64,000 nucleotides of DNA from a virus. A program made the translations under genes and the position numbers. Location of the stretch: the IMG/VR virus record IMGVR_UViG_3300021425_000005. One strand, 5' to 3'. Below the pieces are notes generated by a model, which saw only the letters and a list, made by a program, of their open reading frames with translations, had not been told where the DNA came from and searched no databases. The first letter of the stretch is position 1. Each line of letters starts with the position of its first letter. This document shows, one piece after another, positions 1 to 64,000 of this stretch.

Positions 1-37
1 GGGGAGGAGGAAAGGAGACTCAACTCCCCCCAGCTGT

Positions 38-229
38 CTAAGCCTCAAAGAAGCTATATGACAGCTTATTCATTGTCCCAGTCTTCTCTGAGCACTTCTT
101 GATGTATGCCACGACACAATCAGTGGTGATAATATAGTGGTCTGCAAGGTTCTGTGCACCCTGCTCAGTGTAGGCATATCCAAGGATCTTGCCAGTGGCT
201 CCACACTCTACATAATACTCTGCAAACAT
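38..229 (-). CDS. small hypothetical early protein
   Basis: 63-aa ORF with AGGA SD, directly downstream of the sigma70-like promoter at 257-284. Confidence 0.7.
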   Translation of the reverse strand: MFAEYYVECGATGKILGYAYTEQGAQNLADHYIITTDCVVAYIKKCSEKTGTMNKLSYSFFEA

Positions 230-256
230 AGTTATATCCTCTCTTAACTATAACTT

Positions 257-284
257 ATTATAACTGAACTGACATAAAAGTCAA
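257..284 (-). promoter_or_regulatory. sigma70-type early promoter
   Basis: TTGACT-N16-TATAAT on the minus strand, A-tract upstream. Confidence 0.75.
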
Positions 285-291
285 GCGTTTT

Positions 292-528
292 TTATGCTGC
301 TCTACCATTACGAACAGGAGAAACAACGATCCGATTATTCACCTCTAGGATGATTTCGATCCGTTCAACTGCATCCTGGATGGTTTCGAGAGATGCCACT
401 TCATAATATGGATGAGCGAAGATGATTTGGTCCAACTCAGGGATGCTAATACAGCCAGAGTCATTCTCTACTGCTACCAAGAAGGCATCATTCGTTACAT
501 CATTAATAAACTCTTCAAGATGTGTCAT
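292..528 (-). CDS. small hypothetical early protein
   Basis: 78-aa acidic ORF with SD; TTGACA and TATAAT elements upstream at 560-591. Confidence 0.65.
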   Translation of the reverse strand: MTHLEEFINDVTNDAFLVAVENDSGCISIPELDQIIFAHPYYEVASLETIQDAVERIEIILEVNNRIVVSPVRNGRAA

Positions 529-636
529 AATCAGTTCCTTTCAATCATCTCTCTACACTATTATAATGCCTCAAGACAAGCATAATGTCAACAATAAAAT
601 GGAGATTAGAGCATCTTTTTTGTGTGCAGAGAATGC

Positions 637-665
637 TTGACTTCCTGCAGCGAATGTTTTAGACT
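637..665 (+). promoter_or_regulatory. sigma70-type promoter on the + strand with no downstream sense gene
   Basis: TTGACT-N17-TAGACT. Confidence 0.5.
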
Positions 666-1004
666 AGATCGGATCTGCAGCGACAGGATCTCCGTGAATT
701 AGGATCCACAGAAATCACCCATCTTTGCCTAGTCGGAGTTCAAGCACAGAACATTTACGCTCCAGCTTCTCTACTTTCTCCTTCAGCATCTTCAATTCAA
801 ACTCAAGGATACGCTGTTTCTCCTCGCGTTTATCGCTCTCTGTTCGATATCCTCTAACCCAAGCCATTATTCATTACTTATCCTGTTTCATAATCTTGGT
901 AGTTACAATCGGTTCATAAGTCCACTGATTGAACGATCGATATTCTTTATATCGAATACCATCCTTCTCATATATGGTCAATGCACCATCCTGCTCAATT
1001 ATCT

Positions 1005-1238
1005 TCATCTTTTGCTCTTATAGTATCGAGAATAATGATCTCTCATTTTGAGTGAAAAATAACAGTCTGGATCTTTTCCCTGCTTATAATCTGCCAACCA
1101 TTGTTCATATAGCTTCTTTGCTAGAGGGTCATGTTTCAAAAAACCAGTTCTTAGCTTATACAACTGGACATCCAGAGCACTGATAATATGATCTTCATCA
1201 CCAATAGTCAAATCTGAGTAATGCTTAATCTCACTCAT
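1005..1238 (-). CDS. hypothetical protein
   Basis: 77-aa ORF overlapping the upstream ORF in a co-oriented string. Confidence 0.6.
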   Translation of the reverse strand: MSEIKHYSDLTIGDEDHIISALDVQLYKLRTGFLKHDPLAKKLYEQWLADYKQGKDPDCYFSLKMRDHYSRYYKSKR

Positions 1239-1467
1239 CTGACATGCCTTCTTCTAATGCAATGCGTTCCATTATATCATATACAGCAGTTACATATCCA
1301 TCAATGAATGTGTCATCATCAGAATAATAGCCTTTTTTGGCTTCATTCTGAATGTTTTCTAGGAAGGGCATTAACCAATCATGGGCTTTAAGAGTCGGTT
1401 TCATCAAGATTTCTTCCTGCTTTCTTAGCATAATAATGACAGTCTTGGTCTGTCCAGATGTCTTCAT
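1231..1467 (-). CDS. hypothetical protein
   Basis: 78-aa ORF in a co-oriented string. Confidence 0.55.
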   Translation of the reverse strand: MKTSGQTKTVIIMLRKQEEILMKPTLKAHDWLMPFLENIQNEAKKGYYSDDDTFIDGYVTAVYDIMERIALEEGMSDE

Positions 1468-1521
1468 CCTTCACTAAGAATAGGACTGCAAAGAGCGCAA
1501 TATAGGAGAGAATTCCGATTA

Positions 1522-1779
1522 TCATTCCTCTGGCTCCCATCTATACTCTGTGCAGCCTTTTCTATCAGACCACCAATCTTCTTCGCAATCGCGTTCTTCA
1601 GCGATCGAGAAGATTAATTCCGAGATTATATCGTGATTTTCTGGATTGATAGTGTCTGGATCTTCCATATAGTCTAGAACATCTTGCTCCATTACACCAG
1701 CCTCCACGAGATCCTCTGGAGTTATTTCCATTGTGCGACGAAGAATTACAGTGTGTGTTTCAATTTGTGTGTATATCAT
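1522..1779 (-). CDS. hypothetical acidic protein
   Basis: 85-aa ORF abutting the upstream ORF. Confidence 0.6.
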   Translation of the reverse strand: MIYTQIETHTVILRRTMEITPEDLVEAGVMEQDVLDYMEDPDTINPENHDIISELIFSIAEERDCEEDWWSDRKGCTEYRWEPEE

Positions 1780-2474
1780 TTACTTAATCCTTGTCAGACG
1801 ATGCATTAGATTGGAAACCTTACGAGCCTCTGCTTCATCGAGACTGTTCCCATAATTATGCGCATACACTGAAACAGCTTTATGGAGGATTGCGAAGTCC
1901 TCTTGGCTGAATACTGCGCGTGGGCGAGGGTTGAAACTCTTATCTTTTGGACGATTCATCGAATAACTCCGCCTTTGTGGAAACCTCTGCGGCATGGTCA
2001 ATGAAGTCCCAGACTGCCATGAGAATCAGCATTGCAGCACCGAAAAGACCAAAAAAAGACCCTGCGGACGAATTTCCTACGGCAGCAATGTGTAATATAT
2101 TTGTTCCCAGCAATGAGACACCAAGAAAAAGAGAGATGAAACCAAGTTTTAATTTACTCATATCATAATACCTTTATATTTTTGAGTGGATGGGGAGTGA
2201 TGTTTTTATCAACATTCACTGTTACTTTGACTCTCCTCCCTTGCTCATCAGTATAGATCTGAGTCAGTGGTCCAGACTGAGGTGCATCGCACCAGTTACA
2301 TGTCTCTTTGTCAGCCACATAGAGATAGCTTCTTTCTGCTTTACAAAAATGCTTCCAGAAATAATCAGCCATTTTCATTCCTCTGTTCGTATAGTTCAAG
2401 AGCGAGACGGAATGAATCAATGTAGTTCAAGCCATCTGCGCGATAGGATGTGAAATACCAGAGAAAGTCACGCA

Positions 2475-2858
2475 TTACGCTGCCTCCATCATTTCAGTGC
2501 ATTCATATTCACGATCCCAACGACCGATATTGACATCCATATAATAAGCGGTGTCAAAGTAATCAGTCATCGCGTCAGAGCGGTCATACCAGACATCACC
2601 CTTCATAGCAGCAATCAGTTCGGTCAGGAAGGCACGAGCCTCTCCATTCCAACCACGATCGATATGATAAGGATTCACTTGATAGTGATAGTCATTGCCA
2701 GAACAGTCAGCAGCGAAGTCAATCGCCCCAGACTTGAGGTTTACGACCAGAGTCATATGATTACGAACAGCAATTGTGCCCTTCACATCATATTTCTTCA
2801 GCACTGCTTTGATTCCAGGAGCCAATTTTGCTTTCAATTCTTTAGATACATAAGCCAT
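2475..2858 (-). CDS. LPD29-like (large polyvalent protein-associated domain) protein
   Basis: C-terminal YDRSDAMTDYFDTAYY motif typical of this family; start trimmed to MAYVSK with GGAG SD. Confidence 0.6.
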   Translation of the reverse strand: MAYVSKELKAKLAPGIKAVLKKYDVKGTIAVRNHMTLVVNLKSGAIDFAADCSGNDYHYQVNPYHIDRGWNGEARAFLTELIAAMKGDVWYDRSDAMTDYFDTAYYMDVNIGRWDREYECTEMMEAA

Positions 2859-3064
2859 TAGATTTGCTCCTTTCGGATATTGCACATAAGAAACTTAATA
2901 TCGTTGATGCTTTGAATCGCATCCCCATTCATCTTCATATTGATCTGCTCTTGCACATCAGACAGCATAGAGAACAGAACATACATCTGGGATTTTTCCT
3001 TAGAACCACCTACCATGTCCATATTGTTGATAACTGCATCATTAAAGCGTTCAATCATATTCAT
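2858..3064 (-). CDS. hypothetical early protein
   Basis: Start trimmed to MNMIER after GAGG SD and the promoter at 3095-3123. Confidence 0.6.
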   Translation of the reverse strand: MNMIERFNDAVINNMDMVGGSKEKSQMYVLFSMLSDVQEQINMKMNGDAIQSINDIKFLMCNIRKEQI

Positions 3065-3094
3065 AGTTTTTTCCTCTCTCTTAACTATACATAC

Positions 3095-3123
3095 ATTATG
3101 CAGCAATTCTAATCAAATGTCAA
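3095..3123 (-). promoter_or_regulatory. sigma70-type early promoter
   Basis: TTGACA-N17-CATAAT. Confidence 0.7.
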
Positions 3124-3603
3124 GGTATTTTTTGGATTTGTTTCAACTTTTTTTATACCTGCAATACGATATCTTTCAGCAGGACAAGTGAAATCTACAT
3201 CCCTCTGTTCCCGCAAAGTGGCATCCTCAGACTTTAAAATAGTCACCATTGGATTGTCTTTTATGTCATTCCACATTGTTTCAATCGTCAAAGTGTCGCG
3301 TTCCCTCTCCCACTTCAACCATATCTGTTTAATTGGGAAGGGGTGTTCATTCGTCGTCAGCTTATGCCATTGTTCATATGAAACTCTTGACTTCAGTTCT
3401 AATGCTGCTTCACTCATTAATGTATTATATTTTTTGACTCGTGCACTATCTGCAAAATATCCGACAGTAGCTGCATCTGATAATGCACGCATCATTTGAC
3501 CCATATCTTTATAATGTGGGATCTCATCCTGAATGGCTTTCAGGAGAGTTTCTAATCGCCATTTCATTTGATCGGCGAAACTTTTTGGATATCCCTCAAA
3601 CAC
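3109..3603 (-). CDS. hypothetical protein, possible His-Me finger (HNH-like) nuclease
   Basis: TNEHPFP...VTILKSE...L...RY..AGI pattern. Confidence 0.4.
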   Translation of the reverse strand: MFEGYPKSFADQMKWRLETLLKAIQDEIPHYKDMGQMMRALSDAATVGYFADSARVKKYNTLMSEAALELKSRVSYEQWHKLTTNEHPFPIKQIWLKWERERDTLTIETMWNDIKDNPMVTILKSEDATLREQRDVDFTCPAERYRIAGIKKVETNPKNTLTFD

Positions 3604-3802
3604 CTAAGATATTTCCTGCTTTGTTCTGATCAAGCGAGCCACCATTGCGGAGATGTTCCTCGACTTGTTCGAAATAGAAAGCGGCATCATCGTGCCCATA
3701 TTCTTCCAATGCTTGCTTGCATGCCTTGAAGAACAACATTGTTTTCATATCGCTTCCGCTATCAGCACCCGAAGCGCGATGTGTTTTACCCATTCGTTGC
3801 AT
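3596..3802 (-). CDS. hypothetical protein
   Basis: 68-aa ORF coupled to both neighbours. Confidence 0.6.
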   Translation of the reverse strand: MQRMGKTHRASGADSGSDMKTMLFFKACKQALEEYGHDDAAFYFEQVEEHLRNGGSLDQNKAGNILGV

Positions 3803-4302
3803 TATATCAGCCTCTCTCCATATGCATAGATTTCAGATTTACAGACCGACGCACTGAAGCGCGGATCTTTATTCTGTTTGCCGTCCTGTTTCCGTTGGAA
3901 AGCCCGACGCACTTTTGGAAGTATAATCTCGAGAACATCGTTACCATCTAACTTCCAGAGTTCGACCACCTTACCACCCTCGTATCGAGCATAATAGTGG
4001 TTCTTGTATTTTGCGATCTTATCTTCTCGCAAATAACGCACCTGCTCATCCCATGTCGGTTGGCAGGAGATAGCACCATAATGTGCCGCAATCGAGTTAC
4101 CGATGGTCGACTTATATTCACAGCCACCATCCTCGTCATAACCGTCTGCTCCAGACAGCGTATCAGATACTGTATGTCCTAACAGACCAGCCATGTGGAT
4201 CTCTTTACTGCGAGCATACGAAAAAGGATCGCCCCACCCATGTTCCTCACACAGGTCGAACATATCTTCATACAATTTACGAAACTTTTGCTCGGGTGTC
4301 AT
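3802..4302 (-). CDS. putative PD-(D/E)xK restriction-endonuclease-fold protein
   Basis: E(IHMA)...GAD...EYK catalytic-type motif; start trimmed to MTPEQ with GGAGG SD. Confidence 0.55.
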   Translation of the reverse strand: MTPEQKFRKLYEDMFDLCEEHGWGDPFSYARSKEIHMAGLLGHTVSDTLSGADGYDEDGGCEYKSTIGNSIAAHYGAISCQPTWDEQVRYLREDKIAKYKNHYYARYEGGKVVELWKLDGNDVLEIILPKVRRAFQRKQDGKQNKDPRFSASVCKSEIYAYGERLI

Positions 4303-4304
4303 GA

Positions 4305-4505
4305 TTAGTCCTCCAAGCCTTCCATATGATCGGCGCATTCGGCGTCGTTAATGAAACCCCAAACCTCCTCTAAAAACGCTTCTAAATCTTCGAATGAAGC
4401 GTTTTCTGGGTCTTCGGTTGGCCAATCGAAACCGTATAAAATGGCTTCGTCTTTGAGTTTTAAAATCTCTTTAATAAGTGCTTGTTTCATGACTTGTCCT
4501 CTCAT
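4305..4505 (-). CDS. hypothetical acidic early protein
   Basis: Short ORF after the promoter at 4521-4548. Confidence 0.6.
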   Translation of the reverse strand: MRGQVMKQALIKEILKLKDEAILYGFDWPTEDPENASFEDLEAFLEEVWGFINDAECADHMEGLED

Positions 4506-4518
4506 TTCAAGTTATACT

Positions 4519-5070
4519 TTATTCTAGCACATTGGAGATAAATGTCAACACCTTTTTTGTATCTTCTGCATTTTTATGTTCGAATGTCGTAATGTCTCCA
4601 TCATCAAACAGGTTTGGTCCAAACTCGGACTTGATATTCTTCAGCTTCGTAAAGCGAGACTGGATGAATTGTTCAGACTGATCAGAGCCACGATCGACAT
4701 ACCGCTGCTCTCGAAGGTCGTCTGGGACAGTCAACTCGACAATCACCAGCTTATGACCAGCTGCTTTCACTGCTTGGAAGAATGAGACTGTGGTCAGGCG
4801 ATCGCCCTCGAATACCACCGTGTCAGCAGGATCTCCCTCGAGATACTCGATTGCCTTCGGTTGGACAGCCATCGAGAGGCGATCGGTTCCAGAGAACACC
4901 TCACCCTCCTCATACTTACCCATGACAAAGATACCCTCATCTCGAGCCAGATACCCATCCAGCAGGTCAACTGGCTTGTGTTCTTCCCACATCCAGTTTT
5001 CAAGAAACTGTTTCATTAATGTCGACTTCCCAGTTCCAGGAACACCGACGATCGCAATCACTGTGCTCAT
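4519..5070 (-). CDS. P-loop kinase, 5-hydroxymethyluracil DNA kinase (5-HMUDK)-like
   Basis: Walker A GVPGTGKST, F.GTDRLSMAVQP, VFEGDRL and R..RGS.Q motifs; adjacent to the amino acid:DNA transferase. Confidence 0.8.
   Translation of the reverse strand: MSTVIAIVGVPGTGKSTLMKQFLENWMWEEHKPVDLLDGYLARDEGIFVMGKYEEGEVFSGTDRLSMAVQPKAIEYLEGDPADTVVFEGDRLTTVSFFQAVKAAGHKLVIVELTVPDDLREQRYVDRGSDQSEQFIQSRFTKLKNIKSEFGPNLFDDGDITTFEHKNAEDTKKVLTFISNVLE
4521..4548 (-). promoter_or_regulatory. sigma70-type early promoter within the 3' end of the kinase gene
   Basis: TTGACA-N16-TAGAAT followed by the conserved GTATAACTTGA leader. Confidence 0.65.
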
Positions 5071-5360
5071 TTAAACAATCCGACCAATGATGGTTTTTTA
5101 GGCATTTCTGTAATCAACCCATGATGAAGACGAACTTGGTCATCAAATTTTTCTACACCACATGCTGTGATCATCTTGCCTTGTTCCTCACACCAGACTG
5201 GGGTGTTATAAGCCTTAATACAGACATTTCTCTTTGGGGAATCTGGGCTATTAGCCCAACCTCTTTCCGTATAGAACTGGTTTTCGGGTAAAAAATCTTT
5301 CCACACTCGACACCAATAGTGTTTCTCACCAAAAATTAATTTAACCATATCACTACTCAT
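5067..5360 (-). CDS. hypothetical protein in the DNA-modification operon
   Basis: 97 aa, 4-nt overlaps on both sides; ends in SLVGLFK. Confidence 0.65.
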   Translation of the reverse strand: MSSDMVKLIFGEKHYWCRVWKDFLPENQFYTERGWANSPDSPKRNVCIKAYNTPVWCEEQGKMITACGVEKFDDQVRLHHGLITEMPKKPSLVGLFK

Positions 5361-6370
5361 AGCGGTAAAACTCCCTCTACATTTTGTTCATCACTATACA
5401 TCATCTCCAGACGATCCAGCTGTCCCGTCTTTAGAAATGAATCAAACTTACTCTTGTTTATACCTGTTTTTGTCGCTAATGTCAAGTCTAAAGTTTCTGC
5501 TCTGGCTTGCCATAACACTTCCCATTCGATACCAGACCACCCATCCTGCTCGACTTTCATAATCTCTTCAGCTTGGCGATCCAGATAGTAACCGAGATAC
5601 CGACCGTGATGTGTTCTAAACAGCTTCTTGAAGGAGCAGAGACACGTCTCCATAGAGAAATAGTCCAACTGATCAGCGAGGTGTGGATATTCGATACGCA
5701 TCTCTTGTAACAGATACCGAGCGTTGTCCTCCAGTCTCTGATACTCGTCTGCAGTCAGCCTTGTATTCACTTTATCCTCTTCGCCGAGAGCATAGAGCCA
5801 GCCATTGCGATGAGAGCGTGAGCCAGAATAATCATTCAGCATCAGACTGGTTGACTCCATGGGGATATCTGCTGTATGCTTCAGCTGTTGCATATAAAAC
5901 CAAGTCGAGTAGCGACCAAACTTATACAGACCATCCTTCAGAGCCACCCAGAGATTATCGAAGTTCTGTTCCTCGTTGTCTCCGAAATACGACTCCAGCT
6001 TCTCACGCTGCGTTCCCTTGCCCACGAACTTCTCATACGAGGCATACATGTCTGCCAGATGTCCCTTGCTCCACTTGGTGTCAGTCTGATAGCGAAGGCG
6101 TTTATAGTTCTCCGTGTTCCAAGCATCCATGCGATCGAATGTAGCCAACTCGAAATCAGGAAACTCATTCATCAGCACCCACGAGGTCGGGAGATAGTAT
6201 GTATTGCCATACAGCCACGAGAACCAGAGGCGTTGCTCATCATTATGCTCATAGCGTTCGTTGATGTAATTAGCCATCCAGATGGCAGGGTCACAGTCAC
6301 CGTAGTTCAGCGACCATGCATACCACCGCTTGAATGCTTCACGACGATTCTGGCGTTCTCTATAATCCAC
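5357..6370 (-). CDS. amino acid:DNA transferase (alpha-glutamyl/putrescinyl-thymine pyrophosphorylase clade 2)
   Basis: DCDP, W..WLYGNTY, LRYQTD.KW, HhH-like FGRYSTWFY.Q, ETCLC.FKK and RY.GYYLDRQ motifs. Confidence 0.8.
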   Translation of the reverse strand: MDYRERQNRREAFKRWYAWSLNYGDCDPAIWMANYINERYEHNDEQRLWFSWLYGNTYYLPTSWVLMNEFPDFELATFDRMDAWNTENYKRLRYQTDTKWSKGHLADMYASYEKFVGKGTQREKLESYFGDNEEQNFDNLWVALKDGLYKFGRYSTWFYMQQLKHTADIPMESTSLMLNDYSGSRSHRNGWLYALGEEDKVNTRLTADEYQRLEDNARYLLQEMRIEYPHLADQLDYFSMETCLCSFKKLFRTHHGRYLGYYLDRQAEEIMKVEQDGWSGIEWEVLWQARAETLDLTLATKTGINKSKFDSFLKTGQLDRLEMMYSDEQNVEGVLPL

Positions 6371-6905
6371 GTGGCTCTTTCCAATAGTCTTTCACGCAAC
6401 CACCCATACCTTTCTTAGTGACTTCTTTCTCTGTATAATCATCCCATTCCCAGATGAGATCGTTTACACTTGGTCCAGCGAGGCGTCCAATAGACAGATA
6501 GGTGTCGGATGCTTGAATGCCCCAAGTCTTAAAACCCACCTTCTGGTAAGCAGTCAGAGCAGGAGCATTGATTGATACTCGGAAGTGTTTTAGATTCGCC
6601 ATATACGCACGATGAACAGCGTCCTCACACAGAGCGCGAAACACACCTTTGCCCCTCGCGTCTGGGATAGTGACGATCCACTTCAGATTAGCATAGTTCT
6701 TCATCATCTTGGTAGCAATAACACCCAAGATCTTACCATCCTCGTAAAATGCGCGGATACAGTCATGACATTTGTCGTCAATGATTCCACGCTTCATTTT
6801 AGAGAAGAATTTGTCTGTGGCTTTATGTTCTTCACAAAACACAGACCATTCGTCAAATGACAGGTTGGAGATCCCGTCCTGCACATTCGACTCGCTCAGA
6901 TTCAT
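6360..6905 (-). CDS. GNAT-family acetyltransferase
   Basis: Motif A VT.PDARGKGVFRAL and motif B N.PAL.AYQKVGF; start trimmed to MNLSES. Confidence 0.8.
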   Translation of the reverse strand: MNLSESNVQDGISNLSFDEWSVFCEEHKATDKFFSKMKRGIIDDKCHDCIRAFYEDGKILGVIATKMMKNYANLKWIVTIPDARGKGVFRALCEDAVHRAYMANLKHFRVSINAPALTAYQKVGFKTWGIQASDTYLSIGRLAGPSVNDLIWEWDDYTEKEVTKKGMGGCVKDYWKEPRGL

Positions 6906-7491
6906 TAGTGATTCCAGCACGTTTTGCAATGTCCTTTGTTGATGTAATAATATAGCCATTATGTAAATCAACCTTGTAGAGAGGTCGTTTACCGTTTCGA
7001 TACCAGACCAACATACCATCAGAGTGCAACTCGATGACAGCCAGCGATGAGTTTTCCCATTCAACAGCAGGATTCAGACCAGCTTCCAGTGTGTGGTTGA
7101 TCAGTTCAGTATCGTTCTGTGTCGTTGTTTTATACCCATACAGCTTCTCCCAGTTCTCTGGGAGTTCCTGAGTGATAACACCATTGTGGACAACAGCGAC
7201 ATCGTCATTGATTTGGATGGGCTGATTGTAGCGGAGATCGCTCGTTGAATAACGACAATGCCCAATCAGGTGAAGATCGCCACTATCATCCAGAAACTGC
7301 TCCATATCAGACAGAGGAGTGAATTCAGGAGATGGGACAGGCTCTTTGATAGTGACGACCTTACCTTTGTTCACATACGATAATCCAGTCGCATGCATAC
7401 CTCGAATGCGAGATTCGAGAAACACTTTCCTCACCATTTCAAGTTGTTCAGGTGTGGGAGATTTGAGTGCTGCACCAATGACAGCGCACAT
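6853..7491 (-). CDS. class II (Ntn) glutamine amidotransferase, stand-alone
   Basis: N-terminal Met-Cys, RG.HATG, GHCRYST, NQP, VHNG and NDTE motifs. Confidence 0.85.
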   Translation of the reverse strand: MCAVIGAALKSPTPEQLEMVRKVFLESRIRGMHATGLSYVNKGKVVTIKEPVPSPEFTPLSDMEQFLDDSGDLHLIGHCRYSTSDLRYNQPIQINDDVAVVHNGVITQELPENWEKLYGYKTTTQNDTELINHTLEAGLNPAVEWENSSLAVIELHSDGMLVWYRNGKRPLYKVDLHNGYIITSTKDIAKRAGITNESERVECAGRDLQPVI

Positions 7492-8795
7492 TAAAACAGA
7501 TCCTCGAGTGAGGCGACACCAGCCGAGTTAGGATGATACTTGGTAAGCATATCCTGACCACCGTGTTCACCAAGATAATCATACCACTCTTGGGTCTCCC
7601 ACATATTAGGAGAGACACCGTTCCAGAGAGGACGCCACTCGGCATGCTCTTCATTCAGGCGGCGATGGTCAACAAAGTTCTTACGCAATGTCTCATATTC
7701 AAACGAACCAAGATTCGCCATCTTCTCGCGAGCATATGCAACGATAGAGATACGGATCGGATCGTCACCGAGGATCTGGGTGTTACCGTGAATGCCATCA
7801 TGGTTGTTCACGAGGAGCAGGTCTCCTGGATGCAACTCAACAGCAATACGATACTCTGGGAGGACAAACAGACAGCCATCCCAGCTTTTCTTACCATCAG
7901 GACTGATACAGCTGATGTTAGAGAAACCCTTTGTAAAGTCACCAGCATCACGGTGAGCAGCAGTGCGGAATGTCTTGTTGACAGTTAGCGTTGTATAAGG
8001 TGTTCCAGGAACTACAAACTTAGGATCGATATTGTTGGTAAACTCAATCTGTTTACCATAGCGTTCGGGGAGCAGTTCCTCGAACTTACGAGCCAGCGTC
8101 TGCAGGTAAGGATAGGACAGAGCGAACATCTCTGGGTTCTTCTCTGTGTAAGATGTAGCGCGACCATATGGGATACGCGGATAACGATCGAACCAGCCAG
8201 CGATACCAGAGTTCACTGTATTGGCATACGAGGTGTCAGAGATATAGTTCTTCACCATAGACTTGGCTTCAACTTTGCGTTCTTTGGCTGACAGTGGACG
8301 AATAGAGTCGAGCCACCAGTCAAAGAATTCAGAGTATTCGACACCAGCCTTTTTGATATTGTCGCGCAACCATACACGTCCACGACCAGCATCATCTGGC
8401 TTGTGGCGAGCAATAGCGTCCTCAATAGCATCGAAGTCTGCATCGAGCGAGGAATCAGGAGCAGTAAAAATCGCGTCGAGGATATCCTCCTGTAGAGGTG
8501 TCACCCAATCACGCTTACCATTCTGTCCTGCGCGTGGTCCAGCAGCCAGACCACGATTCTGTGTCTCGATAGCTGCCTCGTATAGACCAGCATATGCACC
8601 CTCTTGTTCCTCTTTAGAGAAAACTCCCTTACGGAACTTGAAGATGATATTATCTTCATTATTGACCCCACCGATCTTATCCTCGGCATACAGGTCTGTG
8701 TCGGCTGTGATAATCTGATCATAGTGACTATCATCGAGCCACTGTCCGAGCAGATGCTCACAGTCATGCTTTTCAATTGTAAGTTGTTTTACCAT
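7491..8795 (-). CDS. TET/JBP-family 2OG-Fe(II) 5-methylpyrimidine dioxygenase
   Basis: TTLTVNKTFRTAAHRDAGD (HxD), HGNT (distal His), RISIVAYARE (2OG-binding Arg); start trimmed to MVKQL with AGGAG SD. Confidence 0.85.
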   Translation of the reverse strand: MVKQLTIEKHDCEHLLGQWLDDSHYDQIITADTDLYAEDKIGGVNNEDNIIFKFRKGVFSKEEQEGAYAGLYEAAIETQNRGLAAGPRAGQNGKRDWVTPLQEDILDAIFTAPDSSLDADFDAIEDAIARHKPDDAGRGRVWLRDNIKKAGVEYSEFFDWWLDSIRPLSAKERKVEAKSMVKNYISDTSYANTVNSGIAGWFDRYPRIPYGRATSYTEKNPEMFALSYPYLQTLARKFEELLPERYGKQIEFTNNIDPKFVVPGTPYTTLTVNKTFRTAAHRDAGDFTKGFSNISCISPDGKKSWDGCLFVLPEYRIAVELHPGDLLLVNNHDGIHGNTQILGDDPIRISIVAYAREKMANLGSFEYETLRKNFVDHRRLNEEHAEWRPLWNGVSPNMWETQEWYDYLGEHGGQDMLTKYHPNSAGVASLEDLF

Positions 8796-8803
8796 ATTCA
8801 CTC

Positions 8804-9004
8804 CTACCAATGTCTGATCACACCTGCGATAATAAAGAAGCAGGTGATCCAATTCACAAATTGTAGTAACATACGAAGATATAAACCTTTCTTCGCTTGT
8901 TGCATAGTCAGAACAGGGACTTTTGGTTCATCCTCATCTGTCCTGCCAATATAATAGTCGAGCGCACGAGCGACGACTTTTTCCCATGTGCGATATTCAA
9001 CCAT
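8804..9004 (-). CDS. small membrane protein
   Basis: 66 aa with a C-terminal hydrophobic helix ending IIAGVIRHW. Confidence 0.65.
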   Translation of the reverse strand: MVEYRTWEKVVARALDYYIGRTDEDEPKVPVLTMQQAKKGLYLRMLLQFVNWITCFFIIAGVIRHW

Positions 9005-9737
9005 TACGAATCACCTCATTGTAGTTCACTGCCTCTTGGAGGAGAGATAAATTACAATTGTATCTTTTAGATGTTTCAAGCAAGGCTGATGTATCCTTTG
9101 GGAAGCAGTGACCACCGAACCCACGCTCATCTGTAACGACCATATGGCTGTCACCAATGCGTGGATCTCTAGCCACTAATTTCTTAACATTTTCATATTC
9201 TACACCAGTTGCTTCACAAAAGTCAAACAATTGATTGAAGAAAATAACTTTTGTTGCTAGAAAACTATTCACAGCATATTTCATTGTGATTAGTTCTTCA
9301 GGATCTCGACTATACATCTTGCGACCCTCTTGCCAGAAGATGGAAGCCCAGAAAACATCATCGCCGCCACCGAAATAGAATGCTTCAGCGTTGGCGAAAT
9401 CCTCAAATGCAGTTGCTTCTCGGAGAAACTCAGGGCTGAATGTGATATTCAGTTTTGGGAATCTCTCTTTTATCTGTCGCCAACCCTCTAATGAGATCGT
9501 GCTTTTGATCAGGATCGGGATATTTTTCGGACACTCTCGCAACACACTGAATACATTATTCATGTTACATGAGCCATCAATAGATTGTGGCGTAGATACT
9601 GCAACAATAACAGCATCTGGTTTACCGATTTTATTGTCGTTGAATGCTGGATCTACTACAGTGACATCATGCTTTTCTTTCAGCATCATCTCATGTGCCT
9701 TGCCGACAAAGCCATAACCAAATATTGTAATCTTCAT
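8997..9737 (-). CDS. UDP-glucose/GDP-mannose dehydrogenase-family protein (short form)
   Basis: GYGFVG Rossmann motif, KSTI, PEFLRE and GFGGHCFPKD. Confidence 0.85.
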   Translation of the reverse strand: MKITIFGYGFVGKAHEMMLKEKHDVTVVDPAFNDNKIGKPDAVIVAVSTPQSIDGSCNMNNVFSVLRECPKNIPILIKSTISLEGWRQIKERFPKLNITFSPEFLREATAFEDFANAEAFYFGGGDDVFWASIFWQEGRKMYSRDPEELITMKYAVNSFLATKVIFFNQLFDFCEATGVEYENVKKLVARDPRIGDSHMVVTDERGFGGHCFPKDTSALLETSKRYNCNLSLLQEAVNYNEVIRNG

Positions 9738-10156
9738 TCTATATGTCCCACATCAACACCAGCAGTCACAAGAAACACGTTTCCTACATCAGTTTTATAT
9801 TGGTTTTTCCAAACCACGCGAGTGATGCCAGCTTGATAGATTAGTTTCGCGCAATCAAGGCAAGGTGAGTGTGTGGTGTAGAGAGTAGCACCTTCACAAC
9901 TTTCACCAGACCGAGCCACCTTTGCGATGGCATTTGTTTCAGCATGTAACACTTCTGGTTTAGTTACAGGCATATTACCAAACTCGTCTGTAATTTCACA
10001 ATCATTCGTCCACCCAGATGGCATACCATTATATCCGATAGAGATGATGCGGTTATCTTTTACGATAACTGCCCCCACCTGTAGTCGTTTCGCTGACGAT
10101 AGCTGAGCATACACTTCAGCTGCCTTCATATGTGCTTTATCCCACTTGTTCATCAT
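9734..10156 (-). CDS. cd: dCMP deaminase
   Basis: GYNG, HAE and PCLDC zinc motifs. Confidence 0.9.
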   Translation of the reverse strand: MMNKWDKAHMKAAEVYAQLSSAKRLQVGAVIVKDNRIISIGYNGMPSGWTNDCEITDEFGNMPVTKPEVLHAETNAIAKVARSGESCEGATLYTTHSPCLDCAKLIYQAGITRVVWKNQYKTDVGNVFLVTAGVDVGHIE

Positions 10157-11700
10157 AACTCCAGTTTCTTTATTTTATAATCATATATGAATTTATCCAA
10201 AATGTCAAGGGAAGGTGAGAAAGAACCTATCTCTTCAAATGATTGCATCATATCATTTAGCGAATATCCTGCGACGAACCACTCATAAAATTTATAAGGG
10301 TTTGGACCAAACTGCCAGTGATTGTCAGCATACATGTGACAAACCTTCACGATTGCCTCCCAAGCATTGTATGCATCATTCTCCCATGGTATAGAAAAAT
10401 AATCGTTCGCTACACCTGTCGTGAGCATCCTGATGTAATTTTTAATCTCTGTCGAGATAGTATCGTCCCCATACAGAGATTCAATTCTTTCATCATTTTC
10501 TATGAAAATATTATCCCATGTATTATCTGTATATCCATAATTCTTGTAGTCGCGAGAGAAGACTGATGTGTTAATCGTTGTTCCCTCTCTCGGTATGAAC
10601 AGTGGGTTGATTGTCAACGACTCCCCCTGCCAATTATTTTTAATCCAACTCCATGTGTTGTCTATCGTCTCTTCAGTATCATGTGGCAACCCAATAATGA
10701 GACTGATCAGACCTTTATAGAACCCTGTGTGCTTTTTCATATACTCTTTTGTATACAGGATGGTCTCTTTCAGCTTCTCTGGCTCCATGCCTTTACCGAT
10801 AGACTTCGCTGATGCATGATTGAACGACTCAATGCCATAAAAATGACCATTATATCGCATACGAGCAAGATGCTCAATATCATCTGGTCTAGCGGCGAGG
10901 AGATCTGCTCTGATGTAGCCATGAAAATGTGGTTCAAAATCTAGCTTCTCTACTACATTAGCATACTTGATTACCTTCTCCGTGTAATCATTAAACGTCT
11001 CGTCGGCTATTGAATATTTTGTAATGCCCCAAAGGTCGAAATTTGTCTTCAAGTTTTTCTCGAAGTCGACAGCTGACCTAGTGTGGTCGTCTCGAACACC
11101 TAAGATCGGAAATGTGCAAAACTTACATTTGAAGATGCAACCTCTGGCGCATTCCATAGTCAGAGATTCATTAGGATCTAAGAAGTCTCTTTCTTCATAT
11201 TCGATAGACAAATCATCCATCGGGAAGGATGGATATTCATGTAACGCTTCAATGACCCGTCGATTGTCACCCTCTTCATTCCATGGTCTCTCTACATACT
11301 TCACAGTTCCGCGAAGTATCTCTATCATTGCCTTTTCAGCAAATCCTACAACGTGGTAATCTACATTCAATTGATGTATTGTTTGGAATGATTGACTGCC
11401 AGCCACAGTCTTGATATTAGGATAGTTCTCTTTGATCCAATCTACAAACTCACATACTATGGGGAAGTTGATATTGAATGTGCCGCCGAATCCTATCACT
11501 TCGGTATCGTCGTTCACACGACTTTTCACTAATGATTTCAATTCATCTAATGACCATGACATCAAGAAATCAAAGACTTCTACATCATAGCCATATTTTC
11601 TCATGAATGTGGCAATGCGGTGTGTCCCTGCACTTCTACGGACAGATGGGACACCAGTATTAAATTCAAACGTGCCGCCAAATAAAAGCGCATCACTCAA
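10153..11700 (-). CDS. radical SAM protein with B12-binding-like N-terminal domain (paralogue 1)
   Basis: RGCIFKCKFC (CxxxCxxC), ADETFND, GIES, IIGLP. Confidence 0.85.
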   Translation of the reverse strand: MSDALLFGGTFEFNTGVPSVRRSAGTHRIATFMRKYGYDVEVFDFLMSWSLDELKSLVKSRVNDDTEVIGFGGTFNINFPIVCEFVDWIKENYPNIKTVAGSQSFQTIHQLNVDYHVVGFAEKAMIEILRGTVKYVERPWNEEGDNRRVIEALHEYPSFPMDDLSIEYEERDFLDPNESLTMECARGCIFKCKFCTFPILGVRDDHTRSAVDFEKNLKTNFDLWGITKYSIADETFNDYTEKVIKYANVVEKLDFEPHFHGYIRADLLAARPDDIEHLARMRYNGHFYGIESFNHASAKSIGKGMEPEKLKETILYTKEYMKKHTGFYKGLISLIIGLPHDTEETIDNTWSWIKNNWQGESLTINPLFIPREGTTINTSVFSRDYKNYGYTDNTWDNIFIENDERIESLYGDDTISTEIKNYIRMLTTGVANDYFSIPWENDAYNAWEAIVKVCHMYADNHWQFGPNPYKFYEWFVAGYSLNDMMQSFEEIGSFSPSLDILDKFIYDYKIKKLEL

Positions 11701-12527
11701 GTTTTAAATTCCCACTCATGCCCAGCCATTTTTAAGAATTTCATAGCCCAAAAAATATGACGCTTTCGACCAGCATGCATCAGATCCCTAGCAAGATCGT
11801 GGTTGTCAAATATTGTAAAAAATTCATCATCATTGTCTTGATGCGTATGGTAAAATGGAGTTTCAAACTGATCACAAAGCGACTTAATCGCTCGCATTGT
11901 TTTTTCTCTCGATAATATCCATTCACCTTCAGTCTCAAACCTCATAGCAACTGGGTCTGGAGCGTGAATAGATGACATATGAAATCCCATACTGTTAGTT
12001 TGAGTTTCATATCTAACTCCTGGAGGTTCTAAAAAAAATACATGAGAAGGTCTAATTTTTGGCAACCATGAGAGCAAGACACGAAAGGCAGAGTCATGAG
12101 AACCTGCACAGATACCAAGATTATATGGTCTATGGCGTAATGTATTTCCTACAAGAGTTGGCCAAATCTGACCGACTGGCATACCAATGCCAAATGTATT
12201 TGAACAACCGATTGTTATGATGCTTCTTGGTTTTTTTTCATTAGGCATTTCTTCGCAACGAAAACCATAAGAGTTTAGTTGATAAGAAAGTTTTACCCAA
12301 TCATTTAGAACTGGTTTGTCTGGTGTGTAGAGGTAATAGTTATACCCCTTATCCAAGTAAAACTTTTCAATCTGATCTTCCTCGATCGATAACCATCCGT
12401 TTTCTTTTAGTTGGTCGTAATTTTCTTTTAGATTTTTCTCATATAATTCTTCTGTGTCGGTGTTGTAAAATGAATGTTCTGATGGTTCCTCTTCAACACC
12501 TCGAGCATAAGACCATTCGGGTTTCAT
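11697..12527 (-). CDS. SGNH-hydrolase-like hypothetical protein
   Basis: LNSYGFR, IGCSNTFG.G, YNLG, ARDLMHAG. Confidence 0.55.
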   Translation of the reverse strand: MKPEWSYARGVEEEPSEHSFYNTDTEELYEKNLKENYDQLKENGWLSIEEDQIEKFYLDKGYNYYLYTPDKPVLNDWVKLSYQLNSYGFRCEEMPNEKKPRSIITIGCSNTFGIGMPVGQIWPTLVGNTLRHRPYNLGICAGSHDSAFRVLLSWLPKIRPSHVFFLEPPGVRYETQTNSMGFHMSSIHAPDPVAMRFETEGEWILSREKTMRAIKSLCDQFETPFYHTHQDNDDEFFTIFDNHDLARDLMHAGRKRHIFWAMKFLKMAGHEWEFKT

Positions 12528-12813
12528 ATTATTTCCTGTAGGTTAGATGTGCCCACATGCGTGCCCAGAAACCCTTAGTTTTCCAGTCATTATGCACACG
12601 AGTCCACTCGTTGAAACTTTTATAAAGTTTCTGCGGCGGCTGTTCAATCATTCGCACTAACATATTCATCTCCAATTTTTTCAGTCAAATACCAGTTTGC
12701 AAAATCGCTATGTTTTCTCAAGAACTGGTGAACTTGGTCGTGTGTCATCTGATCAGAGCGAATCATCTCAGCCCACATCTCATAGCGTTCTAATTTAGTT
12801 GAAGGAATCACAC

Positions 12814-13005
12814 TCATTTATTTACTCCACCAAAAATTATCTGTAATAGTTTCTTTGCTCTTTTTCGAGCAGCACCAGTTTCGGGAAGTTCTTTTCGTTC
12901 TACCTTTTCCACAGGTGCTGGTTTAGCATCTGGAATGCTTTCTTTACTCGGAGCGCACGAAACAATTAATGTGGCAAGCAACAGACTAATTATGTTCTTC
13001 TTCAT
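12814..13005 (-). CDS. putative lipoprotein
   Basis: MKK, hydrophobic stretch and lipobox IVSC. Confidence 0.6.
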   Translation of the reverse strand: MKKNIISLLLATLIVSCAPSKESIPDAKPAPVEKVERKELPETGAARKRAKKLLQIIFGGVNK

Positions 13006-13336
13006 ATTCTCTCATCCACGTATTAACCTGTGCACGACCAACTTTTTTCTCAATCCAATCTAAAATGATTGCAACTCCGATAATAGATCCTCGTTTTTCA
13101 CCCATGACATACCCTATGGCATAAGCAACAATTAAACAAACCATAGCGATTATTGTATGTGTGATTACGTCCATTAGATACCTGCTCTCAGTTGATTAAG
13201 TTTCTTTTCTGCATATTTCAGCTTTAGCCACTCTTTGTTGACTTCAACATATTTATCAAAATCTACAGGGTCTTCCTGCCAGTCATGCCGTTCCACACAA
13301 TTATCGAACCACATGGTCTTAGCGAAATCTAAAAAC

Positions 13337-13927
13337 TCAACTTCCCACGATTTCATCATAAATCATCTCCCAGCTTTTAACTACTTTAAAATCACCATTG
13401 GCTTTGAGGCTATGCCCATGCTCCATTAAGATAGAGTCATAACCAATATCACTACCCAATTGAGCATTCACAATTTTGTCTTCAATCCAGTAACAACCTT
13501 CATACTCATAACTCAAGTCGATAAGGATATCGTCTTTATCAGCACCAGTGTCAAGGCAGATAACTTCTTGGAATGTATTATCACCGAACAGTTTAGCCAA
13601 GTTCCGTTCCCGCAACTTTTGCGCATAAGGGTCTAAAGACAAACTTGTCACAGCGATAAATTTATATTTGTGCTTCTCATGTAGCAGCTTGATATAATAC
13701 TGCGCGTCCCGAAGCGGCGGAAGAAATCCAATAGCAGCAGAGGCATTGAACTGACGAACCAGTTTATTGCTGGTTTCTTTATCCATGCCATACCGTTTAG
13801 CTACATCATATTTGTATTGATAATCATCAACGAGTTGATGTCCATTGTAATCCATCCAGATTGCGAAACTTTCTTCCCAATCAAGAACTACACCGTCAAT
13901 ATCTGTCAAAATAATTTTGTTTTTCAT
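13337..13927 (-). CDS. HAD-family nucleotidase, T4 gp30.2-like
   Basis: ILTDIDGVVLDW (DxDG) and WIEDK..N; start trimmed to MKNK. Confidence 0.8.
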   Translation of the reverse strand: MKNKIILTDIDGVVLDWEESFAIWMDYNGHQLVDDYQYKYDVAKRYGMDKETSNKLVRQFNASAAIGFLPPLRDAQYYIKLLHEKHKYKFIAVTSLSLDPYAQKLRERNLAKLFGDNTFQEVICLDTGADKDDILIDLSYEYEGCYWIEDKIVNAQLGSDIGYDSILMEHGHSLKANGDFKVVKSWEMIYDEIVGS

Positions 13928-13951
13928 ATTTTTTCCTCTCATCATATTATC

Positions 13952-13980
13952 ATCATACCCCATTTTGACAGAAAAGTCAA
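13952..13980 (-). promoter_or_regulatory. sigma70-type early promoter
   Basis: TTGACT-N17-TATGAT. Confidence 0.7.
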
Positions 13981-13983
13981 CCC

Positions 13984-14190
13984 CTAGTCATCCCAAAATT
14001 CATAAAGATCGCTCTGGATCTCATAAAACATGTCTTCTGCCATGGTCATTATCTGACCAATGATGTCGCTGTCACCGAACCGCTCAATAACAGCTTTGGC
14101 CACATCGTCAAATTTTGTATTGTAATTAACACAAACCGCTTCATTGACAACAGTTTCTAACTCTTCATAAAAATCACGCACGACCTTCAT
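13984..14190 (-). CDS. hypothetical acidic protein
   Basis: 68-aa ORF with AGGA SD. Confidence 0.55.
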   Translation of the reverse strand: MKVVRDFYEELETVVNEAVCVNYNTKFDDVAKAVIERFGDSDIIGQIMTMAEDMFYEIQSDLYEFWDD

Positions 14191-14389
14191 ATCCTTTTAC
14201 TTTGTGGCTTTCAACCATATACAAATCATTACCATGAACTTCTAGGATCTCACGACCCTCAAGAATACGTTGGCGCACAAAATGGGCGGCATCGCTCATC
14301 ACTTGCTCCATAGAATGGGCTTGGATAATCTTAGCACCCTTTGAGCCATTTTTAAACTCGATAGTAATATCAGCATAAAACATTTTCAT
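14174..14389 (-). CDS. hypothetical early protein
   Basis: Start trimmed to MKMFY, after the promoter at 14418-14446. Confidence 0.6.
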   Translation of the reverse strand: MKMFYADITIEFKNGSKGAKIIQAHSMEQVMSDAAHFVRQRILEGREILEVHGNDLYMVESHKVKGYEGRA

Positions 14390-14417
14390 AACAAGTTCCT
14401 TTCTCAAGTTATACTTA

Positions 14418-14446
14418 ATAATAGCATAAATTGTCAGGAATGTCAA
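14418..14446 (-). promoter_or_regulatory. sigma70-type early promoter
   Basis: AAAAAACGC-TTGACA-N17-TATTAT followed by the GTATAACTTGAG leader. Confidence 0.75.
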
Positions 14447-14459
14447 GCGTTTTTTTCAA

Positions 14460-14467
14460 TATAAATA
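14460..14467 (+). promoter_or_regulatory. T4-type late promoter
   Basis: TATAAATA upstream of the + strand NUMOD3 gene. Confidence 0.75.
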
Positions 14468-14493
14468 CAAGAAATATGTAAAAAGTGATAATA

Positions 14494-15015
14494 ATGGCTC
14501 GCGCATCAAGGTTTTTCGCCTTTAAAACTCGTAATGAATACTGGATTGTAGACGAAAAGTCTCTCCAGGAAGTTCCCAAACCGAGAGAAATGCTGATTAA
14601 GTTCTCAACAGTAGAGTCTGTTAGAGAATATGTCATCACACAAAACAAGGCTGACTTGCCTATCGTGGATAGATGTAGGGATAGAACAGGTTGGCACACA
14701 CCAGAAGGTCGCGAGCGTATCCGAGAAGCTAAACTTGGTAAAGGAAATCCAAATAGTGATGGTCTTACTGATGAACACAAAAAGAACATCAGTAAGACCA
14801 TGACAGGAACTCGTCGGGGTGAATTCAACCCTATGTATGGTCGTAAACACAAACCAGAAACTATCGCGAAGATCCGTCAAAAAGCGTATGAAAGACCCAA
14901 ACGTAAATGGTGTGTCGAACCAAATGGTAAGAATCACCTGATCAATGAAGATGTAGATTTACCAGAAGGATGGCAATGGGGAAGATTTTTCGACCCCTAC
15001 AAACCTACACCATAA
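14494..15015 (+). CDS. NUMOD3-repeat DNA-binding protein (homing-endonuclease-derived)
   Basis: HTPEGRERIR, LTDEHKKNIS and NPMYGRKHKPETIAKIR repeats; C-terminal LPEGWQWGR; no clear nuclease motif. Confidence 0.75.
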   Translation: MARASRFFAFKTRNEYWIVDEKSLQEVPKPREMLIKFSTVESVREYVITQNKADLPIVDRCRDRTGWHTPEGRERIREAKLGKGNPNSDGLTDEHKKNISKTMTGTRRGEFNPMYGRKHKPETIAKIRQKAYERPKRKWCVEPNGKNHLINEDVDLPEGWQWGRFFDPYKPTP

Positions 15016-15709
15016 TGTTAGATTCATCTTCGAACCAATTTAAAATCTCTCTGTGTTCATTTGGTCCAGCATGAAAACCATCTCTAGATCCTTTATTGAA
15101 ATCTGTTGGAATAGGGAATGAACATTTTAAATCAATGATGGTTTTAAGATAACCCAGAGCGTGTTCACAACGCTTCTGCAACCAATATTGATGTCTCTCT
15201 TGTGAAACAAGGTCTAAAAATAATTTTTGTTTGAATCTATTTTGCTCGGTATTTTGCCAAAATCCACCCATATCCATAGCCATTTTTGTATTCCAGAATC
15301 CCACTGATTCTATTTCATTCGATGATATAAATTCTTGTCGATTAATATTAGGGTGCAATATATAAGCGTGTTTAATATCTAGGTGATCAGACCAATATGT
15401 CAATAGACGATGTGTTGTCTCAATCGATCCAGCTACTGCACCAAGATTAATATACTCTAATTCTGCATGGTGAATCTTGTGATGTTGAAATGCCCATGTT
15501 TGTTCATGCTCAACACCCATCCCGAATGTAGTGCTATCTCCAAGATAAACAACACAAGGGTTTTTGACATCAGTTAAGTCCTTATCAAAACGAAACCCCT
15601 GATTGTTAAAACGATATGACAATGGAACATCAGTATTATTGTCCCACATAAATTGGTCAGTATGTTTGCCTGCATACTCTAGTTGAAATTTTAGTGGATT
15701 ACCATCCAT
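15005..15709 (-). CDS. SGNH-hydrolase-like hypothetical protein
   Basis: FNNQGFR, LGDSTTFG.G, INLG, RDGFHAG; similar to 11697-12527. Confidence 0.55.
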   Translation of the reverse strand: MDGNPLKFQLEYAGKHTDQFMWDNNTDVPLSYRFNNQGFRFDKDLTDVKNPCVVYLGDSTTFGMGVEHEQTWAFQHHKIHHAELEYINLGAVAGSIETTHRLLTYWSDHLDIKHAYILHPNINRQEFISSNEIESVGFWNTKMAMDMGGFWQNTEQNRFKQKLFLDLVSQERHQYWLQKRCEHALGYLKTIIDLKCSFPIPTDFNKGSRDGFHAGPNEHREILNWFEDESNIMV

Positions 15710-16200
15710 TATTCAGCAGCCTTTTTCTTTCGTGTTTTCTTTACTGGCTTATTGTATTCTGTGATACCGAGATCCTTCAAAAGTTTCTCAAGTTTCGGAT
15801 ATAACTTCAGCAAAGTGCCGTCCTTCACAGCAGTCAGAACTGCAGCTTCTTTGTAATGCAATCCCTCTAAGATCTGTAACCAGTTCATCTCTTGCTTCCA
15901 TGTCGGAAGATTGCGAAGATTACCTTCTGGATTCATGAAAGTGTTGATGCGACGCCATTCCATTTGAATCGTGGTGTCGCCCATACCTTCAGGCAAATCT
16001 TTCTCCAACTTTACAGTCTCGGGCATACCTTCTGGCAGCCCCCACTCAACCTTTTCAGCACCGACACCGATACGAACTAGGGGAACAACTGTTTGATTGG
16101 TTGACGCCCATTCTTTCAAACGAGCGATCTGCTCATCCTTGCCATTTACTTCAAAGACCCAGTCAAAGCCTTCATTTGCTTGTCTAAATTTTCTAGCCAT
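15709..16200 (-). CDS. conserved T4-like phage hypothetical protein
   Basis: LP.G.P and LQILEGLH..EA..L..VKD..L motifs; usual position next to rnh. Confidence 0.65.
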   Translation of the reverse strand: MARKFRQANEGFDWVFEVNGKDEQIARLKEWASTNQTVVPLVRIGVGAEKVEWGLPEGMPETVKLEKDLPEGMGDTTIQMEWRRINTFMNPEGNLRNLPTWKQEMNWLQILEGLHYKEAAVLTAVKDGTLLKLYPKLEKLLKDLGITEYNKPVKKTRKKKAAE

Positions 16201-16372
16201 TATACACTCTCACTACGATAATTATCTACAAACCCATTTTTTGATTCGGGAATATATTTACGAGTGTAAGTTTTCTTCATCAGTTTTTTGTCGACCCACT
16301 CATACACGACATACTGCTCAGACGAAAGGTTTTTACAACGCTCTTCATCATATTCTTCAAATGGATTACTCA

Positions 16373-17254
16373 TCAAAAATCCTCCGCGACTTCCATCATA
16401 TTTTTCAGCCGATATTTTACAAAATAATTAAGCAAGTGGGCACGGCTCTTACCTTTTTGCTTTTCATAACTATCTATAACTGCATCTTTGATCTCCTGAG
16501 GAGTCATAGATAAATCAACGAGTTGTTTATTACGAACATATCCAGAAGCCATTTCACCTGTGATAAACTCTTCAGGCTTCTGTTTCTTCCATTCAGCTAA
16601 CAGGTTTTTACGAATAGGTTTCTGGCGTTTACCTTCAGTCACAAATGTATCATCAGCACTTAAAATATTAGGGACACCATCACCTTTATCACCAGTGATG
16701 ATATGCTCCATCAATACTTCTTGTGGTGTTTCCTTCAACTTCACCATACGCTTTTTCATTGGCGAATATTGGCTCACATTAGAATACTTCTGTAATTGCT
16801 GGAAGTCGTGGTCTCCAGAAATAATCAAAAATGGCTCTGCTTCTTCGAACAGCGCACCTTCCTTTGAAGTTTGGCTGTATTCAGCCAGTGTGCCAATCAC
16901 ATCATCAGCCTCAGCACCCTCAATATCTAAAAGAGGATATGGCATAAACTCATCAAGTTCGTTACGAATAAGATGTAAAGCATCAAAGATAGATGACCAA
17001 TCATGCCCACTCGCATCACGCGCTTTTTTACGAGCAGCTTTATAGTAAGGATAAACCTCGCGACGCCAGTAATGACGATTGTCACAAGCGATAACAAGTT
17101 CACCATAATCATTGCCAAACCGATTACGATATGTCCGCAACTGATTGAGAATCATATGCCGAAGTAAATCGACATTGATTTCTACTCCTGGACGACCACG
17201 AGTCTCAGCCATGAAGTTTGAGATGAAGGTCTGGTTATAATCAATTACAATCAT
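16373..17254 (-). CDS. rnh: RNase H / 5'-3' exonuclease
   Basis: YWRR..YPYYKAARK, EADDVIG, SGDHDF.QL, GDKGDGVPN. Confidence 0.92.
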   Translation of the reverse strand: MIVIDYNQTFISNFMAETRGRPGVEINVDLLRHMILNQLRTYRNRFGNDYGELVIACDNRHYWRREVYPYYKAARKKARDASGHDWSSIFDALHLIRNELDEFMPYPLLDIEGAEADDVIGTLAEYSQTSKEGALFEEAEPFLIISGDHDFQQLQKYSNVSQYSPMKKRMVKLKETPQEVLMEHIITGDKGDGVPNILSADDTFVTEGKRQKPIRKNLLAEWKKQKPEEFITGEMASGYVRNKQLVDLSMTPQEIKDAVIDSYEKQKGKSRAHLLNYFVKYRLKNMMEVAEDF

Positions 17255-17757
17255 ACTTCATCCTCCTCTGGCTCGTGACCCCAACGATATCCAAGGTCAT
17301 CATAATACACGCCATGTGCTCGTTTGATGTTACCTTCATCATCATATGCAGGAACAGCACACCGCCATTTAATTTTTTGATTCATGTGTTCACCATAGAA
17401 CTCATCTACCCAATCACCATCTCGCAAATACCTATTCATATTGCGGATATATGCTTCATAGCTTTTGACTTCAGCCTCTGCACCCTTCATACCTTTACGA
17501 ACAGATGCACGTGCTTCTTTCAATAATTCTTGATTGGCTTTTATCCACCCTTTAACCTTGTTGTATGAGAGATAATGCTCGTCATCGAGAGCGAGAACTT
17601 CAGCACATACATTTTTTGGTTGGGAAGGATTTGCAGCTTGACGAGCGGCTCGTGCTTTCGCTAACCGCTCGACTGCTGCTGCTTTTTGTTCGGGCGTCAT
17701 AGGTTTCCGCTTCTTACGGATTTTCTTACGCTCAAACGATTCAGGTTCTCGTGCCAT
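17251..17757 (-). CDS. conserved hypothetical protein
   Basis: Basic N-terminus; YIRNM.RYLRDGDW; GGAG SD; promoter upstream. Confidence 0.7.
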   Translation of the reverse strand: MAREPESFERKKIRKKRKPMTPEQKAAAVERLAKARAARQAANPSQPKNVCAEVLALDDEHYLSYNKVKGWIKANQELLKEARASVRKGMKGAEAEVKSYEAYIRNMNRYLRDGDWVDEFYGEHMNQKIKWRCAVPAYDDEGNIKRAHGVYYDDLGYRWGHEPEEDEV

Positions 17758-17782
17758 AATGGACTCCTTTAGTAATATACCA

Positions 17783-17811
17783 AGTATATATCAGAGTTTC
17801 CAAAATGTCAA
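17783..17811 (-). promoter_or_regulatory. sigma70-type promoter
   Basis: TTGACA-N17-TATACT. Confidence 0.7.
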
Positions 17812-17818
17812 GCAATGA

Positions 17819-18061
17819 TTATGCAACCGCTTTAATGCGATCGACAACAATTGTGCGCCAACCCTGCTTATCTACATCAAAAACAACCAGATTTTTTTCA
17901 GACGCTTTTGTCTTACCGCCTTTGGTTTCGGGGACAACATCTTCCTGCAGAGTGGCATTCATGACACGCTCAGTGCCATCCAATTTATCAAATGTGATTG
18001 TCACAACACGCTGTTGCAATTCTTTTACAATATCAGTCATATTAAACTCCATAATTAACAA
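17819..18061 (-). CDS. WYL_2/SH3-fold protein (T4 gp61.1-like)
   Basis: ITFDKLDGTER.M.ATL...VFDVDKQGWR. Confidence 0.75.
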   Translation of the reverse strand: MLIMEFNMTDIVKELQQRVVTITFDKLDGTERVMNATLQEDVVPETKGGKTKASEKNLVVFDVDKQGWRTIVVDRIKAVA

Positions 18062-18067
18062 TACCTC

Positions 18068-18096
18068 ATAGTATCCTAGTTGTCACAAAATGTCAA
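18068..18096 (-). promoter_or_regulatory. sigma70-type promoter
   Basis: TTGACA-N17-TACTAT. Confidence 0.7.
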
Positions 18097-19067
18097 GATC
18101 TTTTTTTATCAATCAACCAATCTAAGTTCTTCAGCTTTTTTCGGTCTGAAGGATTGAGAGTTTCACCATCAGCAAGTTTGGCGAGCAACTCTCGATCTTC
18201 TTCCATCACCTTTTCGACTGCTTGCAACTGTTCAGCCGATTCTTCGGCTTTGGCTTCTTCCCATTTTTCATATAACTCTGAAGCGGTCTCTGTAGCGGTT
18301 TCATCGAGAGAGAAAAACTCGATACGCTTACCTGTAGCGGTGTTGAGCTGCATGTTTGCCGCCACCACCAGCAAAATCGCCAATGGGTCGAAAACCAATA
18401 CGAGCGCGATGATAACGGTTCTGACCGCCGCCTCCAAGTTTTCTCTGCCATCCTCGTAGATGAGATCGGCGATGTATTTGATTGGACCAACTTCGACCTC
18501 GAACGCACGGACTTCGGCTGATAGTTCCGCCCTTTGGTCGTATAGCTTATCGTTTTCCGCTTCTGCTTTTGCGATGATATTACGCATCGCCTCACGTTCT
18601 TCTTTTTGTTCTTTGCGCGCATCAAGCCCACGAGTAACGAACCCCAATGAAGTGTAACGGTCAAGCGTCTCATCGAAGGAATCAAGCGTTCTTTGGGCTC
18701 GCTCCACCTCGCGCTGATTGGACTCGATATTCTTATCCAATCGTTCGATCTTTGCTGTTGCGTCTCCACTTTCCACTCCCTGATCAATGTGTGCTTTAGA
18801 TAGGAATCCGAAAATTCCCATAGATGTGATGATTGATAGAATAGCCACTGCTGGAACAAAGTATGCTTTCATCAGCAGATTTGCGCTATTCCAGTTTTGG
18901 TAGAGCCATGAGGCTGTAACCAGTTTAGCAATTTCCAGAACAATTCCCATAGCGAGGATAGACATTGCAGCTGCTGGGAAAATCGCCATCAGACCGACGA
19001 TCGAGAAGTAACCAGCGACTGCTGATACTCCAAGAGCAGACAAAAATAATAGTGCTACATATCCCAT
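18093..19067 (-). CDS. membrane protein with coiled coil
   Basis: 3 N-terminal TM helices, TSMGIFGFLSKAH, coiled coil, EVGPIKY, VFDPLAI TM. Confidence 0.75.
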   Translation of the reverse strand: MGYVALLFLSALGVSAVAGYFSIVGLMAIFPAAAMSILAMGIVLEIAKLVTASWLYQNWNSANLLMKAYFVPAVAILSIITSMGIFGFLSKAHIDQGVESGDATAKIERLDKNIESNQREVERAQRTLDSFDETLDRYTSLGFVTRGLDARKEQKEEREAMRNIIAKAEAENDKLYDQRAELSAEVRAFEVEVGPIKYIADLIYEDGRENLEAAVRTVIIALVLVFDPLAILLVVAANMQLNTATGKRIEFFSLDETATETASELYEKWEEAKAEESAEQLQAVEKVMEEDRELLAKLADGETLNPSDRKKLKNLDWLIDKKRS

Positions 19068-19624
19068 GTTTTATACCTTTTTCCAGGAATGCCTTTACAG
19101 TTTATGTAATTAATTTCTCTCTTCATTATTCTATAAACGGATGGTTCCAATATAGGTTTTTGTAAAAGAATGTTATAAAGTCTATACTCTTCTGCCCAAT
19201 CATCATCGGAGTAATCGTTTAAATCCCATTGGCACTCATCTGTGGGCAATCCTGATTTCCCAAAATGTATGGTAAAATATTTTTTAAAATCTTCAAATTT
19301 AATAATGTGCGTTACAGCCTCGATATCAATTTTATGGAGAAAAGGTGCACCATGAAAATTCGCAGGCAATTCCATTCCAATACCCGATCTTGCTCGTTCT
19401 TTGGGGTCTCGTAAAACCAATACATTATGAACAAAATCTTTTAAATTATTTGTTTGTTTTTTTAAAATTTCTTTATTATTAAAATTTTCTATATCAGACA
19501 TTAGTTTTACATGATCAACAAAACGACCACAAATTTCTTTTATTATAGATGTAGAACCACTTCTTCCCATTACTCCAATATTGAATCTATCGGTTCTGAT
19601 TATAACCATCTTATCAGCATGCAT
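19055..19624 (-). CDS. sulfotransferase-fold protein
   Basis: GRSGSTS (5'-PSB loop) and LRDP.ER..S (3'-PB). Confidence 0.55.
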   Translation of the reverse strand: MHADKMVIIRTDRFNIGVMGRSGSTSIIKEICGRFVDHVKLMSDIENFNNKEILKKQTNNLKDFVHNVLVLRDPKERARSGIGMELPANFHGAPFLHKIDIEAVTHIIKFEDFKKYFTIHFGKSGLPTDECQWDLNDYSDDDWAEEYRLYNILLQKPILEPSVYRIMKREINYINCKGIPGKRYKTWDM

Positions 19625-19952
19625 TATTGGGATTCCATTCTAACGGCTCAAAGTCCGCAAGTGGTTCTTTGTTTAGTCGTATGTTTAACATAGAGTTGAG
19701 ACATTTTGGGTCTTTACGTTGCTGCCACTGTAAAAGAAATTCCTGCATCTTAGCATGAGATTTCTTCTCAAACTCAGCAATAGTTTCTTTCTTCAATTCA
19801 CCTTCATATTGCAGCACATACTTAGATGAGCCATAATACTTTTCATATAGTTTCTGCGACTTCCCCGAATAGCCAATATAATAAGAGCCATCGGGGAAGT
19901 AAGTGCAGTAAACTCGGTGAACCTGTTTTTCTTTAGGTTTCCGTTTAGCCAT
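19614..19952 (-). CDS. stand-alone GIY-YIG nuclease domain
   Basis: VYCTY...YYIGYS...YYGSS...E...N. Confidence 0.7.
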   Translation of the reverse strand: MAKRKPKEKQVHRVYCTYFPDGSYYIGYSGKSQKLYEKYYGSSKYVLQYEGELKKETIAEFEKKSHAKMQEFLLQWQQRKDPKCLNSMLNIRLNKEPLADFEPLEWNPNNAC

Positions 19953-19959
19953 ACATTAT

Positions 19960-20331
19960 TTATTCGGCAACAGCAAACCCCTCTTTCAATAATGTTTCGT
20001 TTAGCGAACGCCATTCTTTTTCTTTTGCGCTATCATTAGGTTTGTATTCGAAAAACAATTCAGCTTGCATCGCACTTGATTTCACCTTATCATTTCTAAA
20101 TGTTTTGATGCGGCATTTAGATTCTTCTTCTTTTATTCTTGTCTTACAAAAATTTAATGCCAGTTGACCATTACGTTTTTCTTCTTCATCTTTTGTGTTA
20201 ATATCAGGTGATATGATGCCATGTAACTTTACACGTTGATCTCTTAAAACAATACCAAATCCTAGATCAATATCGACATCGCATGTGTCACCAGAAACCC
20301 AATATGTAACTGTGGCTTTATACTCATACAT
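19960..20331 (-). CDS. thermonuclease (SNase)-like protein, catalytic residues degenerate
   Basis: MYEY...SGDT.DVDIDLGF...RVKL.GI.SP...LN..LL.EG.A. Confidence 0.65.
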   Translation of the reverse strand: MYEYKATVTYWVSGDTCDVDIDLGFGIVLRDQRVKLHGIISPDINTKDEEEKRNGQLALNFCKTRIKEEESKCRIKTFRNDKVKSSAMQAELFFEYKPNDSAKEKEWRSLNETLLKEGFAVAE

Positions 20332-20500
20332 CGTATTCCTCCCCATAATCGAGTTCGAGTTCTTCCTCGATGTCTAACTCATCACCACAGAATGGGCAAT
20401 TAGAGACAGGATAAAAGTTCTCATCCATATCATGTTCAACCCAGAACAATGCGTCACAGGATGAACATTCACATCTTTGTTTGTTATTTGGTTTAGCCAT
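20324..20500 (-). CDS. small zinc-ribbon protein
   Basis: CSSC...CPFC. Confidence 0.65.
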   Translation of the reverse strand: MAKPNNKQRCECSSCDALFWVEHDMDENFYPVSNCPFCGDELDIEEELELDYGEEYDV

Positions 20501-20511
20501 TATCGTTTCCT

Positions 20512-21498
20512 TTATGCGGCTGAACCCCATACATCGCCCCAGTCACCTGCCAATGCACCACGCGCATAGTCAGTTGCTCGGTTCTCAAAGAAGTTGGTGT
20601 GTGTAGGAGCATTAATCATTTCCTCCACCCACGGCAATGGGTTCTTTTTAACTTTGAAAATACCTTTAAGACCCAGACTGATCAGTCGACGGTCACAAAT
20701 GTATCTGATATACTTCTTAACTTCATCTGATGTTAAGTCTTGCATCTCACCCATAGCGAATGCGAGGTCAATAAACTTATCCTCGAGTTCTACCATTTTC
20801 TCAGCAATAGTATAGATCTTTCCTTTGAGATCGTCACTCCAGATCTCAAGGTTTTCCTCAACATATGTGCGGAACAGTTTAATCATAGACTCGGCGTGTT
20901 GTGTTTCGTCAACGATTGACCAAGTAACAATTTGACCCATGCCCTTCATCTTACCGTGGCGTGGGAAGTTCAGCAACATAATAAACGAGGAGAACAACTG
21001 CATACCTTCAGTGAAAGCAGAGAAGGCAGCGATATTGGTTGCTACAGTTTTCTTATCCTGTTCAGCGTTAGACATTTCCATGAAATATTCATGCTTGTCT
21101 TTCATGGCTTCGTATTCTAGGAACTCACTATATGTTGACTCAGGCATACCCAGCGTTTCAATAAGGTGTGAGTAGGCAGCAACGTGTAGTGCTTCACGAG
21201 CAGCAAAGCCAGCCAGCATCATACGAACTTCAGGCTGTGGGAAGTGCGGCAGGTAGTTGGTAACATAACCACCAGCAACATCAATGTCACCCTGCGTAAA
21301 GAAACGGAAGATGTTTGTGAGAAATGATTTCTCGTGGTCTTGGAGTTTATTTTTCCAATCCTTAACATCTTCAGCCATTGGCACTTCAGTATGCAACCAG
21401 TGTGATTGCTCATGCTTCAGCCATGCTTCGTATGCCCATGGATAATTAAAGGGTTTAAAATAATCGCGATTTTCTTGTAGATTTTGTTTTTTAGCCAT
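20512..21498 (-). CDS. nrdB: ribonucleotide reductase class Ia beta subunit
   Basis: FFTQGD, EALH..AY, TEGMQLFSSF, DETQH, NFFE. Confidence 0.95.
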   Translation of the reverse strand: MAKKQNLQENRDYFKPFNYPWAYEAWLKHEQSHWLHTEVPMAEDVKDWKNKLQDHEKSFLTNIFRFFTQGDIDVAGGYVTNYLPHFPQPEVRMMLAGFAAREALHVAAYSHLIETLGMPESTYSEFLEYEAMKDKHEYFMEMSNAEQDKKTVATNIAAFSAFTEGMQLFSSFIMLLNFPRHGKMKGMGQIVTWSIVDETQHAESMIKLFRTYVEENLEIWSDDLKGKIYTIAEKMVELEDKFIDLAFAMGEMQDLTSDEVKKYIRYICDRRLISLGLKGIFKVKKNPLPWVEEMINAPTHTNFFENRATDYARGALAGDWGDVWGSAA

Positions 21499-21703
21499 TG
21501 AAAGTTTTTTCCCATTCGGTCATTGATTGTGATAGTTCTAATAATTCCATATAACCGCCGATGTGCTTATCACCTACATAAATTTGGGGGACACGCCCAG
21601 ATGGTTGATGTTCTTCAACGTATTCAATTTCAAACCCAGTTAAGAATTCTTTTGCCTGTTGGCAATATGTGCAGTCATCTCTTGACATAATTTTAACAAC
21701 CAT
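21491..21703 (-). CDS. nrdC: glutaredoxin
   Basis: CTYC, VPQI, IGGY. Confidence 0.9.
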   Translation of the reverse strand: MVVKIMSRDDCTYCQQAKEFLTGFEIEYVEEHQPSGRVPQIYVGDKHIGGYMELLELSQSMTEWEKTFNG

Positions 21704-22299
21704 TAGTTAGTCCCCTTGTCTTGTTTTCCTATTTTATTAAAAGCCCAATCGCGTTCTTTACACCAAGGGCAATAGCCACACCTTCCCTCATCGAGCTCTG
21801 TGCAACTGTGTGTTATGTCCATAATATCTTCGGCGATACCCAAGTCGAAAGCCAATTGAACCGTTTGGTCTTTCGTTAAATTATGAAAAGGCTGAAGACA
21901 AATATCCTCTGCTCCATATTTACTGGCATGCTGCCTTTCGTGATCAGCTTCCATGCCATCATAATATTTCGTCACCGCAACGTAAACGATGTCAGCATAT
22001 CCTTTAGTCAGGATCTCAACGACACCACTCGTTACATAGGAGGATGGATTCTCAGCATCTATACTCCCAACAACATTTGTATTCTGGTCGTAACCAGACC
22101 ACTTCAATACTTTATTAGCATAATTTACTGCCCCGTCGATTTTTGGGACTGTGTAAGGGCGACAACTTTGTCCTCGCTTCTTACACTCATTATAAACTAT
22201 ATGCCAAAGAACAGCACTATCCCAACCACCCGATACACATACAGCGATGCGTTTATCGTGTGGAATACTAGCCCTCACAAGCGATACACTCTTCATCAT
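21703..22299 (-). CDS. QueC-like PP-loop ATPase
   Basis: SGGWDS PP-loop, PF..LTK, HSC-x7-CGYCPWC.ER zinc site. Confidence 0.7.
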   Translation of the reverse strand: MMKSVSLVRASIPHDKRIAVCVSGGWDSAVLWHIVYNECKKRGQSCRPYTVPKIDGAVNYANKVLKWSGYDQNTNVVGSIDAENPSSYVTSGVVEILTKGYADIVYVAVTKYYDGMEADHERQHASKYGAEDICLQPFHNLTKDQTVQLAFDLGIAEDIMDITHSCTELDEGRCGYCPWCKERDWAFNKIGKQDKGTN

Positions 22300-24067
22300 T
22301 TACTAATGCGCTCATATCAATTTCGTTAATCACTTGGCGTTCAATACGTTTGGACACCTTATCAGCTTTACCCAGCTTCTCAGAGCGGCAATAGTAAAGT
22401 GTTTTCAGTCCTTGTTTCCAAGCAAGATAATGAATAGCATGGAGATATTTAATGTTCACATCTGGGCGGAAAAACAGATTGAGTGATTGTGCTTGGTCAA
22501 CAAACGCTTGTCTGTCTGCTGCGTGTTCAATAACCCAACGCTGATCAATTTCCATTGAGGTCTTATATATACCTTTTTCAATTTCAGAAAGAAAATTTAG
22601 GTGTTGGACAGACCCATCATTGGCTATGATTGACGACCAAATTTCTTCATAATCCAACTTTTTATTTTCTTCACATTTTCCTTTAATGAGGATATCAAGA
22701 TACTTGTTCTTGTTAAGAAAAGCTCCCGATAGAGTGTCCTGTCGATAGGCATTCGCTCTAAAAGGTTCAATAGAAGGAGAAGTGTTTCCCATAATAATAG
22801 AGGAGGAAGCATTAGGAGCGATAGCCATAACATGACTAAATCTCTTGCCTGTTCCTTTAGCGTCGGGTGCTTCTCCTCTTTCTTTGCCGAGGTGAATATT
22901 CGCTTCATCTAGTTTACTCCTGATCAATCGGAACATACGCATGTTAGCACCTTTGGCTACAGCACTTTCCCAAGCGATACCCTTTTTCTGCAGGTATGCG
23001 TGGAAACCTAATGCACCAATGCCGATCGATCTTTCACGTGCCGCGCTGTATTTAGCACGACTTACTGTGTCTGGTGCATTATCAATAAAGAATTGAAGAA
23101 CATTATCCAGCATTTCTGCCATATCTTGCAAGAACATCGGATCTTTTGACCAAGCGTCATAGTGTTCTAAGTTCACTGATGACAGGCAGCAAACTGCAGT
23201 TCGTTCTTCGTTTGTAGGTAGAATAATCTCAGAACAGAGATTTGATTGGTGAATTTTTAGACCAAGTTCTTTTTGAAACTCTGGCATCAGGCGATTACTG
23301 GTGTCAATATAATGGATGTATGGCTCACCAGTTTCCATTCGTAGTTCTAGGATTTTCTGCCATAGTGCCTTCGCTGATACTGTCTCACGGATCGCGCCAC
23401 TATGAGGCTCAATTAGATTCCAACCATCATCAGCGTCTGGATCCTGCATACAACGCTCAATAATTTCCATAAAGCGATCGCTGATATTAATACCATGATG
23501 CAAATTCAGAGCGCGCATGTTCTGGTCGCCTGTTGGCTTGCGCATCTCGAGGAACATCATAATGTCTGGGTGTGAGATATCAAGATATGCAGCATATGAA
23601 CCACGGCGTGTTTTACCTTGACGATAAGCGAGGGAAGATGCATCATACGTTTTGAGGTGAGGCATAACACCTGTAGATTTGTCATCAGCAGCACGGATAC
23701 CGAAACCGATACCAACACCGCCGCCTAGCATAGACAACCAAGCTGTCTCGCTGAAGTTTTGAACCAGACCTTCAGCTGTATCCTCAATATAATTCAGGAA
23801 ACAGGAGATAGGCATACCACGCTTTGAGCGACCGTATGACAAAATCGGCGTAGAATATGAGAGCCAATGCTTTGACGAATATTCATACAATCGTTGAGCG
23901 TGTTCAGGATTAGATGCAAACGAACTGCTCACATAAGCAAAACGCTCTTGTGGAGTCGTTTCTTCTTCGCGCATATAACTTTCTTGCAGACGCTGAATAC
24001 CAAGTTTATCAAATAGTTCGTCACGAGATTCATCAATTTGAATCCCCATATATTCTCTTTTTGCCAT
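22268..24067 (-). CDS. nrdA: ribonucleotide reductase class Ia alpha subunit (no ATP cone)
   Basis: ISCF, GGGVG, SNLCSEI, AIAPNASSS, KTLYY, C-terminal CIAC. Confidence 0.95.
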   Translation of the reverse strand: MAKREYMGIQIDESRDELFDKLGIQRLQESYMREEETTPQERFAYVSSSFASNPEHAQRLYEYSSKHWLSYSTPILSYGRSKRGMPISCFLNYIEDTAEGLVQNFSETAWLSMLGGGVGIGFGIRAADDKSTGVMPHLKTYDASSLAYRQGKTRRGSYAAYLDISHPDIMMFLEMRKPTGDQNMRALNLHHGINISDRFMEIIERCMQDPDADDGWNLIEPHSGAIRETVSAKALWQKILELRMETGEPYIHYIDTSNRLMPEFQKELGLKIHQSNLCSEIILPTNEERTAVCCLSSVNLEHYDAWSKDPMFLQDMAEMLDNVLQFFIDNAPDTVSRAKYSAARERSIGIGALGFHAYLQKKGIAWESAVAKGANMRMFRLIRSKLDEANIHLGKERGEAPDAKGTGKRFSHVMAIAPNASSSIIMGNTSPSIEPFRANAYRQDTLSGAFLNKNKYLDILIKGKCEENKKLDYEEIWSSIIANDGSVQHLNFLSEIEKGIYKTSMEIDQRWVIEHAADRQAFVDQAQSLNLFFRPDVNIKYLHAIHYLAWKQGLKTLYYCRSEKLGKADKVSKRIERQVINEIDMSALVNDEECIACEG

Positions 24068-24202
24068 TTATTTCTCGTATTGTGTGGGGGTTGGTTTGCC
24101 AGCTTCTGGCTTATAGATTTTGATGCCTTCTGGTGAATATTCCCATTCTCGTTTATCGGGGTCGATCTCATTATTGAGATCTTTCTTCTCATCATCGGTC
24201 AT
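24068..24202 (-). CDS. small hypothetical protein (44 aa, not in the ORF track)
   Basis: MTDDEKK...TQYEK with GGAG SD; stop abuts the nrdA start. Confidence 0.55.
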   Translation of the reverse strand: MTDDEKKDLNNEIDPDKREWEYSPEGIKIYKPEAGKPTPTQYEK

Positions 24203-24788
24203 CTGTTTCTCCTGGAGGTTTTCTATTTAGTGAATCACTGATTTTCGAAACTACCTCAGAGTATTCTAAATCTTTGAATGTGACTTTACACATGATGCGG
24301 TCTGTAGCTGGTGTGATGCGGTGTCGAGTAGAAGTATCAAAAATACTGGCTTTGTAACTATATCTACCCCACCCATCAAACTCGACTTCGTTTTCTTCGC
24401 CCTTCAGTAAAATATTGAAGGCACATTTAGTTTCTTTCGTTGTTTGCCCTGTGCTTTGCGAGATAATGTTATCAACATGCCAAGGATATTCCTCACCTGC
24501 TCTAATGTAGAGATATAAGAATTTAACCTCTCCCAAGTCGCCATACTCGAGTCTGAAATCATCAGCAAATCTTTGCAATTCAGGTGTCAATTGTGACATT
24601 GTGAGCGTCAATCCAGGAACCTTATATTCATATCCCGTATGAGGAACCGTAAATATCGGACTGACAGCATACTCCTGTAATTCAACTGCCTCGTTCAAGA
24701 GTGCTTCTGAATCCCAGAATACGGAATCTATATCAGTCAATGGCTCCAATGGGGCAGGAGCAAATCCATCATTCCAACCAAGACCCAT
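24192..24788 (-). CDS. cupin/2OG-Fe(II) oxygenase-like protein
   Basis: PWHVD, CAFNILL, DTS..H.I...R. Confidence 0.55.
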   Translation of the reverse strand: MGLGWNDGFAPAPLEPLTDIDSVFWDSEALLNEAVELQEYAVSPIFTVPHTGYEYKVPGLTLTMSQLTPELQRFADDFRLEYGDLGEVKFLYLYIRAGEEYPWHVDNIISQSTGQTTKETKCAFNILLKGEENEVEFDGWGRYSYKASIFDTSTRHRITPATDRIMCKVTFKDLEYSEVVSKISDSLNRKPPGETDDR

Positions 24789-25441
24789 TATTCTTCTAAT
24801 GCCTTTACAATATCAGGGAAGTGGACGCCGATTATTTCCCAACACTTGTCAGCGATCTCTGCATGCTCTTTCTGTGTGCCATTACCACGACGAAGTTCGC
24901 AATAGTGAATCCAACTACGCAAAGAACCAGCCATATATAAAGTTGATTGAGTCAGACCTTCAGGAAGTAATGCTCTTGCTTGCTCTTTCGCAATACCCTT
25001 TTCGAGTGCCTCAGTGTAAGCTAGTTCAGCAGTATTTTGCACATGCTTTTGTTGCATCGACCACCACTCATTCAAGTCACGGTCATCAGTTTCCACAGAG
25101 TTCTGACGGTTCTTCGTATCTTGCAGGCGAGCCTCACGACCTTCAAATCCTGGAGCCACAGCATAACGCTGACTAAACTCTTGGAATGAAAACGAACGAT
25201 GGCGCAAAATTTGACGTGCGATATCACGAGTCGTCTTAATTTCCAAAGTCATATGCACCATTTCAAATGGTGACCAATGTTCCTCGCGAATCAGATAGCG
25301 TAATAGTTTGGGGGCTGTCTCAGTATTATTTTGATTGGCAGGGTTACTCACCCGAGCAGTATAGGCAATCAAATCTCCAGCTGTATGACAATCTGTGATT
25401 GCAGATGGTTTACTCAGTGCGACGAGGTTCACTTCGCTCAT
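24788..25441 (-). CDS. thyX: flavin-dependent thymidylate synthase
   Basis: HWSPFEM, RHRSFSFQEFSQRY, KEQAR. Confidence 0.95.
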   Translation of the reverse strand: MSEVNLVALSKPSAITDCHTAGDLIAYTARVSNPANQNNTETAPKLLRYLIREEHWSPFEMVHMTLEIKTTRDIARQILRHRSFSFQEFSQRYAVAPGFEGREARLQDTKNRQNSVETDDRDLNEWWSMQQKHVQNTAELAYTEALEKGIAKEQARALLPEGLTQSTLYMAGSLRSWIHYCELRRGNGTQKEHAEIADKCWEIIGVHFPDIVKALEE

Positions 25442-26454
25442 ATTTTTCTCCATAATGAATATTTTGCTTTAGCGGCAAGACCACGATAGGTGTTTTCTCT
25501 TATTAATTTATACGCATCGATACCATCGTTTGCCATGTCATTAATATCTTTACCTGTGACATTATTTGGCCAGATGACAACATTATAATCTAGATTAATA
25601 TATTTGTCAACCAATTGACAAACCTCTTTGTTTCGAGGCTGATTATCAAAAACGATAGTGGTAGTTTCCTTGTTCAACCCCAACTCATCAATCTTGTTGA
25701 AAGAAGTGCCAGCACAAGCGATAGAGTTGGGGATGAAGAGACTGTCAAGTGGTGCTTCAACAACGATAACTGGCATGTTCTTATCGACTGTATCCATACC
25801 GAAGACAGTAGGAGCATCTTCGTCAACCTTGACGAGGATATATCTGAGAGCCTCTCCACGCATCCCTCGAAGGGACACAGCTGTTAGCTTACCATTGCCG
25901 TCAATAAATGGTATTGCGAGACGAGGTTCTTCTGTTTTGATACTCTCTTTATATTTGTCATTGAGAGTTGTGATATTCTGGATATTATCCACATAGTAAA
26001 GTCTATTGAGTGAGGACTTGGGGAGTCCACGACCAAGAGCATATTCAACTGCTTCGTGGTCATACGGCAGAGTCGAAAGGCGATCCATCAACTCATCAAT
26101 GATAGATTTCTCAGGAAACTTCGGTTTGAAGTCTATAACAGCTTCAGGCTTAGAATGACCTTTACCGCGACCTGTCTCACCATCTGCGAATCGTTCAAGA
26201 ACATACTGTTTATATAGAATAGAGTCAATCTCTTTTAGTAGTTTACCAAACGAGCCAGACCATTGACAGTTGTGACACTTGTAGAGCAGGTCATTATTCT
26301 TCTTGAACAAATAACCACGCATCTTACGTTTATTTTTCTGGGAGTCGCCACAGATTGGGCAGCGGACATTGAACAAATAATCGCTTTTCCGCTTGAATAA
26401 CTCAAAGCGATGAGAAGCCATATTCAAATATTTTACATCAACATAAAGGCTCAT
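25438..26454 (-). CDS. 61: DNA primase gp61
   Basis: RCPICGDS...CHNC zinc finger; TOPRIM VE.PLDS, DNQPRN, KDIND. Confidence 0.93.
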   Translation of the reverse strand: MSLYVDVKYLNMASHRFELFKRKSDYLFNVRCPICGDSQKNKRKMRGYLFKKNNDLLYKCHNCQWSGSFGKLLKEIDSILYKQYVLERFADGETGRGKGHSKPEAVIDFKPKFPEKSIIDELMDRLSTLPYDHEAVEYALGRGLPKSSLNRLYYVDNIQNITTLNDKYKESIKTEEPRLAIPFIDGNGKLTAVSLRGMRGEALRYILVKVDEDAPTVFGMDTVDKNMPVIVVEAPLDSLFIPNSIACAGTSFNKIDELGLNKETTTIVFDNQPRNKEVCQLVDKYINLDYNVVIWPNNVTGKDINDMANDGIDAYKLIRENTYRGLAAKAKYSLWRKI

Positions 26455-26972
26455 AAGAAATGTAGATAACTCCCAATAATATATTTTGGATTTCCGATGG
26501 GCTTATCCCCTTTATGTGGGTGAGTCCATAGTGGCGGAAACATTAACATCTTACCTGTTTCTCTCTCAACAGTCAAGTTATTTTTTGTAAAAGTTGTTCC
26601 TCCACCCTCGCCATCGTTTAAGTATGTGAAGAAAACGAGGAATCTTTTTGATGACTCTAGATTGGTAGCGTCGATATGCTCACGAAACTCACCCTGATCA
26701 GCTTCGTATTTTTTCATACGAAATTGTTCCCAAGCATAGTTTTCAGGGAATATTTTGATGTCGTAATGCTTTCGATAAGCATCAATAGCTTGAGTGAACA
26801 CTGAACCGAGAGTTTGAATCTCCTCGTCCCACCCAGCATCATTTAGATTGACTTCGGTGAAGTCCATAATCTCGTTCTTACGGATATCTTTGAGTTGTTC
26901 CGCTTCGAACTTATCGATTAAATGTTTACAGTATTCTGAAGGGATAACATTGGGGTATTGAGCGATATACAT
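26451..26972 (-). CDS. 2OG-Fe(II) oxygenase (prolyl-hydroxylase-like)
   Basis: F.EHID, YLND..GG.T.F, FPPLWTHPH.G, KYI. Confidence 0.85.
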   Translation of the reverse strand: MYIAQYPNVIPSEYCKHLIDKFEAEQLKDIRKNEIMDFTEVNLNDAGWDEEIQTLGSVFTQAIDAYRKHYDIKIFPENYAWEQFRMKKYEADQGEFREHIDATNLESSKRFLVFFTYLNDGEGGGTTFTKNNLTVERETGKMLMFPPLWTHPHKGDKPIGNPKYIIGSYLHFL

Positions 26973-26978
26973 ATGCCC

Positions 26979-27007
26979 AGTATGCCCTATAAGTTGTAAA
27001 ATGTCAA
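26979..27007 (-). promoter_or_regulatory. sigma70-type promoter, probably yielding a leaderless transcript
   Basis: TTGACA-N17-CATACT-N6-ATG. Confidence 0.65.
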
Positions 27008-27014
27008 GAGGTTT

Positions 27015-27503
27015 TTAGGAAAAAAATTGGGCAATCCAATCAAAAGCACCAGCTACGAAGCCAAATGCTGCAGCCATACCAGCTACTAGATATTGTTTCT
27101 TTTCTAGATTATTGATTCGTTCTTCAAGTTCGGCTTGCTCGCGGCGAACTTCTTTCTCACGGGAAATCATCATATCTTTTAACTCTTCAATTGAATGCAT
27201 GATTTTTATGACATTAGCATTCATTTCTTGAGCCATCTCTTTGTTCCCTGTCGTTATTCTTGAATGAAGTTCTTTTAAGTTTTCATCATTTTCCATACGA
27301 CGTTTCTCTATTAAGTGAAAGAGATCTTCAGTATCTTCAGCGTTGGTAGCGATCTTTTGTTCGTGGACAGCGAGCATTTGGTTGATAGAGCTAGAAATAT
27401 CAGTCATACGATCGATAGTAGTGTCGAGCTTACTGAAAAGCTCTGACATCTTACCGACTTCAGTTTCTAGAACTGCGACCTTAGTTTCTAGTTTTTCTGC
27501 CAC
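27015..27503 (-). CDS. coiled-coil protein with C-terminal TM helix
   Basis: MLAVHEQ, ELHSRIT, hydrophobic C-terminus. Confidence 0.65.
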   Translation of the reverse strand: MAEKLETKVAVLETEVGKMSELFSKLDTTIDRMTDISSSINQMLAVHEQKIATNAEDTEDLFHLIEKRRMENDENLKELHSRITTGNKEMAQEMNANVIKIMHSIEELKDMMISREKEVRREQAELEERINNLEKKQYLVAGMAAAFGFVAGAFDWIAQFFS

Positions 27504-28011
27504 GCTTCTTCTTTCTTCTTACCATGGGCATGAGGCGCGGATCTCTTCCAGGTTCACCCTGATCACCAACACCAATACCAGCGACATTTCCGCCACCAGC
27601 TGCATTTGCTGGTGCTTCTTCGTCCATAAAGTTTCTAAATGATAAGAGGTTAGAACTTTCAAGAAGTTCAGCTTGACGAATTACATCTTCATCTTGCATA
27701 AAAACCTCGAGAAGTGCCTCAACATTATCTTCATCATCTTCTGTATATTCTTTTAATATAGCCATCGCAGCTGCAAAAGTCAAGAGCCTTTTTGCATTAC
27801 GATCTGGTGAGCGTGTCAGTGCTCGTTGAACCTTGAAAACAAAACGCTGAAGGAGAGAGGTGGCGTTGAGTTCTTGTTGGGAAACTGGTTCTTTAATTTT
27901 TTTGCCATCTTGATCGACGAGTCCAAGTTTGAACGCATCTGTGCGCTCAATTGGGGTTGCCAACATACGCAAGATTCTATAAGCAACAACTGTATCTATA
28001 AATCTCGACAT
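27481..28011 (-). CDS. conserved T4-like hypothetical protein (possibly prohead-associated)
   Basis: YR.LRML.TP...AF.LG.VD..G; C-terminal SFRNFMDE/EAPANAAGGG. Confidence 0.65.
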   Translation of the reverse strand: MSRFIDTVVAYRILRMLATPIERTDAFKLGLVDQDGKKIKEPVSQQELNATSLLQRFVFKVQRALTRSPDRNAKRLLTFAAAMAILKEYTEDDEDNVEALLEVFMQDEDVIRQAELLESSNLLSFRNFMDEEAPANAAGGGNVAGIGVGDQGEPGRDPRLMPMVRRKKKRGRKTRN

Positions 28012-28379
28012 TATAGTTTCCTAAGTGTATCCAAAATGCTGGCATCTAGAGGAATATCTGAATATTCATTTGACCCAATGGCTTCTAGTGGAACTCGATT
28101 GAGATAAACTAGAAACGACTTTAAAATGGCGAAATGTTCTGGTTCAGTTTTGAAGAACAAAAGTTCTGTCGCATTACTACCAAACACATTATAAAGAATG
28201 ATTAGATGATTAATAATCAACCGTTCACTCAATATACCATTCTTTTCATAACGACGAAAGAGGCGTTTGAGATATTTAAATCTCTTAATATCCTCTTCTA
28301 AATCTTCCATTCCCTCGCACTGAGGATTATTATATTTCTTGATAGCATAAATCAAAAAGTTAGAGTCATTCAATTCCAT
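28011..28379 (-). CDS. conserved T4-like hypothetical protein
   Basis: Y.NPQC, D.KRFKYLKRLF, ERLI.NHLI.LYNVFG. Confidence 0.7.
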   Translation of the reverse strand: MELNDSNFLIYAIKKYNNPQCEGMEDLEEDIKRFKYLKRLFRRYEKNGILSERLIINHLIILYNVFGSNATELLFFKTEPEHFAILKSFLVYLNRVPLEAIGSNEYSDIPLDASILDTLRKL

Positions 28380-28394
28380 AATATATTATTTTCT

Positions 28395-28841
28395 TTAGTT
28401 AGTGACTGCGGCAGTGCCTCCTACGACCCACCACTTTGACCCAATATATATTAGAGTCGCGGTGTCACCTTTTTCATTGAAGACCACAGTATCATGACCG
28501 AGATCTGAATCATCAAGCGTCAAAGTGTTGCCGCCTGTGTTAGATGTCATAACGATGATTTTGATTTGACCTGTGGAACCAGCGGCAATCGTCAGAGTCC
28601 CATTGGCTCCAGGATTACTGAGGATAGTAACAGTTTTAGCAACTGAAACTGCCCCAGCACCTGAGAGCGTCTCGGAATCATCGATTGAAATGGTGTCGCC
28701 AAACTTCACATCTGTATCAACATCTGCGAAAAGTTTAGCGACTGTGATGCTTTTACTAGCACCGCCCTGCACCAGATAAAGATCGTCGGCAGCGGCGGCA
28801 CTTGTAGCAGCAGTTAGTTCACTTAGCTTTTGATCAGCCAT
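28395..28841 (-). CDS. putative virion structural protein
   Basis: MADQKLSELT N-terminus; Ser/Thr/Gly-rich beta composition; late operon. Confidence 0.6.
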   Translation of the reverse strand: MADQKLSELTAATSAAAADDLYLVQGGASKSITVAKLFADVDTDVKFGDTISIDDSETLSGAGAVSVAKTVTILSNPGANGTLTIAAGSTGQIKIIVMTSNTGGNTLTLDDSDLGHDTVVFNEKGDTATLIYIGSKWWVVGGTAAVTN

Positions 28842-28853
28842 CGAAGCCCCCTA

Positions 28854-29624
28854 TTAGGCTTCAGTAAGTGTAGCGGCAGTTGATGTTACACTATCAGCAC
28901 CTGTAGCCGAAATAACTACACGGTATTGATATGTGTCAAGACCTGTGTTGTCGCTAATTGCAAGTGTATCGGTTGTTGCGTCACTGTAAACGCCACCGTT
29001 GGTAATGTTACCAAATCCTGAACCGCTATCCTCTTGCCATTGGTAAGTAAGTGTTCCACCTGTGCCTGTGATTGCGGCAACAACACTAAATGTTACTGCT
29101 TCACCTGTAGTTGATTCGTCATCAGCAGGCTGTGTAGTAATAGTGATCAGATAATCTTCGAATTCTGTATCTTCAGCGTCACCAGTAACGCCGTTTTTCG
29201 ACAGTGCTACGAGTGTTTCTGAAATTTTACGAGAACCGTTAGTGCGGACGTGAACCCAGCCAGCGTGGGCTGCACCGACAGCTTTGTTAGCTGCCATTTC
29301 GTTTTCGTCTACACCAAAAACTGTTTCAGATGAATACCCACCGACAGAGTTAAAGCTCATCATTGTTGGCTTTTCGCTCAATGTGTAAGATGCACCAGCT
29401 GATTGAGCAACAATAGCTGCACCAGCTGTATCAGCGTCTACTACAGTGGCAGCAGTATCTGAATCGATTGATGTGATTCTAAAATCAATGGAGTTGGCAG
29501 TGAGAATATCACCCACTGCGGCTTCCGTAGTAAAGGCAGTTGATGTGCCTGTTACAGCTCCATCAGAGCCAAGGGCGATAGTGCCCGATGCAGTTTTGTT
29601 ATCTGCTTTTCCCCAACCTGACAT
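28854..29624 (-). CDS. virion decoration protein with C-terminal Ig-like domain
   Basis: ITTQP...VTFSV.A...LTYQWQ...YQYRVVIS...S.AATLT. Confidence 0.75.
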   Translation of the reverse strand: MSGWGKADNKTASGTIALGSDGAVTGTSTAFTTEAAVGDILTANSIDFRITSIDSDTAATVVDADTAGAAIVAQSAGASYTLSEKPTMMSFNSVGGYSSETVFGVDENEMAANKAVGAAHAGWVHVRTNGSRKISETLVALSKNGVTGDAEDTEFEDYLITITTQPADDESTTGEAVTFSVVAAITGTGGTLTYQWQEDSGSGFGNITNGGVYSDATTDTLAISDNTGLDTYQYRVVISATGADSVTSTAATLTEA

Positions 29625-29657
29625 ATTATCTCTCCTGTTTTGGGTTTTTGTTAATTC

Positions 29658-31346
29658 TTAGTTATTTATATGGCTTTGAAACGAGTCATGAGAATCGTGA
29701 CCACTGTGCATCTTTTCGCGATCAGCAGGCTTTGACGAATTATATTTCGACAAAAACTTATGCGCATCAGCTTTTGATACTTTGTGTTCTTTACCATCTT
29801 TAAATTTGACTGGCTTACCAATTGATACAGCTTTACGAAGCTGCATTACAATGTGACCACCATGGCGTTCTTCGCCAGCTTTAGTGCCTTTGTATGTTGT
29901 GCTTTTTTCTTTTTTGCTACGTTTGCCTAACACAGGATCGCTTCTCATTGCACGACGAGCGTCGGCATAAGCACTTGCTTCATCAAAAGTATCCTCTTTA
30001 AGACCTTGATGGTGTTCTGGTCCAATTTTAGTGCCGACACCAGTTTTGTTATACTTCCGACCGCCCATACGAGTATTTTGGAAATGTGTATAACCAGCTT
30101 TTTTCATGTGGAGCGCATTATACTTATGGGCGACAGATTGGTCGTTATAGTTCGCACCATCTTTTTTAGCATGCGCCATAGCGTTCTGGGTTGCACCATA
30201 ATCTTCAGAAACTAAATCTTCTTTGATTCCTGGATCAGTTTCCTTTTCTTGGTTTGCTTTCATCTTCGACATACGAGCCAGTTTGCGTTGTGTTTTAGCA
30301 CGCATTTCTTCCCGATCAGAAGCAACATCTTCGCTAACATTACTACTCTTCAGTTTATCTTTATGAATTATTGTGTCAGCACCGTGTTTGTCGAGTAGTT
30401 TATCGAGGTTCTTACCTTTTGGCATAGATTTGACATAGCCATGAACCTTAGATTTGCTAGTAACCATTGAACCATTTTTAGATACTACAGCATAATCGCC
30501 TTCATCGAGCAGTTCGACTTCTTCAGCATATACAGCACCTTTAGCAACCATTTTCTTAGCAGCTGCAGCTGTCGTTCTTTTTACACGCTGTGTTTTAGGG
30601 CTGGCAACTAGAGTATCTTTGGCAGCTGGCTTCTTCTTGAATGTTTTAAGACCTGTGCCCTGTTCACCAGACTTTTGCTGATAATCAATACGGCTCATAG
30701 CACCTTCGTCTACAGCTTCTTCGTTCTTAGCTTTATGAGAGGCATCAACATCGTTGAAGAACTTTTTCTTTTCTTCGTCAGACATTTGAGCCAGCGACTT
30801 ACCTGATTTTTTCAGAGCAGCAGCAAATTTTTCTTTATATGATTCAGACATTACTTCCTCGCCAACTGGTGCTTTACCATTATCACCCTCAGACTTCATA
30901 TAGTCACGAGCAGTGTCGAGGTAATCAACAGCTTTTGTGATTTTAGATTGAACCCACTCAGGCAGATTTTGATCGTCAGAGAGCATACCCATCAGTTCTT
31001 GAGCAGCATCGGCGAGTGTAGTCAGCTGTGATTTAGCCATCTCGCCTTCGTTATCATACTCTTCTTTTGACTCAGTCTGATACTTGGTTTTTTGTGTGTG
31101 CATACGTGCTTTTTGAAAAACAGTATCATCGCCTGTAACAATGTAAAGCATAGACTGAAGCACTTTATTCACTGCTTCACGCTCTTGAGGGTTGAGAACT
31201 TGCCCAGCCTGCATTTTATCTAAACCTCTATGAAGGATAGGAAGAGCAGCTGGTGACATCATGCCTTGACGGACTAACTGATCAAGTTTCTTATAGTTTA
31301 CAGCTGCCTCGCCGAGGACTGAGCGGACTTCTTTTTCGATAGACAT
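29658..31346 (-). CDS. modular basic protein, probable internal head polyprotein
   Basis: Basic modules separated by repeated (L/V/I)xE acidic linkers; late promoter; AGGAG SD. Confidence 0.65.
   Translation of the reverse strand: MSIEKEVRSVLGEAAVNYKKLDQLVRQGMMSPAALPILHRGLDKMQAGQVLNPQEREAVNKVLQSMLYIVTGDDTVFQKARMHTQKTKYQTESKEEYDNEGEMAKSQLTTLADAAQELMGMLSDDQNLPEWVQSKITKAVDYLDTARDYMKSEGDNGKAPVGEEVMSESYKEKFAAALKKSGKSLAQMSDEEKKKFFNDVDASHKAKNEEAVDEGAMSRIDYQQKSGEQGTGLKTFKKKPAAKDTLVASPKTQRVKRTTAAAAKKMVAKGAVYAEEVELLDEGDYAVVSKNGSMVTSKSKVHGYVKSMPKGKNLDKLLDKHGADTIIHKDKLKSSNVSEDVASDREEMRAKTQRKLARMSKMKANQEKETDPGIKEDLVSEDYGATQNAMAHAKKDGANYNDQSVAHKYNALHMKKAGYTHFQNTRMGGRKYNKTGVGTKIGPEHHQGLKEDTFDEASAYADARRAMRSDPVLGKRSKKEKSTTYKGTKAGEERHGGHIVMQLRKAVSIGKPVKFKDGKEHKVSKADAHKFLSKYNSSKPADREKMHSGHDSHDSFQSHINN
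29663..29670 (-). promoter_or_regulatory. T4-type late promoter
   Basis: TATAAATA on the minus strand. Confidence 0.8.
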
Positions 31347-31366
31347 TTTTATCTCCTTGTTCATAT

Positions 31367-31374
31367 TATTTATA
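31367..31374 (-). promoter_or_regulatory. T4-type late promoter
   Basis: TATAAATA on the minus strand. Confidence 0.8.
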
Positions 31375-31380
31375 AAAGGG

Positions 31381-31905
31381 TCAACTTATAAGTAAATGAA
31401 CCCTATCTGTAACACCTGCATTATAGACAAAATGTTGTTCTTGGGTGTTTACCAGATAAAAATGCGGCATCACCTTCATATGATAAGGTATTAGCTTCTC
31501 TTCTTTATGAAATATGTAACTATCGGGGTTAGTTTGAATCACAAAATGTAATCTTTTATTAGCATCGCTATGCATTTTCAACCCAGTTTGAGTTGCTTGT
31601 GTCATGTATCTGACTCGACCAAGAGGAAATCCTGTCAATTCACATATTCTTTCACACACAAATTTCGTATATCTTGGTGTTTGGTCGTTCCAAGTATTGA
31701 ATGCGGTATCAAATAAACCTCGATGAGTTAATCCACCCTCTGAATCCCACCACTTATTTTCAGTGACAGTATGGCGATGTCTGAGACCTATTTGTTTGTA
31801 TGACTCTTGCGGAGACCACCCCGAAAGTTCTTTACATATTCGATAGTCATCGACCATTTGGTCAATGTCAACATCTAATTCACTTAACACTTTTAAAAAA
31901 CTCAT
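31381..31905 (-). CDS. Asp/Asn beta-hydroxylase-like 2OG-Fe(II) oxygenase
   Basis: RVR.M, MHSD, RLH..I.TN, NT...H...N.G..DRVHL. Confidence 0.65.
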   Translation of the reverse strand: MSFLKVLSELDVDIDQMVDDYRICKELSGWSPQESYKQIGLRHRHTVTENKWWDSEGGLTHRGLFDTAFNTWNDQTPRYTKFVCERICELTGFPLGRVRYMTQATQTGLKMHSDANKRLHFVIQTNPDSYIFHKEEKLIPYHMKVMPHFYLVNTQEQHFVYNAGVTDRVHLLIS

Positions 31906-33473
31906 AGCGATAACTTCGCCTCTTTATAATTATCTAAAAATTCTTTAATTGGTTCATACTCTGGTAACGGTTGCCCTACTATATCAGATATCTCACCAAA
32001 AGATTTTTTAGCAAAGGTCTTCCAATATGGTATATACCAATTCGATACACCCTGATGTGGTATGAATTCATTATTGAACCTCTGAGACCATTCTAATAGA
32101 TCAAAGAAGTTCATACCGATCCTATCGTTTTTCCAAAAGAATGGGCGACTGGCTCTAAAATTGACATCTTTCATTCTATTAATAGCTTCGATGTTTTCAG
32201 GTGTCCTCGGTAAGTGAGAAGGAAACCATTCTTCTAGCGACACGTCAGACTCTATATATCCAAGTTCTTCATAATTGTAAGATAGCGGCGGTAATTTCGA
32301 CATGCTATCTGATGTATGTCCCTTTGGTTGAATTAGCAATGGATTAATATAAACCGATTGCCCTCTCCAATGATTGAATAACCAATCTTTAGTCTCATTC
32401 AGAGACTCCCATGTGTCGTAAGGAAGCCCTGATATGAGTGACATCGTTGTCTTATATATAGGTGCGTTTTTGTTGAAATATTCTCGCATCTCTAATAGAC
32501 CTTCGCGTAGTCTATTTTTAGCCATACCTTTATGAACCCATTTAGCGGATTTTTCATTGAAGGATTCAATACCGTAATGGTGAGATGTAAACCCCATGGC
32601 AATCATATGTTCCCACTGTTCAGGTTTAGCAACAGCGATATCACCGCGAGCGAAACCTGTTATGAATGGCTTGAATGGCAACTTCTTAGTTACATCTGCA
32701 TACTTACGCAACTTCTCAGTATAATCGTTTGTAGTCTCATCTCCAGATATGTAATTGGTGACACCGAAATTATCATAGTTATATCTCAACTCGTCTTCCC
32801 AGCATTGAGCAGTTCGAGTATAATCTTTTGTCACACCCAATGCAGGGGCAGCACAAAACTTACACTTAAAAACACAACCCCTAGAAAATTCTGCATTCAA
32901 AAATTCATCAGGTTGTATGAAGTCTCGCTCTTGATATCTTGTAGGTAATTCTTCTTTTGGATATGCCTTGTAAAAGTGAAGAGCATCGATGACTTTTAAT
33001 TCCTCACCATGTAAATTGACATGTTTACTAATAATTGGTTTCTTACCAGAGCCATGTAACCAATTCAGTAGTTCAACGATTGCATACTCACCCCAACCTT
33101 GGATATAATAATCTGCCTTAAATTCTTCGACAGTTGTTACGATTGGACCACCTGCGATAATTGTGATGTCAGGGTATTTTTCTTTGACCCACTCGAGAAA
33201 TGGGTTCATGTGTTGTGCCCATAATGCTTGAAACAAAGAACTCACACCCAGAAATTTTGTCCCCTTATTATACCTCATCGTCCAGAGTAGTTTTAATTCC
33301 TCAACGGTAAAGTGTGGGACAAAGTCTATAACCTCTACGTCCCACCCAATAGCACGTAAATGTGTAGCGATCTTATGTCCACCATAAGATCTTTTTGGAT
33401 CTGCTAGGATCGATTCGGGGGTGTAGCCAGTATGTTCATACAACTGACCACTAAAAATCATACCGTGATCCAT
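31902..33473 (-). CDS. radical SAM protein with B12-binding-like N-terminal domain (paralogue 2)
   Basis: RGCVFKCKFC, DETTND, GIESF, ISGLP. Confidence 0.85.
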   Translation of the reverse strand: MDHGMIFSGQLYEHTGYTPESILADPKRSYGGHKIATHLRAIGWDVEVIDFVPHFTVEELKLLWTMRYNKGTKFLGVSSLFQALWAQHMNPFLEWVKEKYPDITIIAGGPIVTTVEEFKADYYIQGWGEYAIVELLNWLHGSGKKPIISKHVNLHGEELKVIDALHFYKAYPKEELPTRYQERDFIQPDEFLNAEFSRGCVFKCKFCAAPALGVTKDYTRTAQCWEDELRYNYDNFGVTNYISGDETTNDYTEKLRKYADVTKKLPFKPFITGFARGDIAVAKPEQWEHMIAMGFTSHHYGIESFNEKSAKWVHKGMAKNRLREGLLEMREYFNKNAPIYKTTMSLISGLPYDTWESLNETKDWLFNHWRGQSVYINPLLIQPKGHTSDSMSKLPPLSYNYEELGYIESDVSLEEWFPSHLPRTPENIEAINRMKDVNFRASRPFFWKNDRIGMNFFDLLEWSQRFNNEFIPHQGVSNWYIPYWKTFAKKSFGEISDIVGQPLPEYEPIKEFLDNYKEAKLSL

Positions 33474-35077
33474 GACAGCTTCTTCAGTTTGTATTGTTCA
33501 ATAAAGGCATTTCTTTTCTCGTCATTTTCCTTATAACGAGGGTCGTTCGTCAACTCGTAACCTGTCATATTGATGACATCATCTAAATCATATACACCGA
33601 AAGTCGTCCACCTGTGGAAGTTCCAAGACAAACATTTTTGTGAGTGAACAAATCCATTTCTGGTGATATCTGCATAATATTTAGCTTGTATCTTAGTTGC
33701 TTCCCAAAAATTCATGATGTCTGTTTCCCAAGCCATCGGAACAGCATGTTTCTTTTTATATTCTTCGGGGAATCGACCTACATGTTGGAAGTGAGTTTTG
33801 ACTTGTTCTCTGATCAGTTCAGGGATTTCATTGTAATCAATATTCCAATCATCTACATTACCTTCTCTATATAATCCCGAAGATACTGCTGTTCTATCAA
33901 ACTCGGAACTATTTTCAGCATAGACCGAGTCGTGTGATGTAGAAATAAACAATGGGGTGATTGCTATAGACTCATTAGGCATATTTTTCTGTAGCCAATT
34001 GATACCATCATCGAAAGATTCTTCAGTCTCGTTAGGTAATCCAACGATGAGGCTAGATGTTGACCGATACTTGTTATTATATTTGAGAAATGATTCTCTG
34101 CAATCTACTAATCCCTGCTTCAGACGATCTACATTTAATCCTTTACCGATAGATTTAGCAGCATCTTGATGAAATGACTCAATACCATAGAAGTGACCCC
34201 AAAGACCCATACGTTGCATATTCTCCCAGTCGTTCTGTCTTGTAACAACCAGATCTGCACGAGTGTATCCTGTCATATTCAAGTCATACCCCAGATTATC
34301 AACTACATTCGCAATGCCGAGTAGTTTCTCGGAACTGTCGTTGACGGTCTCATCAGCAATAGTATAACTGACTGTCCCCCACTGCTCATAATTTCGTTTT
34401 AGTTCATCATGTATATTGAGCATGTCGCGCTCAAAATTACCCTTCATACCGATCAAATTGTATTGACAGAATTTACATTTAAACTTACAACCTCGAGCGA
34501 ATTCTAAGTTCAACCATTCTGTTGGTTGTATGAAATCTCTTTCTTGATATCTTACCTGCAAATCTTTACACGGATACGCTGGATGATGTGTGTCCGAGCG
34601 TATGAGTTTTTTCATTCCAAGGTCAGTCTCTACTTCTTGGATGACAGGATTACCATTGTTGTTCGTTAGCTTTTTGAGTAATTCTAGCAAACCATACTCA
34701 CCATAACCTGTAATATAATAATCAAGGTCAATCGGCATCATGGTGCTGAGGTTCTTTGAACCACCCAATAGTGCTATGTCAGGATAGTTATCTCGTAGCC
34801 ATTGTATTTTTTTAGAAAGTTTTGCAGCATTCTTTGGAGTATATGAAAACATAAAACTGACACCGATGAATACAGTATCAGATGTCACCCTAGATTCTAT
34901 GAATTCTTCAAACTCATCGTCTTGCCATTCATTGATGAAGTCACAAACCTCGATATCCCAACCTTCTTCACGCAAAAAAGATGCAATACGATACGCACCT
35001 GCAGCCCTCTTCATTGAAGTCCGTTCAGGCTCTAGTAGAGTCAGCTCCTCATATCCACCTAGTAATATTCCGTGCAT
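33458..35077 (-). CDS. radical SAM protein with B12-binding-like N-terminal domain (paralogue 3)
   Basis: RGCKFKCKFC, ADETVND, GIESF, IVGLP. Confidence 0.85.
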   Translation of the reverse strand: MHGILLGGYEELTLLEPERTSMKRAAGAYRIASFLREEGWDIEVCDFINEWQDDEFEEFIESRVTSDTVFIGVSFMFSYTPKNAAKLSKKIQWLRDNYPDIALLGGSKNLSTMMPIDLDYYITGYGEYGLLELLKKLTNNNGNPVIQEVETDLGMKKLIRSDTHHPAYPCKDLQVRYQERDFIQPTEWLNLEFARGCKFKCKFCQYNLIGMKGNFERDMLNIHDELKRNYEQWGTVSYTIADETVNDSSEKLLGIANVVDNLGYDLNMTGYTRADLVVTRQNDWENMQRMGLWGHFYGIESFHQDAAKSIGKGLNVDRLKQGLVDCRESFLKYNNKYRSTSSLIVGLPNETEESFDDGINWLQKNMPNESIAITPLFISTSHDSVYAENSSEFDRTAVSSGLYREGNVDDWNIDYNEIPELIREQVKTHFQHVGRFPEEYKKKHAVPMAWETDIMNFWEATKIQAKYYADITRNGFVHSQKCLSWNFHRWTTFGVYDLDDVINMTGYELTNDPRYKENDEKRNAFIEQYKLKKLSWITV

Positions 35078-35808
35078 TAAATCAAGTCTCTTAGTGTATC
35101 CCTCACTTTTGGATAATATTCATCAAACAGTTGTTTGACTTCTACAGCATTCTCGATATGCTCATATGGGTCATCGGGCAACACCTTAACATTTTTACCT
35201 GCACCATCTTTAGGAATATCATCATAATCCATTTTCATATATTCGAATTGTGGTAATTGACTTTCGTAATCTAGTTCAGTATGGACTGTCTGGAAAATAT
35301 ATCTCCTCATACGACTAATGTCAACAAACAATTTGGTTTCGTTTTTACTGTAACGCCAGTTATCATTTGTCTTTGCGAAGTAATAACTGATCAGCCTCTT
35401 TTCAAAGTCTCTATCTAAGCGAATAAACTTGAAATTGTGTTCTTGTAGGATAGATATTGTTTTTTCTAACCCTAAGAAGATGTATTGTTCACCATAAAAG
35501 AATCGACATGACAGTGGTTGGAAGTTGTCAGCTTGTGATAGTAAACCTATCTTACGATAAACCTCTTCCCAAAAATTTACTGACTGAAACTCACCAGCAC
35601 CATAATCTCTATCTTTAGAAATTATAGTGTCGCCTTCTAAATAGACTTCAGTATCTCTGATTGAAAATGGATGAAACAACTCTCCCAATTTGGCAGAGTC
35701 GCCATAGACTTCGTTGAGGTGTTTGTGTATTTGGTATTCTAAGAGGTGACTACCAGTCCTCGGCATACCGAACACACACCATCGATGGTGTTTCAAATTG
35801 TCAATCAT
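35077..35808 (-). CDS. sulfotransferase-fold protein (Stf0-like)
   Basis: GMPRTGS, LGELF, L.R....R.IS. Confidence 0.6.
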   Translation of the reverse strand: MIDNLKHHRWCVFGMPRTGSHLLEYQIHKHLNEVYGDSAKLGELFHPFSIRDTEVYLEGDTIISKDRDYGAGEFQSVNFWEEVYRKIGLLSQADNFQPLSCRFFYGEQYIFLGLEKTISILQEHNFKFIRLDRDFEKRLISYYFAKTNDNWRYSKNETKLFVDISRMRRYIFQTVHTELDYESQLPQFEYMKMDYDDIPKDGAGKNVKVLPDDPYEHIENAVEVKQLFDEYYPKVRDTLRDLI

Positions 35809-35825
35809 AATATAGTTATTTAGGT

Positions 35826-36440
35826 CTAGTTTTCGACCTTTGCTCCACCACGCCATTGTTTACACGACCAATAACGAGCTTTGGTTTTTGGTCCAGGATT
35901 GTCGCAATTATGGCGAGCACGGAAATTCTTGCGGCGTTCTGGATCGTCTCGCTTAATTTCCATATTTGGATCACCGAAACGAACTACTTTAATTTTCTTC
36001 GTTGATGGATCACGAACATATACTTTAAATTTTTTATTAGGATTCTCAGAGGTGCGGATGATGTTATTCAGCTTCACACCTTTCTTTTCCCCATCTTCCA
36101 TGATGGTTACTTCTTCCTGAATCTCGTCCTCGGCACAATTGCCGCAGCAAGCATCAGTGCCACAATTAGGATGCTCTAGATCCTCTAGAAACTTCTCATC
36201 ATCGTGTTCGGTGTGAGCAAGGTCAGTGTCGTGGTTTAAACCACCCTTTTTCTTCTTGGCGATAAAGGCATTAACACGAGCATGTCCCCATTGTTGAGGC
36301 GTAGTTCCTGGACGGTGACCAGTTTTCCAAGCAGCGACGCCACGATTATAAACTTTGCGTAATGTTCCTACAGAGATGCCTGATTTCTTAGCTTTATCAG
36401 CCATTGCACCTTCGATGATGTGGTCATTAAACGTCTTCAT
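35826..36440 (-). CDS. two-module basic protein with capsid-targeting-like N-terminus
   Basis: MKTFNDHIIE; VYNRG.AAW..GHRPG..QQW..ARVN module; VVRFGD...RR..FRARH.C...YWSC module. Confidence 0.7.
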   Translation of the reverse strand: MKTFNDHIIEGAMADKAKKSGISVGTLRKVYNRGVAAWKTGHRPGTTPQQWGHARVNAFIAKKKKGGLNHDTDLAHTEHDDEKFLEDLEHPNCGTDACCGNCAEDEIQEEVTIMEDGEKKGVKLNNIIRTSENPNKKFKVYVRDPSTKKIKVVRFGDPNMEIKRDDPERRKNFRARHNCDNPGPKTKARYWSCKQWRGGAKVEN

Positions 36441-36539
36441 TTTTCTTACCCTTTGAACCGATCTTGTTATTATCTTTCCAGAGCCGTTCCAATGCTTCAG
36501 ACTTGGGAACTTTCTTTAGTTTTGGCTTTGGTATTTTCT

Positions 36540-39101
36540 TCATTTCTTTTTAATCTTGAATTTTTTCGCTTTATACTTAGAAGCACTGCCGCCCTTCTTG
36601 ACAACAAACTTCTTAGCTTTTTGTGATGTCATCGCACCACGCTTCTTCAGTCGATTCAACTCAGCTTTGCGCATTTGAGGAACCATACGAACAGCGATAC
36701 GAGCAATCAACGGTTGAAAGCGTTGAATCATTTTTTCAAGGCGAGACTTTTCAGCTGGTGGAAGCGAACTTTTATCGCGACCACGAAGCAATCTCTTATA
36801 CATCATACCACGTGCACCACGAGTAGCACGCATTTTAATTTTATCTGGTGTAGCAGACTTACGCATCGCACGAGCGCGAGCAACTTTCAGCTTCTGTTTA
36901 TTGCGGCGAGCAGCTTGGCGGCGTTTAATACGACCCAATGGCGTGAGTGCTTCAGTAACCTCGACATCAGAGTGAACATCATCTGGATCGATTTCGAATG
37001 TTTCGATCTCATCTGGGCTATACATGCCCAACTCAATCATATCATCAATCGTGAGATTATCAGCCTGATTCATCATATCTTGGATATCTTCGTCAGTCAG
37101 AGTGAAATCCATCGGTTCACCAATCTCAGGTTTACTGTGATCAGCCAGTTCCCAAAACTTTTTAATATCTTCAACAACATCTAATACATTTTCGCGAACG
37201 ATAAACCCATCGCCGCGATCTTTGTAACCATCGGGAATAGGGGTGCATGCCTTGCGTTGACGACACCAGTAGTATCCTTCTTCACACTTATGACCATCTT
37301 CTTCGTTTACTTGTTCTTGTTTCTTCGCTGCAGTATTTCTTTCAGCTGATTTTTTCCAGTAGTCACTTTGCGCTTTCTTTTTATCCAAGAACTTCTGGAG
37401 CCTCTTGTGAGCAGGAGACTTATATATGCCATAATCAGTTTTCTTACCGTAGAGATTAGATCCCTCATTTACTTCCTCCTCCATTTTTACTGCTTTGTAA
37501 TGATGTTTAGAAGTAGTTTTATTTTTCTTTGTGGTTTTTCCTGGCTCTCCTGGAGTTACAGCTTTCATGTATTCAGTCCCTTCAGGTGTTCCCCATTCGT
37601 ATTTGTATTCTTCAGCAGCATACTTCTTAGGGAGTTTACCTTTCTTGATTAAGTCATTCACCAAATCTGAAAGTTGTTTTGGATGTTCAGCACCCATACT
37701 TTTACGAAAGAAATCCCAAGATTTTGCTCTTGGATTCTGTTCTTTATGTTTGATCCATTGCTTCACAGCATGCTTATAGCGTTTACGATTATAGAGAACA
37801 CGGTCTAGATATTTGTCGAGGGCAGGAAACAACATCGCGCCTGTCGACTTATCACCCCAAGCACCTGCCTTTCCAAAAACTCTTTCATAGAGATCTTGCT
37901 CTTCATCTATTTTGATTTTATCAAATGTCTTTGTATCTTTAACACGCTGTTTAGAAACACGCTTCTTAACATTGCGAAGTTTGCCGATCTTTGGTAGCGT
38001 CATTGAATCGCGCTCTTCGGATTCTTCTTTATTCAAGAGATTATCGACATACTTGGTATATTTTGATGGTTTAGTTTTAGCAGTCTTGTCTCCAGGAGCT
38101 GGCTTGTATGCCTTTGGATCGCTATCTGACATCTTAGCTTGGCGTTTGAATTGAGCATCACGAGCCTTTTTAGTTGATTTGCTCAAACCTTTATGATACT
38201 TAGCAGGTTGTGAACCCTTGCGCTTGGCGATATCTTTATCTTGCGGGACTTCTGTTTTTTCTTCCATGGCATCTAACTTAGCAGCGATTGCCATTTGGCG
38301 GCGTTTTGCCTTTGACTTGCCTTTGAACTGTGGAGCATCTGACTTATAAAAATCATCAATCCAATCACCCATCGAGTCAGACGCTTTTAATTTCTCAATC
38401 AGCTCAAGCTGCTCTACAGCTTCTTCGCGCATCTTTTGTTTTTGAGCGTTCGTTATCCACTCACGTGCCTTATGATTTCTAACAGGGGCACGGACAAACT
38501 GCTGAATTTGCCGATAAGCTGATAATGTGTTAGATTCTACGTTACTGTCAGAACTATTGTCAACAATAATCATTTCATTTCTGAACATACGCTGAAACGC
38601 ACCGATGTTATTTTGAACATCATTCCACATTTTCTTTACTACATTATCAGGAAGTGTTCTTGCTCTTGCTCTATTTCTTTCAAGAGCAGTTTCAATATCA
38701 GTATTGACAAAAATCATAGCTACATCATAACCGATGTTTTTCAAAGTAATCATTTGACGCTGAATTTTCGCAACATCTTTACCAGTGCCATCGATAACGA
38801 GACCAAGACGACCGATAACTGAGAGACTCAGCTTCTTTTGCGTGAGATATTTAGCTTGTTTTCTGATAGATTGACCCTTTTCTGAGTAAATATTCTCAGG
38901 AGTCGGAGCCATTTCTGCTTTACGAAGAGCAGCTTCAAACACATCGTCAGAGTTAATAGGTCTAAGACCAAAAGTTGACAAAGCAGTTTTACCTACCATG
39001 AAGGATTTACCACTTCCTGGACCACCTGCAAGGAATACTGCCTTGAAGATTCCAGGGTCGTTCACACCCTCTGAGATAAATTCTTTAAAACTTTCGGTCA
39101 T
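36540..39101 (-). CDS. zeta-toxin-like P-loop kinase fused to multiple basic modules (polyprotein)
   Basis: MTESFKEFISE; FLAGGPGSGKS, INSD, VIDGT, ALERN..R.R; acidic xxE linkers between C-terminal modules. Confidence 0.75.
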   Translation of the reverse strand: MTESFKEFISEGVNDPGIFKAVFLAGGPGSGKSFMVGKTALSTFGLRPINSDDVFEAALRKAEMAPTPENIYSEKGQSIRKQAKYLTQKKLSLSVIGRLGLVIDGTGKDVAKIQRQMITLKNIGYDVAMIFVNTDIETALERNRARARTLPDNVVKKMWNDVQNNIGAFQRMFRNEMIIVDNSSDSNVESNTLSAYRQIQQFVRAPVRNHKAREWITNAQKQKMREEAVEQLELIEKLKASDSMGDWIDDFYKSDAPQFKGKSKAKRRQMAIAAKLDAMEEKTEVPQDKDIAKRKGSQPAKYHKGLSKSTKKARDAQFKRQAKMSDSDPKAYKPAPGDKTAKTKPSKYTKYVDNLLNKEESEERDSMTLPKIGKLRNVKKRVSKQRVKDTKTFDKIKIDEEQDLYERVFGKAGAWGDKSTGAMLFPALDKYLDRVLYNRKRYKHAVKQWIKHKEQNPRAKSWDFFRKSMGAEHPKQLSDLVNDLIKKGKLPKKYAAEEYKYEWGTPEGTEYMKAVTPGEPGKTTKKNKTTSKHHYKAVKMEEEVNEGSNLYGKKTDYGIYKSPAHKRLQKFLDKKKAQSDYWKKSAERNTAAKKQEQVNEEDGHKCEEGYYWCRQRKACTPIPDGYKDRGDGFIVRENVLDVVEDIKKFWELADHSKPEIGEPMDFTLTDEDIQDMMNQADNLTIDDMIELGMYSPDEIETFEIDPDDVHSDVEVTEALTPLGRIKRRQAARRNKQKLKVARARAMRKSATPDKIKMRATRGARGMMYKRLLRGRDKSSLPPAEKSRLEKMIQRFQPLIARIAVRMVPQMRKAELNRLKKRGAMTSQKAKKFVVKKGGSASKYKAKKFKIKKK

Positions 39102-39257
39102 TTTTTCTCTAACAGCTCGTAAATAACACTTGAGACTGCTGGGCTGTGATTACTCAGCAGTTTATATAATCCTACACTATTTATAAGATTTGTGCGTTCT
39201 TCGGCTGTTAGAGGGGTTGGTCTTCGTTTTAATCTACTCAAACGATTAAATAATCTT

Positions 39258-39533
39258 CTAGATATTCGATCCACCGTCAATTAACTCCATGGTTTTCTCA
39301 TTAAAAATTTTACATTCAGGTTCATTTGTAAGTTCAAACCCAGAAAAATCTGTATTATTAGTTACCTGTTCATAAAAAGATTGCATCCATTCCGTTCTTC
39401 TTTGGATTGAATATAACTCGCAATCTGATCTTTTTTCAAATTTTGGTTCAAACATAACCATTTGATATTCAGAGGTAGATATTTCGCCTGAAGGATACAT
39501 TCCCACAATCCAAAAGACGATAACCCACCTCAT
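39258..39533 (-). CDS. hypothetical protein, possibly exported
   Basis: Hydrophobic N-terminus, paired Cys. Confidence 0.5.
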   Translation of the reverse strand: MRWVIVFWIVGMYPSGEISTSEYQMVMFEPKFEKRSDCELYSIQRRTEWMQSFYEQVTNNTDFSGFELTNEPECKIFNEKTMELIDGGSNI

Positions 39534-39994
39534 TCTATCAAACCTTGCTTATATACAGTTTTGCCATCCTCTTTCATAGCAGTGAGAGTTGACTTACGAT
39601 TGGGTGCGACACGATTAAATGATACATGCACCCAACCGCTATCAGGTATTCCTGGAGTATAAAACTCTAGAATTAGCTGATCATAGTCAAGATTTTGTTC
39701 AATCCATCGCGCAACATCGTAATTGCTATGACCAGGACATTCAATGTCAACTGCTTCGCCTTTACAATGCTGGCTTTTGCTAGATCCACCAACTTTTGCA
39801 TTGAGTTCTTCTCCTCTATATCCAGAGTTAATGACAGTCAAACCAAAGTTGTCGCGAACAGGCTGGACTACATGTTCGAATAATGCTTTGGCTGACTCTA
39901 AATGCTCATCGGTCGGTGTATTGTCCAACCCATGACGCAATGCTGTTTGGCTCTTCGTGAACTCGGCGAGCGTAAAATTCTTAGATAGTCGCAT
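39530..39994 (-). CDS. peptidase M15 family endolysin
   Basis: LS.NFTL.EF, SGYR, SQH..GEAVD, WVHVS. Confidence 0.85.
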   Translation of the reverse strand: MRLSKNFTLAEFTKSQTALRHGLDNTPTDEHLESAKALFEHVVQPVRDNFGLTVINSGYRGEELNAKVGGSSKSQHCKGEAVDIECPGHSNYDVARWIEQNLDYDQLILEFYTPGIPDSGWVHVSFNRVAPNRKSTLTAMKEDGKTVYKQGLIE

Positions 39995-39996
39995 AA

Positions 39997-40584
39997 TTAA
40001 TCCTTAATAAATTCTGAAAAGGAAACATAAGTTTCTTTTAGTTGCATTCCTTCGCGCACATCATTGAATAGCTGTTTAGCACCTCGATAGCCAGCTGGTA
40101 ATCCACGCTTAAAATTAGTAAAATCGTTATTCTTCGCATATAATCGCATTTTGCTGGCACTAATACCAGTCACACCCTCAGCATCTGGGTCTCGGTCGCC
40201 AGAAGATACAACCTTAATCGACTTGAAGTTGAAATCTTTGCCGTTGTATTGTTTCAACAAACGCTCAAACTCTGGGACACGGTCAGAGCCAGCAACGAAA
40301 ATAAGATTGTCATATTTACCAGTCAGTAAAGCAAGCTGCTTAATAAATGATGGATGTGTTTTATCCGAAGATTTTATATTGCTATTCGGAAACATCGCTT
40401 TCAGATGTTTGACTTTTGTTTTAGTGTCTAGCGGATTTTTATTTTTGTCTTGGCTATGACTCGCCACAATTAGATGATCTGCTCGACTTGTTTGTGCGAG
40501 GCGTTTTACCTTCGCAATCAACTTACCGTGACCATTAGTTGGTGGGTTCATACGACCAAATGCGAATACTACTGTTTTACTCAT
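39997..40584 (-). CDS. cytidylyltransferase-like (HxGH) nucleotidyltransferase
   Basis: FGRMNPPTNGH, GSDR, SASKMR. Confidence 0.8.
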   Translation of the reverse strand: MSKTVVFAFGRMNPPTNGHGKLIAKVKRLAQTSRADHLIVASHSQDKNKNPLDTKTKVKHLKAMFPNSNIKSSDKTHPSFIKQLALLTGKYDNLIFVAGSDRVPEFERLLKQYNGKDFNFKSIKVVSSGDRDPDAEGVTGISASKMRLYAKNNDFTNFKRGLPAGYRGAKQLFNDVREGMQLKETYVSFSEFIKD

Positions 40585-41825
40585 TTATCCCATGCCTTGA
40601 TAGCGGTGAAGTTATTAAAACTAAATTCCATTCTATCAACGAGTTTAACAGCATTGCCAGCCACTCGATCAATCGCAACATAACCTTCAGGTGTTGTAAC
40701 CTTAAATCCGTTGCTTGTTCTAATAAATGTTCCGATACTCTTTACTCTATTTAGTTTGCCAATAATCATATCCTTCGCTTCAACGATCCCTGACATAAAA
40801 GCAAAGATATTGCCGAGAAGTTCTTGGTGTGATTTCAATAGAGTTAGTGTTTCTTTTTTTCTTTGTTCTAATGCTTTCTGAGATTTTTCAGTTTTAAGTT
40901 TTGCGATCTCAGAATCAAATTTATCAGAAACATGCTGTAGATAACCAGCAGCATGTGACTTGTTTATTTTAGTTTGCGCTCTCACTTTTGTATTGATGTA
41001 AGTTTTAACATTAGCACCAACCATTTTGCCAGTGAGAGAATTCTGTAGATTGAGAAATGCACTTAACTTATTGCTGTCAATCTTTCTGAATGTCAAACCG
41101 ACGCCAGATAAGACACGAGTAATCTGATCAGTCTCAGTCTTCGTGAATGTTGCCATACCAGATGTATCTTTGTAAGTAGCATCATCCATCCAAACAGATG
41201 AAATCTTACGCAGACCGCTGATGTTAGCACCAAAAGATGCTTTCATTTCAGGCAACGATCGTCCAGTATATGACGTATGCCAAACCACACCAATCTTTGC
41301 TTTTTTAAACTTTGCGTCCAGTGGCGTTCCCTGAGGAACAGCATAGACAATAGTATTAGGTTGGAAAGTTGTGTGTCTTTGACCATCAATCATAGTGGAC
41401 TCAAGGTCTTCCGATGTAAACATCAGATCGCCTTGAATTACATTTGTAATGCCCAGTTTAGAAAACTCTGAAAGGGCAATACTAAATTTCTTTTTAAGCG
41501 AAGGTTGCAACTTGGTATCATTATTGATGTCAGATTGCGACTTATAGAGGAGGGGAGTTTTATTAAAAACTGATTTCTTTGCGACGAAAAACTTTCCGTC
41601 GGCAGGATCGATACCTGCAAAAATGGCTGGTGCGCCATCCCACTTAACAGTCATGTTAATAGAGGAACGACTGCTACCAGCCAACATATCTCTCAGAGAG
41701 CGTAGAAAATTGATAGAGCCTCTCGCTCCACCAATACCAAAGTTTAGGATTTCGTCTTCGATGTGCTCAAGGTGCAAGTTCTTACCTTGTGCATCTTCAT
41801 TCAGAAATGTCCTTAGACTTTGCAT
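40581..41825 (-). CDS. DUF6267-like protein with ligase-type nucleotidyltransferase motifs
   Basis: HLEH.ED, TVKWDGAPA (KxDG), QGDLMF, EGYV, VKLVDR. Confidence 0.65.
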   Translation of the reverse strand: MQSLRTFLNEDAQGKNLHLEHIEDEILNFGIGGARGSINFLRSLRDMLAGSSRSSINMTVKWDGAPAIFAGIDPADGKFFVAKKSVFNKTPLLYKSQSDINNDTKLQPSLKKKFSIALSEFSKLGITNVIQGDLMFTSEDLESTMIDGQRHTTFQPNTIVYAVPQGTPLDAKFKKAKIGVVWHTSYTGRSLPEMKASFGANISGLRKISSVWMDDATYKDTSGMATFTKTETDQITRVLSGVGLTFRKIDSNKLSAFLNLQNSLTGKMVGANVKTYINTKVRAQTKINKSHAAGYLQHVSDKFDSEIAKLKTEKSQKALEQRKKETLTLLKSHQELLGNIFAFMSGIVEAKDMIIGKLNRVKSIGTFIRTSNGFKVTTPEGYVAIDRVAGNAVKLVDRMEFSFNNFTAIKAWDK

Positions 41826-42060
41826 TAGTTTTCTTTCGCTTCAATCTTTCAAGTTCTTTACCAGTATGGCTAAGTTGTTCTTGGGTTTTAAGTAGTTGAA
41901 TATTTAATTCATTGTTGAGTTTCAACACTTCATTATACTTTTGAGCAATTACCTTACCCTGTGCCAATGCTCGAACACGGTCTTTATAGAGGCTGGTAAT
42001 CAATTCACTCAGCATCTTATCATATTCTTTGTTTACAGCACCATCAATCTCTTCTGCCAT
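41797..42060 (-). CDS. hypothetical coiled-coil protein
   Basis: 87 aa, first gene after the late promoter at 42071-42078. Confidence 0.6.
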   Translation of the reverse strand: MAEEIDGAVNKEYDKMLSELITSLYKDRVRALAQGKVIAQKYNEVLKLNNELNIQLLKTQEQLSHTGKELERLKRKKTNAKSKDISE

Positions 42061-42070
42061 CTTTATACCT

Positions 42071-42078
42071 TATTTATA
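42071..42078 (-). promoter_or_regulatory. T4-type late promoter
   Basis: TATAAATA on the minus strand. Confidence 0.8.
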
Positions 42079-42467
42079 ATTATTGCTTCTCGATATTCTG
42101 CGCAAGTTTAGATGCAACTTCAAGCCAGTATTCTTGTGCCCACTCGCTCTGTGCATTTTCATACGCTTTCATGGCATTATTTAGAAGGCGAACATAATCA
42201 AACATCTTGTCTCTCCTTCTGAACTTCGCGCATTGCTTCGGGCATTTTCATTTTTCGTGAACTGGTGTTCTGCATTTTAATCGCTTTTTTGCGAAGTTTA
42301 CGCAATTCAGCCTTTTTCTCTTTATCCATTAGTAATCGAGCCTCCTAGCTTCTACAATTTGACGGCATTGTTCTAACCATTCAAAATACCCCTTATTACC
42401 TTTATAGAATTCCTGCTTCTCAGGAGTCCCAAAAGTGTTTAGCACCCATTGTGCTTGTTCTGGGTCT

Positions 42468-43352
42468 TTACCGTGATACGACATTACGTTCCTCTATAAA
42501 TTTTACTTTACCAACATTACTGATTGGGAAAGTATATCGATGAAGTAATCTGTTTTCAAACACTTCATCACTTCTAACAGGTCTTCGATGTAAAGTCAAC
42601 AACTGATCAGACAAAACTATGTCGCCGACTTCCCATTCGTGGTGATACATAAACTTTTCTTGAAAGAGATATTCTTTAAGTTCAAAATATAACTCTACAT
42701 CTTTTTCAATAATACGCAAATCATTGTTGTCGTAAAAATATAAACCCTTTGTCCCAGCAATATTTTCTTGTTCAATGAACATCGAATAATCGTGGCGGTT
42801 TTTACGCATAAATTCTAATTGGTCAACATTGTCAATGTCTGCCCAATTTTCCATATTATATGTATACGAGCAACGGACGCCTGAGATCTTTTCTTTTAAT
42901 TGCTCAGGCATTTGTTCATATGCAACAGCTGTGTTAAGCCAAGATGTAACTGTTCCCTCTACGCCGCGAATACCTTGAAGAGCCACACCATCTGCACGGT
43001 CTGGACCATTTAAATTCGCATGCCAATCAAGTTTACCTCTAGGAAATATTCCTGAATAATGACCATTCTTCTTCTCGGCTGTCACACGCTGGACAGGATA
43101 TACATTGCAATCCCATGGATCGATATAGGTTTTCCACTGGTCAGCGACGTATTCCCCATTTTCATTCCACACACATTGACCAAAATTAGAAATGGTGTTA
43201 TTCATGCCGTGAATAAGGCGAGCGAATTTATAAGAATCTGTAGGCTGGTTTTTAATAACAACAACCAATTCTTTTTTCAGAGTTTCTAAAACATTATCGC
43301 AATCAACTCTTGTCAAATTATCAAGGTCAATATCTACAATCTTATGTGTCAT
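42468..43352 (-). CDS. TauD/TfdA-family dioxygenase
   Basis: WHAN, H.W..GD.V.SDQ...LHRR, RLLHR. Confidence 0.75.
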   Translation of the reverse strand: MTHKIVDIDLDNLTRVDCDNVLETLKKELVVVIKNQPTDSYKFARLIHGMNNTISNFGQCVWNENGEYVADQWKTYIDPWDCNVYPVQRVTAEKKNGHYSGIFPRGKLDWHANLNGPDRADGVALQGIRGVEGTVTSWLNTAVAYEQMPEQLKEKISGVRCSYTYNMENWADIDNVDQLEFMRKNRHDYSMFIEQENIAGTKGLYFYDNNDLRIIEKDVELYFELKEYLFQEKFMYHHEWEVGDIVLSDQLLTLHRRPVRSDEVFENRLLHRYTFPISNVGKVKFIEERNVVSR

Positions 43353-43843
43353 GATACTGTTACCGTATGTAGAAAGAAGTTAGGGTTATCGAGGACAAAA
43401 TTTATGATCTTACTTATAGCGGTCAATTCTTGCCCCTTGTATTCTGTAATCCGAGTCTTTAGTTGATTGGGTTTTATGTTACAAATGCGTTTGTTGCGGC
43501 AAAATAAATCTAATTGCTTTTTATCTTCTTCGTATGTAAGTTCCAGTTCGCCCTTATCATAATCAACCTCTGTAATCATCGATGAGATATTGATTATGAG
43601 TTTATTTTCCCAGTCTAGCATCTTCAACATTTCAAGTTGTGAGCCGTTGCCCATCGAGAAATAATCATATGCATTGTTTATGAAGACATCATAGTCGTGA
43701 TTGGCTATACGAATTCTATCTTTAGGATCGGATATATCATAATCATTAGAAGTAGAAAATCCAGTTACATCATGTTCTGATGATAACACATCATATAGAT
43801 GCTTACCAACGCCATTTGTATGTCCTGTAATAGATATCTTCAT
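43349..43843 (-). CDS. short-chain dehydrogenase-like protein
   Basis: ITGHTNGVG, FINNA, IINISS, Y...K. Confidence 0.7.
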   Translation of the reverse strand: MKISITGHTNGVGKHLYDVLSSEHDVTGFSTSNDYDISDPKDRIRIANHDYDVFINNAYDYFSMGNGSQLEMLKMLDWENKLIINISSMITEVDYDKGELELTYEEDKKQLDLFCRNKRICNIKPNQLKTRITEYKGQELTAISKIINFVLDNPNFFLHTVTVS

Positions 43844-43851
43844 AATTTAAT

Positions 43852-43928
<77 letters not shown>

Positions 43929-43936
43929 ATAAAAAA

Positions 43937-44010
43937 TGGCAGAGGACCAAGGAATTGAACCCTGTCTTGCTGGGTTGGAGCCAGCCGTGCTACCGTAACA
44001 CTTGTCCCCT
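43937..44010 (-). tRNA. tRNA-Trp(CCA)
   Basis: Cloverleaf with GCTGG-CTCCAAC-CCAGC and encoded CCA; non-canonical A8/U14. Confidence 0.88.
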
Positions 44011-44012
44011 AG

Positions 44013-44858
<846 letters not shown>

Positions 44859-44867
44859 AAACTATTT

Positions 44868-44958
<91 letters not shown>

Positions 44959-44964
44959 TGACAA

Positions 44965-45192
44965 TTACCGCTTTGTGTTTTTAATAGCGGTCTTTGTCTT
45001 CTCGATTTTGTCCACAACACGCTCATCTTCCCAAGCGAGGAAGTTGTGAATCTTGCGCAATATCCACAATTGTGTCATGCGTAGACTGTTACCACGAGGA
45101 AGTGCCCATCCTGCCATAAAAGCAATAATGACGGCATAACCGTGAACAATGGTTTGAACAAGAATTTCAATAGGATCCATAATTTTCTCCAT
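44965..45192 (-). CDS. small membrane protein
   Basis: 75 aa with one hydrophobic helix. Confidence 0.55.
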
Positions 45193-45299
45193 AATTAAAC
45201 AAGTTGTGGGCTAACCGTTGACCCACGCGAGACTATTTATGGCGTCTAACCCACAGAGTGTAGTGCTACTGCACCATTCCGACCAAGTCAATTTTTACA

Positions 45300-45614
45300 T
45301 CATTCTGAGATGGAACCGAGTTTTTTCTTAACTCGCTTCATACTATCGCGAACCGCGACAGATTTCTTATCTTTCTTGCCATAATCATCAGCAAGTTTAG
45401 ATGTTGGATTTGCTTCAGCAATTTTTGAAAGAACTTCCTTGAAACCATCATCGGGCTTAGTTCTATCACCAGTGCCACCAACGATAGAAGGTGCTTTACT
45501 AATGAATCGTTCTATGTGAGGATTTTCTTCAAGATATTGTTCAGACGCCGAGAACGACATCATCTCTTCAAACTCTTCACCAGTGATGTTATTTCTGAAT
45601 GAATAAATCGGCAT
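45300..45614 (-). CDS. FmdB-like conserved phage protein
   Basis: MPIYSF.N..TGEEFE...YLEENPHI...DDGFKEVLSKI. Confidence 0.7.
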   Translation of the reverse strand: MPIYSFRNNITGEEFEEMMSFSASEQYLEENPHIERFISKAPSIVGGTGDRTKPDDGFKEVLSKIAEANPTSKLADDYGKKDKKSVAVRDSMKRVKKKLGSISE

Positions 45615-45763
45615 TATTTCTTCCTTCGTTGCTTTCTTAACCTACTATATAGGCGAGATGTCCGATCAAAAATAATGTCTTTTAAATAACGCCGACGCTG
45701 ACGAGCAGTTTCAGATTTATGAAGACGCTCACTTCTAGATTGAGTCATTATATACTCCATTAA

Positions 45764-45840
45764 TGGTGATCTCGGGAAGACTTGAACTTCCAACACCCAG
45801 TTTAGAAGACTGGTGCTCTATCCAGTTGAGCTACGAGACC
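45764..45840 (-). tRNA. tRNA-Arg(UCU)
   Basis: Cloverleaf with CCAGT-CTTCTAA-ACTGG, A20 in the D loop, ACCA end. Confidence 0.93.
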
Positions 45841-46097
45841 TATTTTTTCTTGTTCCGCCGAGCCTTACGCTTCCCAGAACCGATCTTCCGACGACCTTTT
45901 GGTGGTCGGTTTTTATGTGGCCAAGGCATGTGTGCTCACCCAGTTACCAGACTGATCGAAAACTGCGACAGGCACATCAGCTGCAACATCAAACTTGTTG
46001 CGAATGTAAGCCAAGTCACCGTCAGAAGGGAAGTTGGTCACATCGCGTGACAGCTTCACTGCAAAGATCTCTTTCAGACCTTCTTCATTTTTTGCCA

Positions 46098-46361
46098 TTA
46101 CAAATCTCCGTCAAATAGCTGTTGTTCATTGAGATCCTCAATCATTGTTTCGAGTTCCTCAATAGTAAAGTGGTCTAACGAACCACGTGGTCGGACGCCG
46201 TAGCAACCTTTCCATGCTTCTGAGAAAGCGCACTCAACAGTATAGCGTTCAAACTGCTCAACAGTTTCGATGCCATACTGCTTCCAGTGTTCTGGATCCT
46301 CTGTTATTTTCCAGACTTCACCTTCATTCAATGTTTGAATATGTTGGATAAGTGCTTCCAT
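46098..46361 (-). CDS. hypothetical early protein
   Basis: 87 aa, HW..YGI...K..YGVRPR. Confidence 0.65.
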   Translation of the reverse strand: MEALIQHIQTLNEGEVWKITEDPEHWKQYGIETVEQFERYTVECAFSEAWKGCYGVRPRGSLDHFTIEELETMIEDLNEQQLFDGDL

Positions 46362-46582
46362 TATGCAGCCTCCAACAGACGAGCCTGTTTCAAGAAGTTC
46401 TCGAGAGGCATATCAACCTCCCAGTCATAGAAACCCTCGACCGTGCAATAGTCGCGGCGATCTCCTCCTGGACCATCGAGAATGTCTGTGAGTGTTACAA
46501 TTTTCTCAACATTCTTACGAGTTTTCAGATCAAGACCTTCCATAACAAACTGTTTTCCAATCATTTCATAAATTTTATTCAT
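46361..46582 (-). CDS. hypothetical early protein
   Basis: Start trimmed to MNKIY, after the promoter at 46612-46640. Confidence 0.6.
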   Translation of the reverse strand: MNKIYEMIGKQFVMEGLDLKTRKNVEKIVTLTDILDGPGGDRRDYCTVEGFYDWEVDMPLENFLKQARLLEAA

Positions 46583-46611
46583 AACAAATTCCTCTCTCAA
46601 GTTATATAACC

Positions 46612-46640
46612 ATTATACGCTATAAAATTTCAAAAGTCAA
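46612..46640 (-). promoter_or_regulatory. sigma70-type early promoter
   Basis: TTGACT-N17-TATAAT followed by TATAACTTGAGAGAGG. Confidence 0.8.
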
Positions 46641-46849
46641 GCGGCTTTTTTACCGCTATCAATTTTTTTCACGAGGTCATCAATATTTTCAGCCCAGAAA
46701 CTACTTTTAGCATCAGCACCAGACTCAAGCCCACCATTCACAAAAAATATAATTTCACCGCGATATTCACCGCTAATAAAAGTATTCAGGTTATAGGGGT
46801 CAGAACCTTCATAAACGCCGTTTTCAAATTCAATAGTTACATTAGACAT
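46637..46849 (-). CDS. hypothetical early protein
   Basis: Start trimmed to MSNVT with GAGGAG SD. Confidence 0.6.
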   Translation of the reverse strand: MSNVTIEFENGVYEGSDPYNLNTFISGEYRGEIIFFVNGGLESGADAKSSFWAENIDDLVKKIDSGKKAA

Positions 46850-46874
46850 ACAAACTCCTCTCAAGTTATACCTT

Positions 46875-46903
46875 ATATTAGCATAACTGTGCAGAAAAGT
46901 CAA
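46875..46903 (-). promoter_or_regulatory. sigma70-type early promoter
   Basis: AAAAAAACGC-TTGACT-N17-TAATAT followed by GTATAACTTGAGAGG. Confidence 0.75.
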
Positions 46904-46919
46904 GCGTTTTTTTGAAAAA

Positions 46920-47666
46920 TTAGTAGCCTGAAGACCACTCAGAGTAGGAGTTCTCTTTGATCAAGATACCTTCAGCGAAAACAGAACCAAAGGTAGAACC
47001 AGAAAGAGAGCGTAATTGCATCTTGATATCTGTTTTCTCACCATAAGCAAATGGTGCTTGTCTGAGGATTTGCATATTCTCAAAGAATGTAGTGTCGGCA
47101 ACCCTCAATTGTCTGCCAGTTTCAGATTCTAAAAAGTTTCTGAACCTTGCCGCTTTACCACCATTGGCGTCAGTGCAAAAAGCATCAATTCTTGTTAGAT
47201 AGAAGGTGTGTCCATTAGGAACAGTGTAAACTGCTTTCTGGTCTCTACCAGTTCCAATTTCAATCACAGAATAATTAGTCGCTCCAACGGATAGGGTAAT
47301 TTTACCAACAGCATTACCTGATGTGATAATCATATCATTAATTCTGTAATATGAATTATCAGTAGTGATACCAGTGGTTCCAGTGAGAGTTTGAGTTTCA
47401 CTGATTGGATCGCAATTACTATCCAACCCCTGTATCAATACAGTCACGGCTGTATCTGAGGTGCTGGTGCTAACGAGAGTCATTGTGGAAGCGGCACTAG
47501 GAAACGCATAATCAGCTGCATTTTCCCATGGTGTTCTAAACTCAGTGGTGACGATATCATCATCTGCACCTGTTGTTCCGAAGATGTTTCGGACAGATGC
47601 ATGTCTAACTTTGCCTCTAGCAATATCTAAAAGCGGTAAGTCGCCACCTCTAAGAAAAGTGCTCAT
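46920..47666 (-). CDS. putative virion structural protein
   Basis: Thr/Ser-rich beta protein with V.I.GLD.N...ISE, YRIN and YTVP.G motifs; late promoter. Confidence 0.6.
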   Translation of the reverse strand: MSTFLRGGDLPLLDIARGKVRHASVRNIFGTTGADDDIVTTEFRTPWENAADYAFPSAASTMTLVSTSTSDTAVTVLIQGLDSNCDPISETQTLTGTTGITTDNSYYRINDMIITSGNAVGKITLSVGATNYSVIEIGTGRDQKAVYTVPNGHTFYLTRIDAFCTDANGGKAARFRNFLESETGRQLRVADTTFFENMQILRQAPFAYGEKTDIKMQLRSLSGSTFGSVFAEGILIKENSYSEWSSGY

Positions 47667-47670
47667 ATAT

Positions 47671-47678
47671 TATTTATA
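47671..47678 (-). promoter_or_regulatory. T4-type late promoter
   Basis: TATAAATA 4 nt before the ATG. Confidence 0.8.
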
Positions 47679-47682
47679 TGAT

Positions 47683-48006
47683 TTACTTTTTACCCATTGC
47701 TTGTGAGCCAAAGAATGCTGCCACAATAGCCGCAACTGAAACAAAGTAAACTGATGCCATATCGCCGAGAATCTTAGCAGCTTGTTCAAGTCCGAGCAGT
47801 TGCGCTAAGACAACCGCAAAAGGATACAATAACATACCTGCAAGAGAGAACCACGCCATATTACGCTGGGCATCTCTCATGGCATCGGCATCTTCGAGTT
47901 CCTTGCGTTTGAACTCAAGATACATTTGTTCTTCTTCTTTTGTTACCTTGCCATCGCCGTTGGTGTCAGCGGGATGGTATCCTTTGTTTTTAAGTTCTTC
48001 TTCCAT
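47683..48006 (-). CDS. EF-hand-containing 2-TM membrane protein (holin-like)
   Basis: DTNGDGKVTKEE EF-hand loop followed by two TM helices. Confidence 0.65.
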   Translation of the reverse strand: MEEELKNKGYHPADTNGDGKVTKEEEQMYLEFKRKELEDADAMRDAQRNMAWFSLAGMLLYPFAVVLAQLLGLEQAAKILGDMASVYFVSVAAIVAAFFGSQAMGKK

Positions 48007-48671
48007 TAGAATTTATACCCCAGTGAAATGTATGTTACGCTATATTCTTTTTCTGCTTCATCACTAATATAAAGGTCATTTAGAGAGAACATCAGATTCT
48101 TACTAACATTATAATCAATGCTGAACTGATTTTTATTCAATTCATGATATTTGCCATTCTCGAACAAATACTTATTCGTAATACTTATTGGAGAATCAGG
48201 ATGTTTGTAACGAATCCAAATAGAGTTACGCCAAACAAGTTCTGAATAATCCTCAGTCCCCATTTGAGTTATAGTAAACTCATTTGACATTTTCCATCTA
48301 TCATTACGGAAGAACTTGTATCCCCACCCAATACCAGTGTGGGGACGGAAGTCACCAATAAACCTATCAGCATTATAGTTGAAACCGAAGTTTGCGATAC
48401 CATAGTGTTTTGGTGTAAAGTTAAGAATGAACTCATACTCACCATCAGAACGGTCAGTGACTTCTTCGCCTTCAACCTCAGAGTAATAGACATTGGTCTC
48501 AGTCTCTAACTGAAAGTCTTTACCTTCAGGCTCCCAGTTCCATTTTTGATTGAGGCGGTAATCTTTACTTACGCTATCTTCAATTTTTGCGCTGAACTTT
48601 ATATAATTATCACCTACTGCTGGCGAGGCGACCAAGCACCCGACCATTAGTAAACCGAATAAACGAATCAC
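48006..48671 (-). CDS. outer-membrane beta-barrel protein (DUF481-like)
   Basis: Signal peptide, alternating aromatic beta strands, GIGWGYKF, C-terminal SLGYKF. Confidence 0.7.
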   Translation of the reverse strand: MIRLFGLLMVGCLVASPAVGDNYIKFSAKIEDSVSKDYRLNQKWNWEPEGKDFQLETETNVYYSEVEGEEVTDRSDGEYEFILNFTPKHYGIANFGFNYNADRFIGDFRPHTGIGWGYKFFRNDRWKMSNEFTITQMGTEDYSELVWRNSIWIRYKHPDSPISITNKYLFENGKYHELNKNQFSIDYNVSKNLMFSLNDLYISDEAEKEYSVTYISLGYKF

Positions 48672-49129
48672 TTCTTGCGACCTTTATCAATAGCGCGAGA
48701 ACCAAACCAGAATGAAATGATTGCAGCAAAGATTGCCTTGGTATCGTCATCCCAAAGAATATTGATTGCTTCAGAGAAGTCTGTTCCCTTCTCCATTGCT
48801 TCCATCAAAAGGGTAATTTCAATAACAGCGAACAGCCCGAAGAAACAGTATGTAATAACTGGTCGAACTGATTTCTGCAAACTGGCGACAAATCCAGTCC
48901 CCTGATTGATACTAATATCGTGTTGAACCAATCTAGCATGTTCGCTGTCGTCTGCCTTTGTTTCATACATTCGATACTCTTGATCAAATCCAGCGGCTCT
49001 CAGTTCCGCCATCTTTTCCATTTTAGCGAGTTCGAATTTCTGTTCGTTCTTTTGTTTGAAATGGTCTGTGATTGCGGGAACGACTGAACCGCCAAATCCT
49101 AAGACACTACCTAATAATCCACTTAACAT
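48668..49129 (-). CDS. 3-TM holin-like protein
   Basis: SVRPVITY and IISFWFGSR motifs of the GTA-type 3TM holin family. Confidence 0.65.
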   Translation of the reverse strand: MLSGLLGSVLGFGGSVVPAITDHFKQKNEQKFELAKMEKMAELRAAGFDQEYRMYETKADDSEHARLVQHDISINQGTGFVASLQKSVRPVITYCFFGLFAVIEITLLMEAMEKGTDFSEAINILWDDDTKAIFAAIISFWFGSRAIDKGRKK

Positions 49130-49151
49130 AATAATCTCCTATTATATTTTT

Positions 49152-49159
49152 TATTTATA
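49152..49159 (-). promoter_or_regulatory. T4-type late promoter
   Basis: TATAAATA overlapping the end of gene 41. Confidence 0.75.
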
Positions 49160-50546
49160 CTTTAATAGATCCGTAATCACCAGTCATCTTACTACTGAAT
49201 GTTGTGTTGTCGAAAACAGCAGCACTATCATTCTGACCACTGTCGCTAATAGTTTTCTGAACCTCGTCAGTCAAATCAAATAATCGCATCTTAGATCGAT
49301 CAACGCCAACCATAAACCTTTTATTGGAGGTTGGATCAGAATAACGATTCTTCAACTGCTTTACCATAATTTGCTGTTGCGCTTCAAGTTCTTCCGTGCT
49401 GATCAGAGCAAACATCAGGTCAGCAGTTGCAGGCAGACCAAACGATTCAGAAGTATCAGTGAGATCGACATCGCTATTAGCATAGCCAGACCGAGTCGTT
49501 TGTGTAGCGGAGACGATCGGCAGGTCATACTCAACAGCAAGACCTCGAAGTTCCTCGGCGATACTTTTGATAATCGTATAAGAGTTTACTTGTGAACCAG
49601 CACGGAAGCGACTACTTGTGCAGATGTTTAAGTAGTCGATAAAGATAATGTCGGGAGCGAAGGAGCGTTTCAGCTTCAACTCTTCCAACAATGCCTTGAA
49701 GTGTCCTGCATGCGCAGAGGCAGTAGGATATTCTTTGATGATAAGTTTACCGTCAATCTTATCATTAATTTTTTTGACGCGATCGTCAAACATTTTCTTG
49801 GGCAGATCTTTTAGATCTTGAATCGGAACATTCATCATGTTAGCATCTATACGCTCGGCGATTCGTTCTTCAGACATCTCAAGAGTAATATACAAAACAT
49901 TTTTGCCTTGAGAAATGCAAGCAGCAGCGACATGACACATGAATAGTGACTTACCAACACCAGTGCCAGCAAGAGCAATATTCAATGTTTTGTTGGGAAG
50001 ACCGCCATCAGTAATCTTGTTAAAAAACTCCAAGTCGAACGGAATCTTTTCCTCTACTCGGTTATAGAAATCAAATCGTTCAGAAGCATTTTCGATATAA
50101 TCATGACCGATATTATTATCGAACCCAACTGATAGTGCATCAGATAGAAGAGATGGAAGTGCGTCCTTAGAACGTGTAGTGTCTGACCCATCGATAATCT
50201 GAATGCTATCCATGATAGCATTATAAAGTGCTTTATCTTTACAAAACTTTTCAGTTTCATCAACAAGCCAGTTCTGTTCAGGGGCAGTTTCGTTAAGAGA
50301 ATTGATTAGAGTTTCACACTGGACATAAAGATCTTCACTGATTTTTCTGTCATCTTGGAGAGCAATAAGTAATGCACTTTTGCTCGGTGGATTATTATAT
50401 TTTGCAACATAAGAAAATATTTTCTCAAATACAATCCTGTCATCAGTTTCAGTGAAATAATCAGTTTTCAGGAAGGGAATGACCTTTCGGACATACTCTT
50501 CATTAGTCACTAGATTCGATAATATTTGTGTCTCGATTCTCATCAA
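49155..50546 (-). CDS. 41: replicative DNA helicase gp41
   Basis: AGTGVGKS, ITLEM.EE, IDYLNIC, SATQTTRSG, KQLKNRY. Confidence 0.95.
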   Translation of the reverse strand: MMRIETQILSNLVTNEEYVRKVIPFLKTDYFTETDDRIVFEKIFSYVAKYNNPPSKSALLIALQDDRKISEDLYVQCETLINSLNETAPEQNWLVDETEKFCKDKALYNAIMDSIQIIDGSDTTRSKDALPSLLSDALSVGFDNNIGHDYIENASERFDFYNRVEEKIPFDLEFFNKITDGGLPNKTLNIALAGTGVGKSLFMCHVAAACISQGKNVLYITLEMSEERIAERIDANMMNVPIQDLKDLPKKMFDDRVKKINDKIDGKLIIKEYPTASAHAGHFKALLEELKLKRSFAPDIIFIDYLNICTSSRFRAGSQVNSYTIIKSIAEELRGLAVEYDLPIVSATQTTRSGYANSDVDLTDTSESFGLPATADLMFALISTEELEAQQQIMVKQLKNRYSDPTSNKRFMVGVDRSKMRLFDLTDEVQKTISDSGQNDSAAVFDNTTFSSKMTGDYGSIKV

Positions 50547-50683
50547 TAAACTCCGCTTTTATTTCTTCTACACAATCTTCACACAACCCCAGATCTCCTT
50601 CTGGGCGTTGAAAAACCATAGCTGGTTCATCATCCATAATCTTGCGACTGCAACGATCGCAAGTCATTCGTAATGACCACCCA

Positions 50684-51748
50684 CTACTCATCGTCACCAT
50701 ATGCCTCGGCGATATCGTCTTCAGATACTTCGTCTTGCATAATGCTTCCGCTTGAAATCAAATATCTTTTACTTATCCAATCAGAAAAAGATTCATCACT
50801 CAAGATAGGTAGCCAGAAATCTTTTGAATGAGTTTCTTTTGTTCGATATTTTTTACTATCGACTCCATCTTTTGCAACCTGATACCAACCATTGCTTGGC
50901 TTTACCACATGACCTGACTCAAGTGCCATATCGAGAAGACCAGACCATTTACTGATACCACCCTCAAATGAAACTTCTACTGGAATTTTAGACTTCTCAC
51001 GAACATAACGAGATTTCTCGACATTAATAATGAAGTTGTAACCAGTAATATCTGAACCAGTTTTTTCTTGCTGACGACCAATAATATAAATGTTGTCAGC
51101 CGAATAGTAAATGCCTGTTCCGCCAGAGACGATTGCTTTCGGGAACATACCAATTTCCATATAAGTGTGGTTTACAACGATACAAGGAATATCTTTGATG
51201 GTCAAATGAGGAGTAATCATACGGAATAACGACTTCATTTGTTTAGCGCGAGTCATATCAGCAACTGATTTACCATCAAGTGCATCCTCAACTTCTTTCT
51301 TAGAAGCCAAGTTACCCACCGAGTCAACGACTACGATAACGTGATCACCACGCTCAATGTTATTAAGCTGAGACATCACATCATGCTTTAGCTGCTCAAT
51401 GTCAGTGATAGGAGTATGCATAATACGGCTTGTGTCAATACCGAAACTGTCGAAGTAACCTTGTGGCGCACCAAACTCTGAGTCATAGAACAACACAACA
51501 GCATCTTCATACTTGTCGAGATATGCTTTGATCATTAACATAGCAAATGCTGTCTTGAAGTGCTTACTTGGACCAGCAAATACTGTCAATCCAGGAGTAA
51601 GACCACCATCAAGGCGACCGCTCAATGCCACATTCAATGCGGGAACTGATGTTTGAATAAGATCCTTCGTGCTGAAGAACTTAGATTCAGATAAAATATT
51701 TGAATCCTTGATAGTAGAATTCTTTTGTAGCTTGTCAAGTAAACTCAT
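50684..51748 (-). CDS. uvsX: RecA-like recombinase UvsX
   Basis: AGPSKHFKT, YDSEFG, DS.GNLASKKE, ADMTRAK. Confidence 0.95.
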   Translation of the reverse strand: MSLLDKLQKNSTIKDSNILSESKFFSTKDLIQTSVPALNVALSGRLDGGLTPGLTVFAGPSKHFKTAFAMLMIKAYLDKYEDAVVLFYDSEFGAPQGYFDSFGIDTSRIMHTPITDIEQLKHDVMSQLNNIERGDHVIVVVDSVGNLASKKEVEDALDGKSVADMTRAKQMKSLFRMITPHLTIKDIPCIVVNHTYMEIGMFPKAIVSGGTGIYYSADNIYIIGRQQEKTGSDITGYNFIINVEKSRYVREKSKIPVEVSFEGGISKWSGLLDMALESGHVVKPSNGWYQVAKDGVDSKKYRTKETHSKDFWLPILSDESFSDWISKRYLISSGSIMQDEVSEDDIAEAYGDDE

Positions 51749-52116
51749 TATTCGTGCACTCCATAAACAATTTTTTTCAAGTCAGGTTTAAAATATGTAT
51801 CAGGTTTCATGACCTTACCAAATTTGTTCTTAATAACTTTGCCGTCTACACATTTACTCATATTTGACGCTCTGACCTCGCGCCATACATCTTCAAAAGG
51901 AATGCCAATTGTATTGGCCAATCCCATAATGACCCAAACCATATCAGCCAACCCATCGGCGACTTCAACAAGGTCTTGGTTGGCATATGCTTCTTTTGTT
52001 TCTTCCCATTCTTCGCGAATGAGTTCCATATAAAGATACGCTTGTCCTGAATCTAGACCCTGATTAGAAGGCTGATCACAAGCGTCCATAAATCTTTTAA
52101 CATCAATTTGATACAT
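51748..52116 (-). CDS. MazG/PRA-PH-like NTP pyrophosphohydrolase
   Basis: LIREE..E, EVADGLAD, EV..SNMSK, GKVMKP. Confidence 0.8.
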   Translation of the reverse strand: MYQIDVKRFMDACDQPSNQGLDSGQAYLYMELIREEWEETKEAYANQDLVEVADGLADMVWVIMGLANTIGIPFEDVWREVRASNMSKCVDGKVIKNKFGKVMKPDTYFKPDLKKIVYGVHE

Positions 52117-54632
52117 TACGAAAATAAATCCTCTAGTGTGGCAACTGGTTTTGTTTTCCAACCAATGCTCGTTGCAATTGTATTTAGCGGTTCAATAAAT
52201 GCCTTCTCAAACATTAATTCATAGTCGATATATTTGTGAAGGTCAAATTCTTTTGGAATCTTAGAGGAAAATGCAATTACATTCTCACCAAGAGTGTTTG
52301 GTTCTTTCAAGTAAACGAACTTAATCTTATCACCTTCATTGATTATAGGATATTTCATTTCAAGTTTAGCTTTCTTCAGTTCGTTATTATACAAAAGTGC
52401 ACCACGAACCTGAATCGGCGTTCCCTTTTGATAGATGTCAGCTGTTGAAGAATACTTAATTAAATTGTTACAACCGCGAGGGAAGGCAATTTCTTCAGCT
52501 GGTCTTGATTGGAAATCTTGCCAGTTGTTTTCAACAAACTTTTGCAATGCTGCCTCGTCTTGTGTGAGGCATAGCTTCACCGCTTCTCGAAGACTTTCTC
52601 GGACAGGTGCTGGAGTCGATGAACGAACAATCTCAAGACCCATAACCTTCAGCTTTGGTTCGGAATATCGAACACCCTCATTATCATAAACATTCAAAGC
52701 ATACCGCTTCTTGGCGACCCATATTCCTTTATCAGCGATTGCCTCTCGTTTGAAGAAGATCTTTTCTTCATAGGCATTTGTGTATTCAGCCAGCTTTGTC
52801 ATGGCTTTAGCAATCGCTGGTTCAATCTTTTCTTCAGCAATCTTGTCAAGAACATCAACAATCTTTTCTTTACTTAACCCACTATAAAACTTTTTGACCA
52901 ATTTGTCAAGGGTAATATAGCAAGAATCTGTATCTGAATAGAAAGAATAAACTTCACCTTCAGTGCCACAGACTTCGTTAAGATATTCATCAAGTGCCTT
53001 GGCAGTCTCACGGATGATAAACTGACCAGATAATGTAATACCCTCAGCAATCTTATCATCATAATATCGGAAATACTGATTAGCGAGCGCACCATAAAGA
53101 CTGTTCAACTGAATCTTACGAGCCATCTGGAAGTTATTGTATTTGGCAATTTTACTTTTTAGGGATGGGTCTTTTGTCTTCTCAAACTCTCGCTCAGTTT
53201 CTTTCATCAGCTTCTTGTATTTTTGGCGATCATCAAAGAATGTCTGAGTAATCTCAGCGAACACACCTTGCTTATCTCGTGAAAACTTAGCACCATTAGC
53301 AGACATCGCGTGATCAGTATCGATATTTGTTTCTCGATTCAGGAGATGATCGACTGTAGTATCGATCTGTGCCTCATCAACCAAAGTCTCGGGTGACATA
53401 TTGTATTGCATAATAATAGAAGGATACAAAGATGTCGCATCGAAACTCAGAACCCAATCATATTCACCGATCTCAGGTTGCTGAACATATGCACCCTCAA
53501 TAGTTCTATCCTCGTTTACACGCTTCTGTGGAATCATAATATTCTTTTTAAGAAGATGATTATACAGAAGACAATCCCATGTCCGAACAGAAGAATAAAT
53601 GTCAGTGAGATTACACTTGGCATCATAAGCCATAGTTGCAATCAACTCGATAAGTTTCATCTTGTCTTCAAGTTCATCGACAAGTTGAGTATCGATGATG
53701 TTGTAGTCAATAAACCGATTCCAATCTTTCTCATAGAACTCGCGGAATGTGTCGTAGTTATTTTCAAGTTTTTTGTGACCGAGTTCTACTTCAGCGATGT
53801 AATCAAGTTTATATGATTCACGAACAGTATAAGTGAACTTTTTATACAGGTCGAGATAATCGAGTTGAGCAACACCTTTAATATCATAAAGGGTGTGTTC
53901 TTTACCCATAATAGTAACAGACTTCCGACGAGTCATGTCGAATGGGCTGAATCCATTTCTCACCTTGTTTTCTTTTAGTTCATCTTGTTTACCAAACTTT
54001 CTGGCAAACCGAGACAAGAGATAAGGAATATCAAAAAACTCGATGTTCCAGCCAGTTACAATATCAGGAGTATTTTGAACCCACCAGTTACCAAACTTAC
54101 CAAGAAGTTCTATCTCATCAGAACAAGGCTCATATGTAACATTAAGATTTTTTATCTCATCTGATACTGGCGTCCACTCACCAACACCCCATGTCAAAAC
54201 CTCTTTGGTGTTATTGTTCATCACTGTGATGAGGATAATTTCTTCAAGGGGATTTTCTGGATCTGGGAATCCAAATTCAGTCGTTGTCTCAATATCAAGA
54301 GACCAAATACCCATTTGAGACATATCAAATGGAACCTCATCAGGATATTTCTGAGAAAGATATTGATATGTAAAATCAGTCTGACCGTAGATCGGATAGT
54401 TCCCAATACCCTCATATGTCTTCAGAAATTCTTTACATTCAGAAGCGTTTGGAAACTCAATAGGTTTTAAGTTTTCACCATACAAACCTTTGATGTCCGA
54501 TTCCTCTTTGGAACGAACATAAAGTTTAGGTTTAAAGGAAGGGTCTCGTTCCGTGAAGGGCTTGCCATCACGATAACCTCTGGTCAATACGTTTTTACCA
54601 TATTGCCAGCAATAAGTATAGAATTCAGCCAT
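52116..54632 (-). CDS. 43: family B DNA polymerase gp43
   Basis: DIET exonuclease, D..SLYPS, KIQLNSLYG, YSDTDS, KKRY; C-terminal TLEDLFS; start trimmed to MAEFY. Confidence 0.97.
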   Translation of the reverse strand: MAEFYTYCWQYGKNVLTRGYRDGKPFTERDPSFKPKLYVRSKEESDIKGLYGENLKPIEFPNASECKEFLKTYEGIGNYPIYGQTDFTYQYLSQKYPDEVPFDMSQMGIWSLDIETTTEFGFPDPENPLEEIILITVMNNNTKEVLTWGVGEWTPVSDEIKNLNVTYEPCSDEIELLGKFGNWWVQNTPDIVTGWNIEFFDIPYLLSRFARKFGKQDELKENKVRNGFSPFDMTRRKSVTIMGKEHTLYDIKGVAQLDYLDLYKKFTYTVRESYKLDYIAEVELGHKKLENNYDTFREFYEKDWNRFIDYNIIDTQLVDELEDKMKLIELIATMAYDAKCNLTDIYSSVRTWDCLLYNHLLKKNIMIPQKRVNEDRTIEGAYVQQPEIGEYDWVLSFDATSLYPSIIMQYNMSPETLVDEAQIDTTVDHLLNRETNIDTDHAMSANGAKFSRDKQGVFAEITQTFFDDRQKYKKLMKETEREFEKTKDPSLKSKIAKYNNFQMARKIQLNSLYGALANQYFRYYDDKIAEGITLSGQFIIRETAKALDEYLNEVCGTEGEVYSFYSDTDSCYITLDKLVKKFYSGLSKEKIVDVLDKIAEEKIEPAIAKAMTKLAEYTNAYEEKIFFKREAIADKGIWVAKKRYALNVYDNEGVRYSEPKLKVMGLEIVRSSTPAPVRESLREAVKLCLTQDEAALQKFVENNWQDFQSRPAEEIAFPRGCNNLIKYSSTADIYQKGTPIQVRGALLYNNELKKAKLEMKYPIINEGDKIKFVYLKEPNTLGENVIAFSSKIPKEFDLHKYIDYELMFEKAFIEPLNTIATSIGWKTKPVATLEDLFS

Positions 54633-54638
54633 GTTCTC

Positions 54639-54667
54639 AGTATGCCTCAAATGGGCAAAAATGTCAA
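54639..54667 (-). promoter_or_regulatory. sigma70-type promoter of gene 43 (probably leaderless)
   Basis: TTGACA-N17-CATACT-N6-ATG. Confidence 0.7.
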
Positions 54668-54670
54668 GTA

Positions 54671-55309
54671 TTAATCTTTGGTTTTCCAAAAATATTCATC
54701 AGTATCACCGAGTCGATAATCATAACCGTTCTCAACTTGATACTCAACAGTCGACACTTTGAAGTCTGGCATCTTAGGCTCTTGTGGCGTCAAAGAGTTA
54801 TCGTAAACACGCATACGGTTGTTAGGGTATGCGGCATATTGTCCATTCTCTAATTCGAGAACATTAAAAGACTTGTGTTCATCTGGCGTCTCGGCAGTGC
54901 TATAATCAATCGTATCGACCTGAGCATGATAGTTATCCAGAGTGAAGCAATAAGTCCCTTTGAGGATTTGATGGCTTCGAGTGAAGACCTCGTAGTCCAT
55001 ACTGCCGATAAATTGCTTACAAACAGCAGTCACACCATAGTCCATTGCGTTCCAAAACTGTAAGTCTTGAAGAGGTAAATCTGGATCTGGTGTCTTTGGT
55101 TCAGAAACAAATGCCGAGATGGGCAACTTATCATAAAGTGCACCATACTCAGGCAAAAATGTTTCGAAGTAGAAAGCACGTCCAGGAATAGACTTACATG
55201 CCACCCAATGACCTTCTACAAACTCACCATGACCTGACTGGTGATCCATCAAATATTCTTTACGAACATAGACCTTCTGGCTTGGTAGGTTGCAAATGAG
55301 TGTTGACAT
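54671..55309 (-). CDS. conserved marine T4-like phage hypothetical protein
   Basis: NLP...YVRKEYL.D, KS.PGRAFYFE, EHKS, YPNNR. Confidence 0.75.
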   Translation of the reverse strand: MSTLICNLPSQKVYVRKEYLMDHQSGHGEFVEGHWVACKSIPGRAFYFETFLPEYGALYDKLPISAFVSEPKTPDPDLPLQDLQFWNAMDYGVTAVCKQFIGSMDYEVFTRSHQILKGTYCFTLDNYHAQVDTIDYSTAETPDEHKSFNVLELENGQYAAYPNNRMRVYDNSLTPQEPKMPDFKVSTVEYQVENGYDYRLGDTDEYFWKTKD

Positions 55310-55620
55310 TATACTTTCAACTTAGGTTTTTCAGGGACAATAACCCCAGAACCATAGTGAGTGTTATATTCATTTTTTAGATTATCAGTCGGTTGCATGA
55401 TAGCAATGACATGAGTCGGCATAATATTCAAAGAATTATTTTCAGCATAAGGTGCATATGGAGCAAGACCGATACCAAACTTTTCTGGTTGACCTTCGAT
55501 CGGCTGCATAATAATGACAGCTGGTTTATCCATTTTGATTACTTGGCGACCTTCGACTTCAAAGTCAGATACAACACCGATTAGTTCTTCACCTGAAGAA
55601 AGTTTTAGAATTTGAATCAT
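55309..55620 (-). CDS. Sm-like-fold hypothetical protein
   Basis: LKLSSGEELIG...P...Y...GSGVIVP. Confidence 0.65.
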   Translation of the reverse strand: MIQILKLSSGEELIGVVSDFEVEGRQVIKMDKPAVIIMQPIEGQPEKFGIGLAPYAPYAENNSLNIMPTHVIAIMQPTDNLKNEYNTHYGSGVIVPEKPKLKV

Positions 55621-55637
55621 AATATATCCTATAAGTT

Positions 55638-55660
55638 GGGGGAGCAACCACTGCTCCCCC
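55638..55660. terminator. GC-rich hairpin downstream of hsp20 (terminator or stabilising stem)
   Basis: GGGGGAGCA-N5-TGCTCCCCC 9-bp stem; weak U tract on the minus strand. Confidence 0.5.
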
Positions 55661-55667
55661 TTATTTA

Positions 55668-56135
55668 TTAGTCTTGCAAGAACTGCTTTTCGTCAATGCC
55701 AATTTTAATTTCTTTTGGCTTGCGTTCTTCTGGGACTATATGTTCAAGAAAGATCTTTAGAATGCCTCTCATGAACGCCGCACCTGTCACTTGAACATCT
55801 TGATTAAGGGCGAAAGTCTTTGTGAAGTTACGAGCACCGATTCCTTTGTGAACAAAGTTACGGTCATCAGCTTCAGATTGAACACCTTGAACAACAAGTT
55901 TATTTCCTTCTGGAACTTGTGTGATTGATAGTTCCTCTTCGTTGAATCCAGCTGCAGCAAATTCAATAGTATATTTGCCTTCGCCATCTTCGACAATGTT
56001 GTAAGGTGGATAATTGTTTGAAAGTTCAGCTACTGTGTTTAGATTATCGAACACTCGATCAAAACCAATAGTGAATGGGGAAATTGAGTTTGCGATCTCA
56101 TGAAGATCACGTGCGTTAAATTTACGAACAACCAT
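55668..56135 (-). CDS. hsp20: small heat-shock protein (IbpA-like)
   Basis: IGFD, YPPYNI, AGF, HKGI..R.F...F.L, G.L.I.LE..VPE. Confidence 0.93.
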   Translation of the reverse strand: MVVRKFNARDLHEIANSISPFTIGFDRVFDNLNTVAELSNNYPPYNIVEDGEGKYTIEFAAAGFNEEELSITQVPEGNKLVVQGVQSEADDRNFVHKGIGARNFTKTFALNQDVQVTGAAFMRGILKIFLEHIVPEERKPKEIKIGIDEKQFLQD

Positions 56136-56141
56136 GTTCAT

Positions 56142-56189
56142 CTCCTTATAAAGCGAGTTTAATTTAGTCGACCCTTAAAGGCATCGACT
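56142..56189 (-). ncRNA. ROSE-like RNA thermometer in the hsp20 5' UTR
   Basis: CUCGCUU-UAU-AAGGAG stem with bulged G pairing the SD; upstream hairpin AGUCGAUGCC-UUUAA-GGGUCGACU. Confidence 0.7.
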
Positions 56190-56223
56190 CTCTATATATA
56201 AGGACTATGTGCTAAAAAGTCAA

Positions 56224-56637
56224 CTATTTTTTACCAATATTATATTTGGTAATTAATTCCCATTCGCCTTTTTCTTTGTAAGGCAGAACTTTAATTTGAC
56301 TCAGCGGTGCTTGATTTTCATGTAACTCAGGACTGATGATGTCCATCAATCCCCAATCTGATAGCAGTTTCGCGATAGTATTGCGGCGTTCGAGATCTCC
56401 TTCACCGAAATCTGCATCCTTGCCATCAAGCGCAAATAATTCTTTAAAGTGTGTGATGAAATAGCGACCCTTCTTGTGCAGGATGTGACAAGACTGGTAT
56501 AAAACTTTTTCTTTCCTAGAAGCAACACCGATACGAGAGAGGGTCTCGCGGATTTTCAAGAAGTCATCGTCCTTCTTGAGTTTGATTTCTAACGGCGCAT
56601 AACTAGGGTAATCAATGTCGAAGAAATCTTCACTCAT
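56224..56637 (-). CDS. regA: translational repressor RegA
   Basis: DDFLKIRETL.RIG.AS, QSCHILHK.GRY.I.HFKELF.LDG. Confidence 0.95.
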   Translation of the reverse strand: MSEDFFDIDYPSYAPLEIKLKKDDDFLKIRETLSRIGVASRKEKVLYQSCHILHKKGRYFITHFKELFALDGKDADFGEGDLERRNTIAKLLSDWGLMDIISPELHENQAPLSQIKVLPYKEKGEWELITKYNIGKK

Positions 56638-56661
56638 TATAGAACCTTATTATTGTTTTTT

Positions 56662-56673
56662 TATTTATAAATA
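56662..56673. promoter_or_regulatory. palindromic bidirectional T4-type late promoter
   Basis: TATTTATAAATA contains TATAAATA on both strands. Confidence 0.7.
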
Positions 56674-56678
56674 TCAGT

Positions 56679-57374
56679 ATGGCTAGATCGACCGACTACT
56701 TTCACCCAGTGAAAAATCTACTTAGTATTGATGAGACACAGCACATAGTAAATACTTGGAATGATAAAAACCTTGTGCAGTTTTGGTGTAACTTCATGGC
56801 AAGAGCGTTTAGGGATGGTATAGATACTGGCGATAGTTCATATTTAAATTACCTGAAAAACTTTGGTATTGATATGAAGGATGATCAACTTATTGAGGCG
56901 TGGAAAGCATATAATGGAGAGACAGAAACTTCCCCGTTTGTTTTTTACAATACAATGAATTCGCCTGAAGTATTCGAAGCGATTGGGAATGATTTAATAG
57001 AAAAAATAATTGAACGATATGGTGCTGATGAAGTTTGTTTTATATATGGGAGAGACGTATCACAACCATATCACATACACAAAGATCCAGATTATGTGAG
57101 GTCTTGTAATATCAACATACCGTTATTCCCCAATTATGATCAATATAGATCGACTTATTTCTACAAGAGCAAAGAAAAGTCATCGAAGGTGTATGAAGTT
57201 GATTATAATAAAATACAAACACCAGTCTTATTGAATAATAAAAAATGGCATAATTGTGGTGGCAGTCCAAACTATAAAGGAAATAGTTTGGCTTTGCAGT
57301 TAGGTTATTATAGAAGATATCCAGAAGTTCGCGCGGAACTTAGTCAGAAAGGATTACTTTCCACCCCTGTCTAA
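56679..57374 (+). CDS. cupin/2OG-Fe(II) oxygenase-like hypothetical protein
   Basis: HIHKD...CNINIPL...T.FY...LLN...WHN; ATG 5 nt after the late promoter. Confidence 0.6.
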   Translation: MARSTDYFHPVKNLLSIDETQHIVNTWNDKNLVQFWCNFMARAFRDGIDTGDSSYLNYLKNFGIDMKDDQLIEAWKAYNGETETSPFVFYNTMNSPEVFEAIGNDLIEKIIERYGADEVCFIYGRDVSQPYHIHKDPDYVRSCNINIPLFPNYDQYRSTYFYKSKEKSSKVYEVDYNKIQTPVLLNNKKWHNCGGSPNYKGNSLALQLGYYRRYPEVRAELSQKGLLSTPV

Positions 57375-57797
57375 TTTTTTCTTGATAATTTCAATCTGAT
57401 CAGGAGTCAAGATACGGAGAGCCGAAGCTGCCTTTGTGTTATTATATCCGTAATACTCTTTGACCAGTTCTAATTGTTCTTCTTTCTCAGCCTTCAACCA
57501 TTTATTGAACCGCTTCTTGGGTCGCACAATACCGCGAAGGAAATCAAACTGTGCCTTCTTATCAATATGTGGGCGACTGTTCATTTCATTAGCAGCGATA
57601 ACTGTATCAGCACCATAGCTGAGTGCTTTGTTGACGATGAATGCATTATATTGTTTTTCTGACCAGTCATCGACAATTAAATTTTCTTTTGTATAGTTGA
57701 TGCTATTAGCGAAGTCAAATGGACTGATCGCTTTCTTCTTAACTTTAAATTGTTCCTCGTCAACCTTTACAACGGGATCGCCCATTCCCTCAAGCAT
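57354..57797 (-). CDS. 62: clamp loader small subunit gp62
   Basis: F.F.NSIN..K, Y..FIVNKALS, ANEMN, KKRF.KW.K, VKEYYGY...KA. Confidence 0.9.
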   Translation of the reverse strand: MLEGMGDPVVKVDEEQFKVKKKAISPFDFANSINYTKENLIVDDWSEKQYNAFIVNKALSYGADTVIAANEMNSRPHIDKKAQFDFLRGIVRPKKRFNKWLKAEKEEQLELVKEYYGYNNTKAASALRILTPDQIEIIKKKLDRGGK

Positions 57798-58593
57798 TAT
57801 TGTCACCATAATACAAAGCAATTCTATGCATTTCTCTTTCCTTGATATTCTCAAATGCCTCACGTTGATGTAATGTTAGCCACTGATCAGAAATGACAAC
57901 ATCACCATCGACCCAATCGTGATGATACATATGATATGGATCTAGTGCATGCTCAACGATAATTTCGTGCAATTCTTCAAATTTATCTTCATGTGTTGGT
58001 GAATGAGATATTTGTAGGAATGGGTAATACAATCCTTTTTGACCCTCAGAGTTTTCGCGGACAACATCAAACGCTGTCTCTGAAACTACATCATTGAAGA
58101 AAGATTTTTCAGAACCACCATTAACTTCAGCGACATGCTTAGTGTGGATCTTCATTGTTTCAAGTTCGGTTTGTATCTCTGCTGGCAGGGATTCATATAC
58201 CTTTACCATATTAATCCAGCTAGTCCTTGACCCCATCGAACCCTTGTTCGCATAAATCCAAACAATCGAATGTCGGTCAGGTTTTGTGACAGAATTAGCA
58301 TGCCACTCAAGCGTCTCTGGTTTGTGAAATAATCCTGGACGACCATCGTGACCAATCGCACCCGTGACACGAGTTACACCATCGGCAATCGATAGACTGC
58401 CCATGCGTTCTCGTTTCCAGTCATTATCCCAATGTGATTCGACTTCACCAATCATCTTACAGAATGTTAATTGTTCTTCTGGTGTAATATGTTGGTTTCT
58501 TATAACAACGATTAAATGTTCAGCAAGTGCCTCTGATACAATATCAGCTGTGTCTTGTGTTGGATTTTTTAGATCAACCCCTAAATTCAACAT
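57790..58593 (-). CDS. TauD/TfdA-family dioxygenase
   Basis: WHAN, H.W.DGD.VISDQ...LHQR, R.MHR. Confidence 0.75.
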   Translation of the reverse strand: MLNLGVDLKNPTQDTADIVSEALAEHLIVVIRNQHITPEEQLTFCKMIGEVESHWDNDWKRERMGSLSIADGVTRVTGAIGHDGRPGLFHKPETLEWHANSVTKPDRHSIVWIYANKGSMGSRTSWINMVKVYESLPAEIQTELETMKIHTKHVAEVNGGSEKSFFNDVVSETAFDVVRENSEGQKGLYYPFLQISHSPTHEDKFEELHEIIVEHALDPYHMYHHDWVDGDVVISDQWLTLHQREAFENIKEREMHRIALYYGDNNA

Positions 58594-59521
58594 TAGCCAT
58601 AATCTCAGTCAAACATGCAGTCAGATTAATTTCTTGGTCGGCGACGAATGCCGCCTTATATTGATAGTCTGCGATCAAAAGAACCAGTTGAGGAACTTGC
58701 GCCACTTTGTCTAAAAGGGTGTCATAGATTTTACGATACACACCTTGTGGGTCTGCATCAACATTATTGGCGACCCACTGACGCATCTTCTTCCAGTCTT
58801 TATCACGCAGACTATCAATAAGTGCTTTGGTATTTACTTCAGCAAGGTTAGAGAGAATCCCCTCGTCGATCTTACCAGAAACACTGTAGCGTTGCAGTTC
58901 ATTGAGGACACGGCGATAGTCAGGGAAGTGTTTCATCAAAAGTTCAGCAAGGACTTTTTCAGAATACTCAACACTCTCCCCATCTAGGATATTTGACATT
59001 CGCTTCATAAAGCGAGCCGCCATCTGTTGCCGTTCAGCCTTACCGAGTTTGAAATCAATCACAGTAGTTCGGCTGTGTAGTGGTTCAATAATCCTATTAC
59101 GGAAGTTACAGGTAAAGATGAACCGACAGTTCGAGGAGAACTCCTCAATGAATGCACGCAAGGCAGGTTGTGTCGAGTTAGGATTCAAATAATCTGCTTC
59201 GTCAAGGATAACTACTTTTGGCTTGCCCTCAAAGGACACAGTGCTGGCGAAGTCTTTAATCTTTGTCCGAAGAACATCGATACCAGACTCCTCAGAGCCG
59301 TTGATAATAATATAGTCACACCCTAATTCATTACACAACGCACGAGCGACCGTCGTCTTTCCCGTGCCAGCAGTGCCACAAAGAAGCAAGTTAGAAATCT
59401 CTCCACGATCCACGAACTGTTGGAATGTATCCAAGAGAGAGGAGGGTAAGATACACTCACTCAGTTTTTGTGGGCGGTATTTTTCAACCCAGAGAAATTC
59501 ATCTTGCTTATTCATAGTCAC
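58574..59521 (-). CDS. 44: clamp loader large subunit gp44
   Basis: WVEKYRP, GTAGTGKTT, DEAD, LHSR, FPDYRR. Confidence 0.95.
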   Translation of the reverse strand: MTMNKQDEFLWVEKYRPQKLSECILPSSLLDTFQQFVDRGEISNLLLCGTAGTGKTTVARALCNELGCDYIIINGSEESGIDVLRTKIKDFASTVSFEGKPKVVILDEADYLNPNSTQPALRAFIEEFSSNCRFIFTCNFRNRIIEPLHSRTTVIDFKLGKAERQQMAARFMKRMSNILDGESVEYSEKVLAELLMKHFPDYRRVLNELQRYSVSGKIDEGILSNLAEVNTKALIDSLRDKDWKKMRQWVANNVDADPQGVYRKIYDTLLDKVAQVPQLVLLIADYQYKAAFVADQEINLTACLTEIMANVEFRG

Positions 59522-59523
59522 TC

Positions 59524-60129
59524 CTAACCAATTTTATCTTCAGAACCAACGCCATCAGAAAGTTCAAGCGTTAAGTCTTCACCACCTGTATCATACTCTT
59601 CACCCTTCAAAAAGGCAAGAATATTCTGCGGCGATGATACACCATAAGGGTCATCATCAGCATTGTTGCGGAAACCACGCTCAATGAATGAATTGACAAT
59701 CTCATAGTTTTCTACGACAATAGCGTATCGCCATGACCTGATACCAAAACCAAGATTGTCTTTAGCAACATCCATACCCATAGCTGATGTGAACAGATTT
59801 GATCCATCAGGAATAACCTGCACATGATTCAAACCTTGGTCTTTTGCCCAGCAATTCATTACGAAGGCATCGTTTACTGAAATACAAAAGATGTTTTCAA
59901 CACCCAGTTCTTGAAACTCTGGAAAAAGTTTCTCAAAGTCTGGTAGTTGATATGTAGAGCAAGTTGGTGTAAATGCTCCAGGAAGTGAAAAGATAATGTT
60001 CTTTCCACGCCCAACGATTTCGTGTGTTGTTTTTTGTTCCCAGCGATATGGATTATCGCCCCCAATGCTTTCATCGCGCACACGAAGCTGATGAACAACA
60101 TTAGGAATACGGCGTGGCCATGGTGGCAT
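59524..60129 (-). CDS. peroxiredoxin (Prx5/redoxin type)
   Basis: LPGAFTPTCS, SVNDAFVM..W, GFG.RSWRY. Confidence 0.9.
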   Translation of the reverse strand: MPPWPRRIPNVVHQLRVRDESIGGDNPYRWEQKTTHEIVGRGKNIIFSLPGAFTPTCSTYQLPDFEKLFPEFQELGVENIFCISVNDAFVMNCWAKDQGLNHVQVIPDGSNLFTSAMGMDVAKDNLGFGIRSWRYAIVVENYEIVNSFIERGFRNNADDDPYGVSSPQNILAFLKGEEYDTGGEDLTLELSDGVGSEDKIG

Positions 60130-60139
60130 GATGCCCTCC

Positions 60140-60796
60140 TTAGATTGTTGAGTTAGGTTCGAGAGCCAACCAGTATTTCAGTTCGGCGGCTTTATTGTCA
60201 AGGAACATAAACTTCTTCTGTGACAGAACGACACGATAGTCGCCAGCAATTACTTTGAAGTTCTCAACAGCGAGGCGACAATCAAACTCTTTGTCAGTCT
60301 CACCGATTACTTGACGGAAAGTATTGCTACGAGGGGTTGACGGATCGCCAACAGACAGAGTTACTTTACCATCGCGACCAACGACACTCAATACAGGTGC
60401 ATTGATAACAGATGCAGCACGTGTAATATTCACGATCTCATCTTTGGTCAACTCAAACTCATAGAAGTTGTCAACCTCGATAGTGCGGTCAGGAGCAGCC
60501 ACGATAATTGATGGATCGGCATAGAAGTATTCAAACTCTGCACCACCGCTATTAATCTTCAGGCTCTCGTCACCCAAGTCGAGGTCAGGATTTTCGGTAA
60601 AGGTAAGCAGACCCAACAAACTGTTCAAGTCATAGATCGCAAATTCTTTATCGAAAGTTTCTCCCACAGTTGCGCGAGAGAAAATATTCTTACCATTACT
60701 AATAGTGGCAAGGGTGCTACCTTCACGAACTAGGATGTTCGTGTTGATAGTTGCGAAGTTCTTTAGAACCTCAAGGGTTGGTTTTGAAATATTCAT
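60140..60796 (-). CDS. 45: sliding clamp gp45
   Basis: LKNFATIN, FAIYDL..LL, EN.K...GDY.V, YWLALE. Confidence 0.93.
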   Translation of the reverse strand: MNISKPTLEVLKNFATINTNILVREGSTLATISNGKNIFSRATVGETFDKEFAIYDLNSLLGLLTFTENPDLDLGDESLKINSGGAEFEYFYADPSIIVAAPDRTIEVDNFYEFELTKDEIVNITRAASVINAPVLSVVGRDGKVTLSVGDPSTPRSNTFRQVIGETDKEFDCRLAVENFKVIAGDYRVVLSQKKFMFLDNKAAELKYWLALEPNSTI

Positions 60797-60827
60797 AATA
60801 TAGTCCTCTTTCTTTCACCAATAATCA

Positions 60828-60856
60828 TTTATACATCATAAGTTAGAAAATGTCAA
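60828..60856 (-). promoter_or_regulatory. sigma70-type promoter upstream of gene 45
   Basis: TTGACA-N17-TATAAA. Confidence 0.6.
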
Positions 60857-61185
60857 GCAGTATAGCCAATTATTTTAGTTTCCCACTCAATATTATTTTC
60901 TTCACACCAGAGACGGTATTCATCGTTATTAATTTGAAATGAAGTTTTTCCTTCAAGGATTTCTTTATATTTTTTATTGAAGGATTCTTCGTCTTTAAAC
61001 ATAAACCAAGTTGTGATTTCTAAACCATCAACTGAAAAATCAAAACCATAATCTAAGAGAATACCAATCTCTTTTGCTTCATTAAATTCATCAGTTAGAT
61101 CGGGCAATTTACTTGATTCTGAATTTGGATAAAACAAATCTCGGAGAGAAGATCTTTTTAATATGAATTCAACACGATATGCCAT
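60853..61185 (-). CDS. hypothetical protein
   Basis: 110-aa AT-rich ORF. Confidence 0.55.
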   Translation of the reverse strand: MAYRVEFILKRSSLRDLFYPNSESSKLPDLTDEFNEAKEIGILLDYGFDFSVDGLEITTWFMFKDEESFNKKYKEILEGKTSFQINNDEYRLWCEENNIEWETKIIGYTA

Positions 61186-61768
61186 TCAAATATTCCAATA
61201 CTTTATTATCATTTCCATTAATTATATGATATGAAACAAATTGTTTCGTAAATTTATATGTAACAGGATTTTCATAATTAACAAACTCTATTACTTTATC
61301 TTCACGTTTATATCGTTCAGGAGTTTTGTTTAAGTTTGTTATAACATTTCTTCCTGACAAATTATATGTATTAAAGAAGTTTATCCAGCTATCATATTTC
61401 TCAAAAATTACAGAATCATATAATTGATGAAAAAATTTAGTGTAATTTCTCACTCTTGTAAATTTATTAACCGTGTGATCAGCATACGCTCTTGACAACA
61501 CACATGCATTAATTTCTGGTATGTGTATTAAACCAGCACAACAGATTATTTCATCATCTTTCTCATAGATGTAGAATCCATTTTTGTCACCATCATAAAT
61601 TTTCTGTATGTATAATTGATGATACAATGTCTCAGGTCTTGTTTGCCAGTCAACTAATTCGACATTCCTTGCTGCAGGATGTGGATCGTTCTGCGCAGAT
61701 TGGCAGAACTTCATTAACTTATCACTTGTATAAGAACTGTCGACCCTAAAGAGCATCAAATTTTCCAT
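61169..61768 (-). CDS. hypothetical protein (possible GNAT-like fold)
   Basis: FYIYE...IICCAG...LSRAY pattern; weak. Confidence 0.45.
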   Translation of the reverse strand: MENLMLFRVDSSYTSDKLMKFCQSAQNDPHPAARNVELVDWQTRPETLYHQLYIQKIYDGDKNGFYIYEKDDEIICCAGLIHIPEINACVLSRAYADHTVNKFTRVRNYTKFFHQLYDSVIFEKYDSWINFFNTYNLSGRNVITNLNKTPERYKREDKVIEFVNYENPVTYKFTKQFVSYHIINGNDNKVLEYLNGISC

Positions 61769-62537
61769 AAAGTTTATCGCAAAAATCTTTTGCCCCCAAA
61801 CGAAGGGCGTTATGAAATTGTCCTAACTCTGTGTTGTCATAAACATAGATCGGCATATTTTCAACTACAACATATTCGAGTTCTTCGCGCTTTCTACAAA
61901 CAGCATTATGTAATGAATCTTCGGCTGCGAGCAACTCTTCATCAAATCTTATCGTAGCACCTTTCTTTGAGAACATAAATGGTCTATTCATTGGAACACC
62001 GCCAACTGTAAAGGCTTTTAAGTAATCAAATAACTTCATAATATCAGCTAGTTCATTGCGAGGAACTGACTTCCATATCTGTCGTAAAAAATGTCTAGAT
62101 TGCAACCATTCAGATGTTGTGATTTCACCTTCTGGGATTAAGACATTAGTTTCACCTAATGCTAAGACGTCAAACTCATGCGTCCCTATAAATTGGTCAA
62201 TTTCTTCTCTGGCATCAGGTGTTAGATAGTCATCACCATCAATAAGAACAAGATAGTCATGTTCAGTTTTTTGAAAATAATCTAACACAGAGTTTTTACC
62301 GCGCCCTGGAGTGCCATTAGATTCACTGATGTGGACAGGAAATTCATACTCGGTTGAAATAGTTTGAGCCAGAGAGGCAAAGTCGTTGTCTGTTGTATTA
62401 ATAACGACAATCCGCTCTTGAGGAGAGGAGTTAGAGTTCACGGATCGCAGACACCGCTTTAACTTCTCTGGCTTATCGCTGGTTAAAACAGCGAATAGGA
62501 TATTATTCTTCGAAACCGATTTCATCAATAAACTCAA
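61746..62537 (-). CDS. family 2 glycosyltransferase-like protein
   Basis: L.RCL.S, VVIN, SNGTPG.GKN, IDGDD (DxD), ED. Confidence 0.7.
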   Translation of the reverse strand: MSLLMKSVSKNNILFAVLTSDKPEKLKRCLRSVNSNSSPQERIVVINTTDNDFASLAQTISTEYEFPVHISESNGTPGRGKNSVLDYFQKTEHDYLVLIDGDDYLTPDAREEIDQFIGTHEFDVLALGETNVLIPEGEITTSEWLQSRHFLRQIWKSVPRNELADIMKLFDYLKAFTVGGVPMNRPFMFSKKGATIRFDEELLAAEDSLHNAVCRKREELEYVVVENMPIYVYDNTELGQFHNALRLGAKDFCDKLYGKFDAL

Positions 62538-62790
62538 TAATTTCTTTCATCTGTGAATATGATAAATGTATCGTATGTTCTTTCCAAACAGCATCGGAAG
62601 GATAATTTTCAGGGTCGTCATGACACCAGCGAGCCTGATCAATAAAGATGGTCGCTCGATCTTTATGCCATTTCAAAACTTCAACAAATACTTCTTCATG
62701 CTCATGAACCGCATGGCTCAAATGATCGACTGTCGGGGTGGCTGGTGGTCCAAGTGCCTTGCAGCCATCTATTTTCTTTGTGTATTTCAT
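62503..62790 (-). CDS. hypothetical protein
   Basis: 95-aa ORF coupled to its neighbours. Confidence 0.55.
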   Translation of the reverse strand: MKYTKKIDGCKALGPPATPTVDHLSHAVHEHEEVFVEVLKWHKDRATIFIDQARWCHDDPENYPSDAVWKEHTIHLSYSQMKEIIEFIDEIGFEE

Positions 62791-63158
62791 TCGCCATGCT
62801 CTAGGTCGTGCACATGTAGTGCGATCAACCCATAATGCAAAACTTTCATCAAGTCTTTGCGATTGTAACCATCCTTCTTACCATAGCGTTGAGCATACTT
62901 CATGATATTCCCGATACAGAAACCTTCACCATGCCCACCATCGATGATAAACTCAGTGGCTTGAAACTGATTCGTCGAATAATGCTCACCATATGTAGCA
63001 TCGACATATTTTTGAAGGTCAGCCAGAAGCTGACCCTCATTGTATTTGTAATTGATTTGATTATCATAGGACGTGGGTGTCCCATCAAACCCAGCAGGTA
63101 ATTTAGAAATCTTCTTTGACTTCATCATCTTCCTCATTATTAAGTTCAACACCAGCAT
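62787..63158 (-). CDS. DUF3310-like conserved phage protein
   Basis: TY..HY, GFC.GN.MKY.QRYGKK.G...DL.K..HY. Confidence 0.75.
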   Translation of the reverse strand: MLVLNLIMRKMMKSKKISKLPAGFDGTPTSYDNQINYKYNEGQLLADLQKYVDATYGEHYSTNQFQATEFIIDGGHGEGFCIGNIMKYAQRYGKKDGYNRKDLMKVLHYGLIALHVHDLEHGE

Positions 63159-63999
63159 CGACCTTAGTATATAGGTCTAAGAATGCTTGCCTTGTATCTT
63201 CATCAAAACGGTTTACACACAACTCGATTGCTTTCAACCGATCTTCAAACATAGCATACGCATTTACAATATGCTCGATCCGACGAGTGGAGACGAGATC
63301 CTCGATCGCACCCTCTTTGAAAGTCTTACGAATCACATCTGCCCAGCGGACAAGTTTCTCAGCGAAGTCTTCATCGACTTTACCAACTTTGTTCATCTTC
63401 CCGAGAACGATCTTCAACTCTTGAGCCTCAGTCGGATATTGCTGCTCAACAGTCACAGCGAAACGCTCGAGGAATGCCTCGTCGAGGATCTGGGCAGAGA
63501 TGAATTTACCATCATCCGAGCCACGACCTTTAGTGTTAGCAGTCGCGATTACATTAAAGCCAGCAGCAGGTGTGATCACCTCACCAGTCTTCTTGTTGAA
63601 GTATGGCTTGCCTTCGAGGATAGCCTGAAGACACATCAATTTATTAGAGCCACGATCCAACTCATCGAGAATCAGAACAGCACCACGCTTCATAGCGGTA
63701 AGGACTGGACCTTCACGATAGACCACATTGCCATCGACCAGTGTATTACCGCCGATCAAATCATCTTCGTCAGTCTCTACAGAGATATTGACACGGATAG
63801 CTTCGCGCTTCAGTTTAGCGCAAACCTGTTCAACCATCGTGGTCTTACCGTTACCTGATAAACCAGAGATGAAAGTCGGATAGAAAATACCAGACTTGAC
63901 AATCTTGACAAGGTCACGGTGGAAACCAAACGCGACATATGTCGCATCGACCACAGGGACAAGGTTATCAACTTCGACAGCCAACTTAGCTTGTGTCAC
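63103..63999 (-). CDS. cobS: CobS/MoxR-like AAA+ ATPase (5' end outside the window)
   Basis: GLSGNGKT, TDEDDLIGG, LDELD, ATANTKG.G, AFLERF, STRR. Confidence 0.88.
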   Translation of the reverse strand: MTQAKLAVEVDNLVPVVDATYVAFGFHRDLVKIVKSGIFYPTFISGLSGNGKTTMVEQVCAKLKREAIRVNISVETDEDDLIGGNTLVDGNVVYREGPVLTAMKRGAVLILDELDRGSNKLMCLQAILEGKPYFNKKTGEVITPAAGFNVIATANTKGRGSDDGKFISAQILDEAFLERFAVTVEQQYPTEAQELKIVLGKMNKVGKVDEDFAEKLVRWADVIRKTFKEGAIEDLVSTRRIEHIVNAYAMFEDRLKAIELCVNRFDEDTRQAFLDLYTKVDAGVELNNEEDDEVKEDF

Positions 64000-64000
64000 G

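Follow-up and report, generated by a model that had tools for sequence, protein, structure and literature searches.

A 64,000-nt stretch of an uncultured viral genome (IMG/VR record IMGVR_UViG_3300021425_000005; hereafter the window), about one third of a roughly 170-kb T4-like phage genome, encodes a TET/JBP dioxygenase and a class II glutamine amidotransferase (GATase) next to enzymes of thymidine hypermodification. This raises the question of which modified base the gene set would produce and what would supply its nitrogen. To judge from the sequence, its function is most likely post-replicative hypermodification of thymidine. Gene sets of this kind have already been published; our analysis points to glutamine as the nitrogen donor.

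Organization of the gene cassette

Between positions 4519 and 8795, six co-oriented minus-strand genes were found in the order TET/JBP dioxygenase, GATase, GNAT acyltransferase, amino acid:DNA transferase (AADT), a 97-aa ORF and 5-hydroxymethyl-dU DNA kinase (5-HMUDK), with overlaps of 1 to ~50 nt between adjoining genes (Table 1). The initial annotation of this DNA had recognized all six in the same order, and the HMM searches it had suggested (Tet_JBP, GATase_6, GNAT, ADDT (PF18724) and Ploopntkinase3) gave matches over the curated cut-offs for every gene except the 97-aa ORF. The catalytic motifs, as read in the translations, are intact across the cassette enzymes. The TET ORF spans 7491-8852, and its likely start, the ATG at 8795 with GGAG ahead of it, coincides with the block end proposed earlier; the GNAT ORF spans 6360-7064, with a likely start at the ATG at 6905. 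The G + C content of the window is highest in the cassette (0.465 vs 0.404 for the whole window, the former value being reached by only 3 of 598 equal-size sliding windows), which bears out an enrichment previously noted by eye.

The 97-aa ORF is present in the block as claimed, but it does not belong to the conserved cassette. It has no Pfam, PHROG or Atlas match, is AT-rich (G + C content 0.388 vs ~0.47 in its neighbours), ends in PSLVGLFK and was seen only in the nearest relative (L007/L022); it is an accessory insertion outside the conserved core.

ThyX is the only thymidylate synthase in the window, as had been stated. Window ORFs of at least 250 aa gave no match to a ThyA-type or C5-methylase family, and tblastn of the window with three ThyA-type hydroxymethylase candidates as queries returned nothing (best E 2.3), in agreement with the earlier reading that dUMP hydroxymethylase and C5-cytosine methylase are missing here. 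Together with the dCMP deaminase, whose gene is the upstream neighbour of the cassette and is kept in L004-L012, ThyX indicates ordinary dTMP synthesis by the phage.

Table 1. Features of the window discussed in the text (all on the minus strand)
Feature	Coordinates	Length	Match or basis	Predicted role
5-HMUDK, P-loop kinase 3 family	4519-5070	183 aa	Ploopntkinase3 E 7.5e-15	5-hydroxymethyl-dU DNA kinase
97-aa ORF	5067-5360	97 aa	no family match	function unknown; accessory insertion
AADT, aGPT-Pplase2 family	5357-6370	337 aa	ADDT PF18724 E 5e-17	amino acid:DNA transferase
GNAT acyltransferase	6360-6905	~181 aa	Acetyltransf_1/7/10, GNAT E 9e-8	predicted N-acetylase of new primary amine
GATase, stand-alone class II (Ntn) domain	6853-7491	212 aa	GATase_6 1e-8 / GATase_7 2e-6	predicted NH3 donor for AADT
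TET/JBP (5mYOX) 5-methylpyrimidine dioxygenase	7491-8795	434 aa	Pfam Tet_JBP E 7e-19	predicted thymine-to-5hmU oxidase on DNA
TET C-terminal tail ASLEDLF	7494-7514		near-identical to phage family-B DNA polymerase tail ATLEDLFS	candidate sliding-clamp-binding peptide
dCMP deaminase	9734-10156		Pfam dCMP_cyt_deam_1 E 5e-26	dUMP supply for ThyX
ThyX	24788-25453		Pfam Thy1 E 2.6e-40	thymidylate synthase
Family-B DNA polymerase, tail ATLEDLFS	52116-54689		DNA_pol_B + exonuclease domains
gp45-like sliding clamp	60140-60796		DNA_PPF E 7e-5 + gp45-slide_C E 6e-4, in order; both slightly below curated cut-offs	proposed docking platform

Conservation of the cassette

The gene-neighbourhood survey, which had likewise been suggested, covered the best 80 of 554 IMG/VR stretches encoding a window-type GATase, and the order TET-GATase-...-AADT-kinase was kept in them. 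TET was present as the first cassette gene in 78 of these 80 loci, AADT in 69 and the kinase in 59, and loci without one of the three were mostly short or ended at a contig boundary. The GNAT position was occupied by a window-type GNAT in 31 loci and by a second GNAT type in 40; an amidoligase-like gene lay between GATase and GNAT in ~30, and a ParB-like gene of 430-445 aa was found in 10. The 96%-complete genome L078 has the minimal set TET-GATase-AADT-kinase. No FAD lyase homologue was detected in the window.

Catalytic residues are conserved as well. In the GATase, Cys2, Arg80, Asn103-Gly104 and Asp127 are invariant in 40 homologues and align with the glutaminase residues of GlmS. Thirty AADT homologues all keep the motifs D25-x-D27-P and E241-T242-x-x-C245, E241/T242/C245 aligning with the catalytic E243/T244/C247 of PaMx11 gp46. 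The kinase has the Walker A motif GVPGTGKST and is 29% identical (E 1e-9) to the characterised 5-hmdU DNA kinase of PaMx11, gp49. The TET motif HRD...H...R is invariant in 40 homologues; the family profile matches human TET2 in the PDB (E 1.7e-4), and an AF2 model (pLDDT 84) matches TET2, CcTet and NgTET1 (E 7e-10 to 2e-8).

Proposed pathway and the source of nitrogen

We propose that the TET/JBP-type dioxygenase, probably held on DNA by the replication sliding clamp via a polymerase-like C-terminal tail, would oxidise thymine to 5-hydroxymethyluracil (5hmU) within the phage DNA polymer, and that the P-loop kinase would phosphorylate the hydroxymethyl group to give 5-phosphomethyl-dU. Cys245 of the AADT would then attack C6, the phosphate would be expelled, and the exocyclic methylene would be captured by ammonia released from glutamine by the stand-alone class II GATase; GATase and AADT would thus form a split glutamine-dependent DNA amidotransferase yielding 5-aminomethyl-dU, the new primary amine of which the GNAT would N-acetylate to 5-acetylaminomethyl-dU. 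Much of this logic (5hmU made on DNA by TET, kinase, displacement, ammonia from GATase, acylation by GNAT) had been put forward in the initial annotation and is supported by comparative evidence; the chemistry of each step, the origin of the nitrogen, the nature of the acyl group and binding to the clamp are inferred. It is very likely that the cassette makes hypermodified T from TET-made 5hmU, and we assign a probability of about 0.5 to the whole model up to the aminomethyl step.

As to the nucleophile of the AADT, we lean towards ammonia from the GATase. Two natural proteins with an N-terminal GATase and a C-terminal AADT, P0224 (588 aa) and P0241 (555 aa), were found, and their genes adjoin 5hmU kinases and ThyA-type genes. 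The window GATase is 39-40% identical to their N-terminal halves, and their AADT halves are the closest relatives of the window AADT (43% for P0224, E 1e-84, and 38% for P0241, vs 25-30% for any cultured-phage AADT). In addition, the gene of a distant GATase (37% identical; L106) directly overlaps an AADT gene. Because of the natural fusions and the invariant GATase/AADT pairing, the role of the GATase as ammonia donor gains support. Neither amidoligase nor FAD lyase was found in the window, and therefore no other enzyme is present there to use ammonia or to unmask an amine. However, a GATase-Amidoligase_2 fusion with a GNAT gene after it (P0170), together with the amidoligase-like genes in ~30 of the 80 loci, means that a fusion need not mark an ammonia channel and may only reflect the neighbourhood of genes in a pathway, or that in amidoligase-bearing cassettes the GATase may serve the amidoligase.

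An alternative hypothesis shares the first two steps but lets the AADT work like those of M6, PaMx11 and ViI and transfer a free, ordinary amino acid (Gly, Ser, Glu or Gln), after which the GATase-fold protein would trim the adduct as an Ntn amidohydrolase or donate ammonia to amidate its carboxylate, and the GNAT would acetylate the free alpha-amine. The characterised AADTs all use amino acids or polyamines, the cultured-phage AADTs nearest to that of the window are ViI-like (28-30% identity) with ViI gp247 being a serine:DNA transferase, and P0170 and the amidoligase-containing cassettes indicate that a GATase can couple with a carboxylate-activating enzyme. Nevertheless, we consider this hypothesis less likely: no amidoligase or other ATP-dependent carboxylate activator is present in the window, 7 close relatives, the minimal L078 cassette or ~40 type-A loci, all of which still keep the GATase; in two lineages the GATase is fused to the AADT itself, and to the very AADTs most closely related to that of the window; and the residues with which GlmS binds free glutamine are invariant in window-type GATases.

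With regard to the last step of the ammonia-based pathway, an N-acetyl compound as the final product is tentative. The single GNAT so far characterised from thymidine hypermodification, PaMx11 gp48, acetylates 5-aminomethyl-dU and not the glycinyl precursor (PMC8989533), and the window GNAT shows no specific similarity to it. In distant relatives the GNAT gene usually comes after the amidoligase-like one, which makes an aminoacyl amine a possible substrate.

Origin of 5hmU and the polymerase-like tail of TET

[quoted passage not shown] 2026, PMC13229309). No ParB-like gene was found in the window, which counts against the model.

It is very improbable that the TET step is dispensable, with 5hmU incorporated at replication from hydroxymethyl-dUTP, a dUMP hydroxymethylase encoded in the other two-thirds of the genome and another role for TET. 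Although the window covers only ~1/3 of the genome and ThyA-type genes accompany the GATase-AADT fusions in their cassettes, four 96-100%-complete relatives with the homologous cassette have no ThyA-family gene (three of them have ThyX), TET heads nearly all of the surveyed loci, and the window's own ThyX and dCMP deaminase speak for normal dTMP synthesis. Even less probable is a dioxygenase acting on 5-methylcytosine in a cassette that hypermodifies cytosine, since, despite the oxidation of 5mC by clade A and B phage TETs and the P-loop kinases of some C5-MT/TET contigs, no C5-methylase was found in the window or the four near-complete relatives, 5hmU is the only base on which the kinase and AADT families have been characterised, and published work infers thymine where a cluster lacks a methylase (PMC8989533, PMC13229309).

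For the proposed thymine oxidase, the C-terminus suggests a location. Of the 305 six-frame ORFs in the window with 50 aa or more, the polymerase and TET are the only two whose C-termini fit [STAG]L[DE]x[LFM][FW]; the tail is kept in 64 of 64 TET homologues, and both proteins have tails of the same type in five related genomes. Because this tail is shared with the phage DNA polymerase, TET may be tethered to the sliding clamp, docking on it as the polymerase-like peptide suggests. The gp45-like clamp gene lies near a gp44-like clamp loader at 58574-59521. A kinase-TET fusion protein also exists (P0073), in favour of the model; against it, relatives' AADTs carry a GLExF tail that the window AADT lacks.

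Comparison with known systems

The enzyme combination, which had been considered new to characterised pathways, is already present in metavirome clusters. Lee et al. 2021 (NAR, PMC8989533) reported TET_JBP replacing dUMP hydroxymethylase beside T-hypermodification genes, with amidotransferases co-associated (Fig. 2 sequences 22-25), and O'Toole et al. 2026 (PNAS, PMC13229309) found that GATases, P-loop kinases and AADTs consistently accompany clade C1 5mYOXs (Fig. 3B). As in the window, TET_JBP stands beside 5-HMUDK and AADT, with GATases and acetyltransferases co-associated and no C5-methylase nearby; both papers also show oxidation of T to 5hmU by members of the superfamily. As published, the clade C1 subclass is recognised by a ParB-like activator encoded nearby, in which it differs from the window. 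The 5mYOX-cluster literature searched, including both papers, reports no role for the GATase, no GATase-AADT fusions and no polymerase-like TET tail.

The classical class II (Ntn) amidotransferases GlmS, PurF and AsnB have in common with the window GATase a nucleophilic Cys at the N-terminus and the residues Arg, Asn-Gly and Asp that bind glutamine, and share with P0224 and P0241 a glutaminase N-terminal to the acceptor domain. The window differs in that its 212-aa glutaminase is encoded by a gene of its own and would serve a DNA-base transferase as the acceptor domain; no description of an amidotransferase with its acceptor in polymeric DNA was found in the literature searched.

Among the cultured phages of the collection searched, none has a GATase beside an AADT. 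Within 9 kb, the T4-like Caulobacter phage Cr30 has genes for a TET (42-44% identical), an AADT (25%) and a kinase (34%), but these are dispersed among other ORFs, a canonical ThyA-family gene is also present, and no GATase homologue was detected in the 19-kb stretch around them or in any Caulobacter phage record. Salmonella phage ViI and Pseudomonas phage M6 have the same kinase and AADT families, the latter Ser- or Gly-specific, together with a PLP decarboxylase, which the window lacks, and a radical SAM isomerase; the radical SAM gene near the cassette is of the B12-binding type and has two paralogues elsewhere in the window.

The PaMx11 pathway (gp46 AADT, gp47 FAD lyase, gp48 acetyltransferase, gp49 kinase and gp51 ThyA-type enzyme) resembles our model in its logic, in which kinase and AADT action is followed by a free aminomethyl group and GNAT acetylation, and the two have the homologous kinase and the AADT ETxxC motif in common. 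Outside this motif the AADTs are too diverged for BLAST, and the GNATs are not specifically related. PaMx11 obtains 5hmU from its ThyA-type enzyme, whereas TET would make it on DNA in the window phage, and a GATase is present in the cassette instead of an FAD lyase homologue. Thus, the proposed end product, 5-acetylaminomethyl-dU, would be the same in both phages, while the first and third steps leading to it would differ.

Gene content of the cassette

The block at 4519-8795 consists of six co-oriented minus-strand ORFs whose ends abut or overlap, and both the ORF map and Pfam bore out the order and coupling described in the initial annotation: a TET/JBP dioxygenase (TET), a class II glutamine amidotransferase (GATase), a GNAT, an amino acid:DNA transferase (AADT), a 97-aa ORF and a 5-hmdU DNA kinase. 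The five profiles named there (Tet_JBP, aGPT-Pplase2, Ploopntkinase3, GATase_6 and GNAT) all matched above curated thresholds. The TET most likely starts at the ATG at 8795, which has GGAG ahead of it, and the GNAT at the ATG at 6905, judging from where the alignments of its relatives begin. The block stands out as the window's most GC-rich stretch, as its contrast with the flanks had suggested by eye (G + C content 0.465 vs 0.404 for the window, a value reached by 3 of 598 equal-sized sliding windows). The sequence observation on this block was confirmed in full.

The 97-aa ORF is AT-rich within this GC-rich block, and searches of Pfam, PHROGs and the protein atlas assigned it to no family; as it was found in only one other related locus, it was rejected as a core component. 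A megablast comparison of the block with cultured phages gave no match, and a promoter and terminator scan of 3500-9300 gave nothing above shuffled expectation.

Coordinates of the cassette genes, other features of the window and ParB-like ORFs of related loci
Feature	Coordinates	Strand	Remarks
PvuII-like 166-aa protein	3802-4302	-	directly downstream of the kinase
5-hmdU DNA kinase, Ploopntkinase3 (PF18751)	4519-5070	-	Pfam 55.4 bits vs cut-off 27
97-aa ORF	5067-5360	-	
AADT, ADDT (PF18724, aGPT-Pplase2)	5357-6370	-	Pfam 62.7 bits vs cut-off 26.2
GNAT	6360-7064	-	Pfam, above curated thresholds
GATase, GATase_6/GATase_7	6853-7491	-	Pfam, above curated thresholds
TET, Tet_JBP (PF12851)	7491-8852	-	Pfam 68.1 bits vs cut-off 34.9
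UDP-glucose dehydrogenase-like, 246 aa	8997-9737	-	partial NAD domain and central domain only
B12-binding radical SAM paralogues (three)	10153-11700, 31902-33473, 33458-35077	-	
QueC-like C-terminal fragment	21703-22299	-	
2OG-Fe(II) oxygenase	26451-26972	-	
TauD-family dioxygenases (two)	42468-43352, 57790-58593	-	
Fatty-acid desaturase-like protein	44079-44858	-	
Family-B DNA polymerase	52116-54689	-	
gp44-like clamp loader	58574-59521		
Redoxin/AhpC	59524-60129	-	between clamp and clamp loader
gp45-like sliding clamp	60140-60796	-	
GT2 glycosyltransferase	61746-62537	-	
ParB-like ORF, related locus L094	10135-11466		weak ParB_N motif
ParB-like ORF, related locus L059	10177-11463		weak ParB_N motif

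Conservation of the cassette in related loci

A search of IMG/VR with the GATase profile returned 554 stretches, mostly from T4-like phages of environmental metagenomes. In the neighbourhood survey that the initial annotation had proposed, the order TET-GATase-...-AADT-kinase was invariant in the best 80 of these 554 loci, with a TET in 78, an AADT in 69 and a kinase in 59; loci missing one of the three are mostly short or cut at a contig boundary. About 40 of the best 80 read TET-GATase-GNAT(type 2)-AADT-kinase (type A), about 30 read TET-GATase-amidoligase-like-GNAT(window type)-(ParB-like)-AADT-(B12 radical SAM)-kinase (type B), and seven form the window clade, TET-GATase-GNAT-AADT-kinase. 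A minimal set, TET-GATase-AADT-kinase, is found in one 96%-complete genome (L078). A GNAT of one type or the other occupies the same position in most of the best 80 loci.

Ten of the 80 loci have, between GNAT and AADT, an ORF of 430-445 aa whose ParB_N motif is weak (E 0.02). This ORF probably corresponds to the ParB that O'Toole et al. (PMC13229309) associate with 5mYOX, the TET/JBP 5-methylpyrimidine dioxygenase. Homologues of the amidoligase, the ParB-like protein and the FAD lyase gp47 of Pseudomonas phage PaMx11 were all absent from the window, and the lyase was absent from the 80 related loci as well. For the ParB-like protein of the relatives (443 aa), tblastn covered the entire window, and ParB_N matched none of the approximately 50 of 107 candidate window ORFs scanned, many short ORFs lying outside that scan.

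TETs of this family were also observed with other neighbours. In the T4-like phages L015/L016 (10001-12096), the same 430-aa family (54% identity) is followed by a weak match to a TET-associated glycosyltransferase (TAGT). In L013/L014 (10001-13932), likewise T4-like phages, a TET at 72% identity is followed by ORFs of 89, 275 and 473 aa without an assigned family, and no kinase, AADT or GATase match is on record after it.

The dioxygenase and its predicted substrate

The TET carries the Fe(II) triad HxD...H and the 2-oxoglutarate-binding Arg. Across 40 homologues there is no variation at H281-R-D283, H336 or R348 (434-aa numbering), and the HRD and Arg motifs align to HRD and RISLV of human TET2. 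Its AF2 model (pLDDT 84) shows a predicted TET-type double-stranded beta-helix fold, with TET2, CcTet, NgTET1 and CMD1 as the top structural matches. Beyond the conserved Arg the protein continues for approximately 85 residues, mostly helical, up to a short tail of low confidence; such an extended C-terminus past the last core residue is a trait of clade C1 of O'Toole et al.

The window, which comes from a T4-like phage, carries genes for a family-B polymerase, UvsX, a gp44-like clamp loader, a gp45-like clamp, a DnaB-like helicase and a T4-type RNase H, as well as for ThyX, dCMP deaminase and ribonucleotide reductase. The initial annotation had reported neither a dUMP hydroxymethylase nor a C5-methylase in the window, and this held: no ThyA-type gene or C5-cytosine methylase was present among the ORFs of at least 250 aa in this part of the genome, and tblastn with three ThyA-type queries found no homologue. 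For the rest of the genome, where such genes had also been proposed as a target, the answer comes from relatives only: in four cassette-bearing relatives that are 96-100% complete, both ThyA-family genes and C5-methylases are absent, and three of the four carry ThyX. For relatives, two of the conditions that the initial annotation had set against its own model are thereby addressed. Because no C5-methylase was found and phage 5mYOXs oxidise T to 5hmU in vivo as well as in vitro (O'Toole et al. 2026, PMC13229309), we infer that the window TET oxidises thymine rather than 5mC in DNA.

A 661-aa protein from a Logan contig (P0073) is a natural fusion of a Ploopntkinase3 kinase to a TET of the window's family, which gives independent support for a functional link between TET and 5hmU kinase.

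Glutamine as the predicted nitrogen source

The catalytic residues of the GATase, AADT and kinase are all present. In the GATase, all 40 homologues compared keep C2, R80, N103-G104 and D127, which align to the glutaminase residues of GlmS. In the AADT, E241-T242-x-x-C245 and D25/D27 are invariant in 30 homologues and align with E243/T244/C247 and D24 of the PaMx11 AADT gp46 (metal ligands and catalytic Cys247). A BLAST alignment to gp46 is limited to the ETxLC motif, a sequence search of the PDB with the AADT gave no match, and at the glycine-binding residues W146 and K150 of gp46 the alignment of the window AADT subfamily is ambiguous by three residues. The kinase has a Walker A loop and shares 29% identity (E 1e-9) with gp49 of PaMx11, a characterised 5-hmdU DNA kinase.

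The defining architecture of class II amidotransferases is a glutaminase domain N-terminal to an acceptor domain, whereas the window GATase is a stand-alone domain of 212 aa with no acceptor (synthase) domain on its polypeptide. In this it resembles nearly all of its 872 relatives, which were recovered from 1.84 billion representative proteins and are mostly stand-alone proteins of 200-250 aa. Three of the 872 are natural fusions: P0224 (588 aa) and P0241 (555 aa) join an N-terminal GATase to a C-terminal AADT, and P0170 (523 aa) joins a GATase to an Amidoligase_2 domain. With the AADT halves of these two GATase-AADT fusions, the window AADT shares 43% (E 1e-84) and 38% identity, vs only 25-30% with any cultured-phage AADT, which makes the window GATase and AADT the split form of P0224/P0241. 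Since the fusion genes adjoin not only 5hmU kinases but also ThyA-type genes, the link between GATase and AADT is independent of the route by which 5hmU is supplied. In another contig (L106), a GATase at 37% identity overlaps the AADT start codon.

Given the N-terminal glutaminase fusions, the minimal cassette and the lack of a carboxylate-activating enzyme in the window, glutamine-derived ammonia is the most economical nucleophile for the AADT. The GATase would release NH3 from glutamine, and the AADT, taking NH3 in place of a free amino acid or polyamine, would convert 5-phosphomethyl-dU directly into 5-aminomethyl-dU (5-NmdU). The only characterised GNAT in thymidine hypermodification, PaMx11 gp48, acetylates the amine of 5-aminomethyl-dU; because of this, and because a GNAT of either type is present in most loci, the predicted end product is 5-acetylaminomethyl-dU (5-AcNmdU). 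The pathway first proposed for these genes is largely supported, and its nitrogen source, originally left between ammonia and a transferred amino acid, is narrowed to a putative glutamine-derived NH3.

Against this stand the fusion of a GATase to an amidoligase and the existence of amidoligase-containing cassettes, which show that a fusion does not by itself imply channelling to the AADT. Moreover, the window GNAT has no specific similarity to gp48, and in distant relatives the window-type GNAT usually comes after an amidoligase-like gene. A complex prediction for GATase and AADT from family alignments scored 0.01 and was counted neither for nor against. Overall, we give roughly one chance in three to the reading that the GATase and AADT form a split, glutamine-dependent amidotransferase acting on a DNA nucleobase while the TET (in relatives also the AADT) is held on the sliding clamp. 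Our literature search found no glutamine-dependent amidotransferase acting on a nucleobase in polymeric DNA.

The C-termini of the GATases (6856-6880 in the window) share a D-L-Q motif near the end, after a variable stretch, in most homologues, with Gln209 nearly invariant; this may be a docking motif.

A polymerase-like tail on the dioxygenase

The C-terminal peptide of the T4/RB69 DNA polymerase is its gp45 clamp-binding element. The window polymerase ends in ATLEDLFS and the TET in ASLEDLF, and among 305 ORFs in six frames these two only have an ending of this type. The tail, [S/T/A]L[E/D]x[F/L/M]F after a variable linker, is kept in all 64 of 64 TET homologues, and in five related genomes the tails of TET and polymerase are of matching type. 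Most AADT relatives end in GLExF, whereas the window AADT ends in EGVLPL.

By analogy with the polymerase, the TET tail may bind the clamp. The TET, and in relatives the AADT, would then ride the replication sliding clamp, and this tether would physically couple a 'post-replicative' hypermodification to the fork. The sliding clamp would be a functional counterpart to the ParB clamp, the activator of other phage T-dioxygenases; if clamp binding is true, T-dioxygenases lacking a ParB would have a DNA-encircling partner of the kind described by O'Toole et al. The tail offers a testable account of how such enzymes are recruited to DNA, and perhaps also of the inactivity of some of them in E. coli.

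Neighbouring genes and sequence-wide signals

The 166-aa protein beside the kinase has an invariant D...ExK motif, and its AF2 model (pLDDT 93) matches the restriction endonuclease PvuII along its whole length (E 1e-7, TM 0.64-0.72, 20% identity). No methylase gene lies beside it. More than 500 members of its family occur in environmental metagenomes, several of them in Tara samples, but none is present in four complete relatives that carry the cassette. The window shows no avoidance of CAGCTG (32 observed vs 35 expected). A putative role is that of a nuclease directed at DNA without the modification.

On the other side of the block, the UDP-glucose dehydrogenase-like gene is kept just upstream of the TET in relatives (59-97% identity). 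The radical SAM gene nearest the TET was left out of the pathway, as the window has three such paralogues and most relatives lack this gene. In the distant cassettes L050 and L060, a B12 radical SAM protein with 28% identity directly follows the AADT, so that one of the three window copies may be a tailoring enzyme. A redoxin is among the other genes listed, and redoxins have been described near phage TETs (Burke et al. 2021).

Over the whole window, the palindrome TGATCA is in 2.6-fold excess (44 observed vs 17 expected under a Markov model, z 6.6), its sites being evenly spread and mostly found as CTGATCAG inside genes. AAGCTT and CTTAAG do not occur (8 and 6 expected, respectively).

Comparison with published systems

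Thymidine hypermodifications of phages act as a barrier to restriction enzymes and other nucleases and are a source of enzymes for DNA chemistry. The initial annotation knew the present enzyme combination from no characterised pathway, and its claim to novelty does not stand, as the same gene neighbourhoods have been published. Lee et al. 2021 (PMC8989533) inferred in situ T oxidation and left the co-associated amidotransferases and amidoligases without an assigned role, and O'Toole et al. 2026 (PMC13229309) found that clade C1 comes consistently with GATases, P-loop kinases and AADTs. The cassette is therefore a further member of a published, widespread and chemically uncharacterised class, for which the searchable literature yielded no product, GATase role or characterised example. 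TET-initiated, GATase-containing cassettes are the largest published group without a known product. If glutamine NH3 is the AADT nucleophile, this would account for the unexplained amidotransferases in these clusters and define a way to turn T in finished DNA, in few enzymatic steps, into a primary amine handle that DNA labelling could use.

The cultured Caulobacter phage Cr30 (L002) carries a TET with 42-44% identity, an AADT and a 5hmU-type kinase within 9 kb (9022-17891), the only annotations being 'SNF2 DNA repair protein' and hypothetical proteins. Although it also has a ThyA-family gene, Cr30 may lend itself to the study of thymidine hypermodification initiated by a TET.

Among the known systems, the 5-AcNmdU pathway of PaMx11 uses a glycine AADT and an FAD-dependent amine-unmasking lyase, whereas the window has no lyase homologue; the PaMx11 GNAT acts on 5-aminomethyl-dU, which is the putative substrate of the window GNAT, a protein not specifically gp48-like. 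The ParB-dependent 5mYOX subclass, clade C1 (O'Toole et al. 2026), has a neighbouring ParB-like activator, in contrast to the window, where none was found by tblastn or among the ORFs scanned, but the neighbourhood of GATase, P-loop kinase and AADT is common to both.

Follow-up and report, generated by a model that had tools for sequence, protein, structure and literature searches.

Why should an enzyme that oxidizes DNA bases end in the same short peptide as a DNA polymerase? The window, as we call the whole 64,000-nt stretch of DNA from a T4-like phage analyzed here, raises this question with two genes on its minus strand. One encodes a TET/JBP (5mYOX) dioxygenase, here called TET, which is probably a thymine dioxygenase (7491 to 8795; 434 aa; Pfam PF12851, 7e-19). 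The other encodes a family B DNA polymerase, a gp43 homologue (52116 to 54689; Pfam DNA_pol_B, 2e-34, and exo1, 5e-25). A sequence-only reading of the window had proposed that the dioxygenase end, ASLEDLF-stop, resembles the polymerase end, ATLEDLFS-stop, and we confirmed this on both open reading frames (ORFs).

The TET/JBP dioxygenase, its gene cluster and its C-terminal tail

The dioxygenase ORF, which spans 7491 to 8852 on the minus strand, has the C terminus NSAGVASLEDLF-stop. Its start codon is probably the ATG at 8795, giving a protein of 434 aa that matches database homologue P0001. The last seven codons and the stop codon (7491 to 7514, minus strand) encode the putative gp45-binding epitope, A-S-L-E-D-L-F, which sits at the extreme C terminus; homologues have 0 or 1 trailing residues. 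Between this tail and the folded enzyme lies a variable linker (7515 to 7535, minus strand), delimited by homologue entropy and AlphaFold2 (AF2) pLDDT.

The polymerase is 857 aa long and ends in KPVATLEDLFS-stop. Its tail, A-T-L-E-D-L-F-S plus the stop codon, is the positional equivalent of the clamp-binding peptide of T4 and RB69 gp43. The earlier reading had located this tail correctly at 52116 to 52142 (minus strand) but had overstated what that range contains, which is the last eight codons and the stop only, a trivial slip. The tails of the two proteins are identical at 7 of 8 aligned residues (V-A-[S/T]-L-E-D-L-F), and that of TET is hydrophobic and acidic in composition, like that of the resident polymerase. 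At the DNA level they have 16 of 24 nucleotides in common, with three synonymous codon differences, and the likeness is therefore one between proteins and not the result of a recent DNA copy. When all 676 window ORFs of at least 40 aa were examined in six frames, the strict tail pattern was found at the C termini of two, those encoding TET and the polymerase.

The enzyme itself scored 68.1 bits against PF12851, for which the gathering cutoff is 34.9, and residues H281, D283, H336 and R348 were invariant in alignment A1; presumably these could be the HxD...H iron site together with the 2-oxoglutarate-binding residue, as known for the family. An AF2 model built from 33 homologues (mean pLDDT, 85) had a TET-type jelly-roll fold, with TET2, the fungal CcTet and NgTET1 of Naegleria as its best Foldseek matches (E values of 6e-11 to 2e-8). 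Across the last 14 residues of the model the pLDDT dropped to 71 and then to 56, and the tail appeared as a low-confidence appendage with a one-turn helix.

TET lies in a cluster of genes transcribed in the same direction. Downstream, on the minus strand, are genes for a glutamine amidotransferase (6853 to 7491; Pfam GATase_6/7), the ATG of which overlaps the TET stop codon, a GNAT acetyltransferase that is tail-less in the window (6360 to 7064; Pfam Acetyltransf_1), an amino acid:DNA transferase (ADDT/AADT; 5357 to 6370; Pfam PF18724, 5e-17) and a P-loop nucleotide kinase 3, probably a 5-hmdU DNA kinase (4519 to 5070; Pfam PF18751, 7.5e-15). The PF18751 kinase and the PF18724 transferase are thus within 3 kb of TET on the same strand. 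Upstream in the cluster are a UDP-glucose-dehydrogenase-like gene, a dCMP deaminase gene and a gene for a B12 radical-SAM enzyme. A TET/JBP gene accompanied by such kinase and transferase genes constitutes the published thymidine hypermodification set, in which 5hmU is made in situ (PMC8989533; PMC13229309). No C5-methyltransferase was found in five related genomes, and this absence, together with the kinase/ADDT context, makes thymine rather than 5mC the likely substrate of TET.

Read from its TTG start, the GNAT ORF shares about 210 nt with the amidotransferase gene (6853 to 7064), and since its Pfam domain starts at residue 73, the true start is probably an internal Met codon. Between the transferase and kinase genes, a 97-aa ORF at 5067 to 5360 ends in S-L-V-G-L-F-K. 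We considered this as a further tail, but it is probably due to chance, the gene being present in one close relative only and lacking a family match.

Tails in related phages

We looked across TET homologues to determine how far the tail is conserved. The motif [ST]-L-[ED]-x-[FL]-F, followed by 0 or 1 small residue, was present at the C terminus of 122 of 130 nonredundant homologues. In this set the final F did not vary (entropy, 0.0 bits) and the L hardly did (0.23 bits). Apart from the x position, with 2.2 bits, the tail columns fell between 0 and 1.6 bits, and those of the linker preceding the tail ranged from 2.8 to 3.6 bits. All 120 of the closest database homologues (50 to 100% identity) were tailed, a few of them with shortened or variant tails, and after clustering at 50% identity, the representatives of the family of about 430 to 470 aa kept the tail down to about 40% identity. 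Relatives encode identical tail residues by differing codons and end on differing stop codons. Conservation behind a near-random linker, combined with synonymous codon usage, shows that selection acts on the tail peptide. A need to preserve a ribosome-binding site for the next gene, which overlaps, was considered as another cause of the conserved 3' end and rejected: relatives have different genes at that place and vary the tail codons synonymously.

In a Cr30-like subgroup the TET tail is shortened and lacks acidic residues. One full-length homologue, P0138, is tail-less; its contig carries T4-type structural genes, and the replication module is unreadable there.

To place the motif against chance, we scanned 13,853 six-frame ORFs from 15 related sequences and derived the expected number of tails from the internal frequency of the motif. 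Strict tails were observed at 25 C termini (0.005 to 0.08 expected), and loose tails were observed on 30 ORFs of at least 200 aa (0.77 expected); on short ORFs of 40 to 100 aa, loose tails occurred at the chance rate. The tailed ORFs of at least 200 aa in these 15 sequences encoded only the polymerase (PolB), TET, a TET-associated glycosyltransferase (TAGT), Dam and GNAT. Carriage of the tail therefore singles out the polymerase and enzymes of DNA modification pathways.

TAGT is tailed in DLP6 and in contig G010, and 113 of 120 TAGT homologues carry the tail. About half of the 120 closest Dam homologues are tailed and the remainder end at the usual Dam terminus. A tailed GNAT occurs in G003, a close relative of the window phage, between the amidotransferase and transferase genes; it is not orthologous to the window GNAT, although it occupies the equivalent position. 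In G002, a relative with 84% identity, only PolB and TET are tailed among ORFs of at least 100 aa. We also observed that in C48C1 a Dam-type N6-adenine methylase gene (L124:14474-15364) lies immediately downstream of the polymerase gene, its product extending past the usual Dam end by a linker and a clamp-type tail.

The pairing of TET with the polymerase extends beyond the window. In all 21 other genomes or contigs in which both genes could be read, a related tail was present on both proteins. Both proteins carried the full motif in 17 of 17 IMG/VR contigs with both genes, in the distant contig L154 and in phages C48C1 and DLP6; Cr30 combines a shortened TET tail with a divergent polymerase tail. 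The two tails of one genome were more alike than shuffled pairs (p ~0.007), the lineages compared not being independent, and with the same dependence among lineages the tail type, L-F or F-F, was concordant between the two proteins in 14 of 15 cases. The discordant case, contig G022, has an LF tail on TET, a common TET type that it represents, and an FF tail on the polymerase. The gp55 tails of four relatives were far less similar and hence uninformative: each has a hydrophobic-acidic segment of only loose likeness and then an acidic end.

L154 offers the most distant pairing. Its TET belongs to a distant lineage (33% identity, without the N-terminal domain) and lies inside a split polB gene, and the last six residues of TET and polymerase are identical there. 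This contig is a 220-kb circular T4-like sequence in which polB is divided into an N-terminal part (8550 to 10004) and a C-terminal part (12412 to 13293). The region between the two parts (L154:8550-13293) holds the tailed TET gene and a 229-aa ORF, the start of which resembles a GIY-YIG homing endonuclease. The interruption may be a mobile insertion carrying a DNA modification gene.

The sliding clamp, ParB and the proposed role of the tail

The window encodes the proposed docking partner. A gp45-type sliding clamp of 218 aa (60140 to 60796, minus strand) matches T4 gp45 from end to end (PDB 1CZD; E value of 2e-17, full length) and also matches RB69 gp45 (1B77/1B8H). The clamp loader is represented by homologues of its large subunit, gp44 (58574 to 59521, minus strand; Pfam AAA and Gp44_lid; 34% identity to T4 gp44), and its small subunit, gp62 (57354 to 57863, minus strand; Pfam Phage_clamp_A, 2e-14). 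The polymerase is 32% identical to T4 gp43 over its full length, and gp44, gp62, RegA, UvsX and gp41 helicase genes around the clamp and polymerase genes make up a T4-type replication module. Two insertions in the clamp/loader block are unusual: a peroxiredoxin gene between gp45 and gp44 (59524 to 60129) and a gene for a TauD-family 2-oxoglutarate dioxygenase between gp44 and gp62 (57790 to 58593).

We then compared the distribution of the clamp with that of ParB in IMG/VR contigs of at least 26 kb. The sequence-only reading had called for a comparison of tail conservation between clamp-encoding and clamp-less phages, and the outcome was as it predicted: gp45 was encoded by 14 of the 21 contigs with a tailed TET of about 430 aa and by none of the 18 contigs with a TET of the tail-less, roughly 300-aa clade (Fisher's exact test, 8e-6). 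ParB_N showed the opposite distribution, with 0 of 21 and 12 of 18, respectively (5e-6). Members of the short tail-less clade end in an EELERAKxR extension, which the window enzyme does not have. Among isolates whose TET homologues have no tail, no gp45 match was found in S-CBWM1, HTVC112P or P12024L, and in HTVC112P a ParB gene lies directly upstream of TET. ParB_N was not found in DLP6, C48C1, Cr30, the complete contig G009 or G002, and a tblastn search of the window, which has low sensitivity, gave no significant ParB match.

These distributions bear on a recent study of short T-dioxygenases, which need a ParB-like partner on double-stranded DNA (dsDNA); ParB was suggested to stabilize the enzyme on DNA (O'Toole et al., PNAS 2026, PMC13229309). 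ParB-less members of clade C1 looked inactive in E. coli (PMC13229309). The clamp tail may stand in for the ParB that partners other phage T-dioxygenases, and it would then be an alternative answer to the same problem of holding the enzyme on DNA.

The proposal that TET carries a gp45-binding type of tail like that of the polymerase has strong comparative evidence in its favor, namely, the conserved tail, the variable linker, the pairing with the polymerase, the co-occurrence with gp45 and the presence of tails on other modifying enzymes. That the last six or seven residues form a putative T4-type clamp-binding epitope on a flexible linker is strongly supported. Taking all the observations jointly, we consider the best explanation, and quite a probable one, to be that the tail is a gp45-binding epitope and holds on the clamp a thymine dioxygenase whose reaction opens the pathway of a kinase/amino acid transferase hypermodification cluster; here we infer binding, substrate and benefit alike. 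In the mechanism that we propose, the gp44/62 loader would place gp45 on replicating phage DNA, and TET would dock on it through the tail, as T4 gp43, gp55 and gp33 do. The clamp-held enzyme would slide along duplex DNA, oxidizing thymine to 5-hydroxymethyluracil, which the kinase, the amino acid:DNA transferase, the amidotransferase and GNAT would turn into hypermodified thymine. The clamp would probably keep TET on dsDNA or activate it there, the role that a ParB-like protein has with the short T-dioxygenases of small phages. Several observations weigh against this explanation: the imperfect covariation in G022, the shortened Cr30-like tails, the dissimilar gp55 tails, the tail-less P0138, and the failure to reproduce binding of T4 α-glucosyltransferase, itself tail-less, to gp45.

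The earlier reading had gone on to suggest that the tail spares the host chromosome and permits self/non-self discrimination, and this benefit we find unsupported. Loading of gp45 takes place wherever DNA offers a primer end or a nick, and host DNA is in any case usually degraded by T4-like phages. E. coli DNA is modified by other phage T-dioxygenases, which need no clamp to do so (PMC13229309). It is no less likely that the benefit lies in modification that is faster, more complete or competent on dsDNA than in the sparing of host DNA.

Might the tail instead dock on a partner other than the clamp, such as a different protein of the replisome or a host protease recognizing hydrophobic C termini, in which latter case it would be a degron timing turnover? 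Hydrophobic C termini can serve as protease tags, which counts toward this alternative, as do the differences in detail between the TET motif and the T4 tail. However, the polymerase tail occupies the position of the T4/RB69 peptide whose crystal structure on gp45 is known, the presence of the tail tracks gp45 across phages, and a degron common to TET and an essential replicase seems unlikely. We therefore regard a non-clamp partner as improbable. Slightly less probable still is that the tail does bind the clamp but for regulatory competition, modulating polymerase exchange or clamp-dependent late transcription until the DNA has been modified. The clamp has only three sites, common to gp43, gp55, gp33 and the loader, and several tailed enzymes would compete for them; against this, every tailed protein that we found is an enzyme acting on DNA, which fits tethering to a substrate, and no regulatory protein with a tail was found.

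There is very little chance that the likeness of the tails is functionless, arising by coincidence or from a 3'-end fragment of the polymerase gene brought in by recombination. Short motifs do recur by chance, as the loose tails on ORFs of 40 to 100 aa did at the chance rate, and the 97-aa ORF at 5067 to 5360 ends in a tail-like but unconserved sequence. The strict motif, however, was seen 25 times where at most 0.08 was expected, and over 90% of homologues retain the TET tail, which persists to about 40% identity, with synonymous codon differences. These conservation data effectively refute a functionless likeness. Tethering to the clamp is the reading that we prefer. A broader version of it, which we advance tentatively and with some doubt, is that gp45 serves as obligatory activator and processivity factor for a toolbelt of postreplicative modifiers (TET/JBP, TAGT, GNAT and Dam) in T4-like phages outside the T-even group, functionally replacing the ParB of small-phage T-dioxygenases.

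Relation to known systems

The closest precedents for the tail are the epitopes of T4 and RB69. In T4 the gp45-binding epitope is interchangeable among gp43, gp55 and gp33, which carry it on variable linkers (review, PMC2988020), and the RB69 clamp-peptide crystal structure is PDB 1B8H (cited in PMC2988020). In the T4 genome (NC_000866), gp43 and gp55 end in a hydrophobic-acidic epitope. The gp43, gp55 and gp33 epitopes and the putative tail described here have in common a hydrophobic-acidic peptide at the extreme C terminus, a variable and probably unstructured linker, and a phage that encodes gp45, gp44 and gp62. They differ in that the carrier here is a DNA base dioxygenase instead of a polymerase or transcription factor, and in consensus, which is [ST]-L-[ED]-x-[FL]-F here and S-L-D-F-L-[FY] in T4.

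The ParB-dependent T-dioxygenases (5mYOX clade C1, PMC13229309) resemble the window system in linking TET/JBP to a GATase, a P-loop kinase and an amino acid:DNA transferase, and in being postreplicative thymine oxidases that are believed to depend on a DNA-encircling partner when the substrate is dsDNA. In contrast to them, ParB was absent from five near-complete relatives and from the 21 contigs here, and the proposed partner is the replication clamp. The window enzyme also has an additional N-terminal domain of about 180 aa and the clamp tail in place of the EELERAK extension. Metavirome clusters of TET_JBP, 5-hmdU kinase and aGPT-Pplase/AADT genes (Lee et al., NAR 2021, PMC8989533) match the window in gene set, in predicted chemistry and in having 5hmU made in situ as the acceptor, but no clamp or replisome link is mentioned there. 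Burke et al. saw that some TET genes have clamp-loader genes nearby and interpreted this differently.

Clamp-associated DNA modification has a eukaryotic parallel in DNMT1 and PCNA (PIP box; PMC9690074), where a DNA modifier with a clamp-binding motif likewise lets modification follow replication. That system is evolutionarily unrelated; its clamp is PCNA, bound through a PIP box, where here it would be gp45, and its reaction is methylation instead of oxidation. Within T4, the proposed pairing of α-glucosyltransferase with gp45 and the complex of DNA ligase with gp45 (PMC6212786) likewise cast gp45 as a toolbelt for DNA-processing enzymes. The title of that paper gives the ligase a "unique mode" of clamp interaction. 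Binding of the α-glucosyltransferase to gp45, which had been proposed earlier, was not reproduced (bioRxiv 10.64898/2025.12.06.692756), and the T4 enzyme has no such tail (NC_000866). No link between a gp45-binding tail and TET/JBP, TAGT or phage Dam enzymes was found in full-text searches of the literature. The tail described here would be a known type of clamp epitope on a known type of hypermodification enzyme.

Postreplicative hypermodification has to be both fast and complete if the phage genome is to be marked before host nucleases attack it or packaging begins, and the 2026 ParB study explicitly raises the question of how the modifying enzymes find DNA and stay on it (PMC13229309). A clamp tail would answer it simply for a large group of T4-like phages from the environment. 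One prediction is that gp45 and its loader are needed for full enzyme activity, which would be useful for reconstitution or for use of the enzyme as a tool. If the proposal is true, the gp45 "toolbelt" would extend from replication and transcription to DNA base modification. A clamp that is an obligatory activator, if true, would couple hypermodification to replication, as a phage counterpart of DNMT1-PCNA, and could account for the apparent inactivity in E. coli of clade C1 TETs that lack ParB and were expressed alone (PMC13229309, PMC8256090).

Other genes of the window may deserve notice in their own right. Three B12-binding radical-SAM enzymes are encoded within its 64 kb (10153 to 11700, 31902 to 33473 and 33458 to 35077), one of them adjoining the modification cluster. 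In an 853-aa protein encoded at 36540 to 39101, a long stretch without assigned domains follows an N-terminal Zeta-toxin/AAA_33 kinase-like domain.
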